From contig NC_043021.1 of assembly GCF_006345805.1 (NCBI RefSeq), positions 4,774,001-4,838,000 on the forward strand: a stretch of DNA of 64,000 bases. The letters are read 5' to 3'. The DNA comes from Octopus sinensis (lineage: Eukaryota). The notes below the pieces were generated by a model. It searched no databases. It was not told where the DNA came from and saw only the letters and a program-made list of their open reading frames with translations. Both the position numbers and the translations under genes were made by a program. The stretch's first letter is position 1. Every line of letters begins with the position of its first letter. Shown here piece after piece: positions 1-64,000 of this stretch.

Positions 1-137
1 TTACATAATTCCTTCCATTATGTTTTACATAGCATTGTGAAATGTGTTCCTCAAGTCAGTGAGGTCAATTGACTTCCGAGAAGTAGCAACCAAATCTCTC
101 TCAAATCAAACTTTCTAACTTTGAGATAAAAGACATA

Positions 138-513
138 GTAAGTAGCTTGCTAACCAACCACATGGTTCCGGGTTCAGTCCCACTGCGTGGCATCTTGGGC
201 AAGTGTCTTCTGCTATAGCAGCCCCGGGCCGACCAATGCCTTGTGAGTGGATTTGGTAGACGGAAACTGAAAGAAGCCTGTCGTATATATGTGTATGTTT
301 GTGTGTCTGTGTTTGCCCCCACTAGCATTGCTTGACAACCGATGCTGGTGTGTTTATGTCCCCATCACTTAGCGGTTCGGCAAAAGAGACCGATAGAATA
401 AGTACTGGGCTTACAAAGAATAAGTCCCGGGGTCGAGTTGCTCGATTAAAGGCGGTGCTCCAGCATGGACGCAGTCAAAATGACTGAAACAAGTAAAAAG
501 AGAGAGAAAAAGA
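138..513 (+). mobile_element. tRNA-derived SINE family A (internal TA/TG microsatellite, gagtaa-type tail)
   Basis: B-box-like ggttcagtccc; full copies also show A-box tggctgtgtgg. Other copies: ~10781-11070(-), 12493-12898(-), 13115-13452(+), 27988-28403(+), 33952-34364(+), 43748-44115(+), 46432-46822(-), 59530-59934(-), 60228-60620(+). Confidence 0.85.
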
Positions 514-639
514 GATACAACAGGTTCACACTGTGGACATGTTATTTTCTCTATCAAATTAATACTTATTTATGTTTTCTATTTTTATTTTCATCTTCTC
601 TTATTCATTATTAATTAATTTATTAATTTGTTCTTGCAG

Positions 640-681
640 GATGTTCCTCTCAAAACCTGGCCTCTTCATGTGGTTAAAGGG
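640..681 (+). CDS. POLRMT: POLRMT window exon 1 ([14 protein letters not shown])
   Basis: ttcttgcag acceptor, gtaagt donor, phase 0/0; resembles human PWPLPVQME region. Confidence 0.85.
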
Positions 682-3600
682 GTAAGTAGTATACCTAAAC
701 AAAGGGTGACTTTGAAGAAAGTATGAATGTTATAACACCCTTCCTTTGTCTTTAACTCTAAGTGAATGAATTTGTGTTAATCAGTGGTTCTTAACAGAGG
801 TCCATATGACCCTAGGTGGTCCATTTAAAATTTTGTGGAGTTCACACTAGCAAAATAGTAAATTGGGGATCCACAGTAGTATTTTTGATAGAAGTATCTA
901 TAAAATTAGCTTTTAACCCTTTAGCATTTAAACTGGCCATATCTGGCCAAAAGTATTCTGCCTGTTTTATGTTCAAACTGGCCAGATCTGGTCTCTCACA
1001 CCAACCCTACAATATCATCTTAAAAATTAACAGCTACCTCATCAAAATCTCATAGCTACAAGATGATGCATGATTAGTTCAAAACAATGTGGATTAAAAA
1101 GCATTAATTTTGGCAGAATAATGTGAACACTAAAGGGTTAAACATCAAATGGCTATGGAGATCCACCAGAATAAAATGATAAACAAAGGGGTCTATAGAT
1201 AAAAAATGGTTGAGAACCTCTGGTGTAGACAAAGACTATGTGAAAGTTCACCAGACGGACTACCTGTTATTGGGGTGGTGAACTTAATCCATCACTTAAT
1301 TCAATTCACCTGTCTATTGGATGTACCTTTAGTAGAGCCCAGTCTGATGTTAGCATAGGGACCAAATCTTTGATTTGTTAATATCAAGATTTTCCCCTTC
1401 TTGGATCATTCTTGTAAATCCTGCAAAAATGTTATGGACACTGCATTTCTTCTGACTAAGACATAAAATAGCAAATAATAATAATAACGTGGCCGATGCC
1501 AACACCACCTTGACTGGCTTCCGTGCCGGTGGCACGTTAAAAGCACCAACCGATCGTGGCCACTGCCAGACTCCCCTGGCACCTGTGCCGGTGGCACGTA
1601 AAAAGCACCCACTACACTTGCGGAGTGGTTGGCGTTAGGAAGGGCATCTAGCTGTAGAAACACTGCCAGATCACACTGGAGCCTGGTGCAGCCTTCTGGC
1701 TTCCCAGATCCCCGGTTGAACCGTCCAACCCGTGCTAGCATGGAAAACGGACGTTAAACGATGATGATGATGATGATGAACAACAATAATAATATTGGCA
1801 GCAGTATCGAGAGTGAAAGGCAAGTATTTTTGACTGGTACTTTATTTAATAGACCTTAAAATTATAAAAAGCAAATTGGCCTTGGCATGGTTTGAACTCA
1901 TACATGGCAGTGGAAGTTTTGCTGCTGTGAGCTGTGAGTTTGCTTTTGTATCTACCATTTGTTCCATTTATGAAGTGTGTGGAAATGATTCGTTTATCAC
2001 TGATTCATACAGCACTGTTTTACAGACAAACTTATGTAAAAAACAAGGCTAGATGTATTATGGAAACCTCAATGATGTCTTGGTTTTCATAATTTTAAGG
2101 TCTATTAAATAAAGTACCAGTCAAAAATACTTGCCTTCCACTCGCTAAACTGCTGCCAATATTATTATTGTTGTTATTATTATTTGCTATTTTATGTCTG
2201 AGTCAGAAGAAGAAATGCAGTGTCCATAACATTTTTGCAGGATTTACCAGAATGATCCAAGAAGGGGGAAAATCTTGATATTAGCAAATCAAAGATCTGG
2301 TCCCTATGCTAACATCAGATTGGGCTCTACTAAAGGAACATCCAAGAGACAGGTGAACTGAATTAAATGATGGATTAAGTTCACCACCCCAATAACAGGT
2401 AGTCCGTCTGGTGAACTTTGGTATAGTCTTTGTCTACACCAGAGGTGCTCAACCATTTTTTTTATCTATAGACCCCTTTGTTTATCATTTTATTCTGGTG
2501 GATCTCCATAGCCATTTGATGTTTAACCCTTTAGTGTTTGCATTATTCTGCCAAAATTAATGCCTTTTCATCCAAATTGTTTTGAACTAATCATGCATCA
2601 TCTTGTAGCTATGAGATTTTGATGAGGTAGCTGTTAATTTTTAAAACGATATTGTAGGGTTGGTGTGAGAGACCAGATCTGGCCAGTTTGAACATAAAAT
2701 AGGCAGAATACTTTTGGCAGGATATGGCCAGTTTAAATGCTAAAGGGTTAAAAGCTAATTTTATAGATACTTCTTTCAAAATTTGTATTTTGCTATTCAC
2801 ACACTCACCTGTACAGGTTGAACTATGTAAAATGTTAGTTGTTTCTTGCAATACATACATAGAAATCAAAACTTTTCTCTCCTTTGTGATGTCAGCTCAT
2901 TTTTTAAATTTTGCCCTCGTTTGATGTTAGTTTTTGTCTTTCAGGTCGGAAGGATTCTGTTTGACATAATTCTATATGACTTACATATTGAGCTGAACCG
3001 AGACAAAGACAAAAGTAACAGGTATGTTCCACTTAGTTGTTGTTCTTGTATTTACTGTGGAAGCCACTTATTGTGATCACTCCAGGATAAAACCTTTTTA
3101 GTACAATAACCAACTAGCACCTTTAAATTAGGACCAATTAATTTTTATGACCAATAATTAGTTAATAACATTAACCCTTTAGTATTTAAACTGGCTAATC
3201 TGTTTTATGTTCAAACTGACCAGATCCAGGCTCTCACACCTACCCTACAATGTTATTCTACATTAAGTAATTACACCATCAAGCTCTTGAAGATATGAGA
3301 TAATGCATCATTAATTCAAATCAATGTGAATCAATAAGCATTATGTTTGATAGAATAATCTGAACACTCTGGCGTTAGGAAGGGCATCCAGCTGTAGAAA
3401 CACTGCCAGATCAGACTGGGCCTGGCGCAGCCTTCTGGCTTCCCAGACCCCAGATGAACCGTCCAACCCATGCTAGCATGGAAAACGGACATTAAACGAT
3501 GATGATGATGGTGATGATGACTAAAGGGTTAAACAGATAAAAAATGTTGAGACCAACAAATTTTAATAAGAATAACCAACTGATGACATTAAACAGATAG

Positions 3601-6600
3601 CAAGTTTGAGATCAACTAATTAACCTCATAATAACTGATTGATAATATCTATGATTGTCATAAACAGCTTTCATTGTATATGGAAATGTGTTGGTGGGTG
3701 ACATTCAATTCAATTCAATTTTTATTGGCTCAAAAAGCAAAAAGCAAGGCCATGTAGGGGGACAGGGAGTTATGCACAGGGAGGGTGGTCATACAAAGAG
3801 TTCAGGCCATTTCTGGTCAAGGAGACTTTGAACCGAGCGGTCGTCGGCATCTTCACTATCTCGTCCGGCAGCTTATTCCACGGATCTGCAACCCGGACAT
3901 AGTGTAGTGTAACTGATAAGATCCCAGTGAACAGTTTACAGACCTTTTTAATATGCCTCTATCTATCCATCTCTTTCTCTCTCTCATACACACACTCACG
4001 TATTGTTTGTATTTTTCCAGTCAAAAACATATCCCAGCCTTTTACACAGTTTATCGGAATTACAGCTTCATCACAAAGGAAGAAGTTAAGGTTTGTGGTT
4101 GTTTTGTTGATCCAAGTAATCTCTTATCCTCCAGGCTTATGGCAGACAATAGATATTTAGGGGTAAATAACTGGGTAATGTCTTTAGATTCATTATCCTA
4201 TATATACCTTGTATCTGCCCAGTTCAGGTCCATGCTATGCACCTGAACATGTCATGATTTACATATATGTATGTATATATATGTATATATATATATATAT
4301 CGATCAGCCCTGTAAGGGAGATAGATCTTAAATATCTATAACGATAACTAATGAATTATACAGAATATGCAAAAACGAGGCGAGGCTGAAATAGTAAACA
4401 GAGTGGCGACTAGGGGGCTCAGAATAATAATAATTAATAAATAATAATAATAAATAGAGATACGGATGAATTAAAGTTCAAACATTTCTTATCTTGGGAT
4501 CACTTCGTTTACGGACAGACTTGGCAAAAGGAATTCGGAATCAAGAATGAAGCAGGTTACTAGCTTAAGTATGCATAGCCATGGAGAGAAGTAGGAAGAG
4601 AGGAGTCCAGGCGGCGCGCCCGCCCTACCCACCCCCACCACCACCCCCACCACCACCCCCACCACCACCAATACCAATACCGGATATCTCTATTTTGCTC
4701 CAACTATACCGGATGTCGTTTCTCCCACCACCATTATAGGTGTCTACTCTTTGAACCCCCCTCTTCAATACGCTATTTCACCATGCATTACCCCTCTCTC
4801 GATATCCTACCTACGTTCTACTTGCCTAGAACCTGTCCTCTGAACCACCCCTCCCACTGGTGCTCCCCTATATTTCTGCACCCCCCCACCACCATTATAG
4901 GTGTCTACTCTTTGAACCCCCCTCTTCAATACGCTATTTCACCATGCATTACCCCTCTCTCGATATCCTACCTACGTTCTACTTGCCTAGAACCTGTCCT
5001 CAGAACCACCCCTCCCACTGGTGCTCCCCTATATTTCTGCACCCCCCCCACCACCATTATAGGTGTCTACTCTTTGAACCCCCCTCTTCAATACGCTATT
5101 TCACCTGCATTACCCCTCTCTCGATTTCCTACGTTCTACTTGCCTAGAACCTGTCCTCTGAACCACCCCTCCCACTGGTGCTCCCCTATATTTCTGCACC
5201 CCCCCCCCATAAAAAGCACCATCCGAACGTGGCCGATGCCAGACCCCTCTGGCACCTGTGCAGGTGGCACGTAAAAAACACCCACTACACTCGCGGAGTG
5301 GTTGGCGTTAGGAAGGGCATCCAGCTGTAGAAACACTGCCAGACTAGACTGGAGCCTGGGGCAGTCCCGAGCTCCCCAGACCCCGGTCGAAACCGTCCAA
5401 CCCGTGCTAGCGCGGAAAACGGACGTTAAGCGATGATGATGATGATGATATATATGTACTGCTCTCTCTCTCTTTATGTATATACTAGCACTATGACCCG
5501 GCGTTCGGGTCATAGTGCTAGTGCATGCATATACAGCTGCGTATGTGTACACATACATGCGATTACTGTCCAAATCTCCGACCAATCACATACAGCTAGC
5601 TGGCATTCAATTGGTGTATCAAGTTTCGGGCATTTTGATTGGGTTTTGGATAGAAAATTCACAAAAAAGTCACTTCTATTGATTTTGTAATGGCTTTGCG
5701 GGGTGACTGGGGAAATGTAAAGATGTGCACGACCACCCTTGGACGGTTTTGAATGACCATAGAAAGTGCGAGCCCCCTAACTGAAAAATTGTGGATTTGT
5801 ATAAAGGACACACACACACGCAGACATTTTGCCGTTTATATATATATAGAGATATAGATATACATCATCATCAGCGTCATCATTGTTGTTTTAATGTTCA
5901 CTTTTCCATGTTTGTATGGGTCAAACAATTTATCGTTTCTAAGCAAGGTAATATTTCTCCATAAACAGACATGTTTTGCAGAATATTGGAAATGAACGAC
6001 CATGCTTGTTTGACAGTGAGACCTATTTACGACCATCTTGTGATGTCAGAACAAGGAAACACACAAACCCATGCTCACACAAATAACACAAACACACACG
6101 CGGGTGTTTGGGCTAAATTTCTTATCTCCTCCTTTTCCATAATAATTCCTTATTTTAAACTCTATTTAACCATCTCACATCATCTCTGATGAATGGATAT
6201 CCATAATATCCCAGAAACAGGCGTAAGACTATATCTACATCTGTTTTCCTTATAAATGTCCTGGAAACTCCTCACAGCCTTGGCTTTGTTATCTCATTCT
6301 GTCTAATATATATACACACATGCACGTGTGTGAAGTTAGCTTCTTTTTGTTCCAACTACCAAATGCACTTGCAAGGCTTTGATCAGCCTGGGGCTATAAG
6401 TAGAAGACACTTACCCAGGGTGTCATGCCAAACTCATGTGGTAGGGAAGCAAACTTCTCAGCCACAGCTGTAGAAACCAAGGAATGGGGCCTGGTGCAGC
6501 TCCTTTCAAATCATTCAGTCTATGTCAGCTTGGAAAATGGATGTTAAAAGATGACAATGATGATGGTCATGATCACACACACTCTCTCTCTCTCACACAC

Positions 6601-9600
6601 CATCCACAATAGTCCTGGAGGTACTCGAAATATGAGGTAAAGTAGGATAAATGATTACCACCTGAGTAGTTAATCAAGTTACGTAGGAAGGTGATATTCT
6701 CGTGCCGGTGGCACGTAAAAAGCACCATCAGATTGTGGCCATTGCCAGCCTCGTCTGGCCCCTGTGCCGGTGGCACGTAAAAAGCACCCACTACACTCAC
6801 GGAGTGGTTGGCGTTAGGAAGGGCATCCAGCTGTAGAAACACTGCCAGATCAGACTGGAGCCTGGTGCAGCCTTGTGGTTTCCCAGACCCCAGTTGAACT
6901 GTCCAACCCATGTTAGCATGGAGAACGGACATTAAACGATGATGATGATGACTAGCATAGAAGTGTCATTGTAAATTTCTACAAAGGAAATTTAGTGGAA
7001 TCAAATTTTTGGATCTAGTTGTGAAGGTCATGGAGAGGGAGCCATACATAGCACAGTTGATTTCTAACAGAGTAAACCTAGAGGAGATGCATTTTGGTTC
7101 AATGGCAGAATCGTTAGCACACCGGGCGAAATGCGTAGCCGTATTTCGTCTGCTGCTACGTTCTGAGTTCAAATTCCGCCGAGGTCGACTTTGCCTTTCA
7201 TCCTTTCGGAGTCGATTAAATAAGTACCAGTTACGCACTGGGGTCGATATAATCGACTTAATCCGTTTGTCTGTCCTTGTTTGTCCTCTCTGTGTTTAGC
7301 CCCTTGAGGGTAGTAAAGAAATAGGTATAAGTACGTTCTGAGTTCAAATTCCGCCGAGGTCGACTTTGCCTTTCATCCTTTCAGGATCAATAAATTAAGG
7401 ACCAGTTACGCACTGGGGTCAATATAATCGGCTTAATCTGTTTGTCTGTCCTTGTTTGTCCTCTCTGTGTTTAGCCCCTTGTGGGTAGTAAAGAAATAGG
7501 TATAAGTACGTTCTGAGTTCAAATTCCGCCGAGGTCGACTTTGCCTTTCATCCTTTCAGGATCAATAAATTAAGGACCAGTTACGCACTGGGGTCAATAT
7601 AATCGGCTTAATCTGTTTGTCTGTCCTTGTTTGTCCTCTCTGTGTTTAGCCCCTTGTGGGTAGTAAAGAAATAGGTATAAGTACGTTCTGAGTTCAAATT
7701 CCGCCGAGGTCGACTTTGCCTTTCATCCTTTCGGAGTCGATTAAATAAGTACCAGTTACGCACTGGGGTCGATATAATCGACTTAATCCGTTTGTCTGTC
7801 CTTGTTTGTCCTCTCTGTGTTTAGCCCCTTGAGGGTAGTAAAGAAATAGGATAAGTACGTTCTGAGTTCAAATTCTGCCGAGGTCGACTTTGCCTTTCAT
7901 CCTTTCGGATCAATAAATAAGGACCAGTTACGCACTGGGGTCAATATAATCGGCTTAATCCGTTTGTCTGTCCTTGTTTGTCCTCTCTGTGTTTAGCCCC
8001 TTGTGGGTAGTAAAGAAATAGGTATAAGTACGTTCTGAGTTCAAATTCTGCCGAGGTCGACTTTGCCTTTCATCCTTTCAGGATCAATAAATTAAGGACC
8101 AGTTACGCACTGGGGTCAATATAATCGGCTTAATCCGTTTGTCTGTCCTTGTTTGTCCTCTCTGTGTTTAGCCCCTTGAGGGTAGCAAAGAAATAGGTAT
8201 AAGTACATTATTTTTCATCATTCAGCCTCATCCAAAAACAATGAAAATATTCCAAACGAACAACACATCAGAACTGGTGTTCGACACGGTAGCATTGCCA
8301 ATGCTTGTACCACCTGTCCCGTGGATATCAGAAAACCTAGGAACCAATCTGCTAGCCACTAGTGAGTATTTTCTTTAAGTTTTCATCTTCTGTTACCATT
8401 TATTTTTATTGTTGTTAAGGTGTTGAATTAGCAGAATTATTATTATTGTGTTGGACAAAATGCTTAGTAGCATTTCTTCCGATTCTTTACTTTCTGTGTT
8501 CAAACTCTGCTGAGGTTGATTTGGCTTTCATCCTTTCGGGATTGATAAAATAAGTACCAGTTAAGCACTGGGGTTGATGTAATTGGCTTAACTCTTCCCC
8601 ACCCTAAAGTTCCTGGTTTTGTGTCACAATTTGAAACTATTTATCTTTATTGTCTTTGTTTTAAATGGATTGGAAAAAGTATCTATCTATCTATCTATCT
8701 ATCTGCTCAGTCGAAGTCGACTCTCGGTTACTCGATGGATCAGTGTCCTCCAGTCAGTTCTATCCTGGGCCGCTTCTTTCAGATTGGCTATGTCCATTCC
8801 GGTATCACTCTTGATGGTGTCAAGCCAGCGGGTTCTTGGTCGGCCTCTTCCTCTCTTGCCACTGACCATTCCAAGCATGATGTCCTTCTCCAGGGATTTT
8901 ATCCGCATAATATGACCAAAATATGCCAATCTATGCTTGGTGATCCTAGCTTCTAGCGACATTTTCGGCCTGATCTGCTTAAGAACTTCTCCATTTAGCA
9001 TTGGATTAAATACCAAGTGGCATTTCAATTATACCTTTACTACATTCTGAGTTGAAATTCTGCTCGTTTTTAATTACCTTTCATCCTTCCATAGACATAA
9101 GTGTATGTGTGAGTTTGTATGCATGGAATGAATGCATCTTTAAAAATCAAACCTCCTTCACTTCATCCATTCTCCTACATATTTTCAAATCAGAAGAAAA
9201 GAGAGCTTTCCTGGGCTCTCATTTTTGTCTTGTTGCTAAATAGTGATTATTTGTGTGACAAGAGTTTTAGTCATAGGGATGATCTCTCTCCCTCTCTGCC
9301 GTTTACTTTTATCAACTCTATCCACTGTATTTTCAACCCTTCTATGTCATCTATTCCACAGCTAAACTGGTCCGCCTGGCAGATTCCATGCATTCTCAGA
9401 ATAAACTCAGCCAAGTCACCCATAGTTCTTCTGAAGAACTGTCAGCTGTCTTTGATGGTTTAAATATTCTCAGTGCTTGTCCTTGGACCATTAATAAACC
9501 TGTAAGTTTGTGTGTATATTACATATCTATATATATTTGTGTGCATTTACCTATATGTGCCTGTTCTGTGTATGTATATGAGTGTGTGTGTGTATGTATG

Positions 9601-10989
9601 CCTGGAGTTTTGTCTATATATATCTCTGTGTGTGTGTATATATGCCTGTACATGAGAGAAGGAGAGTGTATTTGTGTGTGTGTGACTTCCGTATCCGTGG
9701 CACGTAAAAGGGCACCATTCGAGCGTGATCGTTACCAACGTCGCTTCACTGGCATGTGTAAAAAGATTTGAGTGAGGTCATTGCCAGTACCGCCTGACTG
9801 GCACCCATGCCAGTGGCACGTAAAAAGCACCCACTATACTCTCGGAGTGGTTGGCGTTAGGAAGGGCATCTGGCTGTAGAAACTCTGCCAGATCAAGATT
9901 GGAGCCTGGTGCAGCCATCTGGTTCGCCAGCCCTCAGTCAAAATCGTCCAACCCATGCTAGCATGGAAAGTGGACGTTAAACGATGATGATATATATATA
10001 TATAGAGAGAGAAAGAGAGTGTATGTGTGTGCACACATGTATACTGTACACATTCTCATAGATGTGTTTTACTGTCAGTAATCTTGTTTCTCTACTTCCT
10101 CCTACTTCAGATTCTGGACTTAATTATTAAAATATTCAACAACAAAGGTAACAAAAACCTAGATATTCCACCGCCATCCTCAGAGTGTCCACCATATCCT
10201 AAAATAACAAGGTAAATTAATTCTTTTTTTCTTTTTTTTGAAGTATGTATTTTTTTAAATAGACCTTTTAGATTCTATCCTTGCTTAAATTCTTGACACT
10301 GTGTCATTTCTGTCTGTCTGTCTGTCTTTCGTTTTGTGTTCTTAGTAATAATGTAGAATATGTGGTTTATTAAAAATCTGTCGTGGAAGCGTCATCCAAC
10401 CAAAATGCAAATATATGGGAAACTACCACCTGTATCATCTCTTGTTAAAGGTAGAAGAGTCCAGTTTGCTGGACATTGTTGTAGAGCTGAAAACGAGGTA
10501 ATATCTACTCTTTTCCTCTGGAAGCCATCTGCTCGTGATACCCAAGGGTGCACATTCTCTTACCCTGATGTAATCTCCAGGGATACTGGCATCCAGCAAC
10601 AGGACCTCCGTAATGCTATGACGGACCGTGAAGTCTGGCGTAACATAGTAAATTCCATTGTCTCAACCACGGTCGAACAATGATGAATTATTGAAAATTT
10701 TTTTCTCGTGCTTTGCATTTCACACAAGATCTGCTATAACTTGCTACATCTGTTCTTTTATGTTGGTGTAGCTTCATTATCTCTTTCTCTTTCTCACTTG
10801 TTTCAGTCATTTGACTGCGGCCATGCTGGAGCACCGCCTTTAGTCGAGCAACTCGACCCCGGGACTTATTCTTTGTAAGCCCAGTACTTATTCTATCAGT
10901 CTCTTTTGCCGAACCTCTAAGTAACGGGGACATAAACACACCAGCATCGGTTGTCAAGCAATGCTAGGGAGACAAACACAGACACACAA

Positions 10990-11020
<31 letters not shown>

Positions 11021-13172
11021 CATATATACGACAGGCTTCTTTCAGTTTCCGTCTACCAAATCCACTCACATGGTCGCAGTCAAATGACTGAAACAAGTAA
11101 AAGAGTAAAGAGTAAACTAGCACTATGACCCAGCAACGCCGGGTCATGGTGCTTGTGCATGCATATACAGCTGCATGCGTGCACACATACACGCGAGTAC
11201 TGTCCAAATCTCTGACCAACCACATACAGCTAGCTGGCATTCAATTGGTGTATCATGTTTCGGGAATTTTGATTGGATTTTGGATTAAAAATTCACAAAA
11301 AAGTCACTTCTATTGATTTTTTAATGGCTTTTAGGGGTGACTGGAGAAATGTAAAGATGTGCACGACCACCCTTGGACTGTTTTGAATGACCATAGAAAG
11401 TGCAAGCCTTCTAACTGAAAAATTGTGGATTTGTATAAAGGACACACACACAGACAGACATTTTGCCATTTATATATATTGAGAGATATATGTGTTGTTT
11501 GTTTTTTGTTATAGTGATATGACAGTTCAGCAACGGTCACAAGCTCAGAGGTTGCGTATAAAACTGAAGCAACAGAGTGCTGAGATGTACAGTTTGTGGT
11601 GTAATGAGCTTTATAAACTCTCCATTGCCAACCATGTAAGTTTTTTTTTAGCTATATTTGTCTTCTGTCTTACTTACTTGTCATTTGCTATTTCGTCTGT
11701 CGTTACGTTCTGAGTTCAAATTCCGCCAAGGTCGACTTTGCCTTTCACCCTTTCGGGGTCAATAAATAAAGTACCAGTTTCCCACTAGGGTCGATGTAAT
11801 CGACTTAATCCCTTTGTCTGTCCTTGTTTGTCCCCTCTATGCTTAGCCGCCGAGATTGACTTTGCCTTTCATCCTTTCAGGGTCGATAAATAAAGTACCA
11901 GTTTCGCACTGGGGTCGACGTAATCGACTTAATCCCTTTGTCTGTCCTTGTTTGTCCCCTCTATGTTTAGCCCCTTGTGGGTAATAAAGAAATAGAAATA
12001 GGTATTTCATCTGTCGTTACGTTCTGAGTTCAAATTCTGCCGAGGTCGACTTTGCCTTTCATCCTTTTGGGGTCGATAAATAAAGTACCAGTTTCCCACT
12101 AGGGTCGATGTAATCGACTTAATCCCTTCGTCTGTCCTTGTTTGTCCTCTCTATGTTTAGGCCCTTGTGAAGATACTGCTTCTATTTTATTTAATGGATT
12201 TTAAAAAATAAGGTCGTTTATGCCTTTTCAGTTCCGAGATGAAGTGTTCTGGTTTCCTCACAGTATTGACTTCCGAGGACGAACATATCCTTGCCCTCCT
12301 CATCTTAACCATTTAGGTAAGTACAGACTCCTCATTCTTATGCTTATACTCTATACCAAAGGTTCTCAGCCCATTTTGGCCAAAAGGATCTATTCCATCT
12401 CAGTCACAGATTTTTAAAAATTAATTCTTTTTAACTAAACAGTTTGAAACTTAGAAAACTGGTAGAATTTCTCATGTAGAACCTGATTTACTTACTCTTT
12501 CTCTATTACTCTTTTACTTGTTTCAGTCATTTGACTGCGGCCATGCTGGAGCACCGCCTTTAGTCGAGCAAATCGACCCCGGGACTTATTCTTTGTAAGC
12601 CCAGTACTTATTCTATCGGTCTCTTTTGGCGAACCGCTAAGTGACGGGGATGTAAACACACCAGCATCGGTTGTCAAGCAATGCTAGGGGGACAAACACA
12701 GACACACAAACACACCCACGCATACATATATATATATACATATATACGACAGGCTTCTTTCAGTTTCCGTCTACCAAATCCACTCACAAGGCATTGGTCG
12801 GCCCGGGGCTATAGCAGAAGACACTTGCCCAAGATGCCATGCAGTAGGACTGAACCCACAACCATGTGGTTGGTTAGCAAGCTACTTATCACACAGCCCA
12901 AAATTTTACATTTTAGAAATTGTTTTGCGTTAAAGTTGTTGTATTTGGGTGATTTCAACCAATTAACGATGTGTATTTGGTTGAAGAAAGCTTCTGCTGT
13001 TTGTGATAGGAATTGAAGAGGAACAACTTCTGGGTCGTCTCTGCTAAATGTCACCACTCTGTTTGAAGAATCAAACATATATATAATGTATATTACATTA
13101 TATATATGTTTATGTGGGCCGACCAAAGCCTTGTGAGTGGATTTGGTAGACGGAAACTGAAAGAAGCCCGTC

Positions 13173-13238
<66 letters not shown>

Positions 13239-16200
13239 GTGTGTGTATATGTTTGTGTGTCTGTGTTTGTTCCCCCAACATCACTTGACAATCGATGCTG
13301 GTGTGTTTACGTCCCCGTAACTTAGCGGTTCGGCAAAAGAGACTGATAGAATAAGTACTAGGCTTACAAAGAATAAGTCCTGGGGTCGATTTGCTCGACT
13401 AAAAGGTGGTGCTCCAGCATGGCCACAGTCATGTGACTGAAACAAGTAAGAGTATATATATATATAGATCAAAACAGTTTGATTCAAATTCATTGGTACT
13501 CTTGAGTTTCAAGTGTGATGCTAGTCATCAGCCATTTTGAATTTGAATGACAGAAGTTGATTGTTAATTCCATAAGATGGGTGCTGTGATAGGTCAAGGA
13601 AAGTCACGTGGTGTCATGGTTTGATATTGGTATGTGGGTAACAGTTAGTTGAAAAATACCACATGGCGTCACCAGAGATATTCCCTTCTGGAAAATTTCG
13701 GGCCTTTGACTGCCGACAACCCGGATATACCACCTTAGCACCAGCTGTTCCTTTGCACCAAGGTCACCACTACCAACCAACCAACCAACCCCAGGACCGC
13801 CATTTACCAATCCCCAATGTTTACTAATCCTCAACACATACCAACCCCTACCACTTAACTAATCCCCAGCGCTTGTTTTACGCATGTATACTTGCACATG
13901 CATGCATATGCGCATGTGCACACACACTGGTATGCATACTAATATACATGCATATCTATGAATGGATACGCATGTGTGTATGCAAGAAATTCCATCTGAC
14001 CCATGCAAATATGGAAATCATCATCATCATCATTATCATCATTGTTTAACGTCTGCTTTCCATGCTAGCACGGGTTGGACGGTTCGACCGGGGTCTGGGA
14101 AGCCAGGAGGCTGCGCCAGGCTCCAGTCTGATCTGGCAGTGTTTCTACAGCTGGATGCCCTTCCCAATGCCAACCACTCCGTGAGTGTAGTGGGGGCTTT
14201 TTACGTGCCACCGGAGGCTGGCAGCGGCCACGATCGGTTGAAAACACTTACTTGAGGTTTGGTGCATGGGATTGAACCTGAAACCATATGATGATGATGA
14301 AGGGATCTCCTTAACCACATGACCACCCATGCACATTTATGTTCTTCCTTTCCATCTCACTGTTACTCATTCTTTAATTTCATCTCTGTTCCAGGCAGTG
14401 ATGTTTCTCGAAGTATTCTCTGCTTTGCTAAAGGCCAAAAACTTGGTCCTCATGGTTTAGACTGGTTGAAGATTCACCTTGTTAATCTCACAGGTTTTCA
14501 GAAAAGGTAAGGCCATCATGGATTTGTCTATATTCAGTGTACATTCATTTGCTGTAGTGTTTTTAATCATATCTCTGCTGGATCAGAGCTGACTTTGAGC
14601 TAAACAATGGCAATATATGCAAACATATACACTTAGTAATATTCAAGTAATATTTTGATGGAGATGTACTTGCATAGCAAGTGACTTGATCTGAGATCGT
14701 GTGCTGGAACGAAAACAATATTTTAATGATTATCTGGAAATATTTTAGTAACAGTTTGTTAATATAGTAATATTCTGGTTAATCTCTAGTAACTGTATAT
14801 TTTGTTAATATTGTATTGATATTCCCTTTCTATTTCTTGTTTCTGTGTTAGAGCATCCAATAAAGAGAGACTCCAGTTTGCTAACGACCATTTGGAAGAT
14901 ATACTGGATTCTGGGGACAATCCAATGGAGGTAAATGACAACTTAAACACATAGACAACTGCGAGGTTATCATAATTTATATCTGTTTTCTATCCTGGAA
15001 TGAGTTCAGTGGTTTGACAGGGTCCAATGAGCTGCAGAGCTGCATCAGGCCCAATGTCAGCTTTGGTATTGTTTCTACAGCTGGATCCCTTCCCTGGCAC
15101 GTGTAAAAGATTCGAGCAAGGTCATTGCTAGTACTGCCTGACTGGCCCCCGTGCAGGTGGCACGTAAAAAGCACCCACTACACTCTCAGAGTGGTTGGCG
15201 TTAAGAAGGGCATCCAGCTGTAGAAACTCTGCCAGATCAAGACTGCCAGATCATCCCTCATTCCTTTTAATACCCTACAAAACAACAAATTAAATCTTAG
15301 CCTTAATGTAAATGAATGGAAAGACCATTGTTTGCTTTTATTTGTTTCTTTGTTTCTCTCTGTCAGGGATCAAAATGGTGGCAGGCATCAGACAACCCAT
15401 GGCAGACTCTGGCTTGTTGTAAGGAAATAGCCAAAGCTATTAGATCTCCTAACCCATCAGAATTTATTAGTCACTTACCGGTACATCAGGTATAGTATAC
15501 ACACTTTCTATACACCTTTCACAAACCTCTACAAATTTTTTTAATATCTACACACACACACACTTACATATAAGTGTGCAGAAACCATCCTAAAAAAGTT
15601 GTGGAAACCTATTAAGTAATATAAATACTGTCTTTGATGACACAATCTTCAGCTGTGTTTCCAGCTGAACACTTTTTAACCCATCTACACATCTTTTAAC
15701 CCATGCACATACATCCTACACTTTTTTTTCACTTTCTTAGTTTAGCCTCTTGGCTATTTATGTTGTTGAGGCAGATAGTTATTGTCTTTTGATAGAATAT
15801 TTTATGGCACTGAGCTATCAATGTAAAATGTGAGTGAAGAGGGACAATGTAAGAATGAAGAATGGAAATATATTGAAGTGGTCGGCGGCGAGCTGGCAGA
15901 AACGTTAGCACGCCGGGCGAAATGCGTAGCCGTATTTCATCTGCCGCTACATTCTGAGTTCAAATTCCGCCGAGGTCAACTTTGCCTTTCATCCTTTCGG
16001 GGCCGATAAATTAAGTACCAGTTTCGCACTGGGGTCGATGTAATAGACTTGATCCCTTTGTCTGTCTTTGTTTGTCCCCTCTATGTTTGGCCCCTTGTGG
16101 GTAGTAAAGAAATATATATTGAAGTGGTTCCAAATAATGAGAAAGTTAACAGGTATCAAAGAAAAGATGATAAAATATCTAGTTCTCGCCTCATTTAAGT

Positions 16201-19200
16201 AAAGCAGCAGAATACTGTAGTTAAACAAGTGATAGAGAGATCAGTGATAGAAAATGAAGATGTGGAGGGGCAATTTCATGGGAAAATTGAAGGGCTCAAC
16301 TGTACATATAGGCATTATGCTTCCAGAACATCGATCTCACAGGGATGAGCAGGTTTTCTCAAACACTAGTTGTCCTATCCTTTCACATCTCCACTATAAG
16401 ATTCGAACTTCTGAGATCTGCCTTCACCACTTTGTCCCATGTCTTCTTGGGTCTCCCTCTTCTTTATACAGCTGTTCTCATCCTTACACATCACAAGACT
16501 ATACCAGTGCAGTCTTCCCTCTTGCTCACAACATCTGATTCCTCTTATGCCCAATTCTTCTCTCAACACATTTACACTTTGTCATTCATGCACACTGACA
16601 TTGCACATCCATCAGATCATGCTCGCTTCATTTCTTTCAAGTATTTACATATCCTCTGCATTGAGGGCCCATGTCTCCCTACCATGTCGGTTTTCTGTCA
16701 GATTTTAGGATGAGTTATTCCAGTTGTTAACATAACTCTCTGTGATCGAATTTAGATGTGAGTGGCTGAGTTACAGGTAACATTTGACAGGCTTCCACAC
16801 AATTTCTATGCACCCACTTTCACTCATAAGGCTTAGGCCACCCAAGATGCCATGCCAGTGTGTGTGTGTGTGTGTTTACACAATAGCTGTGTTCATATAA
16901 AACTCTCCATCACTACACAACAGACATCACCAGGTGGTAAGCCACTGCATCATAGCCATTTCATCATCAGCAGCATTGTCCATGCTTGCATGGGTCAGAT
17001 GGAGTTAGTTGAGGTAGATTTTGTATGGCAGGATGCCCTTCCTGTCACTAATCCTCACCTGTTTCCAAGCAAGTCGACATTTCCCATGACTTGATTATGT
17101 TTTCCACAGAAGACTGGAAACACACAACATTGCTGGTATGATAGTGTAGTCATTTCTACAATCATCCCCAGTTGTTAACACAGGAGTACACATGCACACA
17201 AAGGGCTTCTTTCACTTTCTGTCTACCAAATCTACTCACAAGACTTCGCTTGACTTGGAGCTTTAATAGAAGACCCTTGGCCAAACTGCCATCCTATGGA
17301 ATTGAACTTGAGAACACATAGTCGAGAAGCCAGTGTCTTAACCACACCTCCCTGTCATCAATACAGTTAACCATTGACCTCCGCCTCTCTTTGCTTTATT
17401 TTCTTTAGGATGGATCCTGTAATGGTCTTCAACATTATGCTGCTCTTGGGCGTGACCAGGCTGGAGCTGAGTCAGTGAACCTCTGCCCATTCAACCATCC
17501 TAAAGATGTCTACAGTGATATTTGTGAGCTGGTAAGGATACAATAATAATATTGTTATTATTTTACCCCCACCTCCACTCCTACTCTTCCTTCTTATGTT
17601 GTTGCTCTACTGGTCTTAGGTTGAATCAGTAGAGTATTGGTCAAAATACCTTTAAGGCGGCGAGCTGGTAGAAACGTTAGCATGTCGGGCGAAATGCTTA
17701 GCGGTATTTCGTCTGCCGTTACGTTGTGAGTTCAAATTCCACCAAGGTTGACTTTGCCTTTCATCCTTTCGGGGTCGATAAATTAAGTACCAGTTACGCA
17801 CTGGAGTCGATGTAATCGACTTAATACCTATGTCTGTCCTTGTTTGTCCCCTCTATGTTTAGCCCCTTGTGGGTAATAAAGAAATAGGTATTTCGTCTGT
17901 CTTCATGTTCTGAGTTCAAATGCCGCCGGGGTCGACTTTGCCTTTCATCCTTTCGGGGTCGATAAATTAAGTACCAGTTAGTTATGCTCTGGGGGTCGAT
18001 GTAATCAACTTAATCCCTTTGTCCTTGTTTGTCCCCTCTATGTTTAGCCCCTTGTGGGTAATAAAGAAATAGGTATTTCGTCTGTCTTCATGTTCTGAGT
18101 TCAAATGCCGCCGGGGTCGACTTTGCCTTTCATCCTTTCGGGGTCGATAAATTAAGTACCAGTTACGCACTGGAGTCGATGTAATCGACTTAATACCTAT
18201 GTCTGTCCTTGTTTGTCCCCTCTATGTTTAGCCCCTTGTGGGTAATAAAGAAATAAGTATTTCTTCCAACTGTTTAGGTTCTGAGTTTTTTTTTTGCCTT
18301 TCATCTTTTTGGAGGTTGCTGAAGTTGTGTTTGTTTGTTTGTCCATGGACAAGATATCCCAAGAACCCCTGGATGAATTCAGGTGAAACTTTCAGGGATG
18401 TTTGGCCTTGTGACTAACACAGTCTCATTAGACTTTGGGATTGAACTGGTACCGGATTGAACAAGGGTTCTGGATTATTTTTCTAATTCTTTTTACTTTA
18501 CATATATATGTAAATTTTCACATAGTTCTCTTGTTATTATTTTTATTATTAGTTATAGTAGTACTAATATTATTGTTGTTCTTTTGTTTGTGTTCCACAG
18601 GTGGAGAAGGAGCGTCAGAAAGATGCTGAAAATGATATTGCGGTGGCCCAAAAGCTGGAAGGATTTGTGAAGAGGAAAGTAAGTTCTCCTCATTGCTGAA
18701 GTTGAGATAGAATGGCCAAGTGGGCAGAGGGGTTGGATGTTCAAGTCAACTAATATAATTCTATTGTTTCTGGGGGAAAATATTTTATCCTAATCCTACA
18801 TTACATCAGTTCATCTACCTGTGTGATACAGGTACCAACAGATCATTACAGACCTGGTGGTCTACACTGGAAGAAATTTTTTCTCGTTACAGTATCTTAT
18901 AGAGAGAAGATGTAATTCTTTATTACCTCAGGTCATTTAGCCATGAGAGTGAGGTAGAAGGTACACCAGATCATATATGGGAAAGTTATCTATGAGACGC
19001 TCGGTTCAAAGTCTCTCTTGACCAGAAATGGCCTGAACTCTTTGCGTGAACACCCTCCCTGTACATAACTCCATGTTCCCCTACATGGCCTTGCTTTTGC
19101 TTTTTGAGCCAAAAAATTAACTTGATGTCTTATTTATTTGGGATAGGCTTTTCATTTCTCATCACAATGTTTTGTAATGATGTACAAGAACTGCTCTGCC

Positions 19201-22200
19201 TTTTTACTTTTCGGTCTTTAAGAAGAATTGGTATCACTAGATCATCTGTGCTTTTTCTGGGAAGAAAAGTGTTTCTTGGCCACTTGATAGTAGGAACCCA
19301 GAATATTGATGCAGGTGTAGCTGTGTGGTAAGAAGCTGGGCGAAATGCTTTGCAGAATTTCATCTGCCGTTACGTTGTGAGTTCAAATTCCACCGAGGTC
19401 GACTTTGACTTTCATCCTTTCGGGGTCGATAAATTAGGTACCAGTTAGTTATGCTCTGGGGGTCGATGTAATCAACTTAATCCCTTTGTCCTTGTTTGTC
19501 CCCTTGTGGGCAATAAAGAAATAAGAAGCTTGCTTCGCAACCACATGGTTTTGTGTTCAGTCCCACTGCATGGCAACTTGGTCAAGTGTCTTCTACTATA
19601 GCCTTGGGCTGACCAAACCCTTGTGAGTGGATTTGGTGGACGCAAACTGGAAGAAGCTTAATGTGTGTGCAAGGGTATATGATTTTGAGTGTATTTGTCC
19701 CCCATCACCACTTCACAACTAGTGGTCAATAGTTATGCACGTACACACACAGTCTCACACACTTATGCACGTACATACAAATACACACAGTCTCACACAG
19801 TTATGCGAAACACACACACACACTCACTCAAACACAGTCTCATAGAGTTACACGCACGCACACACAGATACCCACAAGGGGCTAAACACAGAGAGGACAA
19901 ACAAGGACAGACAAACGGATTTAGTCAATTATATTGACCCCAGTGCGTAACTGGTACTTATTTAATCGACCCCAAAAGGATGAAAGGCAAAGTCGACCTC
20001 GGTGGAATTTGAACTCAGAACGTAGCGGCAGACAAAATACCGGTAAGCATTTCGCCCGGCGTGCTGACGATTCTGCCAGCTCGCCGCCTTACACACACAC
20101 ACACACACACATATACCAGCAGACAATCAGCATCATATTTTTCATTTATTTATTATTTATTGGAACGCTAAAATCTTTGTAGGGCTCTCATCATCATCAT
20201 CATCATCATCGTTTAACATCTGCTTTCCATGCTAGCATGTGTTGGTTGATTTGACGGAAGACTGGTGAACCAGATGGCTGCACCAGGCTCCAATCTGATC
20301 TGGCAGAAATACATTATACATTAAATATGTTATGAAATATATTACACAGGTTATCAAACAGACAATCATGACTACAGTGTATGGTGTGACCAAGTATGGT
20401 GCTAAACATCAGATCCTGAAACAACTGAAAGATCTGCCGTCATTCGACCAAGATTACCTGTGGGCTGCCTGTATATACCTTACAGATAAGACCTTCTACT
20501 GCCTTAATGAAATGTTCACAGCAGCCAGAGACATTCAGGTGAGAATTATTTGTATTATTATTACTGTAATCTTGGTCTCTCATCATTAGAGGTGTCGATG
20601 TTTATACAGGTGTTTATATATATAAGATCACTTCACGTGAAACAATTCATCATCATCATCATCATCGTTTAACGTCCGCTTTCCATGCTAGTATGGGCTG
20701 GATGGTTCAACTGGGGTCTGCGAAGCCAGAAGGCTGCGCCAGGCCCAGTCTGATCTGGCAGTGTTTCTACAGCTGGATGCCCTTCCTAACACCAACCACT
20801 CCGTGAGTGTAGTGGGTGCTTTTTACGTGCCACCTGCACAGGTGCCAGACGAAGCTGGCAAACGGCCATGATCGGATGGTGCTTTTTACATGCCAGATGA
20901 GGCTGGCAACGGCCACAATCGGATGGTGCTTTTTACGTGCCACCGGCAGGGAGGCCAGTCGGGGCAGCGATGGCAATGTCCACGCTCGGATAGCCTTATT
21001 AACCCATAAATACAGTATGTGTGTATATATTAAAATTAAGGATGAAATCTACATTAGATTTTATCAAGTAGTCAACATGTAATAACCAATTAAGGTAAAA
21101 AATTTATAGAATATATAATTTTATATCTACATTTATAAAACCATAATAAGGGCTGCAAAGCGATTCTCTGTGTTTAGCCCCTTGTGGGTAGTAAAGAAAT
21201 AGGTATGAAGGACTATTTAAACTTTTGAAGTTGTGAGTCATTTGTTTTATGTCATTATTGTATGTCTTCTTTCTTCTCTTCCAGATATGGCTGACACTGT
21301 GTGCCCACCAGATTTCTACAGTTTGTCAACAACCAGTCAACTGGACAACTCCTCTTGGATTGCCAGTTGTGCAGCCCTATCACAAAATTACTTCCATGCA
21401 GCGTTGGGGTGTCTCGCATAGCAATCTGTCTTCAACTTTTGAGTGAGGAACCTTTTTTTTTTTTAATGAAAAATTTATTTTACTTCATGTATCTTTACTT
21501 TGCCTTACTCTGTCTTATTGTGTTGAGTCACAAGTTTAACACTATCTTGATAACTTGTGCATACCTTCCTTCTTGTGACACTTGTGAAGACCTGTTGAGG
21601 CAAGTGATCAAATCAAAACAAATCAAAATAGATGAACATCAATGGAATTTGTATCTTTGTGGTACTAGTGCCGGTGGCACACAAGAAAACCATCCAAACG
21701 TGGCCGTAGCCAGTGCCACATCGACTGGCCTCCGTGCTGTGGGCACGTAACAAACACCATCCGATCGTGGCCGTTCGCCAGCCTCATCTGGCACCTGTGT
21801 CGGTGGCACATAAAAACACCATCCGAAGACCCGGCAATACTAGTCAGGCCATAACCCATGGCCCCTACCTGGGACGTAGTCAGTCCACCTGTGCATACCT
21901 TCCTTCTTGTGACACTTGTGAAGACCTGTTGAGGCAAGTGAAAATCAAATCAAATCAAAATAGATGAACATCAATGGAATTTGTATCTTTGTGGTACCAG
22001 TGCCGGTGGCACACAAGAAAACCATCCGAACGTGGCCGTAGCCAGTACCGCATCGACTGGCCTCCGTGCTGTGAGCACGTAACAAACACCATCCGATCGT
22101 GGCCATTCGCCAGCCTCATCTGGCACCTGTGTCGGTGGCACATAAAAAACACCATCCGAGTGTGGCCATCTGCCATCCTCGTCTGGCACCTGTGTCGGTG

Positions 22201-25200
22201 GCACATAAAAAACACCATCCGAGCGTGGCCGTTCGCCAGCCTCGTCTGGCACCTGTGTCGGTGGCACATAAAATCACCCACTACACTCTCGGAGTGGTTG
22301 GCGTTAGGAAGGGCATCCAGCTGTAGAAACACTGCCAGATCTGACTGGCCTGGTGCAGCCTTCGGGCTCCCCAGACCCCAGTTGAACCGTCCAACCCATG
22401 CTAGCATGGAAAGCGGACGTTAAATGATGATGGTGATGATGATGATGATGATTTTCTGTATTCATTAAATTACAAAAAAGCAGCCTAGCATTCTAAGTAG
22501 AAGCCATCATGTTGCCCTGTCTGAAGTTATAATTCTACTAGTTCTTTGATCCCACATTTCTACCAGTTCTTGTCCCTCAAGATGAAGAACTCCTTCACTG
22601 AACCTTCCACCTCCACTTGCTTAACCACTGCTGATGACACACGACAGAAGTGATTTGCATTTGTCTTCCCTCTGCCTATTCTACAGAAGTAATTAAATTT
22701 GATCCTGTTCTGTAGACTTCCATACTGTTATCATCTAATCTTTCTCAATAATTAATTTATCACGATATCCATTCAAGGGTGCATCCAAATACACACACAC
22801 ACACACACACACGTGTGTGTGTATGGCAGGATTCTTTCAGCTTCTGTTTATTAAATCCATCTACTAGGCTTTAGACAGCCTGCAGATTTTGTAAAAGAAA
22901 CTAAGGTTCGACTCAGTGGGACTGAACCCAAGACCACATGATTAGGAAGCAAATTTCATAACAACACAACCATGCTCGCCCCATTCTTTAGTCCTACTCT
23001 CTCTAATAACATAATATTATTATTCTTTTACTGTCCCTTCAGTGTAAATGTCTTTAAAAAGCACTCACTACACTCACGGAGTGGTTGGCATTAGGAAGGG
23101 CATCCAGCCGTAGAAACATTGCCAGATCAGACTGGGCCTGGTGCAGCCTTCTGGCTTCCCAGACCCCAGTTGAACCATCCAACCCATGCTAGCATGGAAA
23201 GCGGATGCTAAACGAAGATGATGATGATGATGATTTCAATAAATGACCACCTATTCAACTGACAAAACTCAAATCATATATCCATTGCATTTTAGATTTA
23301 CAGGCTCGTAACCAATTACACCATAAAAACCCTGTCATTCACTCTCAGACTTAATTTATACTTTTAGGCCCAACATTGATTCTGTTGCTTGTTTTTGTTA
23401 TCCCAAAATGCCTAATATCAATTCTTTGGTCTCTATTTTTCCAGAAAGCCAAACTCTGTGAAACAGAAGAATGCATTTCCTCCCAACTTCGTCCATTCTT
23501 TAGACTCTACCCACATGTTGCTGACAGCCCTGCACTGTATCAGGTTGGTAGGCACTATATCATTGATTGGTCTTATTGCATTGCTGTTTGATTGGTTAAT
23601 CAATATAGTTATACACCTTTCACTTCCAGTGTATTCTCTCATGTTGTGGTTTTAATAAGAAAACTCTTTTTTATATTTTTGCTGGCTTTGTGCCAAAATT
23701 TGAGGATAGAAACCAGGTCTAAACACAATAGCTTATAGACATACTCTGAATGAAGTTTTCTATAAATCTTTAATAATTTTTTTTATACATAAGACCATCA
23801 GAAATGTTAAGATATCAGCCTCTATGCAAGTTGTCTAGCTTTGATTGAAAGGTTACAGCATAGTTTAGATTACTTAGATAAGTTTCGGCCAAAGTTGACT
23901 CAAGCCATGTCTAATTGAATAGCACCACCTGGAAGAGATACATAGTCAGCTCTGGGGAACCGTAGCCCATTCAAGCAGAGGGTTGTTGTTTTCAGAGACA
24001 TATCAGGGTGTGGGTGGTTTATCTGGTATTTGTTGGGGGTAATCATCTAGGAATCGTTTAAATGGTGTGAAGTCACTTTCCTCCTTTATGTGTGTCTGGC
24101 ATGATGTTGAAGAGAGCAGGTCCAATTGAGGTGAAATAGTTCTGTCATAGTGTTGTGATACGACATGAACATTTCTGTTATGGACGGATGGCACAGGGGC
24201 CAAGCCTCGGACGAATTTTAAAGATGAGAAATGTTGATGGAATATTTTCCACATCACACAGATGATATAGACCTCACAGTGGCAGTGGAGGGAGCAAAGC
24301 CTGAGCTTTTTGAGTCGATCCCAATAGTCAAGGCTTGTCATGTCATCCTCCGCAGACTTTTGCCAAGCAGCTCATTTTAAGATAGATACGTGAGTAAAAT
24401 TACTAATAGAGAAACGAAAATAAACTTTGGAAGCAGCAATGCCACCATAGGTTACGTGGAAACAATGAACGTGTTTTCAAGGGAGATAATCGAAGAATGT
24501 AACCATGTAATACTTCATGTAAAGTAAATATAACAAATGAAAAATCGTTCAAGAATCCATAAAAATTCCAGGATCACTACCAAAATTTCGTCATCAGTTC
24601 CTTGTGTCATCATCAACTTTTCCTGCTAGTTTCATCAAATACCGTTCACAACTTTTTGAGTTATTTTGCACACAGATGGACAAATCAACACCGATGAAAA
24701 ACGTAACCTCCTTCCTTGGCGGAGGTGATAAAAGCTGTTTGATGGGTTTGAGTGGCAGAGGCTCTTTTGAAGCAAAGCCAGAGTTTAGTCTTTGACAGGC
24801 TGGGGCTGGTGCATGTTACTTGAATCCAAGCAGATGTATGCAGGATTCCAGCAGCACATTGATGAGCTCTGTGGAGGGCACAGTGAGTCAGAAATCATCA
24901 TCAACACTGTTCGACCGTGGTCGAAACAATGGAATTTACTATGTTACGCCAGACTTCACGGTCCATCATAGCATTACGGAGGTCCTGTTGCTGGATGCCT
25001 GTATCCCTGGAGATTACATGGGGGTGGATTACACCTCCTATCTTAGCAGCATGGCATGCCTTTTGGCGAAGGATGCAGGGTTCTGTGAAATGCTGATAAC
25101 AGCCAAAGATATTCAGGCCACAATGACTAACTGCACAAGAGAGAAGGCCTGTCCAAAATGTGCACTGGGTGAGGAAACTATTCTACGAGCACTTGTTCGG

Positions 25201-27860
25201 TGTGTAGGTATTGCTGACTTGTAGAGCTTTGTTGAGCAACTGTTGACGCATGTAGGATGGATCCGGTTATCAGCCAAGTCCATCATGTGGATTGTCCTGC
25301 AGCCTTCTTTTGACTGGGAAGGGAAAACAGTTTTCCTCTGTCTGGTGGCTCTGGCAAAAGTGGTAGTGTGGTGGATGAGGTTGAAAGGACTGAAGACAAA
25401 TTCTTTCCTCTTCAACCAAGCTCTCATCGACTTTTCCAAGTTCCACTTGAAGAGGAAAGTGAGTATAGAGGGGGAAAGTGCTACTCCCCAGTATTTTGGT
25501 GAAAGATGGGTAAACGTGGCAAGGTTAGCTCGTGAATGGGCCTACTCTGAACATGTGGTTTTAAGCCTGAAAAGTTAGTTAGTTAGTTAATTTTTTGGCT
25601 CAAAAAGCAAAAAGCAAGGCCATGTAGGGGGACATGGAGTTATGTACAGGGTGGTGTTCATGTAAAGAGTTCAGGCCACTTGTGGTCAAGGGAGACTTTG
25701 AACCGAGTGGTCAGGAGGAGTGAGGTGCCCTTAGTAGTTGGTGTGTCCAGGATGTGGTGGTGAGAGGTCCTTGGCTGGCCCTGGGGGGGAGAGTTTTATT
25801 GTTAAATTTTTGTTAAATTTTTGTTGTTAATTGTTATTTTACTTTATATGTGAATATTGTGCTGAGCCCCATTTGTCCTTTTTTGTTTTGTGTTTGGCCC
25901 CTATGACCAATAAAGAAAAGATTATTATTGTATTATTATCATTTATTTATTTTGTTTTCAGGTCAGGAATAACATATGTATCTGTTCATGATTGTTTTTG
26001 GACTCATGCATCAAGTGTTGAAATAATGAATCAGGTAAAGTAACTGTGTTTCTGTATGTGCCACTTTGACACTTATTAATTTATTTACTAAACTGATAAT
26101 TACAATAATACACATACATTTAACATATTATTCTTTACATATAAGATATAAAATATAGTAATGTATAAGGATACCAGTAATTACACAAGTACCTCGTTTT
26201 CATCTACCTATTACTTCAGTCCACTTGAGTAATAAAGGTAGGATGAGGTATTTTTATCTATTGGCTGAAACAGCTGTAAGTTATTTTCCCAATTTATATT
26301 CATGTTTGTTATTTTATAATAATTACTGGTATATATATATATATGTGACCACGTGTGTACCGTTGGCGATTCTTTTTCCTCCGTCTTCCCTTCTCCTATG
26401 TTTCCGACGAAGAGCTCCGCTCGAAACGTTAAACCCTCCTTCTTTCCTGAGCATCCAATAATACTATATTTGTTCCATGTCCTCGCGTTGTTGTGTTTTT
26501 TTTGTGCTTTCTTGTTTGGATTAACTTTATATATATATATATATATTTGTGTATGTGTAGATATGCCGTGAACAGTTTGTAGCACTGCACAATGAACCAA
26601 TTCTAGAAGACCTCTCAAAACATCTCATTGACACCTACTGTTCCAATGTAAGGTAAGTGCAGATATTTATTACGTTTTAAATTATACCTGGAAATATTCT
26701 GCACATATAAACTCATTTAAGTATGAGGAGCATAGCAAATCTGTCTCCTTGGCCAACCACATGCACCCTCTAATAAATAGGGCACTCTTGTGTAAGTATG
26801 CATGATATATAAAAAGCATTGTGGTGAAATAGATAGTTTATGGACTGCTAGAAACAGGAGCCAATATACCACAACTTCACCACTGCCATTCCATTTTCAG
26901 AAAATAAGTGCACAGTTATCTGCAGAATAGTCATATTAATTGAAATGACATAAAAAACCTGTATGAATTGTTAATAGTTCTTATGTTCTGGGTTCAAATC
27001 TTTCTGAGGTTAAGATTGACATGTCCCTAATATCAATTTTATCTTCTTACAGGAAACAACAGATCCGTCAAGAAGACTTTAATCATCTGCTTTCCATTTT
27101 CAGTAACGTCCCTCACAAAGGTCAGTAGGATTTCGTTGTTTTTATTATTTGTAGTTCTTGCTTTGAATTCATCATCATCATCATTCATCGTTTAGCGTCC
27201 GCTTTCCATGCTGGCATGGGTTGGATGGTTCAACTGGGGTCTAGGAAGCCAGAAGGCTGCACCAGGCCCAGTCTGATCTGGCAGTGTTTCTACAGCCGGA
27301 TGCCCTTCCTACGCCAACCACCCCATGAGTGTAGTGGGTGTTTTTTACGTGCCACCAGCACAGGTGCCAGACGAGGCTGGCAAACGGCCATGATCGGATG
27401 GTGCTTTTTAGAATAAAAATGCCTTGCAGTATTTATTTTGGTTTCTACTTTCTCAGTTCAAATTAACCCATGGTCAAATTTACCTTTTCGTCCTTTCAAG
27501 GTCAGTAAAATGAAGTACCAGTCAAATAATGGGGGTCAATGTAATCGACTAGCCACATCCCTTTGTGCCTAGATTATAAATTATTAAAGGGCAGACAGAA
27601 TTTCTTGTGGTAGTTGTTCTAGTTCTTTACATTCTGAGTTCAGGTCCCACTGAGGTCAGCTTTGCTTTTCACCCTTCCAGGGTCAATAAAATAAAGTACC
27701 ACTGGGAACTGGGTGGAGAGTTCAAATTTATAAACTTTACCTCTCCCCCAAGTTTTGCCCTTGGATCTATGGAGCAAAATATTTTTTAGTATTTTGTTAC
27801 TTTTCTTTGCATTCTAAGATCAACTTTGCCCTTTCATCTCTTCATATATATCTGCATGTT

Positions 27861-27912
<52 letters not shown>

Positions 27913-29797
27913 CATCATCACCCAAACTTGCATGTGTCACAAGAGAGTATGTTGAACAACAAGCAACTTGAACATAAATGAATAGCACAGGCGCAGGAGT
28001 GGCTGTGTGGTAATTAGCTTGCTTACCAACCACATGTTTCCGGGTTCAGTCCCACTGCGTGGCACCTTGGGCAAATGTCTTCTACTATAGCCTCGGGCCA
28101 ACCAAAGCCTTGTGAGTGGATTTGGTAGACGGAAACTGAAAGAAGCCCGTCGTATATATGTGTATATGTATGTGCATGTATGTTTGTGTGTCTGTGTTTG
28201 TCCCCCTAGCATTGCTTGACAACTGATGCTGGTGTTTTTATGTCCCTGTAACTTAGCGGTTCAGCAAAAGAGACCGATAGAATAAGTACTGGGCTTACAA
28301 AAGAATAAGTCCCGGGGTCGAGTTACTCGATTAAAGGCGGTGCTCCAGCATGGCCACAGTCAAATGACTGAAACAAGTAAAAGAGTAAAAGAGTAAGAGT
28401 ATAGTGTGTGTGTCAGTAAGGTGAGGGTTGGCAACGAGTACACCGAAGAATTCAGGGTAGAGGTAGGAGTCCACCAAGGTTCAGTCCTCAGCCCCCTCCT
28501 ATTTATCATAGTCCTCCAGGCAATAATGGAGGAATTCAAGACAGGATGCCCCTGGGAGCTCCTCTATGCTGATGACCTTGCTCTAATTGCTGAGTCACTA
28601 TCAGAACTAGAGGAGAAGTTTCACGTGTGGAAACAAGGATTAGAATCGAAGGGCCTTAGAGTCAACCTAGCTAAAACCAAAGTCCTCATAAGTAGGAAGG
28701 TAGGCAAACCACAAATCCCTTCAGGTAGATGGCCCTGCACGATCTGTAGTAGAGGCATAGGTAGAAACTCTATAAGATGTACCCAGTGTAAGCTATGGAC
28801 ACATAAGAGGTGCAGTAATATCAAAGGATGGCTAACTGGGAAGATACACACACACACACCTGTTCAATATAGAACAGAGCACTAATTTTGAAGTAGTGAT
28901 ATAAAAGTAGAAGCTAAGTAATTAGTATGGATTATTGTCCTTTTCATTTGCATCAATGCCTAGAACTTTCTACCCACAAAATAAATAGGGCAACGGTATC
29001 CACACAAATTTTCTTTCATGCACTGATTCAAGTTTTGTTAGGCAATTGCAATTAACAATTATACAGGTTAAGATATTTTCACATAAGTTGTAAATGGGAA
29101 CAATGAACTAAAAGTATATGGATAAATGAATAGCAAATGAATAAATAAGGTAGGCTAAAACAAGGTAAAATTAGATGAAATGGAGCACAGGAAATATTTA
29201 TCCTTCATTCATAACACTCTCCACCTACATTTTACATTGATCACCTTTCTGTGTTATCAAATTATTTCTCCTTCATCATCACCACACATCTGTCACTCTC
29301 CTCATACATTATACCTACCTCTCCCTTTCACAGTCTTGCGACCTGTCCAACTACATGTCATCTCTTTATCCTCCTCCTCCTCCTCTTATCTACTGTATCA
29401 TGATTACTATTCTACTTCCCTTCATATTTTCTGTAATTTTAGTAATCTCCCACTCCTCTCTACTCATATGTATCATTGATCCTCTTCACTTATCCACCAT
29501 TCACTACATCCACCCTTCAACTTCATCCAATCTCTAAACATTTGATTCTCTTCCGTTTCTTCCATTGGTGCACGATTCTTCATTGTACACCTCTTTGTTG
29601 TCTATTTATTATATATTTCTATACTTTTTTACTTGTCTAATTCCATGCATTGCTTGTCTTCTCTTTGCCTCATAAATTTACTCATGCTGTTTGCATGCCT
29701 TTTACCTGTCCTTACACCTGTGCTGAATCAACCATACTTTGTTAATCTGCTTTGTGAATTGACTATAACATCTATGTATACACGCACACACACACAA

Positions 29798-29834
<37 letters not shown>

Positions 29835-30257
29835 CACTTTATTCTACCACTGGTATTTGAGTACTCTTTTTTCCACCTTGTTTCACATTTATGCGTTTAC
29901 TCCGGTATATATATATATATATATACATATACATACATATATATACATTCGAAATGTGACTGCGTGTGTATCGTTGCCGATTTTTTTTTCCCTCTGTCTT
30001 CCCTTCTCTGGATCTTTCCTTCTCCTATGTTTCCGACAAAGAGCTCCGCTCGAAACGTTAAACCCTCCTTCTTTCCTTCCTTCCTGAGCGTCCAATAATA
30101 CTTTATTTGTTCCACGTCCTCGCGTTGTTGTGTTTTTTTTTGTGCTTTCATGTTTGGATTAACTTTATATATATATATATATACAGTTGGTTTTGTTTCT
30201 TTTTCAGGAGAATTCCAACTTGAGAAAATTCTGCAATCTACTTATTTCTTCAGCTGA
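640..30257 (+). CDS. POLRMT: Mitochondrial DNA-directed RNA polymerase, 3' part of gene (20 coding exons in window; 5' exons lie upstream of the window)
   Basis: Manual splicing gives an open 671-aa frame with DFRGRTYP, motif [11 protein letters not shown], motif [25 protein letters not shown], motif C VHDCFW and terminal STYFFS*. All introns are GT-AG with matching phases. Confidence 0.97.
782..1222. mobile_element. hAT-like MITE containing a nested TTAA MITE
   Basis: Ends cagtggttcttaac / ggttgagaacctctg; no clear TSD. Confidence 0.55.
913..1141. mobile_element. piggyBac-like MITE (TTAA-CCCT ... AGGG-TTAA)
   Basis: TTAA flanks and short TIRs. Other copies: 2523-2751, 3171-3532 (with family C insert), 36729-36955, 39504-39732 (inserted at TTAA of an RTE ORF), 46957-47381 (inverted pair). 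Confidence 0.82.
1486..1779 (+). mobile_element. Short 3'-end copy (family C) of the RTE LINE, (GAT)n tail
   Basis: Matches the 3' UTR at 55530-55990. About 20 further copies, e.g. 3369-3520, 5209-5448, 6700-6951, 9686-9990, 14020-14232(-), 20648-20990(-), 21556-22450, 23060-23235, 27170-27405(-), 32256-32645, 37976-38229, 38759-39085(-), 45850-46092, 53222-53605(-). Confidence 0.85.
2945..3021 (+). CDS. POLRMT: POLRMT window exon 2 ([25 protein letters not shown])
   Basis: ctttcag acceptor, gtatgt donor, phase 0/2. Confidence 0.88.
3706..3897 (-). mobile_element. CR1-like LINE extreme 3' end
   Basis: Minus-strand [30 protein letters not shown]; other copies at ~18985-19115(+) and 25570-25712(-). 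Confidence 0.72.
4021..4090 (+). CDS. POLRMT: POLRMT window exon 3 ([24 protein letters not shown])
   Basis: ttttccag acceptor, gtttgt donor, phase 2/0. Confidence 0.88.
4725..5208. repeat. Tandem repeat, three ~161-bp C-rich units
   Basis: Unit starts at about 4725, 4886 and 5048. Confidence 0.92.
5485..5852 (-). mobile_element. Non-autonomous Helitron-like element
   Basis: Minus strand begins TC and ends with a GC hairpin (gcactatgaccc..gggtcatagtgc) plus CTAG; second copy at 11117-11484. Confidence 0.75.
7100..8205 (+). repeat. Tandem array of six ~174-bp SINE-B body units behind one head
   Basis: Unit starts at about 7157, 7331, 7506, 7681, 7855 and 8028. Confidence 0.93.
8226..8361 (+). 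CDS. POLRMT: POLRMT window exon 4 (PHPKTMKIF...[11 protein letters not shown]...LLAT)
   Basis: cattcag acceptor, gtgagt donor, phase 0/1; PMLxPPxPW motif. Confidence 0.95.
8682..8990 (-). mobile_element. RTE-1/BovB-like LINE 3' end with (GATA)n tail
   Basis: Open frame [10 protein letters not shown]...SLEKDIMLG...[11 protein letters not shown]...DRTDWR. Confidence 0.85.
9362..9501 (+). CDS. POLRMT: POLRMT window exon 5 (TKLVRL...[17 protein letters not shown])
   Basis: ttccacag acceptor, gtaagt donor, phase 1/0. Confidence 0.95.
10111..10211 (+). CDS. POLRMT: POLRMT window exon 6 ([33 protein letters not shown])
   Basis: tacttcag acceptor, gtaaat donor, phase 0/2. Confidence 0.93.
10377..10686 (+). 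mobile_element. 3' end of a second RTE-clade LINE family
   Basis: [11 protein letters not shown]...DREVWR then (TGA)n; other copies at ~24895-25090(-) and 42455-42790(-). Confidence 0.82.
11515..11635 (+). CDS. POLRMT: POLRMT window exon 7 (SDMTVQQ...[18 protein letters not shown])
   Basis: ttgttatag acceptor, gtaagt donor, phase 2/0. Confidence 0.95.
11689..12170 (+). repeat. SINE-B body tandem, about 3 units (first truncated)
   Basis: Repeated gtcgactttgcctttcatcc...ccccttgtg units. Confidence 0.88.
12232..12316 (+). CDS. POLRMT: POLRMT window exon 8 ([28 protein letters not shown])
   Basis: ttttcag acceptor, gtaagt donor, phase 0/1; DFRGRxYP motif. Confidence 0.97.
14395..14506 (+). CDS. 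POLRMT: POLRMT window exon 9 ([37 protein letters not shown])
   Basis: gttccag acceptor, gtaagg donor, phase 1/2. Confidence 0.97.
14852..14930 (+). CDS. POLRMT: POLRMT window exon 10 ([27 protein letters not shown])
   Basis: tgtgttag acceptor, gtaaat donor, phase 2/0. Confidence 0.95.
15367..15489 (+). CDS. POLRMT: POLRMT window exon 11 ([18 protein letters not shown]...HLPVHQ)
   Basis: ctgtcag acceptor, gtatag donor, phase 0/0. Confidence 0.97.
15883..16113 (+). mobile_element. tRNA-derived SINE family B, full monomer
   Basis: Head ggcggcgagctggcagaaacg, B-box agttcaaattcc, 15-bp TSD atatattgaagtggt (15868-15882 / 16114-16128). Other monomers: ~19337-19525(+), 19870-20089(-), 34603-34832(-), 35631-35864(-, TSD tatacattacc). 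Confidence 0.88.
17409..17531 (+). CDS. POLRMT: POLRMT window exon 12, catalytic motif A ([16 protein letters not shown]...DVYSDICEL)
   Basis: ttctttag acceptor, gtaagg donor, phase 0/0. Confidence 0.98.
17655..18255 (+). repeat. SINE-B head plus three bodies
   Basis: Junction aagaaatag|gtatttcgtctg at about 17888 and 18071. Confidence 0.88.
18601..18678 (+). CDS. POLRMT: POLRMT window exon 13 ([26 protein letters not shown])
   Basis: ttccacag acceptor, gtaagt donor, phase 0/0. Confidence 0.95.
20350..20538 (+). CDS. POLRMT: POLRMT window exon 14, O-helix motif B ([17 protein letters not shown]...[10 protein letters not shown])
   Basis: tacacag acceptor (weak pyrimidine tract), gtgaga donor, phase 0/0. 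Confidence 0.96.
21285..21442 (+). CDS. POLRMT: POLRMT window exon 15 ([10 protein letters not shown]...[13 protein letters not shown]...STF)
   Basis: cttccag acceptor, gtgagg donor, phase 0/2. Confidence 0.95.
23445..23543 (+). CDS. POLRMT: POLRMT window exon 16 ([33 protein letters not shown])
   Basis: ttttccag acceptor, gttggt donor, phase 2/2. Confidence 0.97.
23890..24365 (-). mobile_element. CR1/L2-like LINE 3' remnant
   Basis: [15 protein letters not shown]...IICVMWKI. Confidence 0.7.
24390..24730 (+). mobile_element. Possible Helentron/HINE-like non-autonomous element
   Basis: Terminal hairpin aacctcc...ggcggaggt of the type seen in such elements. Confidence 0.4.
25962..26034 (+). 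CDS. POLRMT: POLRMT window exon 17, catalytic motif C ([25 protein letters not shown])
   Basis: ttttcag acceptor, gtaaag donor, phase 2/0. Confidence 0.97.
26345..26526 (+). mobile_element. Penelope-like pseudo-LTR fragment (family D) with hammerhead-like motif, in (TA)n
   Basis: Motif at 26400-26434. Other copies: 29950-30164, 45436-45640, split copy 53605-53672 + 53907-54035. Confidence 0.65.
26561..26652 (+). CDS. POLRMT: POLRMT window exon 18 ([30 protein letters not shown])
   Basis: tatgtgtag acceptor, gtaagt donor, phase 0/2. Confidence 0.95.
27053..27120 (+). CDS. POLRMT: POLRMT window exon 19 ([23 protein letters not shown])
   Basis: cttacag acceptor, gtcagt donor, phase 2/1. Confidence 0.88.
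28405..28846 (+). mobile_element. Internal RTE RT fragment
   Basis: ORF 28406-28885: [29 protein letters not shown]. Confidence 0.9.
30208..30257 (+). CDS. POLRMT: POLRMT last coding exon ([16 protein letters not shown])
   Basis: ttttcag acceptor, phase 1, conserved C-terminal STYFFS then TGA. Confidence 0.97.
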
Positions 30258-30369
30258 ACATGGAATTTTGAAGATAGATTCCTTAAACTGTTTTCTTCTA
30301 TGAATATTGGAAATGGTGGAAGATGCTGACAACCACTAATCAAAAGCTCTGTATTTATGCACTCACTCA

Positions 30370-30402
<33 letters not shown>

Positions 30403-30488
30403 ATGTTTCTGTTTTGTAAAAAAATGAAGTTTTTTCCATTATTTGGACTGCTGTGATATTTGATAAAATATATAAGATACTAAACTAG

Positions 30489-30571
30489 AATAAAAAAAAA
30501 AACCAGATTCTTTTATGAGAATAAAAGAACAAAAATTTTCAGTCTGGCTGTGAATAATATTGTGGAATAAA
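30489..30571 (+). terminator. Candidate POLRMT polyadenylation signals
   Basis: AATAAA at 30489, 30520 and 30566; the last is followed by a U/GU-rich tract. Confidence 0.55.
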
Positions 30572-31048
30572 ACATATTTTTGTGTTGATGGGTGGAAGGT
30601 AGGGTATAAAAGGGATAAGGTTTGGAAGGGGTGCTGTAATGAAACGAAAGAAGTTAGATCCAGGAGAGAAAAAGAATTATCTGTTTGTGATATAATTTCA
30701 ACATGGTATGATTGTTAAACAAATACCGTGTGTGTGTGTGTGTGTTAGCAGTGCATTAAGATTCTTGTACAGGTGCTATTTGGTATTACAGCAGAGCATG
30801 TCCTCTCGTATGTGTGTGTGTGTGTGCATATGCACAGGTAAACAAGCATGCATATACTCATTCATATATCACAGGTCTGCTAGTTCAGAACTGACTTAAT
30901 GATATCAAAGAACATTCTACCACATTAACCAACATGGGGACTCTTTGCAGACTTTTACTCTGCTTGAAATAATAACCAAATCTCACTAATATTGTGCTAT
31001 GCTACCTCGAAAATTGATGTATACATTGACTAATGTGTCCTTATAAAT

Positions 31049-31255
31049 CAGGGGTGGGCGAACTTTTTTGATTGCGGGCCGCACAGTGCGTCTTTGGAAC
31101 CTTGGTGGGCCTCATTTATAAAAATCAAGTGAAAATATTTTTAAAGGCGGTTATAGACCTATAAACACACAATTGATTGAAAGGAAATTTTGTGAAATAT
31201 TCCTCTCGGCGGGCCACATGAAAACCTATCGCGGGCCGTAGTTCGCCCACCCCTG
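31049..31255. mobile_element. hAT-type MITE
   Basis: TIRs caggggtgggcgaact / agttcgcccacccctg; perfect 8-bp TSD ttataaat. Confidence 0.9.
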
Positions 31256-31789
31256 TTATAAATAGTAGACTCAGTGTGTCTAAAAAGATGGGATAATTGT
31301 GGCTGGAAGTTTGTCATCAAAGATTTGCTTGCTTACAGCAATGAGAATGATGACATTGATAATGTGGAGAATTTTCTGTTCTTGTAGGCAAAATTATGAA
31401 AATATTTTGTTTATATTTTAAACTTTAGATTGGTCTCAGACTGAAATAATGAGTTAAAAACAGAATTTTATAAAATGAATGAAGGCAATATTTAAAAAAT
31501 TTTCTTTGTGTCAGCGAAAAGTACTGCATTAAATTCAATGTCCAATATACACATGGACATGCACAAAATGAAGCAGTGTGTGTGTTTGTGTGTATAGAAA
31601 CTGAAAATTTCATTAAATTAGACAGCAGGGTAACTGAGACTATGAATGGTCAGTACATATATGGTCATTCATAGGAAAAAGACTAAGATTTCAGAGAAAA
31701 AGTGCAAGAAAAGAAGGGAAATTTTTCTGTCTCAATAAACACGAACTCTACATTACATATTGTCTACTTTCTTTCCTCTGTGTTTGAAA

Positions 31790-32875
31790 AACAAGACCAC
31801 TTTCATCAGTTTTCCTTGATGTTTGATCCTAGAAGACTTTCACAACTCTTCAACATGTTGGCTTTGTAGCCTCCATTGATGGTATGGCCCCTTTTGAAAA
31901 TAGTCAATAAGCACAATTCCTTTTGCATCCCCCAAAAAACTGATGCTATCCCTGCCAATGAAACAACCTTGGCCTTTGAAGCAGATGAAGAGGTGTTTTT
32001 TCTCTGTATGGATTATCTCTTTGTCACTGGCTCAAGGTGATGAAACAACACTCATTCAGGGTTAGGAAACATTAAAGGAAACCAGCTGGATCTGCCTAAA
32101 ACAATGTCAGATTTTCCCGTGATCTGACCAGCCTAGCATGCTTTTGATCAGGTCTCAGATGTGGCAGCCACTGAGCAGAAACCTTCATCACACCAACTTC
32201 ATTGTGCAAAATATTTTCAACTCTCTCACAGGATGTGATAATAACATTGGCTTGCCAGTGCCGCCCCGACTGGCCTCCGTGCCGGTGGCATGTAAAAAAC
32301 ACCATCCGATCGTGGCCGTTGCCAGCCTTGCCTGGCCTCCATGCCGGTGGCATGTAAAAAGCACCATCCGATCGTGGCCGTTGCCAGCCTTGCCTGGCCT
32401 CCATGCCGGTGGCACGTAAAAAGCACCATCTGATCATGGCCGTTGCCAGCCTCATCTGGCCCCTGTGCCAGTGGCACGTAAAAAGTACCCACTACACACA
32501 CGGAGTGGTTGGTGTTAGGAAGGGCATCCAGCCGTAGAAACACTGCCAGATCAGACTGGGCCTGGTGCAGCCTTCTGGCTTCACAGACCCCAGTTGAACT
32601 GTCCAACCCATGCTAGCATGAAAGCGGACGCTAAACGATGATGATGTTGTCATCCATCACCATATGGTGAACACAATATCTTCCTTGGTGGTGGCAACTG
32701 CAAGACGTCCAGCTCTTTGGGTGATCTTTAAGACACTCCCTTCACTCCTAAATTTAGATGCCCACTTTTGCACTGCTGATAAAGCTGGAGCATCATCCCC
32801 TAATGTAGTAAGTATGTCAGCATGAATGTCATTAGGGTTAAACCGTTTTCTACAGGCACTTGATGACATCATGAT
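31790..32875 (-). pseudogene. Mariner transposase remnant interrupted by a family C copy
   Basis: DIHADILTTLGDDAPALSAVQKW at 32657-32872; KAKVVS..ASVFW-like sequence near 31940-31980, with stops and frameshifts. Confidence 0.82.
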
Positions 32876-33601
32876 GCCAAATTTTGTCCATTCTCAAGAG
32901 AAGTTGCTACTAGTTACTTCTGAAGTCTTTGAACAGTCAGATGCCAGTTGAACTCTGCAAAATTTCTCCCAGGGCTCAAATCCTATCATGGTCAACTCTA
33001 CCTTTCATTCTTGATAAAGCAAGTACCAGTCTAATACTGGTGTTCAGTAATTCAACTTGTCCACTATTTCCAAGGGTGACAGAATTGATAGTGTCAGATA
33101 AAATATTTTTGGGGGTCGAGTTACATCCTTTTGCATCCCAAGTTCAAACCCTAGTTTTCACCCTTCTTGGTTGGTAAGAAGTCAGTTAAATAAAATAGCA
33201 GTTAAGTATTGGGCTTGGCTAAATCAACCATGCCCCTCCCTCCTTCCAGATTTGTAGTCTTGTCTAAATTATAGATGTAATTACTATCATTAATATTTCA
33301 TTACCCAATTATAGGTTATAATTACTATCATTATTATTATTTTCTGTCCCAATTACTATCATTAATATTTGCCAGGACTGAAACAGTATTTCAATTCATT
33401 TGTGATACATTCTTGTAAAAAATATATATAAATAATGCAGTTTTTCCAATTGCATAAACTAAAAGTTGGAGCAGGGATGGGATAAACTACCTGCATCAAC
33501 TTGCTGTAAAAGCAGGTAGTAATTTTACTTTGATATTATTCTTAGTGCCAGTTTTGAAGAGTGCAGTTCGATTTTAACAATTATTTTTTTTCCAAACTAT
33601 A

Positions 33602-34600
33602 ATGGAAGTGACAAAGGAGCATATTTTGCTTTATGAGTTCAATAAAGGCAACAAGACAACGGAAAGCGTGAGGAGTATTAATGCAGTATATGGGGATCGG
33701 ACAATAAGCATAAGCCAGTGTCAGTGGTGGTTCCAGAACTTCTGAGCTGGAAACAACAGCCTAGAAAATGAGCCTTGCCCTGGAAGGAGTATTAATGCAG
33801 TATATGGGGATCGGACAATAAGCATAAGCCAGTGTCAGTGGTGGTTCCAGAACTTCTGAGCTGGAAACAACAGCCTAGAAAATGAGCCTTGCCCTGGAAG
33901 CTCAATGAGAACGACCTGCAAACCCTGGTGGAACAAAATCTCATCATAACTCAGGCGCAGGAGTGGCTGTGTGGTAAGTAGCTTGCTAACCAACCACATG
34001 GTTCCGGGTTCAATCCCACTGCGTGGCATCTTGGGCAAGTGTCTTCTGCTATAGCCCCGGGCTGACCAATGCCTTGTGAGTGGATTTGGTAGACGGAAAC
34101 TGAAAGAAGCCCGTCGTACATATGTATGTATATATATGTATGTGTGTGTATGCATTTGTGTGTCTGTGTTTGTCCCCCTAGCATTGCTTGACAACCGATG
34201 CTGGTGTGTTTACGTCCCCGTCACTTAGCGGTTCGGCAAAAAGAGACTGATAGAATAAGTACTGGGCTTACAAAGAATAAGTCCCGGGGTTGCTTTGCTT
34301 GACTAAAGGCGGTGCTCCAGCATGGCTGCAGTCAAATGACTGAAACAAGTAAAAGAGTAAGAGTATAACTGTTGAGGAACTAGCAGAGAACCATTCATCG
34401 ACACCTGTGTGCCAATGGAAAATGACCATCTTTGGTTTCAAGACAAAAGGTGTTCTTCCATCAGGATAATGCTTGGCCACATACAGCAAGGATAACATTC
34501 CAAAGACTGGAGCAGTTTGAATGGGAAACAGTGCCCCACCCACCATATTCACCAGACATTGCCCTATCTGATTATCATTTATTCCACAGTCTTCAGAATC
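33602..34600 (+). pseudogene. Second mariner transposase remnant, internally deleted, with a 114-bp tandem duplication and SINE-A insertion
   Basis: MEVTKEHILLYEFNKG...; FHQDNAWPH, PHPPYSPDIALSDYHLF; duplication 33671-33784 / 33785-33898. Confidence 0.87.
33952..34364 (+). mobile_element. SINE family A full copy inserted in a mariner remnant
   Basis: 6-bp TSD ATAACT at 33946-33951 and 34365-34370. Confidence 0.88.
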
Positions 34601-36281
34601 ATATTTCTTTACTGCCCACAAGGGGCTAAACATAGAGGGGACAAACAAGGACAGACAAAGGGATTAAGTCGATTACATCGACCCAGTGTGTAACTGGTAC
34701 TTAATTTATCGACCCCGGAAGGATGAAAGGCAAAGTTGACCTCGGCGGAATTTGAACTCAGAACGTAGCGGCAGACGAAATACCGCTAAGCATTTCACTT
34801 GGTGTGCTAACGTTTCTGCCAGCTCACTGCCTTCAGAATTATATATACCTCTTAGTTGAGGGGGGGGGGTCTTGTCTTGCAAGTTACTTGGTGACCTTGC
34901 TAGTGTTTGCACCACATACGAAGTCCTTAAAATACTCTTTGAAGTGGTTGGCATTAGGAAGGGCATCTGGTCATAGAATCTGTGCCAAAGCAGACAGTAG
35001 CACTTGGTGCAGTCCTCTGGCTTATCAGCCCCTGTCAACCCTTCCAACCTATGCCAGCAGAGAAAACAGGCAGTAAATGATGATGACGAGGATGCACTGC
35101 CATAACCCCATTTCTCAGTATTTCCGGTCGTTATTGCTGTTATTTAGCACCAGGCTATCTTTAATTGAGCCAACTCTATAATCAAGGCATTCCAGCTATA
35201 GTCATCTAGGGCAGCGTTATCTAATGTGTTAAGATACGTTAGATAGAAGTAATTTGAGAGATTTGCTTGTCATTTCTGGTGGTTGAGCAACTATGTATGG
35301 CTTCTCTTGTCTTGTGATATTGTTAAACTACGAGTCATCCCATATTGAGCAGATCAGTGGTCAAAGGCATCTCTGCTGTGACCACCATGCTTTTTTCTAA
35401 AATTCCAGCTGTGTTTATCTGGGACTAAAGTATCCCAATGTGTCTTTGTCTTTATAAAAACAGTAGTATAGTGTGATTGGAGGGAGTTTTAGTTGCTGTT
35501 TCTAATGGCCTGAATGGTCATGTAGTAGCTCTTGATTTTATTGTAGATATAGGATAACGATAGTATAAAATTTGATCTAGTGAGAGATTCTAAAAATAGC
35601 AGCCAAGTCACCCTCAAATTATACATTACCTATTTCTTTACTACCCACAAGGGGGCTGAACATAGAGGGGACAAACAAGGACAGACAAAGGTATTAAGTC
35701 GATTACATCGACCCCAGTGCGTAACTGGTGCTTAATTTATCGGCCCCGAAAGGCTGAAAGGCAAAGTCGACTTCGGCGGAATTTGAACTCAGAACGTAAC
35801 GGCAGACAAAATACGGCTACGCATTTCGCCCGGCGTGCTAACGTTTCTGCCAGCTTGCCGCCTTATATATACATTACCATCTGAACTAAAAGAAAGTATA
35901 TTTTGGATGATGAAGTCCATAATATATGGAAACACAGGATGGTCATAGCAAAACTACTTTTTATCATTGGTCTACTGGATTAGAATTGACCTAGTGTTAA
36001 ACAAAAACAAGTACAACATTATTCTTATGCTAAGAATGCATTATTATTGTAGAACAGTAGAGAATATATATATATACAGGATGTGACTCTTAATGAGCAA
36101 AGATATTTCCCCGAGTGCTGTTTCCTAGTATTTCACTTGTGTTTCCACTTAACATATTTTCTTTGATTCATTTATTACTTCATTCATTCTTCCATCTATT
36201 CGTTCCTCCATCCATCCATCCATCCATCAATTCATTCATTTCTCCATTCCTTCCATCCCTGAGCTCTCGTTGATTCAGAAT

Positions 36282-36671
36282 GGAAGCACTCCGTCATTGG
36301 TTATGACAACGAGGGTTCCGGTTGATCCGAATCAACGGAACAGCCTGCTCGTGAAATTAACGTGTAAGTGGCTGAGCACTCCACAGACACGTGTATACCC
36401 TTAACGTAGTTCTCGGGGATATTCAGCGTGACACAGAGAGTGACAAGGCCGGCCCTTTGAAATACAGGTACAACAGAAACAGGAAGTAAGAGTGAGAGAA
36501 AGTTGTGGTGAAAGAGTACAGCAGGGATCACCACCATCCCCTGCCGGAGCCTCGTGGAGCTTTAAGGTGTTTTCGCTCAATAAACACTCACAACGCCCGG
36601 TCTGGGAATCGAAACCGCAATCCTATGACCGCAAGTCCGCTGTCCTAACCACTTTGCCATTGCGCCTCCAC
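36282..36671 (-). mobile_element. tRNA-derived SINE family F
   Basis: Minus-strand tRNA-like head with A/B boxes; 11-bp TSD tgattcagaat. Confidence 0.87.
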
Positions 36672-38229
36672 TGATTCAGAATACTATTCATTTAATTATT
36701 TCTTTCAATTTTCATTCTAATTATTGTCTTAACCCTTTAGCGTTTAAACTGGCCACATCCGGCCCAGATATTCTATATGTTTTATATTCAAAGTGGTGAT
36801 ATCTAGCCTTTCACACCTAACCTACATTGACGTTCTAAAAACGAACAATCACATCATTGAAACCTCAAAGCTGTAAGATGATCCAGGATTAATTCAAAAC
36901 AATTTGAGTGAAAAGATATTACATTTAACAGAGTAATTTGAATACTAAAGGGTTATTGTATATTCTACTGATGTTGTTTTGGCAGAGGAGATCAGTCATA
37001 GGCAAAATGAGTCTTTGTAGAGACAAGTCATTAATGAGATAAGTTATTGATAAAGCAAGTTAAAATGTAGACAATTTATTGGCAACTTATCAATGAGACG
37101 AGTTATTGGTAAGACATGGCATCAGTCAACCAAGCTGGAATCATTATTGTTGAGACAAGTCATTAGGATGCCAAGTCATCAGTCTGATAAGTCAATTGTT
37201 GGTCAAACTGCACTTCCTTGTCACCATGATCCTGTGACATCTCATCGTGATTTACGGCCCAACGTTTCCAAGATCAAGACACATCACTGCCAGTTCTTTC
37301 TAAACTCCCCTTAAGTCTTTCTCTGCCAGAAAAGTAACTTTTATTCTTATCTTGCAGCTTTTCACCCACCCAGAATACATCATATATATATAGGGTGTAA
37401 ATCTATTGCATAGCAGAGATGCACATGATTTGTAATTAAGTGTTGTAGTGGTGTGTATGCTTTGCTAATCATCCTTGTAATGTTTTAAAGTAGCTGACAT
37501 GCTGATAATGTGTCATTTGGTTTGAGACCCAGAAACTCGAGATCTGAGTCCCCAACTCCTCTTGCTTCCCATGGATTCCTCAATGTTCAACAGACATAAA
37601 CATTCCTTTGTTCTGTAGAAGACTTTTCCCCAACACCCTCACCGTACAAGACACATATCTGTCCCAGTACAGTCATTCGTCCTACATACGTCAGCTGATG
37701 CTTTAAAACTGCCAGTCACTCTCTCAGCACACTTATGTTCCAACTTTTGTGTAGGTTAACAATGCACAACCAACAGATAATACTTAGACTATTTCTCTCC
37801 AACCTTCACAGATCTTCCACATTCAATACCACATGTCTACACTACCATGTAGGTTAGTTAACATTACACATCCAACAGATCATGCCCGCTTCATTTCTCC
37901 CCATTTGATACTTCCAGATCATTCTCTAATAGGGTTTCACCTATCTCAGCTCTTGACAGCACCAAGACATAATTACTATGGCACGTAAAAAGCACCATCC
38001 GATTGTGGCCGTTGCCAGCCTCGTCTGGCCCCCGTGCCGGTAGCACGTAAAAAGCACCCACTACATTCAATGAGTGGTTGGCGTTAGGAAGGGCATCCAG
38101 CTGTAGAAACATTGCCAGATCAGACTGGGCCTGGTGCAGCCTTCTGGCTTCCCAGACCCCAGTTGAACCGTCCAACCCATGCTAGCATGGAAAGCGGATG
38201 CTAAACGAAGATGATGATGATGATGATGA

Positions 38230-39800
38230 ATATCACTCAGCCACCTAAACATGGACCGGATGCAAACAGAACCTTCGACGTTACTACAAATACTAAACCT
38301 CATCATCACTGTGGATCTCTCCTGGTGAATGTACAACTCCAATGTAACAAAGGCAGAGTTACAAGAACTGGCCTTACTCTTCAGGATTGCAAAACAATGT
38401 ATCAGAGAGAATAGAGACATTGTGGGTGAGAAATGTGTGTGAATAGATAAAGGTATGCTAGTATTTAGCAATTCTGAGAAGAAAGCATGGAAGTGCACTG
38501 TGAAAGGTTGCTAAATGCGGAGAATGCATGGAAAAAGAGTCTTCTAAATATAGAAATAATTGAGGGATCAGCAATCAGAGTTGACAGCAGCATGATAGAT
38601 AAGGTAATTAAGAATATGAAGACTGGGAAATCTCCTGGACCATCAGGAATCACCGCTGAGATACTTAAAATATCTGGCGGAGTAGAATACAGCCTAGTCA
38701 CTCGGATAGTTAATCAGGTTATCCAAGAAGGTGTCATTCCTAATGACTGGTATAGTAGTCATCATCATCATCATCATCATCGTTTAACGTCCGCTTTCCA
38801 TGCTAGCATGGGTTGGGACAATTTTGACTGAGGGCTGGCGAACCAGACTCCAATCTTGATCTGGCAGAGTTTCTACAGCCGGATGTCCTTCCTAACGCCA
38901 ACCACTCTGGGAGTGTAGTGGGTGTATTTTACGTGCCACTGGCACCGGGGCCGGTCAGGCGGTACTGGCAATGACCTCGCTCAAATCTTTTTACATGTGC
39001 CACCAGTAACGATCACGCTCGAATGGTGCCCTTTTATGTGCCACGGGTACAGAAGCCAGTTGGCTGTTCTGGCAACGATCATGCCTGGATGGTGCTATTA
39101 TAGTTATTATGCTACAAGGGTAAAGGTGATGTCTTTGGATAGAAACAACTGCAGAGATATCAAACTGCTGGACCAGGCCATGAAAGTTACAGAGACAGTT
39201 ATAACTCAACTGATTAGGAATAGAATCAAACTGGAGGAAATACAATTTGGTTTTGTGTCTGGGAAGAGAATCACAGATGCTATGCAGGAGAAGTGTCTGA
39301 TCAAAGATAAACTATTGTACTTGGCTGTCATCAACTTGGAGAAAACTTTTGACAGAGTCCTTCACTCTGTTATCTAGTGGTCCCTAAGGATGTTAGTAGA
39401 TGGGTACTATTACATGCTGATAATCTCACTTTTACAGCAGAATTTGTAGCAGAACTGCTGTAGAAATTCCATATATGGAAGCAAAACCTAGAATCAAAGG
39501 GCTTTAACCCTTTAGTGTTTAAACCGGCCATATCTGGCCCAAATATTCTACATGTTTTATATTTGAACTAGCCGTATCTAGTCTCTCACACCTAACTTAC
39601 ATTGACATTCTAAAAAATAAATAATCACATCATTGAAACCTCAAAGCTATGAGATAATGTGTGATTAATTCAAAACAATTTGAGTGAAAAAGCATTAAAT
39701 TTAACAGAGTAATCTGAACATTAAAGGGTTAAAGTTAATCTAGTGAAAACCAAAGTTGTTGTTAGCAACTGTCAGGTAAATGGCCCTTCTCAATATGCAG
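38230..39800 (+). mobile_element. Degenerate RTE ORF fragments interrupted by a family C copy and a TTAA MITE
   Basis: MKTGKSPGPSGITAEILK, RDIKLLDQAMKV, QFGFVSG, LEKTFDRV. Confidence 0.8.
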
Positions 39801-39870
39801 AAAAGGTGTTGGAAGAAATTCCACTCTATGAACTTTTCTATAGACCTTCACGTGTGTGTATGTGTGTGTG

Positions 39871-39909
<39 letters not shown>

Positions 39910-40231
39910 TGTGTTGAAGAATGCTATAGCAAGCATGGTGAAAATAGTTACCAAATAGTGTTCAAATAAATCCAAAACTTAAACTGCAACTACTTTATGT
40001 AGAGCAGGTATGTCCAGTGTAGGAAGTCAGCTATAAAAACGATCTTCGTTGAGCAGATATGGAAGCGGCAAAATCAGGTAAACAAAGGTAGGTGTAAGGA
40101 CAGAATTTATATATACAAATAAATGAATGAGGTAATCACGTCTTATCTTGATTACATCATACATTTATTTACATTCATAACTTCTGTATAAACACACTCC
40201 TTACACCTTTGTTTGTCTGCCTTTTCTGCTT

Positions 40232-40262
<31 letters not shown>

Positions 40263-40751
40263 TTCTCTCATGCTCTCTTTCTCACACACATACTCTCTCT
40301 CTCTCACACACACACTCACACACATACATGTATATGTATATATATGTAAGAGCATATATACATAGGTGTATATTTGATGGGCTCTCCCATTGAAGACAAC
40401 GTATGAGTGTTCAGTTTTTGCTGAATGATCTGCAGAAATGATTTGCTTTATAGTGATCAAAAGAATGTGCTGTACATTAGCTCACCTGCCTCCCTCAAAG
40501 CTGCCTGAACAGGTGCATGGTGTACCACATGTCAGGTGTCAAAGTGTTCATGGAGCAATGTAATTGCAGAGTAATAGCTGAAACCGCAATCTTGCGATCG
40601 GGAGTGCAGCACCCTAACAACTAGGCCATGCCCCCTCACAAGGCACACACACACACATACACACACACATAATGTAGCAGGATCAGTCACGTGACTTTGG
40701 TAAAATGCAGTCAGTTAGTCTCTAGTATAAGCACAGCGCTTGTGTAGAGAA

Positions 40752-41143
40752 TACCTATTTCTTTATTACCCACAAGGGGCTAAACAAGGACAGACATAGG
40801 TATTAAGTCGATTACATCTACCCCAGTGCGTAACTGGTACTTAATTTATCGACCCTGAAAGGATGAAAGGCAAAGTCGACCTCGGCGGAATTTGAACTCA
40901 CAACGTAACGGCAGACGAAATACCTATTTCTTTATTACCCACAAGGGGCTAAACATAGAGGGGACAAACAAGTAGAGACATAGGTATTAAGTCGATTACA
41001 TCGACCCCAGTGCATAACTGGTACTTAATTTATCGACCCCGAAAGGATGAAAGGCAAAGTCGACCTCGGCGGAATTCGAACTCACAACGTAACGACAGAC
41101 GAAATACCGCTAAGCATTTCGCCCGGCACGCTAACGTTTCTGC
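40752..41143 (-). repeat. SINE-B head plus two bodies
   Basis: Reverse complement of the same junction at about 40920. Confidence 0.85.
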
Positions 41144-41369
41144 GCCGATGACTTGACAATTGAGCAATAGAATTTATTAATCAGTGCATCAAATGCACTT
41201 TGTCCCATATTGAGATTAGAGAGAAAAAATTCTGATAAGATGGCAGGTGCTATACAAATCCAGTTCAAAACAACAAACATTGTTTATAATGTAATAATCA
41301 AATCTGTAAATAAAAAGGTGGTGTGTAATTTTTTTTTTTTTTCATTAGGATTTTGAGGGTTTCATGAGC

Positions 41370-42450
41370 AACCTTGTTGTTGCCCCTCTTTATCCCAGTT
41401 TCAATGATTCTGCACTGGTCTGCTATTCATTCCTGCTTAGCTTCCTGCATTTTCTTCTTAGCCTTCCTTATTCATAGCTCAACATTGCTGACTTTCCCTC
41501 CTGACACGTTAGTTTGGTCTTTCTCGGGTCTCATTTCAAATCACGTTGATCCAAGATGTCATCAGTGACCCATGCTTTCTTTTTCCTTCTTCTCCCAAAC
41601 ACCTCTAGAGCCATTTCCTGAAGTACTTCTTTGATATTGTTGATTAGGGAGTTTATATCATCTTAAAAGGTGGCGAGCTGGCAGAAACGTTAGCAAGCCG
41701 GGCGAAATGCGTGGCCGTATTTCGTCTGCTGTTACGTTCTGGGTTCAAATTCCGCCGAGGTCGACTTTGCCTTTCATCCTTTCGGGGTCGATAAATTAAG
41801 TACCAGTTATGCACTGGGGTTGATGTAATCGACTTAATCCGTTTGTCTGTCCTTATGTGTCCTCTCTGTATTTAGCCCCTTGTGGGTAATAAAGAAATAG
41901 GTATTTCATCTGCCGCTATGTTCTGGGTTCAAATTCCGCCGAGGTCGACTTTGCCTTTCATCCTTTCGGGGTCGATAAATTAAGTACCAGTTATGCACTG
42001 GGGTCGATGTAATCGACTTAATCCGTTTATCTGTCCTTATGTGTCCCCTCTGTGTTTAGCCCCTTGTGGGTAGTAAAGAAATATATATTATCTTCCAGAA
42101 GGTTAAGGACCATAAACCTGCTGCCCACTTCCACCTCAAGCACCTCTACAACCCTGGGATATTTCAGTTTTTCTACATCAAACCTAATATATATGTGGCC
42201 CTTTTCTTATGGATACTTTTTAGTTTGAGCCTCATTGTCATGGTGACCAAATAAGGATCAGTGTTGGTCTGTGCACCAGGGAAAGTCCTAGTCCTAGCCT
42301 TGTTGATGCTGAACTTGAGGTACAAGGATGAAGTCACTTTGGTAGTGAGTCTTGCTGTTGGGTGAATACACCATGTTGTTCTGCACGAGGTCTTGTGTAG
42401 AAACTGTGTGTTGGCTAGGGTCCGCTTGTGAGTCCTAGCAAATTTTAAGA
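41370..42450 (-). mobile_element. Degenerate RTE-type LINE endonuclease/linker remnants split by SINE-B
   Basis: Minus-strand translation resembles LANT..HK...SINKARTRTFPG and KKKAWVTDDILD. Confidence 0.65.
41668..42082 (+). repeat. SINE-B head plus two bodies
   Basis: Junction aagaaatag|gtatttcatctg at about 41900. Confidence 0.85.
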
Positions 42451-44212
42451 ATCACATCATCATCATCATTGTTCGACCGTGGTCGAGACAATGGAATTTA
42501 CCATGCTACGCCAGACTTCACGGTCCATCATGGCATTACTGAGGTCCTGTTCCTGGATGCCTGTATCCCTGGAGATTACATCAGGGTAGGAGAGTGTGCA
42601 CCCTCTGGTACCACAAGCAGATGGCTTCCAGAGGAGAAGAGTAGAAATTACCTCGTTTTCAGCTCTACAACAATGTTCAGCAAACTGGACTCTCCTACCT
42701 TTCACAAGAGATGACACAGGTGGTAGTTTCTCATATATTTGCATTTTGGTTGGATGGCGCTTCCACGAGAGATTAAGAATCACAGTCTGCAGTTGTTGCC
42801 CATCTCCTCTCCAATTATTCAGCCTCACAAAGTTTAGCCTGTCAGCAGAAGTCACCATGTAGAGAATTGTATGAAATAGCAAACGTAAAAAATACCAGAC
42901 CACCACCAGAAAACCTGACATGCTAGAAACAACAGGTAAATGACATTATTTGTGAAGAAACTTCCCCGCTTTCCAAAAAAAGCTTAAAGTAAATCATTGG
43001 GAGTTTGTAGTGTTTTGAAAGTAGTGAGGTGATGGGTGGATCTTTAGGATGGAAATTTTAGTGTTTCTTTAAGTAAAAAATGAGAAGAAAATTCTTGAAG
43101 ATTCATATTCTCTGAGGTTTTTTTCTCTGTGGATTACCAAGAAAAAAATTTGGAAGAGAGTAAAAAAAAATGAAGAAACTGGGGATGGGGAGCAAGAAGA
43201 TTTAAATATTGTGAATGTATTTTTTAGGCGAAATCCTAATCTCCTGTATCGAAAACATAGGAATTGGAAAAAATTTTGGAAAAAATAGGGAGAGGAGTTC
43301 AACTGGATTTTAGCTGTAACTTAGTGTGTGCACACGGAAATAATATAATTCATACAGAAGTTTTACCTAGAGTGAGTGTGTGTGTGTGTGTGTGTATGCT
43401 CTAAACACTAGGCCATGTGCCTCCACATTCAAAACGTTGCTTACTCTCTGTCATGTGTGCACACTGACATTACACATCCAGGTATAATATATATATATAT
43501 ATATATATATAGATATATAAATATATATATAATAAAAAAAAATTTTAATTAAAAAATAAATAAATAAAAATAAAAAATAAAAATTTATAAATATAAATGA
43601 ATAATTTTAATTTTAAATTTAAATTTTATATTTTATATATTTTGTATATCATATTAATTAATTTTATTTCTATGTTTTGGTTTATGTTTTTCACTGTTTG
43701 ATTTGCCTAATAGTGGTTTTATCTCTAATTTAATTTATATAAAGATAGATGCAGGAGTGGCTGTGTGGTAAGTAGCTTTCTTACCCAACTACATGGTTCC
43801 GGGTTCAGTCCCACTGCGTGGCATCTTGGGCAAGTGTCTTCTGCTATAGCCCCGGGCTGACCAATGCCTTGTGAGTGGATTTGGTAGACGGAAACTGAAA
43901 GAAGCCTGTGTGTGTTTGTTCCCCTAGCATTGCTTGACAACCGATGCTGGTGTGTTTACGTCCCCGTCACTTAGCGGTTCGGCAAAAAGAGACCGATAGA
44001 ATAAGTACTGGGCTTACAAAAAGAATAAGTCCCGGGGTCGAGTTGCTTGACTAAAGGCGGTGCTCCAGCATGGCCGCAGTCAAATGACTGAAACAAGTAA
44101 AAGAGTTAAAAGAGTATATAAAATAATTAAGATTCAATTGAATTAGGTCCTTAAATTGAAGTACCAAGTCACTCCTCCTGTATGGTTTGCACAGCTCGAA
44201 GTTAAGCGAAAA

Positions 44213-44571
44213 AGCAAATAAGTAACAAAGATGTCCAAAGATGTTTCAAGTGGCTCCCTTTAATCAATCAATGAAAACATCCCATCAATTTGAAATAAAC
44301 CGCTCTCCTCAGTGCAGACGGGTGTATAGTTTTCCACCATACAGGATGCACCATTATAATCTTTTAGCAAATTTTTCATCAGTGATGAATTTGCTGCTAA
44401 AAACTTATAATAATGGTGTATCTTGTATATTGGAAATCTATATGGTTGTACACATCCGAGGAGAGCAGTTTATTTCAAATTGATGTAATCTTTTCATTGA
44501 TTGAATAAATGGAGCCACTTTCAATGGCCGTATTGCACTGATACTTAGACATCCTTGTTACTTATTTGCTC
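44213..44571. repeat. Long imperfect palindrome (foldback)
   Basis: Core 44248-44520 centred on ttcatcagtgatgaa; outer arms 44213-44237 / 44548-44571. Confidence 0.85.
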
Positions 44572-44584
44572 GCCATGATAGATT

Positions 44585-44992
44585 GTTAGCCACTACACAC
44601 ATTTTTTTCTGTACCCTTGTTTTTTCTGTGTCCCTTTCTGTAGAAGAGCATAGGCTCGAAACGTAAAAGACTGTCTATTCCTGAGCATTATACTTATACA
44701 TCTGTTTGTTTTGTACACCACCTGTCTTCGTCTTTTGTTTTTTTCGTAAACTCTCCCTATGTTGATTCACTAGCTTCTGCACGCATATTTTTTTCTCTCC
44801 TTCTTTCTGTGTTTTTTTCTCTGTGTATCTTTCTGTTGAAGAGCGTAGGCTCGAAACGTTAAAGACTTGTTTTATTTATATTTCCTGAGCGCCATACTAA
44901 TACAATTGTTTGTTTGTATTCCACCTGCCTTCGTCTTTTGTTTATTTCCGTAAACCTGCCTTCGTCTTTTGTCTATTTTCATAAAGCTTCCC
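44585..44992 (+). mobile_element. Tandem pair of related Penelope-like units (family D') each with a hammerhead-like motif
   Basis: gagc-NNNN-gctc-gaaacgt at 44646-44664 and 44841-44859; degenerate relative at ~54500-54650. Confidence 0.6.
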
Positions 44993-44993
44993 G

Positions 44994-45027
<34 letters not shown>

Positions 45028-45162
45028 AACTTTCAAGGACCATAGTGGTTTATCGAGATGGAAGGTTGTGGATTTCTTCATATCGAATACGATAAACTGT
45101 AAAAAGATCTTTTTATATCTCGCAGTAGGCAACCAGGGTTACCGGGTATGCGAATGAGAATA

Positions 45163-45357
45163 CAAGAGTTATGGAACGGAGCAGATAAGATCTGGGCTAC
45201 ATATGTTTCATAGTGAGCGGAACTGGTATCAAGATATCCTGGGCCTGGCAAGTAGCTTGTAGTATACATCTTACTTGGATATTTATTCCTTCTGAGGTTC
45301 CGCTCATTATGAAACATATGTAGCCCATATTTTATCTGCTCCATTCCTTAACTCTTG
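45163..45357. mobile_element. Tc1/mariner-type MITE
   Basis: ~60-bp TIRs caagagtta... / ...taactcttg flanked by TA. Confidence 0.75.
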
Positions 45358-45383
45358 TATATGTATAGACACACATACTTACA

Positions 45384-45414
<31 letters not shown>

Positions 45415-45507
45415 GTATGTATGTATGTATATATATGTGACCGCGTGCATATTGTTGGCGATTTTCTTTCTCCGTCTTCCCTTCCTTGGACTTTTCCTTT
45501 TTTCTAT

Positions 45508-45542
45508 ATTTCTGATGAAGAGCTCCGCTCGAAACATCAAAT
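45508..45542 (+). ncRNA. Minimal type I hammerhead ribozyme-like motif
   Basis: attt-CTGATGA-a-GAGC tcc GCTC-GAAAC-ATC-aaat: canonical CUGAUGA/GAAA core with stems I and II; activity untested. Confidence 0.55.
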
Positions 45543-47615
45543 CCTCCTTCTTTCTTTCCTTTCCTGAGCGTCCAATAACACTATACTTGTTCCACATTCT
45601 CGTGTTGTTGTGTTTTCTCTTTATTCATGTTTGGAGTAACTATATATATATATATATATATAAGTTCAACAAAATTTAGATAAAATGAAGTAGCACGAAA
45701 CGATTGTACTACACTACCTTGGATATCCTTGTTGCTTATTTTGATTATATACTCTTTTACTCTTTCACTTGTTTCTGTCATTTGACTGCGGCCATGCTGG
45801 AGCACCGCCTTTATATATATATATATATATTATATATATATACATATTACGATGGCACATAAAAAGCACCATCCGTTCGTGGTCCTTTGCCAGCTCTGTC
45901 TGGCACCTGTGCGGGTGACATGTAAAAAGCACCCACTACACTCACGGAGTGGTTGGCGTTAAGAAGGGCATCCAGCCGTAGAAACACTGCCAGATTTGAC
46001 TGGGCCTGATGAAGCCTTCTGGCTTCACAGACCCCAGTAGAACCGTCCAACCCATGCTAGCATGGAAAGCGGACGCTAAACGATGATGATGATATATATA
46101 CATATGTACTATATATTTGTTGCATATTTATATTATTTGTATCTATTTTTTTTTTTTTTGTCCTACTGAAGAGTAAGAATAGAAAGCAAGCAGACAGAAA
46201 AAGAGAAATAGCTTCACGGCTGCTGGGTTTGGGGAAAGGCATAGTTGTGCAAGGATGCGAGGAGGAGTAAAGATTGACAAGAATAAGCACAAGAGAGGGA
46301 GGGACGAGAAAGTGAGTTAAAGGAGAGAAAATTTCACACACATACACACTAACCACACTATCATATATATATACCTCCTAAATGTATATATACATACAGG
46401 CATATATTTATACTCTTTTTTTTTTTTTTTTTACTTGTTTCAGTCAATTTGACTGCGGCCATGCTGGAGCACCGCCTTTAATCGAGCAAATCGACCCCGG
46501 GGACTTATTCTTCGTAAGCCCAGTACTTATTCTATCGGTCTCTTTTGCCGAACCGCTAAGTAACAGGGACATAAATACACCAGCATCGGTTATCAAGCAA
46601 TGCTAGGGGGACAAACACAGACACACAAACACACACACATACACACATACATATACATATATACGACAGGCTTCTTTCAGTTTCCGTCTACCAAATCCAC
46701 TCACAAGGCATTGGTCGGCCCGGGGCTATAGCAGAAGACACTTGCCCAAGGTGCCATGCAGTGGGACTGAATCCGGAACCATGTGGCTGGTAAGCAAGCT
46801 ACTTACCACACAGCCACTCCTGCTTTCTATTTTATTTTAAAATACCTCAATGGCAAAAGTACATACTATCATGACCTCATGCAGTTGTCAAATAGTAATT
46901 TATGTCATTATAGTATCAACTAGTCAATCCTGTTACTGCTTTGACCCTCTCAGCACTTTAGCATTTAAACTGGCAATTTCAGACTGAAATATTCTACCTG
47001 TTTTATGTTTAAACTGGCCAGATGTGGCTTCTCATGCCAGCCCTGCACTATCATTTGGCAAAAACTCAAAGCTACGAGATAATACATGATAAATTCAAAG
47101 CAATGTGAATAAATAAGCATTACATTTGACTGAGTAATCTGAATGCTAAAGGATTAACCCTTTAGTGTTCAGATTATTCAATCAAACATAATGCCTGTTG
47201 ATTCCCATTGATTTGAATTAATCATGCATTATCTCATATCTTCAAGATCTTGATGGTGTAATTACCTAATGTAGAATAACATTGTAGGGTAGGTGTGAGA
47301 GCCTGGATCTGGTCAGTTTGAACATAAAACAGATTAGCTATTTTGGCCAGATATGGCCGGTTTAAATACTAAAAGGGTTAAAGACCAACATTTTCATGGA
47401 GAATATAAGGTATATAATGCTTTCAAAAAAGGCAAATCTGATATATTCATGTGTGTTTTTATTTGGTGGCGGGGAGTTGAGGTGAGGATTATTACCTGAG
47501 TGGAAGAACCAGTTGAAGACAGTTTGAAAGGTTTTGGAAGGGTGATTTCAGCTTAAAATAGAAAAATCATGAGTCTTCTTCGGGATAAAAATTTTTAAGG
47601 GATTCTGTTGGTAAT

Positions 47616-47999
47616 GTGGAAGCACTCCGTCAGTAACGACGATGAGGGTTCCGGTTGATCCGATCAACGGAACAGCCTGCTCGTGAAATTAACGTGTAAG
47701 TGGCTGCGCACTCCACAGACACGTGTACCTTTAACGTAAGTTCTCGGGGATATTCAGCGTGACACAGAGAGTGACAAGGCCGGCCCTTTGAAATAGAGGT
47801 ACAACAGAAACAGGAAGTAAGAGTGAGAGAAAGTTGTGGTGAAAGAGTACAGCAGGGATCACCACCATCCCTGCCGGAGCCTCATGGAGCTTTAGGTGTT
47901 TTCGCTCAATAAACACTCACAACGCCCGGTCTGGGAATCGAAACCGCTATCCTATTACTGCGAGTCCGCTGCCCTAACCACTGGGCCATTGCGCCTCCT
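47616..47999 (-). mobile_element. tRNA-derived SINE family F, second copy
   Basis: Near-identical to 36282-36671; 10-bp TSD tgttggtaat; related shorter SINE at ~48180-48412. Confidence 0.87.
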
Positions 48000-48635
48000 T
48001 GTTGGTAATAACATTTAAGGAAACTACTAGCATTAAGCACTACAGACTTTATTCGCATTCCTTGGCATAAATCATGAATAAATTTTAATACAGGTGTAAA
48101 TTGTCATCCTTTTTGAAAACTCAAGTGCATCTTCAACAATTTTGTTGTTTGTTCCTTATCGAGCCATACCTGGCTCATAAGGGCCAGTTTCCCGGTTTCT
48201 TGGCATATAGGTTCCCCACCTGGAAGGGACGCCGGTCCGTCGCAGGTGAGCTGCAAGATGCAGGAGGAAAGAGTGAGAGAAAGTTGTGGCAAAAGAGTCA
48301 GCAGAAGTTCGCCATAACCTTCTGCCGGAGCCGCGTGGAGCTTAGGTGTTTCGCTCATAAACACACACACACACACTGCCCGGTCTGAGATTCGAACCCG
48401 CGATCCCTCGACCACTAGGACATGTGACTGGTTCTTTCAGTTTCTATTTGCCAGATCCACTTACAAGGCTTTGGTCGGCCCAGAGTTTTAGTAGAAGACA
48501 CTTGCCCAAGGTTCTATGCAGGGAGATTGAACGTGGAACCGTGTGGTTGGGAAGCAAACTTCTGGTAAACAATTTTTTATAAAACTGTCCTTTATATTTA
48601 ACACTCATCAAAGTATGCTCGTAAAAAAATAATTT

Positions 48636-49061
48636 GGCAATCTTTCGTCTCTAGTAGACCTTTCCGTCGATTTCTGTAAAAAAAATTTTTTTTTTTACAT
48701 ATGGGCTTGCGGGAACTTTTGAAGTAATGAGAGCGAAAGACACTAAGAGAAAGCGATTGTATGACGAGGGAAGTTCTTTTGAAGTTACCGTGCATGGGAA
48801 GCATTGATGTACATGTGTGTGTGTGTGTGTGTTTGATGGGGTGTGGGAGACAGACAGTATGTTGTGTAAGTGAAGTGCTTCTGTTAGTGTGTGTGAAGAG
48901 ACAGAGTAATGTGTGAAAGAAAGAGATAACTGAAATTTTTTACTCGGTGTATGTGTATATGTATGTATATTACTTCAAAAGCTCCCGCAAGCCCATATGT
49001 AAAAAAAAATAATTTTTTAACGGAAATCGACGGAACGGTCTACTAGAGACGAAAGATCGCC
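48636..49061. mobile_element. MITE with ~90-bp TIRs, GG ends and 8-bp TSD
   Basis: TIRs 48636-48727 / 48969-49061; flanks aataattt / aataattc. Confidence 0.8.
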
Positions 49062-49199
49062 AATAATTCTTACTATACAAGTCTATATTATCTATATAGA
49101 ATGTATATTGCGTTGATACATTTATTTTTTAGCTGAATTTTTGACAGCATGGGTATACTAGTATTGTACGTACTGACACAATCCATAGAAACTCTGTAT

Positions 49200-50706
49200 C
49201 TCAAGTCGTTCTAGAATATTATAGCAGGTCAGCTAGTTTAGATTTGATGTTGACGTCTATCTAATTAGACCAAACCCAACCCAAAGCTGCCAGTCTACAG
49301 CTAAAGATTCGTCGCTCACCATATCTCACGAATTTCAATTAATTAAATTTCCGGGCTTACGATATTAAGTCCACTTTAGTTTAGTTTTAATTCCTAGGTA
49401 TTCCACCAGCCACCCGTCATTTTGTGTGTGTTTCTGTGTTCTTCAGTTGTCCGTTACATAATAATCCTTAGTGATTTACGTTTCAAAATGCTATATAAAT
49501 CGTGTATTTCCCAAAATTGTTGTCAACCAGCTGCTACAAACCTTCCCGGCATCCACCACAATACTTTCTTTACCGTCTCTAAACCCCTCCGTCGCTTATC
49601 TTTCTCTTTCGCTTACTCTTATTTGTAGCTATTTCTGTCTCGTTATCACAGCTTTTCCCTCTCTATTTGTCCATCTGTCTGTCCTCTTTCTTGTATTCCT
49701 CTCACACAATCTTCCTATTTCTTTTCTCTCCCCCACTTTGTCTCTCAATCTCTAACTTTCACTATCCGTTACCATTCGTTCGCGTAAGCCTTCCTTACCC
49801 GCTAAAACCTTTCTCTTCGGTCACCCCTTCGCCCTTAACCATCTCTCACACTACCAGGCCCACCCTTTGCCCAATTCTCAGTTTGTCTATCTATCTGTCT
49901 GTCCCTAATTCTCTTTACGCTATCACTTCCCTTTTTATCTATTTGCCTGTCTTTCACCACCCCTCTTTCTACTATCTCACTTTTTCTAATGATACCCATA
50001 CACACACACACACACATACATACATACATATACATAAACTCTCTCTTTGTTTATACCCTCTGTCTACTACTTCTCCCCCCCCCCTAGTCCTTCTCTCCGT
50101 ATCCCTATCATCCACCTCTTTCTCCTCTACCTCTATTCATCTGTCTATCTATATAATCTCTCCTTCCTTTCGTTGCATCATCGAAAAATACCAGCCAATT
50201 TCTTACGTCGCACCCGCCTTCGCTCACTCCAACTTCACTTACACTTCACACTCACACTCACCTCTTTACCGTCGTATACTATACTCCCACCACTACTCCC
50301 ACCACGCTGCGACCACCTCCCACTCCCAATCCTCCTCCTCCTACTCCCACTCGTACTCCTACTCCCACTCACCTCCTCCTCCCTCGTTATTCAGCAATAA
50401 GCCAAAATGTCGGCCGTCTGCTTCGTCGTGTTGTGTTGTGCAGTAGGCAAGTCTCCGTGATCGGAGCCATTACACCACCCTCTGCAAACACTGACACACA
50501 AAAGGAGAGGCCAGGGCAACTGACTAAGGAACCTATTATCTATATACACCATTAAACAGTGGTAGAGAGTCAGGAAAACCCGATAATAATAATATATAGG
50601 CGAAACCTCATTACCCCCATCCATGTCTTAAATCATAGTCAAAAAATTCATTATCATTTAATAATAATAATAATAATCACAATCCCCGAGACCCAACAGG
50701 AATGCG
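49200..50706 (+). promoter_or_regulatory. CpG-enriched, largely TE-free promoter/5' UTR-like region of the downstream gene
   Basis: Visibly higher CpG density than the flanks, long C/T-rich tracts, no SINE copies, directly precedes an ATG exon with a gtaagc donor. Confidence 0.6.
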
Positions 50707-50790
50707 ATGAAGAATACCATGACAAGCTCAGCAGATCGAATGCGTCTTAAGGATAAGATTATTACCAACGTTGCTCGGGCTATCAAAGGG
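50707..50790 (+). CDS. PLEKHM2: Probable first coding exon of a RUN-domain protein, PLEKHM2/SKIP-like (MKNTMTSSADRMRLKDKIITNVARAIKG)
   Basis: In-frame stop at 50674; ATGs at 50707 and 50719 (accATG); phase-0 donor gtaagc at 50791. KDKIITNVARAIK resembles the recalled human PLEKHM2 N-terminus KDRILENISLSVK. No second exon identified in the window. Confidence 0.55.
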
Positions 50791-50819
50791 GTAAGCCCAC
50801 TTCATAATCCTTCTGCTTC

Positions 50820-50821
50820 CA

Positions 50822-50853
<32 letters not shown>

Positions 50854-51824
50854 TGTGTTTAGGTGTGTATGTGTGTGTGTGTGTTTGGGTGTGTGTCTGT
50901 GTGTGTGTGTATGTTTGAGTGTGTGTATGTATGTCTGTGTGTATGTATGTGTGTGTGTATGTATGTGTGTGTATGTATGTATGTATGTGTGTGTGTATGT
51001 ATGTGTGTATGTATGTATGTATGTGTGTATGTGTGTGTATGTATGTATTTATGTATGTATGTATGTATGTGTGTGTGTGTGTCTGTGTATGTATGTATGT
51101 GTGTGTGTGTATGTATATGTGTGTGTGTCTGTGTGTGTATGTATGTATGTATATGTGTGTGTGTGTATGTGTGTGTGTCTGTGTGTGTATGTATGTATGT
51201 ATATGTGTGTGTGTGTATGTGTGTGTGTGTGTGTGGTAAACGAAGGCCGTGTGACTAAGAAGTTCGCTGCGCAATCCCGAGGTCCTGGGCTCGATACTAT
51301 TGCGTATCATCTGCCAGTGGCTTCTATCAAGAGCATCAGGTCGACGCAAGGTGGTCTGTAAGCTTTAATTCGAAGGCCCAATCCCTTTGTCTTTATACCC
51401 TGTATATATCATATGGATTCTACCTGTCAATTATGTGGAACACTCGGCCACTTACACTTTAGATTTAAACAAGGAGATAGTTCAGTCGATCGATACACAC
51501 AATACATACAGATATATATTGTCATTCGTATTTATAATATATGTTTATGTCACATGTATATATAATACATTATCTAGTATGTGTTGTGTGAGTACGTCTA
51601 TTAATTGAATTGTAATATACCTGTTACGTACATCTGTTGGTATGGCATGTGTATGTGTATGTATGTGAATATATATATATGTATATATCTATTATGTATA
51701 TCTACAATATATATATATATACAATATATGGTATGTATATTGTCTATATACAATATATGGTATTTCTGTTGTGTATATATTATACTGTATGTATCATATA
51801 AATGGATATCTATCTATCTATCTA

Positions 51825-51895
<71 letters not shown>

Positions 51896-52034
51896 GTCTG
51901 TCTGTCTGTCTCATACATGTACACATAACATATTCATATACATCTTACTAAATACATCACCATGCATCATATTGCTCATAGAAAGTATATAATTATATAT
52001 TCATTGTGTGTGTGTATATATATATATATGTATG

Positions 52035-52086
<52 letters not shown>

Positions 52087-52544
52087 ATATATGTATGTAT
52101 CATCGTTTAACGTCCGTTCCCCATGCTAGCATGGGTTGGACCAAATATATATAAATATATGTATGCATATATATATATAAATATAGGTATGTATATATAT
52201 ATAAATATAGGTATGTATATATATATACATATATGTATGTATATATATAAATAAATATATGTATGTATATATATATATATATGTATGTATATATATATAT
52301 ATATATGTATATGTATATATATATATGTATGATTATGTATGTATATATATATATATGTATGATTATATATATATGTATATATATATGTATGATTATATAT
52401 GTATATATATATATGCATATATATATATATATATGTATATATATATGTATATATATATGTGTGTATATATATGTGTGTATATATATGTATGTATATATAT
52501 ATATGTATGTTATATGTGTGTATATATATATGTATATATATATA

Positions 52545-52601
<57 letters not shown>

Positions 52602-53220
52602 ATATATATGTATATGTATGTGTATATATGTATGTATATGTATGTATATGTATGTGTATATATGTATGTAATGTATGTATATATATGTATGTATATATAT
52701 GTATATATATATATGTATATATATGTATATATCTATGTATATATATGTATATATATATGTATATAATGTATATATATATGTATATATATATGTATATATA
52801 TGTATATCTATATATATATGTTATATATGTATATATATGTATATATGTATATATAATGTATATATATGTATATAGATGTATATATATGTATGTATATATG
52901 TATATATATATGTATATATATATGTATATATGTATATATATATATCTATGTATATATATATGTATATATATATATATATGTATGTATATATATATATATA
53001 TGTATGTATATGTGTATGTATATTATATTATATATATATGTATATGTATATATATATATATGTATATATATGTATAATATATATATGTATATATATGTAT
53101 GTATATGTATTATATATATATATATATATGTATGTATGTGTGTATGTATGTATATGTATATATATATGTATGCATATATATGTATATATATATAAGTATG
53201 TATGAGTGTATATATATATT
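50820..53220. repeat. Compound microsatellite block: (TG)/(TATG), (TCTA)n, then ~1.2 kb degenerate (TA)/(TATG)
   Basis: Visible low-complexity sequence; source of the spurious CV/YI ORFs. Confidence 0.95.
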
Positions 53221-53846
53221 TATCATCATCATCATTTAATGTCTGCTTTCCATGCTAGCATGGGTTGGATGATTTCATTGAGGACTGGTGAACCAGATGG
53301 CTGCACCAGGCTCCAATCTCGATCTGGCAAAGTTCCTACAGCTGGATGCCCTTCCTAACGCCAACCACTCCAAGAGTGTAGTGGGTGCTTTTATGTGCCA
53401 CCGGCACGAGTGCCAGTCAGGTGGTACTGGCAATGGCCACGACAAAATCGTGTTTTCTTTTTCTTTACGTGTCACCTGCACACCGGCACAAGTTCCAGTA
53501 AGGTGACGCTGGTAACGATCACGCTCGAATGGTGCTTTTTGCATGTCACTGGCACGAACCACAGTTAGCCACTCTGGCAACAATCACGCTTGGATGGTGC
53601 TATGACCGTGTGTGTATCATTGGCGATTTTTTTTCCTCCGTCTTCCCTTCCTTGGACTTTTCCTTTTTTCTAATCTTGGAGTGGTTGGCGTTAGGAAGGG
53701 CATCCAGCTGTAGAAACTTTGCCAGATCAAGATTGGCGGTTGGTGCAGCCATCTGGTTCACCAGTCCTCAGTGAAATCATCCAACCCATGCTAGCATGGA
53801 AAGCGGATGTTAAACAATGATGATGATAAATATATATATATACACT

Positions 53847-53910
<64 letters not shown>

Positions 53911-54031
53911 GGGCTCCGCTCGAAACATTAAATCCTCCTACTTTTTACCCTTTCCTGAGCGTCCAATAACACTATACTTGTTCCACGTCCTCGCGTTGTT
54001 GTATTTTCTCTTTGTGTTTTCATGTTTGGAT

Positions 54032-54085
<54 letters not shown>

Positions 54086-54135
54086 TATCAGCAGTCCCAC
54101 CCATGCCAGCAGATATGTACATGTGTTTACATATG

Positions 54136-54173
<38 letters not shown>

Positions 54174-54694
54174 TATATGTAGATCAAAGTACTGGTGAGG
54201 ATATAAACCTCAGAGGGATAAAAATATCAAAAATTATACTTCTTGAATACCTATAGGCATATTCATATATATATATATATATATTAATATTATTAAAAAC
54301 CAAGAGAGAAAATAGAATAGATTAATACAAGTTTATTATTAATAAACTTTTATTAATCTTGTTTCCATATTCTCTCTGGATTTTTAGTTTTATATATATA
54401 TATGTATATACATATATATGTACGCACACACACACACACACACATATATACATACATACACACACATATATATATATATTTATTACTCACTCCAAAAGTT
54501 TCTTTTATTCTCTGTGTGTTTATTTCCTTTCTATTGAAGAGTGTTCACTTGAAATGTAAGACTTTCTCACCTTCCCAAGTGTCAAACTAATACACCTACA
54601 TGCTGTTTATACACCTGACTTTGTCTTTTGTTTTTCTGTAAATTTCAACTATATATATAGACATATGCATATCTATCTATCTATCTATCTATCT

Positions 54695-54755
<61 letters not shown>

Positions 54756-54962
54756 ATATACCGGAGTAAACACATAAATGTGAAACAAGGTGGAAAAAAG
54801 AGTACTCAAATACCAGGGGTAGAGTAATATGCTTTATTTAAAAGCAGTAGAAAATTCAACAAAACCTGTTACTCTGAGTTTCACGTTCCCTGTCCGACGA
54901 ACGGGAGTAAACTCAGAGTAACAGGTTTTGTTGAATTTTCTGCTGCTTTTAAATAAAGTATA

Positions 54963-55002
<40 letters not shown>

Positions 55003-55529
55003 TATATATTTGTATATATAAATATATGTATCATTATTTTTATGTATGCATAGATGCCTTTATATATGTATCTGTATATATTTATATGTATATGTTTGTA
55101 TATACATGTGTATATACCCCATATAATGTAGAAATATATGTTTATATTTATGTATATATATATGTGTGTATGTATATAGAGAATATGCAAACATATATAT
55201 ATATGTAAGAAAATATACATATTTATGTATGGATATATAAACATATGTGTGTGTATATATACATGTATGTGTCTGTGTGTGTGTGTATATATGAATATAT
55301 ATTCTTTTATTCTTTCTTTTACTTGTTTCAATTATTTGACTGTGGCCATGCTGGAGCACTGCCTCTCGTCGAACAAATCAACCCCAGGACATATTCTTTG
55401 TAAGCCTAGTACTTATTCTGTCAACCTCTTTTGCCTAACTGCTGAGTTATGGGGACGTAATACATTGGTTGTCAAATGATGGAGGGACAACAAATACAGA
55501 CACACACACACACAAATATATATATACAT

Positions 55530-57360
55530 GCATCATCATCATCGTTTAATGTCGCTTTCCATGCTAGCATGGATTGGACGATTTGACTGAGGTTTGGTGA
55601 ACCAGATGGCTGCACCAGACTCCAATCTGATCTGGCAGAGTTTCTACAGCTGGATGCCCTTCCTAACGCCAACCACTCCGAGAGTGTAGTGGGTGCTTTT
55701 ACGTGCCACTGGCACAAGGGCCAGTTAGGTGGTACTGGCAACATCCACGCTCAAATGGTGCTTTTTATGTGCAACTTGCACAGGAGCCAGTCCAGCGATA
55801 CTGACAACGACCTCTCTCAAATGTTTTTTACACGTGCTATCAGCACAAGTGCTAGTAAGGTGATGCAGGTAACGATCATGCTTGAATGGTGTTTTTAACA
55901 TGCCATCGGCACGGAGGCCAGTTTGTTGCTCTGGCAATGATCTCACTCGTATGGTACTCTTAGCGCTCCACTAGCAATGGAGGCCAGTCACCGAGTTTGA
56001 TTTCGATTTTGATTTCACTTGCCTCAACTGGTCTTCACAAGCAGAATTTAGTGGCCAATGAAGAAAAGGCACGCATAAGTGGACTGGTTACACCCCTGGC
56101 ATAGGCCACAAGGTTATGGTCTTACTTGCGCTTGCCGAGTCTTCTCAAGCACAGCATATTTCCAGAGGTCCCAGTCACTAGTCATTGCCTTGGTGAGGCC
56201 TAATGTTTGAAGGTCATGCTTCACCACCTCATCCCAGGTCTTCCTGGGTCTACCTCTTCCACAGGTTCCCTTAACTGCTAGGGTGTGCGCTTTTACACAC
56301 AGCTATCCACATCCATTCTCGCCACATGACCATACCAGCGCAGTCGTCTCTCTTGCACACCACATCTGATGCTTCTTAGGTCCAACATTTCTCTGAAGGC
56401 ACTAACACTCTGTCTAGTATGCACACTGACATTACACATCCATCGGAGCATGCTGGCTTCATTCCTTGCGAGCGTACGCATGTCCTCAGCAGTCACGGCC
56501 CATGTTTCACTGCCATGTAGCATGGCTGTTTGTACACATGCGTCGTACAGTCTACCTTTTACTCTGAGTGAGATGCCCTTTGTCACCAGCAAAGCTAAGA
56601 GCTCTCTGAACTTAGCCCAGGCTATTCTTATTCTAGCAGCTACACTTCCAGTGCACCCTCCCCGGCTACTGACTTGGTCACCTAGGTAACGGAAGCTATC
56701 AACTACTTCTAGTTTTTCTCCCTGGAATGTGGCAGTTGTTATCTGCACATTTTCAGTGTTATTTATAGCTCCCGAGTATTTATCACATACAAAATCTATC
56801 CTCCCAGTTAGCCTTCCTTTCATATTGCTGCACCTCTTATGTGTCCATAGCTTACACTGGGTACATCTTATAGAGTTTCTACCTACGCCTTTTCTACAGA
56901 TCGAGCAGGGCCATCTACCTGAAGGGACTTGTGGTTTGCCTGCCTTCCTACTTATTAAGACTTTGGTTTTAGCTAGGTTGACTCTAAGGTCCTTCGATTC
57001 TAATCCTTGCTTCCACACCTGAAACTTTTTGTCTGGGTCTGATAGTGACTCAGCAATTAGTGCAAGGTCATCTGCATAGAGGAGCTCCCAGGGGCATCCT
57101 GTCTTGAATTCCTCTGTTATTGCCTGGAGGACTATGATAAATATGAGGGGGCTGAGGATTAATCCTTGGTGGACCCCTACCTCTACCCGGAATTCTTCAC
57201 TGTACTCGTTGCTAAATCTCACCTTACTGACAGCATCCCTGTACATGGCTTGCACAGCTCTCACTAATCATTCACATATCCCTAGTTTCCTCATTGACCA
57301 CCAGATAAGGGATCAGGGAACCCTGTCAAAGGCTTTCTCCATGTCAACAAAAGCCAGGTA
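55530..57360 (-). mobile_element. 5'-truncated RTE-clade LINE: RT C-terminal ORF plus complete 3' UTR ending in (GAT)n
   Basis: ORF 56293-57264 with GVHQG, YADD, FRYLG and RRLRWYGHV motifs, continuing into a hairpin-repeat UTR and (CAT)n on the + strand. Confidence 0.92.
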
Positions 57361-58259
57361 TATATATGCAGGATTGATAGCTTGGCTACGTATATCTAAG
57401 TCATTGACAGAAAGCAATGCATATTACAATCTCATGAAAAACCTTGGAGAGGTGCAAGCCTCATTTTAATAGTAACAGGAAGTACAGGCTATGCCTAGCC
57501 AAGTAAAGAATTGTATCAAAAGATTCTCTTCACCTGGATATCTACCTAAACTGCAGAAACAAGATATTCAGCCAGTGCCCACATGACAGAAGGTACATGA
57601 TGGCTTACTTATGGGCTATACCATGACCATAAATGCTAGGACCTCCCCTATCAGTCCTACCATTATCACATTCTGAGAACCCTTCAATGTTTTGACCAAA
57701 TCACATATGCATACACATCCAAATATGAGGTTAAAAATTTGGGAACCTGCCCGATTCTCACATAAAAAAAAACTCCTATACATATATCAACCCTACATGC
57801 ATACAAATTCTACCTCTATACACACATATCAACCTTACAGACATGCCAACCCCTTCAACTACCCCTGCACTCATATTTACTCACCAGACTCTTGCTGCAT
57901 CAGAACTCACTCAAGTTTTTTTGAGCAATCACTCAGCTTATTGTCTTCTGTGACTTTGTTTTGTCTTTTTCACAGTGCCCACAAACCAGATGTGACACTT
58001 CCTCACACCAATAACGGAGAACAGTTGCCATATTTTTTCATACCTGCCATCCCTGAAGAGCACATGTATTAGATAACCATCCAGTTATCTAACACCCATG
58101 TAGTGCGAAATCATAATGTATTTGTGTGTGTGTATGTATGCGTATGCATATATTGGGACAGACTTGGAAAGACTGGAAGGTTTGTGGCAGTAGGGAACAC
58201 TACATAATGACTTGAAGGGCATCTAAGTGTTAGTTGTACCTGACTAAAGGCAAGGGAGA

Positions 58260-59045
58260 ACGGTAGAGATTAGCACATGTCCTGCAGCATGAAGATCAGT
58301 GGCTGGAAATGTTTAGGATTGTGAGACAATTGGTGAAAAGTATATTCAGAATGATGAAAGCAAAGTTGCTATTGATATAGAAGAAACCGGTGTGGAAGTG
58401 CTATTATAAAAGGCCGAAGGTGGAAAATATCTGGCTAAGAATAACCCATAATTTCTGGCATTTGTTGATCTGGAGAAAGCATTTGACATAGTACCATACT
58501 CAGTGATATAATAGTCACTGAGAAAACTAGGTGTTGATGAATTAGGTTGTGGGAGCTGTGCCAGCCATATACTAAAATGCAGTAAAGTGAGAGTCAGCAA
58601 TGACTTTAGTGACAAATTTAGCAAGACTATGATGAATATGAGGGGCCTGAGGACTAATCCTTGGTGGACCCCTACCTCTATCTGGAATTCTTCACTGTAC
58701 TTGTTGCCAAATCTCACCTTACTGATAGCATCCCTATACATGGCTTGCACAGCTCTCACTAATCACTCATCTATCCCTAGTTTCCTCATTGACCACCAGA
58801 TAAGGGATCAGGGGACCCTGTTAAAGGCGTCCATCAATGTTCTGTTCTCAGTCCTCTTCTGTTCATCTGTCACCAGATTTTAAGTCTGACCGTCCACGAG
58901 AATTCCTATATGCCGATCTATTTTTGATACCTAAATCTCTAAAGAAATTAGTGAAGGAATTCCAGGCATGGAAGCTAAACCTAGAATTGAGTGGCCTTGA
59001 GGTAAACCTAACAAAGACAAAGGATTTAGTTAGTAGAGGTGGATG
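58260..59045. mobile_element. Rearranged RTE RT fragments (+ / - / +)
   Basis: AFVDLEKAFD on +, inverted younger piece 58623-58825, then + strand VLSPLLF/YAD-like sequence. Confidence 0.75.
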
Positions 59046-60396
59046 CATATTCTGAGAATATTCTACATGGTTATTTGACCTTCTAGATGTAGCAAGTAAA
59101 TTTTTCTCAAAATCACAGCCCTTCCATCTTAAAAAGAAAAGGACACATTGTATACTATATCTAAACAACAACTAAAGACTGGCTGGTTGTCATAGTGTGT
59201 GTCTGTGTTTGTACCCCCATCATCGCTCGACAACTGATGTTGCTGTGTTTATGTCCCCGTAACTTATCCTTTTGGCAAAACACACTGATAGAATAAGTAC
59301 TAGACTTATAAAGAATAAATCCTGGGGTCAGTTTCTTTGACTAAAGGTGATACTCCAGCATGGCCGCAGCCACATGACCAAAGCAAGTAAAACAATAAAA
59401 AACTATGCCATTTTAATCCTAAGCAACTTTAGGTATCTCTGCTAGTCTGGAATAAAACATAAAATGATTAATTATTAGATATAATTGGGTAATAATAATA
59501 ATTACAGTAATAATATATTTTCCCAGTATTACTCTTTTACTCTTTTACTTGTTTCAGTCATTTGACTGTGGCCATGCTGGAGCACCACCTTTAGTCGAGC
59601 AAATCGACCCCGGGACTTATTCTTTGTAAGCCCAGTACTTATTCTATCGGTCTCTTTTGCCGAACTGCTAAGTGACGGGGACGTAAACACACCAGCATCG
59701 GTTGTCAAGCAATGCTAGGGGGACAAACACAGACACACAGACACACACACACACACATACATATATATATACGACAGGCTTCTTTCAGTTTCCGTCTACC
59801 AAATCCACTCACAAGGCATTGGTCGGCCCGGGGCTATAGCAGAAGACACTTGCCCAAGATGCCATGCAGTGGGACTGAACCCGGAACCATGTGGTTGGTT
59901 AGCAAGCTACTTACCACACAGCCACTCCTGCGCCTTGTATATTGACTTCCAATATTTTGTCTAATGATAAAAATGTTTGCAACACATATCTTGATGACGT
60001 AGCATGCAAATACCACGACTGCAGTTAATTTCCAGTACTATCACGTGAGCTAACATATTAACATACATATGCACACATAAAATATAAACAAAAGCAGATA
60101 CACAGGCAACGTTTTTATGGAATATTAATGTGTGTGCAAATAAATTTGACACACACATGCACATATATAAATAGCAATAAAAGACACAAATATATAACGT
60201 TTTTATTTTTTTTATTTTATTTTAACATGCGCAGGAGTGGCTGTGTGGTAAGTAGCTTGCTAACCAACCACATGGTTACGGGTTCAGTCTCACTGCATGG
60301 CATCTTGGGCAAGTGTCTTCTGCTATAGCCCCGGCCGACCATGCCTTGTGAGTGGATTTGGTAGACGGAAACTGAAAGAAGCCTGTCGTATATATG

Positions 60397-60433
<37 letters not shown>

Positions 60434-61254
60434 TTGTCCCCCTAGCATTGCTCGACAACCGATGCTGGTGTGTTTGCATCCCCGTCACTTAGCGGTTCGG
60501 CAAAAGAGACCGATAGAATAAGTACTGGGCTTACAAAGAATAAGTCCTGGGTCGATTTGCTCGACTAAAGGCGGTGCTCCAGCATGGCCGCAGTCAAATG
60601 ACTGAAACAAGTAAAAGAGTATATAAATGTATGTATATATGTATATATATATGTGTGTGTGTGTGTGTATAGGAAACTAGTCCATTAGAAAATCTCTGTT
60701 CGAGATAGAAGCAGTGTACAAACCAAAATAGTAGTGTTCATTACTACTTTAACATGACTGTTCCCTAAGAGAAGATGCTTCTGCTATTTTAACCCTAGGA
60801 AGACATCTGCTGCTGGTTAATTCAGTGTGCTTTCATACTCAATACTTGTTGCAAGCTGGAGAGAACTACTGCTACCCTAGTTTCGAGACCATCAGACCAT
60901 GTGATTTCAATCTTATTGGAGCATTTCAGTGGTGGGCACTCATTTGGTAAGCATGGTAGTAGTCTAACCTCACTTGCAATATGTAGAAAATGCAGTGTCA
61001 TACAGTCCACTAATTTTGTAACTAGGAAACAAGTCCGTTAGAAAATCTCTATTTGAGATAGAAGCAGTATGTCTGTGTTTGTTTCCCACCACTGCTTGAT
61101 AATTAGCGTTAGTGTGTTTACGTCCCTGTAAAAGTCCAGGGGTCAATTTGTTTGACTAAAACCCTTGAAGGTGGTGCTCCAGTGTAGCTGCAGTGAAAAT
61201 GACTGAAACAAGTAAAAGATAAAAGATATATATAAATTATATATATATATATAT

Positions 61255-63075
61255 ATCATCATCATTATCGTCACCATCATCATTTAATGTCCATTGTCCA
61301 TGCTGGCATCGGTTGGATGGTGTGACCAGAGCTGTTAAGCCGAGGGGCTGCACCAGACTCCAGTCTGATTTGACATGGTTTCTATGGCTGGATTCCCTTC
61401 CTAATGCCAACCACTCTGAGAGCGTGATGGGTACTTTTATGTGCCACCAGAAATGGGTGCCAATTATGTGACACCAGTATCTGGTATGATTATGATTTCA
61501 CTTGGCTTGATGGGTCTTTCCAAGCATGGCACGTCAACGGTGGTCTTGGTCACTAGTCATTGTGTCCACGAGACCCAATGTTCGAAGATTATGCTTCACC
61601 ACCTTGTCTTGCTGAGTCTACCCCCTCCACAAGCTCCCGACACAGAGATCAGCATTTCTTTACACAGCTGTCCTCGTCCATATGCATCAAATGACCTGAC
61701 CAGCACAGTCGTCTTTTGTACACCACATCTGATGCCTCTTATGCCCAACATTTCTCTGAAGACACTTACACTCTGTCATACATGCACACTGACACTGAAC
61801 ATCCAACAAAACATACTAGTTTAGTTTCTTTCAAGCCTATGCATCTCCTCAACAGTCACAGCTCATATTTCACTGCTGTGTAGCATAGCTGTTCACATAC
61901 AGGTATCATACAGCCTACCTTTCACACTGAGGGAGAGGCCCTTTGTTGCCAAAAGATGTAGGAGCTCTTTGAACTTTGCCCAGCCAATTCTTATTCTTGC
62001 AGCTCTGCTCTCAGAGCATTCAGCTCTGCTGCTGGCTTGGTCACCTAGATAATGGAAGCTATCAACTCCTTCTAGCTTATGCCCCTAGCATTTGATAGGG
62101 TCTATTTTCTGTACCTTTTTAGTGTTTATTGTACTTATGCACCTTCCTCACACAAAAATTATTTTCCCAAATAGAAAACTATTTTCCACACAAAAACTAT
62201 TTTCCTTCCTCTAATATTGCTGCACCTTTTATGTGTCCATAGCCTGCCCTGGGTACATCTCATGGAATTTCTACATATGCCTTTCCAACAGATCGAGCTG
62301 GGCCATCTACCTGAAGGGATTTGTGATTTGTCTGCTTTCCTACTTTCTAAGACTTTCGTTTTTGCTAGGTTAACTCTATGGTACTTCAATTCTAGACCTT
62401 CTTTCTACACTTGAAATTTCTTCTCTAGTTCTGGTAGTGCTCCAGCTATAAGAACAAGGTCATCAGCACAGAGGAGCTCCCAGGGGCAGCCCATCTTAAA
62501 TTCCTGTTGTTGCCTGGAGGACTGTGATGGACAGGAGGGGGCTGAGGACTGATACTTGGTGAACTCCTACTTGTATCCTGAATTCATCACCATACTTGTT
62601 GCGAACCCTCACCTTACTGACTGCATCCCTGTACATGGCTTGTACAGCTCTCAGTAACAATTCATCTATCCCTAGTTTCTGCACTGACCACCAGTTATGG
62701 GATCGGGAGACCCTGTCAAAAGCTTTCTCCATGTCAACAAAAGCCAAGTAAAGAAGTTTATCTTTGGCTAGGTACTTCTACTGCAGCTGTCTTACCAGAA
62801 ATATAACATCAGTGGTGCTTCTCCCTGGCACAAAACCAAACTGCATCTCATCTAGACTAACCCTGTCCCTAATTAGTTGAACTATGACCTTCTCTGTGAC
62901 TTTCATCACCTGATCCAACAATTTGATACCTCTGAAATTATTTCTATCTAAGGTGTCCTCTTTACCTTTGTAGCAGTTGACTATGGTACTGCTACACCAG
63001 TGATTGGGTATGACTCCTTTGTGTACCACCTGATTAACTATACAGGTGACTAGGCCATAACCCACACTGCCAGAT
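61255..63075 (-). mobile_element. Older degenerate copy of the same RTE LINE
   Basis: ORF-track fragments NNFRGIKLL, MQFGFVPGRSTTD, AFVDMEKAFDRV, VGVHQ; (CAT)n tail at ~61255. Confidence 0.88.
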
Positions 63076-64000
63076 ATATACACATGCATTAGTTGCATGT
63101 ATATAAATATCCATATACACACATTCTTGCATGCTTATTATTTATCTCACACCTTTGCCTATTTTTTCTTAAAATGTTGGTTTTACTCTGCATATATGTG
63201 TGCATATATACATATACATATGTATATGTGAATGTGAGTGCGTGAAATTGCAATTAATATTCACACCTGTTATCACTCTAATCAATTTGTTCCACCGCAT
63301 CTATTACTTACCTTCTTTATATTCAATTAACAACATCAGCTGTAGCAACTACAAGATGACAAAGAAAACTCTACATGGTTATTTGACCTTCTAGATGTAG
63401 CAACTAAATTTCTCTCAGATCACAGCCCTTCCATCATAAAAATGAAAAGGACACATTGTATACTATATCTAACAAAAGCTATCTACTAATAATCCCCTTA
63501 AGCATTTGAAACAGTCTATTGTCTGCCTTTAGATTCCAGACCTTTCTTCCACATCTGAAATTTCTTCTCTAGGTCAGGTAGTGATTCAGCTATAAGAACA
63601 AGGTCATCAGTGTAGAGTTGTTCCTAAAGACAGCAGGTCAGGAATGAGATTTTCTTGGATGTCTGGGGTGGGAGGATCCTTAGAAGTAGTAGATAGCTTT
63701 TATTACCTTATTAACCAAGTTAGCTGTTGAGGAAGATGCTCTGAAACTGTTGTTGCCAGAATAAGAATGGGCTGGGTAAAGTTCAGAGAGCTTCTAGCTT
63801 TGTTGGTAACAAAGGCCCTCTCCCTCAGAGTGGAAGGAGATTGTGTAATGCCTGTGTGTGGACAGTCATGCTATATGGCTATGAAACATGGGCTGTGGCT
63901 GCAGAGGGTATGCAAAAGTTTGAAAGAAATGAAACCAGCATGTCCCACTGGATGTGCAGTGACAGTGTGCACGTACGACAGAGTGTAAATGTTGTAAGAG

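What the first reader, a model, noticed from the sequence alone, without database searches (positions are those of the whole stretch)
26400..30063. Penelope-type hammerhead-like motifs in sense orientation just upstream of two POLRMT splice acceptors
Seen: gttt-CCGACGA-a-GAGC tcc GCTC-GAAAC-GTT-aaac at 26400-26434, and a copy at 30029-30063 whose core reads CCGACAA. Predicted cut sites are 130 and 148 nt before the acceptors at 26560 and 30207. Known: Penelope-like elements carry minimal type I hammerheads whose palindromic ACGU stem III supports cleavage as dimers. Inference: the two direct repeats bracket exons 18-19 of an essential gene; pairing could cut the pre-mRNA near the branch point or release a two-exon fragment. 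Caveat: both cores deviate (U4C; G8A in the second), so they may be dead or selected to be weak.
Basis: partly seen in the sequence, partly recalled or inferred. Interest (0 to 1): 0.72.

Follow-up and report, generated by a model that had tools for sequence, protein, structure and literature searches.

The report
Decayed hammerhead-like motifs in octopus repeats
The two motifs are real and do look like the minimal hammerhead ribozymes of Penelope-like retroelements, but they are mutated copies of a common short repeat that landed in (TA)n tracts of two POLRMT introns, and nothing suggests they cut the gene's RNA.

Summary
Both 35-nt motifs, their core deviations (U4C; U4C plus G8A) and the 130 and 148 nt distances to the acceptors are as described. 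The motifs are not specific to POLRMT. They lie inside a ~190-215 bp interspersed repeat (c-family, 4 copies) with a sister family (m-family, 3 copies, one a head-to-tail dimer). That makes seven modules in 64 kb, all on the + strand, each followed by (TA)n.

The resemblance to a hammerhead is beyond chance. A minimal-hammerhead descriptor allowing one core mismatch finds 3 hits against 0.01 expected. Helix I covaries (G-C, A-U, C-G) and helix II has one compensatory change. The bulged A after A9, the G10.1-C11.1 pair, the palindromic ACGU and H17 (never G) are all present. Taking the m-family as outgroup, the c-family ancestor is a perfect minimal hammerhead (CUGAUGA).

The best reading is relics of a (TA)n-targeting, Penelope-type non-autonomous retroelement in an octopus genome. 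The POLRMT copies carry core mutations, a weak 4-bp helix I and no helix III of their own, so appreciable self-cleavage is unlikely. No Penelope ORF link could be tested. This is a new member of a known kind, of low to moderate interest.

The parts
26346..26530 (+). c-family repeat copy c1 (~185 bp) in the 526-nt POLRMT intron 26035-26560. (TA)n lies on both sides.
   Evidence: nhmmer E=6e-57
26400..26434 (+). Hammerhead-like module of c1: helix I GTTT/AAAC, core CCGACGA (U4C), bulged A, helix II GAGC-TCC-GCTC, GAAA, palindrome ACGT, H17=T. The predicted cut is after 26430.
   Evidence: 65.7 bits
29956..30167 (+). [quoted passage not shown] It is followed by (TA)n and the acceptor at 30207.
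30029..30063 (+). Hammerhead-like module of c2: core CCGACAA (U4C plus G8A, the latter a CpG-to-CpA change private to this copy).
45437..45645 (+). c-family copy c3. Its module at 45508-45542 has the canonical core CTGATGA and helix I ATTT/AAAT, but 15.2-16.2 reads CA, so the palindrome is lost.
53602..53672 (+). 5' part of c-family copy c4. The copy was split by a later SINE insertion (53673 to about 53830) and (TA)n expansion inside the hammerhead core.
53908..54040 (+). 3' part of c4. The module remnant reads ..TGA A GGGC TCC GCTC GAAA CA T T AAAT.
   Evidence: 34.4 bits
44596..44791 (+). m-family unit m5, the first unit of a head-to-tail dimer. Its module at 44634-44669 reads CTTT CTGTAGA A GAGC ATAG GCTC GAAA CG T A AAAG (A6U).
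44792..44990 (+). m-family unit m6, the second unit, followed by (TA)15 at 44995-45024. Its module at 44829-44864 reads CTTT CTGTTGA A GAGC GTAG GCTC GAAA CG T T AAAG (A6U).
54490..54660 (+). Old, CpG-depleted m-family copy m7. Its module at 54527-54563 reads CTATTGA..GAGT GTTC ACTT GAAATGTA, and (TA)n lies on both sides.
   Evidence: (21.2 bits)
25962..26034 (+). POLRMT exon (..[24 protein letters not shown]), donor CAG|GTAAAG.
26561..26652 (+). POLRMT exon ([30 protein letters not shown]..), donor AAG|GTAAGT at 26652/26653 (alternative donor at 26647).
30208..30257 (+). Last POLRMT coding exon (..[16 protein letters not shown] stop).

Best explanation
The two motifs are decayed minimal type I hammerhead modules of the kind found in Penelope-like elements. 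Each lies inside a copy of a short (~190-215 bp) non-autonomous retroelement (the 'c-family') of an octopus genome.

The element inserts into or next to (TA)n microsatellites, most likely mobilised in trans by the reverse transcriptase and GIY-YIG endonuclease of a Penelope-like element (inferred). Two copies of one subfamily landed independently in (TA)n tracts of two neighbouring POLRMT introns. Their master copy already carried U4C.

In the founder element the module was a canonical minimal hammerhead: GUUU-CUGAUGA-A-GAGC/GCUC-GAAA-ACGU-U. It has no helix III of its own and can become active only by pairing its ACGU palindrome with a second copy. In today's POLRMT copies the core is mutated (U4C; U4C plus G8A) and helix I is only 4 weak pairs. 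They are therefore expected to be inert or nearly inert passengers that are removed with the introns.

Shown: the repeat family, the motif architecture, the covariation, the (TA)n flanks and the core mutations.
Inferred: mobilisation by a Penelope-like element, the ancestral sequence, and the lack of activity.
For: (1) Repeat nature. There are 4 c-family copies with a common 5' end (G/A)TGACC and a common 3' end ...GGATTAACT(T)TA. There are also 3 copies of a sister m-family.

(2) Flanks differ between c1 and c2, so they are independent insertions. They share CCGAC, so U4C was already in their source copy.

(3) Hammerhead architecture beyond chance: 3 descriptor hits against 0.01 expected. No other hit appears on either strand.

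(4) Structure. Helix I plus helix II are paired in 98% of cells. There are three pair types at the outer helix I pair and a C-G to U-A change in helix II. Only 2 of 500 shuffles reach this level. A rival extended hairpin is paired in only 73% of its extra helix.

(5) Variation falls on the free positions (N7, H17 = U/C/A and never G, loop II). A9, the bulged A, G10.1, G12-A14, A15.1 and U16.1 are invariant.

(6) Polarity. T at position 4 in c3, m5, m6 and m7 makes U4 ancestral and U4C derived. CA in c2 against TG in c3 and c4 at positions 7-8 points to a CpG or TpG ancestor with G8.

(7) All six independent insertions are followed by (TA)n and four of them are also preceded by it. (TA)n is the stated preferred target of Neptune- and Naiad-type Penelope-like elements (PMC8557442).

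(8) A head-to-tail dimer (m5/m6) is typical of Penelope-like element insertions (PMC8557442).

(9) The same module with a canonical CUGACGA core occurs in an unrelated eukaryote-like metagenome contig, as two inverted 5'-truncated copies (L003). The only two hits in 596 Gb of prokaryotic contigs lack CUGA.

(10) Activity. G8 or C3 single changes abolish a Penelope-like element hammerhead, and catalytic mutants still transpose in vitro (PMC11167929). U4C considerably lowers activity (PMC3088659). Intact minimal hammerhead dimers are already poor cleavers (PMC4209133). The helix I pairing probability is 0.02-0.08.
Against: - No Penelope-like RT or GIY-YIG ORF was found next to any copy or among the ten longest ORFs of the window, and no more octopus sequence could be sampled. 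The Penelope-like element link therefore rests on resemblance and target preference only.
- No Rfam hammerhead model matches, even at E<=10. The models also miss c3 and the L003 module, which have canonical cores, so this is uninformative rather than negative.
- Helix II has 4 bp, whereas published Penelope-like element minimal hammerheads usually have 6-8 bp.
- All three m-family copies carry A6U, so that family's founder may never have been active.
- Only seven related sequences support the covariation.
- U4C is tolerated in vivo in a viroid (PMC3088659), so weak activity of c1 cannot be excluded.
Confidence: 0.68

Rival explanations
1. The two sense-oriented motifs pair through their ACGU palindromes into a double hammerhead that cleaves POLRMT pre-mRNA about 130-150 nt upstream of the acceptors. 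This would attenuate expression or release a two-exon fragment.
For: Both copies keep the ACGU palindrome, the GAAA box and helices I and II. In a dimer, c1's active site carries only U4C, a change tolerated in vivo in a viroid (PMC3088659). Both copies are in the sense orientation and close to acceptors. All seven modules in the window are on the + strand.
Against: - Core mutations in both copies; G8A is expected to kill the c2 site (PMC11167929).
- Intact minimal hammerhead dimers cleave only weakly, and mostly at non-physiological Mg2+ (PMC4209133).
- The helix III partner lies 3.6 kb away and offers only 4 bp (about -3.5 to -5.5 kcal/mol).
- Helix I is rarely formed in context.
- The copies are ordinary members of a dispersed repeat family.
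- Efficient cleavage of an essential gene's pre-mRNA would be selected against.
Confidence: 0.04
2. Chance or convergent resemblance. The module is only a conserved hairpin of an ordinary SINE (for example a protein-recognition stem-loop or promoter element) that happens to look like a hammerhead, and it never was one.
For: None of the seven modules combines a canonical core with the palindrome. All m-family copies have A6U. Rfam models give nothing. The hammerhead fold is not the minimum free energy fold of any module. About 90 nt downstream of the module (TTCCTGAGCG...) is conserved too, so conservation is not restricted to the hammerhead. At about 0.01 chance hits per 64 kb, a genome of several Gb holds hundreds of chance one-mismatch hits.
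Against: - The inferred ancestor is a perfect minimal hammerhead.
- Features not imposed by my descriptor are present: G10.1-C11.1, H17 varying among U/C/A only, and helix I covariation with three pair types.
- The identical module has a canonical core in an unrelated organism.
- The (TA)n association and tandem arrangement match Penelope-like element biology (PMC8557442).
Confidence: 0.17
3. The elements are non-LTR retrozymes. These are tandem hammerhead-bearing repeats that are transcribed, self-cleaved and ligated into small circular RNAs. The dispersed c copies would then be monomeric insertions of such circles.
For: The unit size (185-215 nt) and low GC (0.32-0.43) fit the 170-400 nt, under 45% GC range (PMC7229834). 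m5/m6 is a head-to-tail dimer with modules 195 nt apart. Animal retrozymes are proposed to be non-autonomous derivatives of Penelope-like element terminal repeats (bioRxiv 10.64898/2026.07.22.740005).
Against: - Retrozymes carry canonical type I hammerheads with a real helix III and loop 1-loop 2 contacts, and they occur as multimers (PMC7229834). Here helix III is absent and five of the six insertions are monomers.
- The four c copies share a fixed linear 5' end that does not coincide with the cleavage site.
- Vertebrate retrozymes are depleted from introns (same preprint).
Confidence: 0.08
4. The insertions were co-opted as splicing elements (a pyrimidine-rich tract or branch point donor) for the two acceptors, and the hammerhead-like part is irrelevant.
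For: Both intronic copies end 30-40 nt upstream of an acceptor. Their 3' halves are T-rich and contain TTAAC about 45-50 nt from the AG.
Against: The acceptor-proximal polypyrimidine stretches (tttgtgtatgtgtag; ttggttttgtttctttttcag) lie outside the repeat, beyond the (TA)n. The first intron is only 526 nt long, so proximity there is expected. Nothing could be tested.
Confidence: 0.03

Closest known systems
Minimal hammerhead ribozymes (min-HHR) in the pseudo-LTRs of Penelope-like elements (Cervera & De la Pena 2014, PMC4209133)
   Same: Type I topology. Short helix I (4 bp). An unpaired nucleotide between A9 and 10.1. A G10.1-C11.1 pair. No helix III of its own, with a palindromic 15.2-16.2 (ACGU) that can pair only with a second copy. 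Dispersed mostly as single motifs, with sequence variation within a genome. (TA)n target association and tandem or inverted arrangements as in Penelope-like elements (PMC8557442).
   Different: Helix II has 4 bp, against 6-8 bp in most published min-HHRs. No RT/GIY-YIG ORF link was shown. The copies start at a fixed 5' end, like a SINE rather than a 5'-truncated Penelope-like element. Every copy in this window has at least one defect (U4C, G8A, A6U or a lost palindrome).
Non-LTR retrozymes of metazoans (Cervera & De la Pena 2020, PMC7229834)
   Same: Short (~200 nt), AT-rich, non-coding units with a type I hammerhead-like motif. One head-to-tail dimer is present.
   Different: No canonical helix III or loop-loop contacts. 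Mostly monomers. Circular RNA was not tested.
Conserved intronic hammerheads of amniotes (HH9/HH10; De la Pena & Garcia-Robles 2010, cited in PMC7229834)
   Same: A hammerhead motif in sense orientation inside an intron of a protein-coding gene.
   Different: Those are single-copy, ultraconserved, canonical and active ribozymes. These are mutated copies of a dispersed repeat. No Rfam HH9/HH10 match was found.
Sm-alpha-type SINE-like hammerhead repeats of Schistosoma (Ferbeyre et al. 1998, cited in PMC4209133)
   Same: A short SINE-like retroposon that carries a type I hammerhead.
   Different: Sm-alpha has a canonical, active hammerhead with helix III. No sequence similarity was tested or expected.

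Membership tests
Hammerhead ribozyme (type I, minimal variant) | Catalytic core C3-U4-G5-A6-N7-G8-A9 ... G12-A13-A14 | tested here: not met
   c1 reads CCGACGA (U4C) and c2 reads CCGACAA (U4C, G8A). Of the seven modules only c3 has the canonical CTGATGA. m5, m6 and m7 have A6U. GAAA is intact in all. The inferred c-family ancestor does meet the consensus.
Hammerhead ribozyme (type I, minimal variant) | Helices I and II flanking the core, supported by covariation | tested here: met
   98% of cells are paired. The outer helix I pair is G-C, A-U or C-G. Helix II has a C-G to U-A change in m7. Only 2 of 500 shuffles reach this level, and slid controls give 13-48%. The support comes from only 7 related sequences.
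Hammerhead ribozyme (type I, minimal variant) | A15.1-U16.1, a cleavage-site nucleotide H17 that is not G, and a palindromic 15.2-16.2 for dimeric helix III | tested here: met
   c1, c2, m5 and m6 read ACGU followed by U or A. c3 and c4 have ACAU, so the palindrome is lost. H17 is U, U, C, U, A, U, A.
Hammerhead ribozyme (type I, minimal variant) | Unpaired nucleotide between A9 and 10.1, and a G10.1-C11.1 pair (features listed in PMC4209133) | tested here: met
   The bulged A and G10.1 are invariant in all seven modules. The pair is G10.1-C11.1 in six and G-U in m7.
Hammerhead ribozyme (type I, minimal variant) | Match to curated covariance models (Rfam Hammerhead_1, _3, _II, HH9, HH10) | tested here: inconclusive
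   No hammerhead model matches at the gathering score or at E<=10. The models also miss the canonical-core modules c3 and L003, so they do not cover variants that lack helix III.
Hammerhead ribozyme (type I, minimal variant) | Site-specific self-cleavage giving 2',3'-cyclic phosphate and 5'-OH ends | not testable with these tools
   This needs in vitro transcription and cleavage assays, or RNA end mapping.
Penelope-like element (terminal pseudo-LTR or non-autonomous derivative) | Association with an ORF encoding a Penelope-type RT and a GIY-YIG endonuclease | tested here: not met
   No such ORF flanks any copy. The ten longest ORFs contain only two non-LTR RT+PHD fragments. A genome-wide test was not possible because no further octopus sequence could be retrieved.
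Penelope-like element (terminal pseudo-LTR or non-autonomous derivative) | Insertion bias for (TA)n microsatellites (Neptune and Naiad clades, PMC8557442) | tested here: met
   (TA)n follows the 3' end of all six independent insertions. It also precedes the 5' end of four of them (c1, c2, c3, m7).
Penelope-like element (terminal pseudo-LTR or non-autonomous derivative) | Partial tandem or inverted insertion structures; 30-40 bp 'tail' | tested here: inconclusive
   One head-to-tail dimer is present (m5/m6). There are no inverted pairs in the window. The tail was not examined for lack of a full-length reference.
Non-LTR retrozyme | Tandem multimers of 170-400 nt units, each with a canonical type I hammerhead; expressed as circular RNA | tested here: not met
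   The unit size fits, but there is only one dimer and five monomeric insertions. There is no helix III or loop-loop interaction. Circular RNA cannot be tested here.

The most novel reading that the evidence does not exclude
The U4C subfamily may retain weak, dimer-dependent activity. In that case the two sense copies, 3.6 kb apart in one POLRMT pre-mRNA, would form a double hammerhead that cuts a fraction of nascent transcripts upstream of the last exons. This would be a transposon-derived ribozyme attenuator of the mitochondrial RNA polymerase gene. The all-sense orientation of the seven modules in this window would then reflect some transcription-linked property of the family.
Probability: 0.04. 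Interest if true: 0.75.

Novelty: new member of a known kind. Interest (0 to 1): 0.27.

Why it matters
If the family assignment holds, this adds a cephalopod example of short non-autonomous elements that carry Penelope-type minimal hammerheads and target (TA)n. It also shows a subfamily that kept transposing with a U4C core, which fits the recent in vitro result that hammerhead cleavage is dispensable for Penelope-like element insertion (PMC11167929). For POLRMT the result is reassuringly ordinary: the motifs are intronic transposon debris. Rfam's hammerhead models gave no match even to the canonical-core modules lacking helix III (c3, L003), so descriptor-based or custom covariance models are needed to census them.

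Tried and rejected
- Rfam at gathering and at E<=10 on c1, c2, c3, m5/m6 and L003. No hammerhead hit appeared anywhere, including on the canonical-core modules, so I treat this as uninformative.
- Exact-pattern scans of public collections for more copies. The c-family-specific pattern found nothing in metagenomes. A relaxed module pattern gave one eukaryote-like metagenome contig (L003), none in viral contigs, and two bacterial chance matches without the CUGA box.
- Using translations of the repeat's open minus-strand frame as a protein query, to pull copies out of assembled read sets. Nothing scored.
- Looking for the orthologous POLRMT locus. The best relatives are 63-77% identical exon fragments from unrelated organisms. 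L001 is a compact genome without these introns.
- One 20.9-kb Octopus vulgaris locus (L002). It shares the window's other repeat families at 84-91% identity but has no c or m copy.
- tRNA-derived SINE head: rejected (ARAGORN found 0 genes; no tRNA hit in Rfam).
- MITE or Helitron: rejected by inspection, since there are no terminal inverted repeats and no TC...CTRR ends.
- LINE-dependent SINE: no similarity of c or m elements to anything else in the window, including the two RT-bearing LINE fragments.
- An extended-hairpin alternative fold that pairs the core with the ACGU region: weaker support than the hammerhead helices.
- Supplementary sequence files of the two key papers are not held.
- CpG-decay reasoning alone suggested that CCGACGA might be ancestral. 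Comparison with the m-family outgroup reversed this.
Full report

At 26400-26434 the + strand reads GTTT-CCGACGA-A-GAGC-TCC-GCTC-GAAA-CG-T-T-AAAC. At 30029-30063 it is the same, except that the core reads CCGACAA. In hammerhead numbering these differ from the consensus by U4C, and by U4C plus G8A.

The predicted scissile bonds (after 26430 and 30059) lie 130 and 148 nt upstream of the exon starts at 26561 and 30208.

- The first acceptor is supported by homology. The exon 25962-26034 ends ...[16 protein letters not shown]. The next exon begins [19 protein letters not shown], as in mitochondrial RNA polymerase fragments from other animals.
- The second acceptor precedes [16 protein letters not shown]-stop, the typical C-terminus.
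- The exon at 26561 most likely ends at the consensus donor AAG|GTAAGT (26652/26653). Its phase does not join that of the last exon, so one more small exon must lie between the two repeats. I did not find it, and I could not check the exon numbers.

Alignment and profile searches show four copies of a ~190-215 bp element, which I call the c-family:

| Copy | Coordinates | Note |
|---|---|---|
| c1 | 26346-26530 | intron 26035-26560 |
| c2 | 29956-30167 | before the last exon |
| c3 | 45437-45645 | canonical core |
| c4 | 53602-53672 plus 53908-54040 | split by a later SINE insertion, exactly in the hammerhead core |

All copies begin at the same (G/A)TGACC and end at ...GGATTAACT(T)TA followed by (TA)n.

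A sister m-family shares about 100 nt around the module. It is present as a head-to-tail dimer (m5 44596-44791, m6 44792-44990, modules 195 nt apart, followed by (TA)15). It is also present as an old CpG-free copy, m7 at 54490-54660.

A covariance model built from five modules finds exactly these seven sites in the window, all on the + strand, and nothing else convincing.

The flanks of c1 and c2 are unrelated, so they are independent insertions. c1 and c2 are each other's closest relatives (94% identity in aligned columns) and share CCGAC. The U4C change was therefore already present in their source copy. G8A is private to c2 and is a CpG-to-CpA change.

**Is the hammerhead resemblance more than chance?**

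I wrote a descriptor after the published minimal hammerhead. It requires a helix I of 4 bp, CUGANGA, an optional bulge, a helix II of 4-8 bp, GAAA, an optional palindrome, U, and H. Results:

| Core mismatches allowed | Hits in the window | Mean in 100 dinucleotide shuffles |
|---|---|---|
| up to 1 | 3 (c1, m5, m6) | 0.01 |
| up to 2 | 4 | 0.15 |

The copies share descent, so this amounts to roughly one or two independent events. A genome of several Gb would hold hundreds of such chance hits. The count alone is therefore not decisive, and the pattern of variation adds more:

- Helix I plus helix II are paired in 98% of cells.
- The outer helix I pair occurs as G-C (c1, c2), A-U (c3) and C-G (m5, m6).
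- Helix II shows a C-G to U-A change and two G-U wobbles.
- Only 2 of 500 column shuffles do as well, and slid controls drop to 13-48% paired.
- An alternative extended hairpin that pairs the core with the ACGU region is paired in only 73% of its extra helix.
- The variable positions are those the hammerhead consensus leaves free: N7 (C, C, U, U, A, U, U), H17 (U, U, C, U, A, U, A, never G), and loop II (UCC against AUAG or GUAG).
- A9, the extra A, G10.1, G12-A13-A14, A15.1 and U16.1 are invariant.

The features that Cervera and De la Pena list as not imposed by their descriptor are present (PMC4209133): a nucleotide between 9 and 10.1, a G10.1-C11.1 pair, and a palindromic 15.2-16.2.

**Polarity of the core changes**

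CpG decay alone would suggest that CCGACGA is ancestral. However, the m-family serves as an outgroup. Position 4 is T in c3, m5, m6 and m7, so U4 is ancestral and U4C is derived in the c1/c2 subfamily. At positions 7-8, c2 has CA while c3 and c4 have TG, which points to an ancestor with G8. At 15.2-16.2, CG in c1, c2, m5 and m6 is ancestral and CA in c3 and c4 is derived.

The inferred c-family founder is therefore GUUU-CUGAUGA-A-GAGC-UCC-GCUC-GAAA-CG-U-U-AAAC, a perfect minimal hammerhead. This is an inference from seven sequences.

**Evidence from outside the window**

The source genome is not in the searchable collections. Other repeat families of the window match Octopus vulgaris chromosome OX597814.1 at 84-91% identity, and an RT fragment matches an O. 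vulgaris protein at 77%. The host is therefore an octopod, probably genus Octopus.

A pattern covering only G8 to the start of helix I's 3' strand was scanned against three collections:

- In the JGI metagenomes it found one contig (L003). There the unconstrained upstream bases read CTGAC, giving a canonical CUGACGA core. A second copy lies head to head in inverted orientation, and both are truncated at the 5' side. That arrangement is described for Penelope-like element insertions (PMC8557442).
- In 596 Gb of prokaryotic contigs it found two matches, and neither has the CUGA box.
- In viral contigs it found none.

Rfam's hammerhead models match none of these sequences, not even c3 or L003 at E<=10. 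The Rfam negative therefore says nothing about helix-III-less variants.

**What kind of element is it?**

- There are no terminal inverted repeats, no tRNA-like head, and no similarity to the two LINE fragments of the window or to anything else in it.
- Every insertion is followed by (TA)n and four of six are also preceded by it. (TA)n is the stated preferred target of Neptune- and Naiad-type Penelope-like elements (PMC8557442).
- Together with the minimal hammerhead module and the tandem dimer, this makes a non-autonomous, Penelope-mobilised element the best guess. A recent preprint derives animal retrozymes from Penelope-like element terminal repeats (10.64898/2026.07.22.740005).
- The defining link, copies flanking a Penelope-type RT/GIY-YIG ORF, was not found in the window and could not be tested genome-wide.
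- Differences from published minimal hammerheads are a helix II of only 4 bp and a fixed, SINE-like 5' end.

**Do the POLRMT copies do anything?**

Nothing indicates that they do.

- The hammerhead fold is not the minimum free energy structure of any module. In a 200-nt context helix I has a pairing probability of 0.02-0.08, while the helix II hairpin is stable at 0.57-0.82.
- Helix III would have to form between two 4-nt palindromes 3.6 kb apart, worth about -3.5 to -5.5 kcal/mol.
- Bona fide minimal hammerheads show no cleavage as monomers and only weak cleavage as dimers, mostly at non-physiological Mg2+ (PMC4209133).
- Single C3 or G8 substitutions abolish a Penelope-like element hammerhead. 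Catalytic mutants still insert in vitro, and no RNA-seq reads end at the cleavage site (PMC11167929).
- U4C considerably lowers activity, although it is tolerated in a viroid in vivo (PMC3088659).

So c2's own site should be dead and c1's at best very weak. The fact that a U4C master still produced at least two insertions fits the view that cleavage is dispensable for transposition.

The closeness to the acceptors has simple explanations. The first intron is only 526 nt long. In both cases the element sits in a (TA)n tract, and the acceptor-proximal pyrimidine tracts lie outside the repeat.

**Verdict**

The classification as a Penelope-type hammerhead-like motif is reasonably supported, though the ORF link is missing. 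The functional inference is unsupported.

This is a new member of a known kind: transposon-borne minimal hammerhead relics, here in an octopus, sitting incidentally in two POLRMT introns. One small oddity remains. All six independent insertions in the window are on the same strand, while other repeat families are mixed. The two-sided probability is about 0.03.

Noticed in passing
window 26400-54563 (seven modules; see parts): All seven hammerhead-like modules (six independent insertions) are on the + strand. Other repeat families in the window are mixed, for example 11+/9-, 7+/10- and 9+/8-. The two-sided binomial p is about 0.03, and I have no explanation.
   Followed up: partly
window 53673-53907: A SINE of the abundant family ending ...CCAACCCATGCTAGCATGGAAAGCGGA(C/T)GTTAAAC(G/A)ATGATGAT, plus an expanded (TA)n, has inserted into copy c4 exactly at the TATA just upstream of its hammerhead core. 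This destroyed C3-A6.
   Followed up: partly
window 26653-30207: The reading phases of the POLRMT exon ending at 26652 (or 26647) and of the last exon starting at 30208 do not join. A small coding exon must lie in this 3.5-kb interval, and I did not locate it.
   Followed up: partly
window 7133-8330; also 11680-12170, 17696-18390, 41709-42216: Tandem arrays (period about 175-185 nt, up to about 7 units) of a SINE-like unit containing GAGTTCAAATTCCGCCGAGGTCGACTTTGCCTTTCATCC. ARAGORN calls no tRNA in them.
   Followed up: no
window 28397-28882 (+) and 56296-57267 (-): Two fragments of a non-LTR retrotransposon ORF (RVT_1 plus a PHD-like zinc finger). The protein is 77% identical to an Octopus vulgaris protein, and the DNA is about 85% identical to OX597814.1. 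This identifies the host as an octopod.
   Followed up: yes
window 50800-53250: A compound (TG/TA/TATG)n microsatellite region of about 2.4 kb. It creates long spurious ORFs in several frames.
   Followed up: no
L003 4391-4560 (JGI contig Ga0126337_10000459): Two inverted, 5'-truncated copies of an element meet head to head. Each carries a minimal-hammerhead-like module: CTGACGA-A-GAGC-TAAC-GCTC-GAAACGTC, and the twin reads ATGATGA-A-GGGC-... Rfam scores the region only as generic microRNA-like hairpins. The organism is unknown, and the sequence is AT-rich and ORF-free.
   Followed up: partly
window 44923-44985: A 31-nt internal tandem duplication (2 copies, 90% identical) in the 3' part of unit m6.
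   Followed up: no
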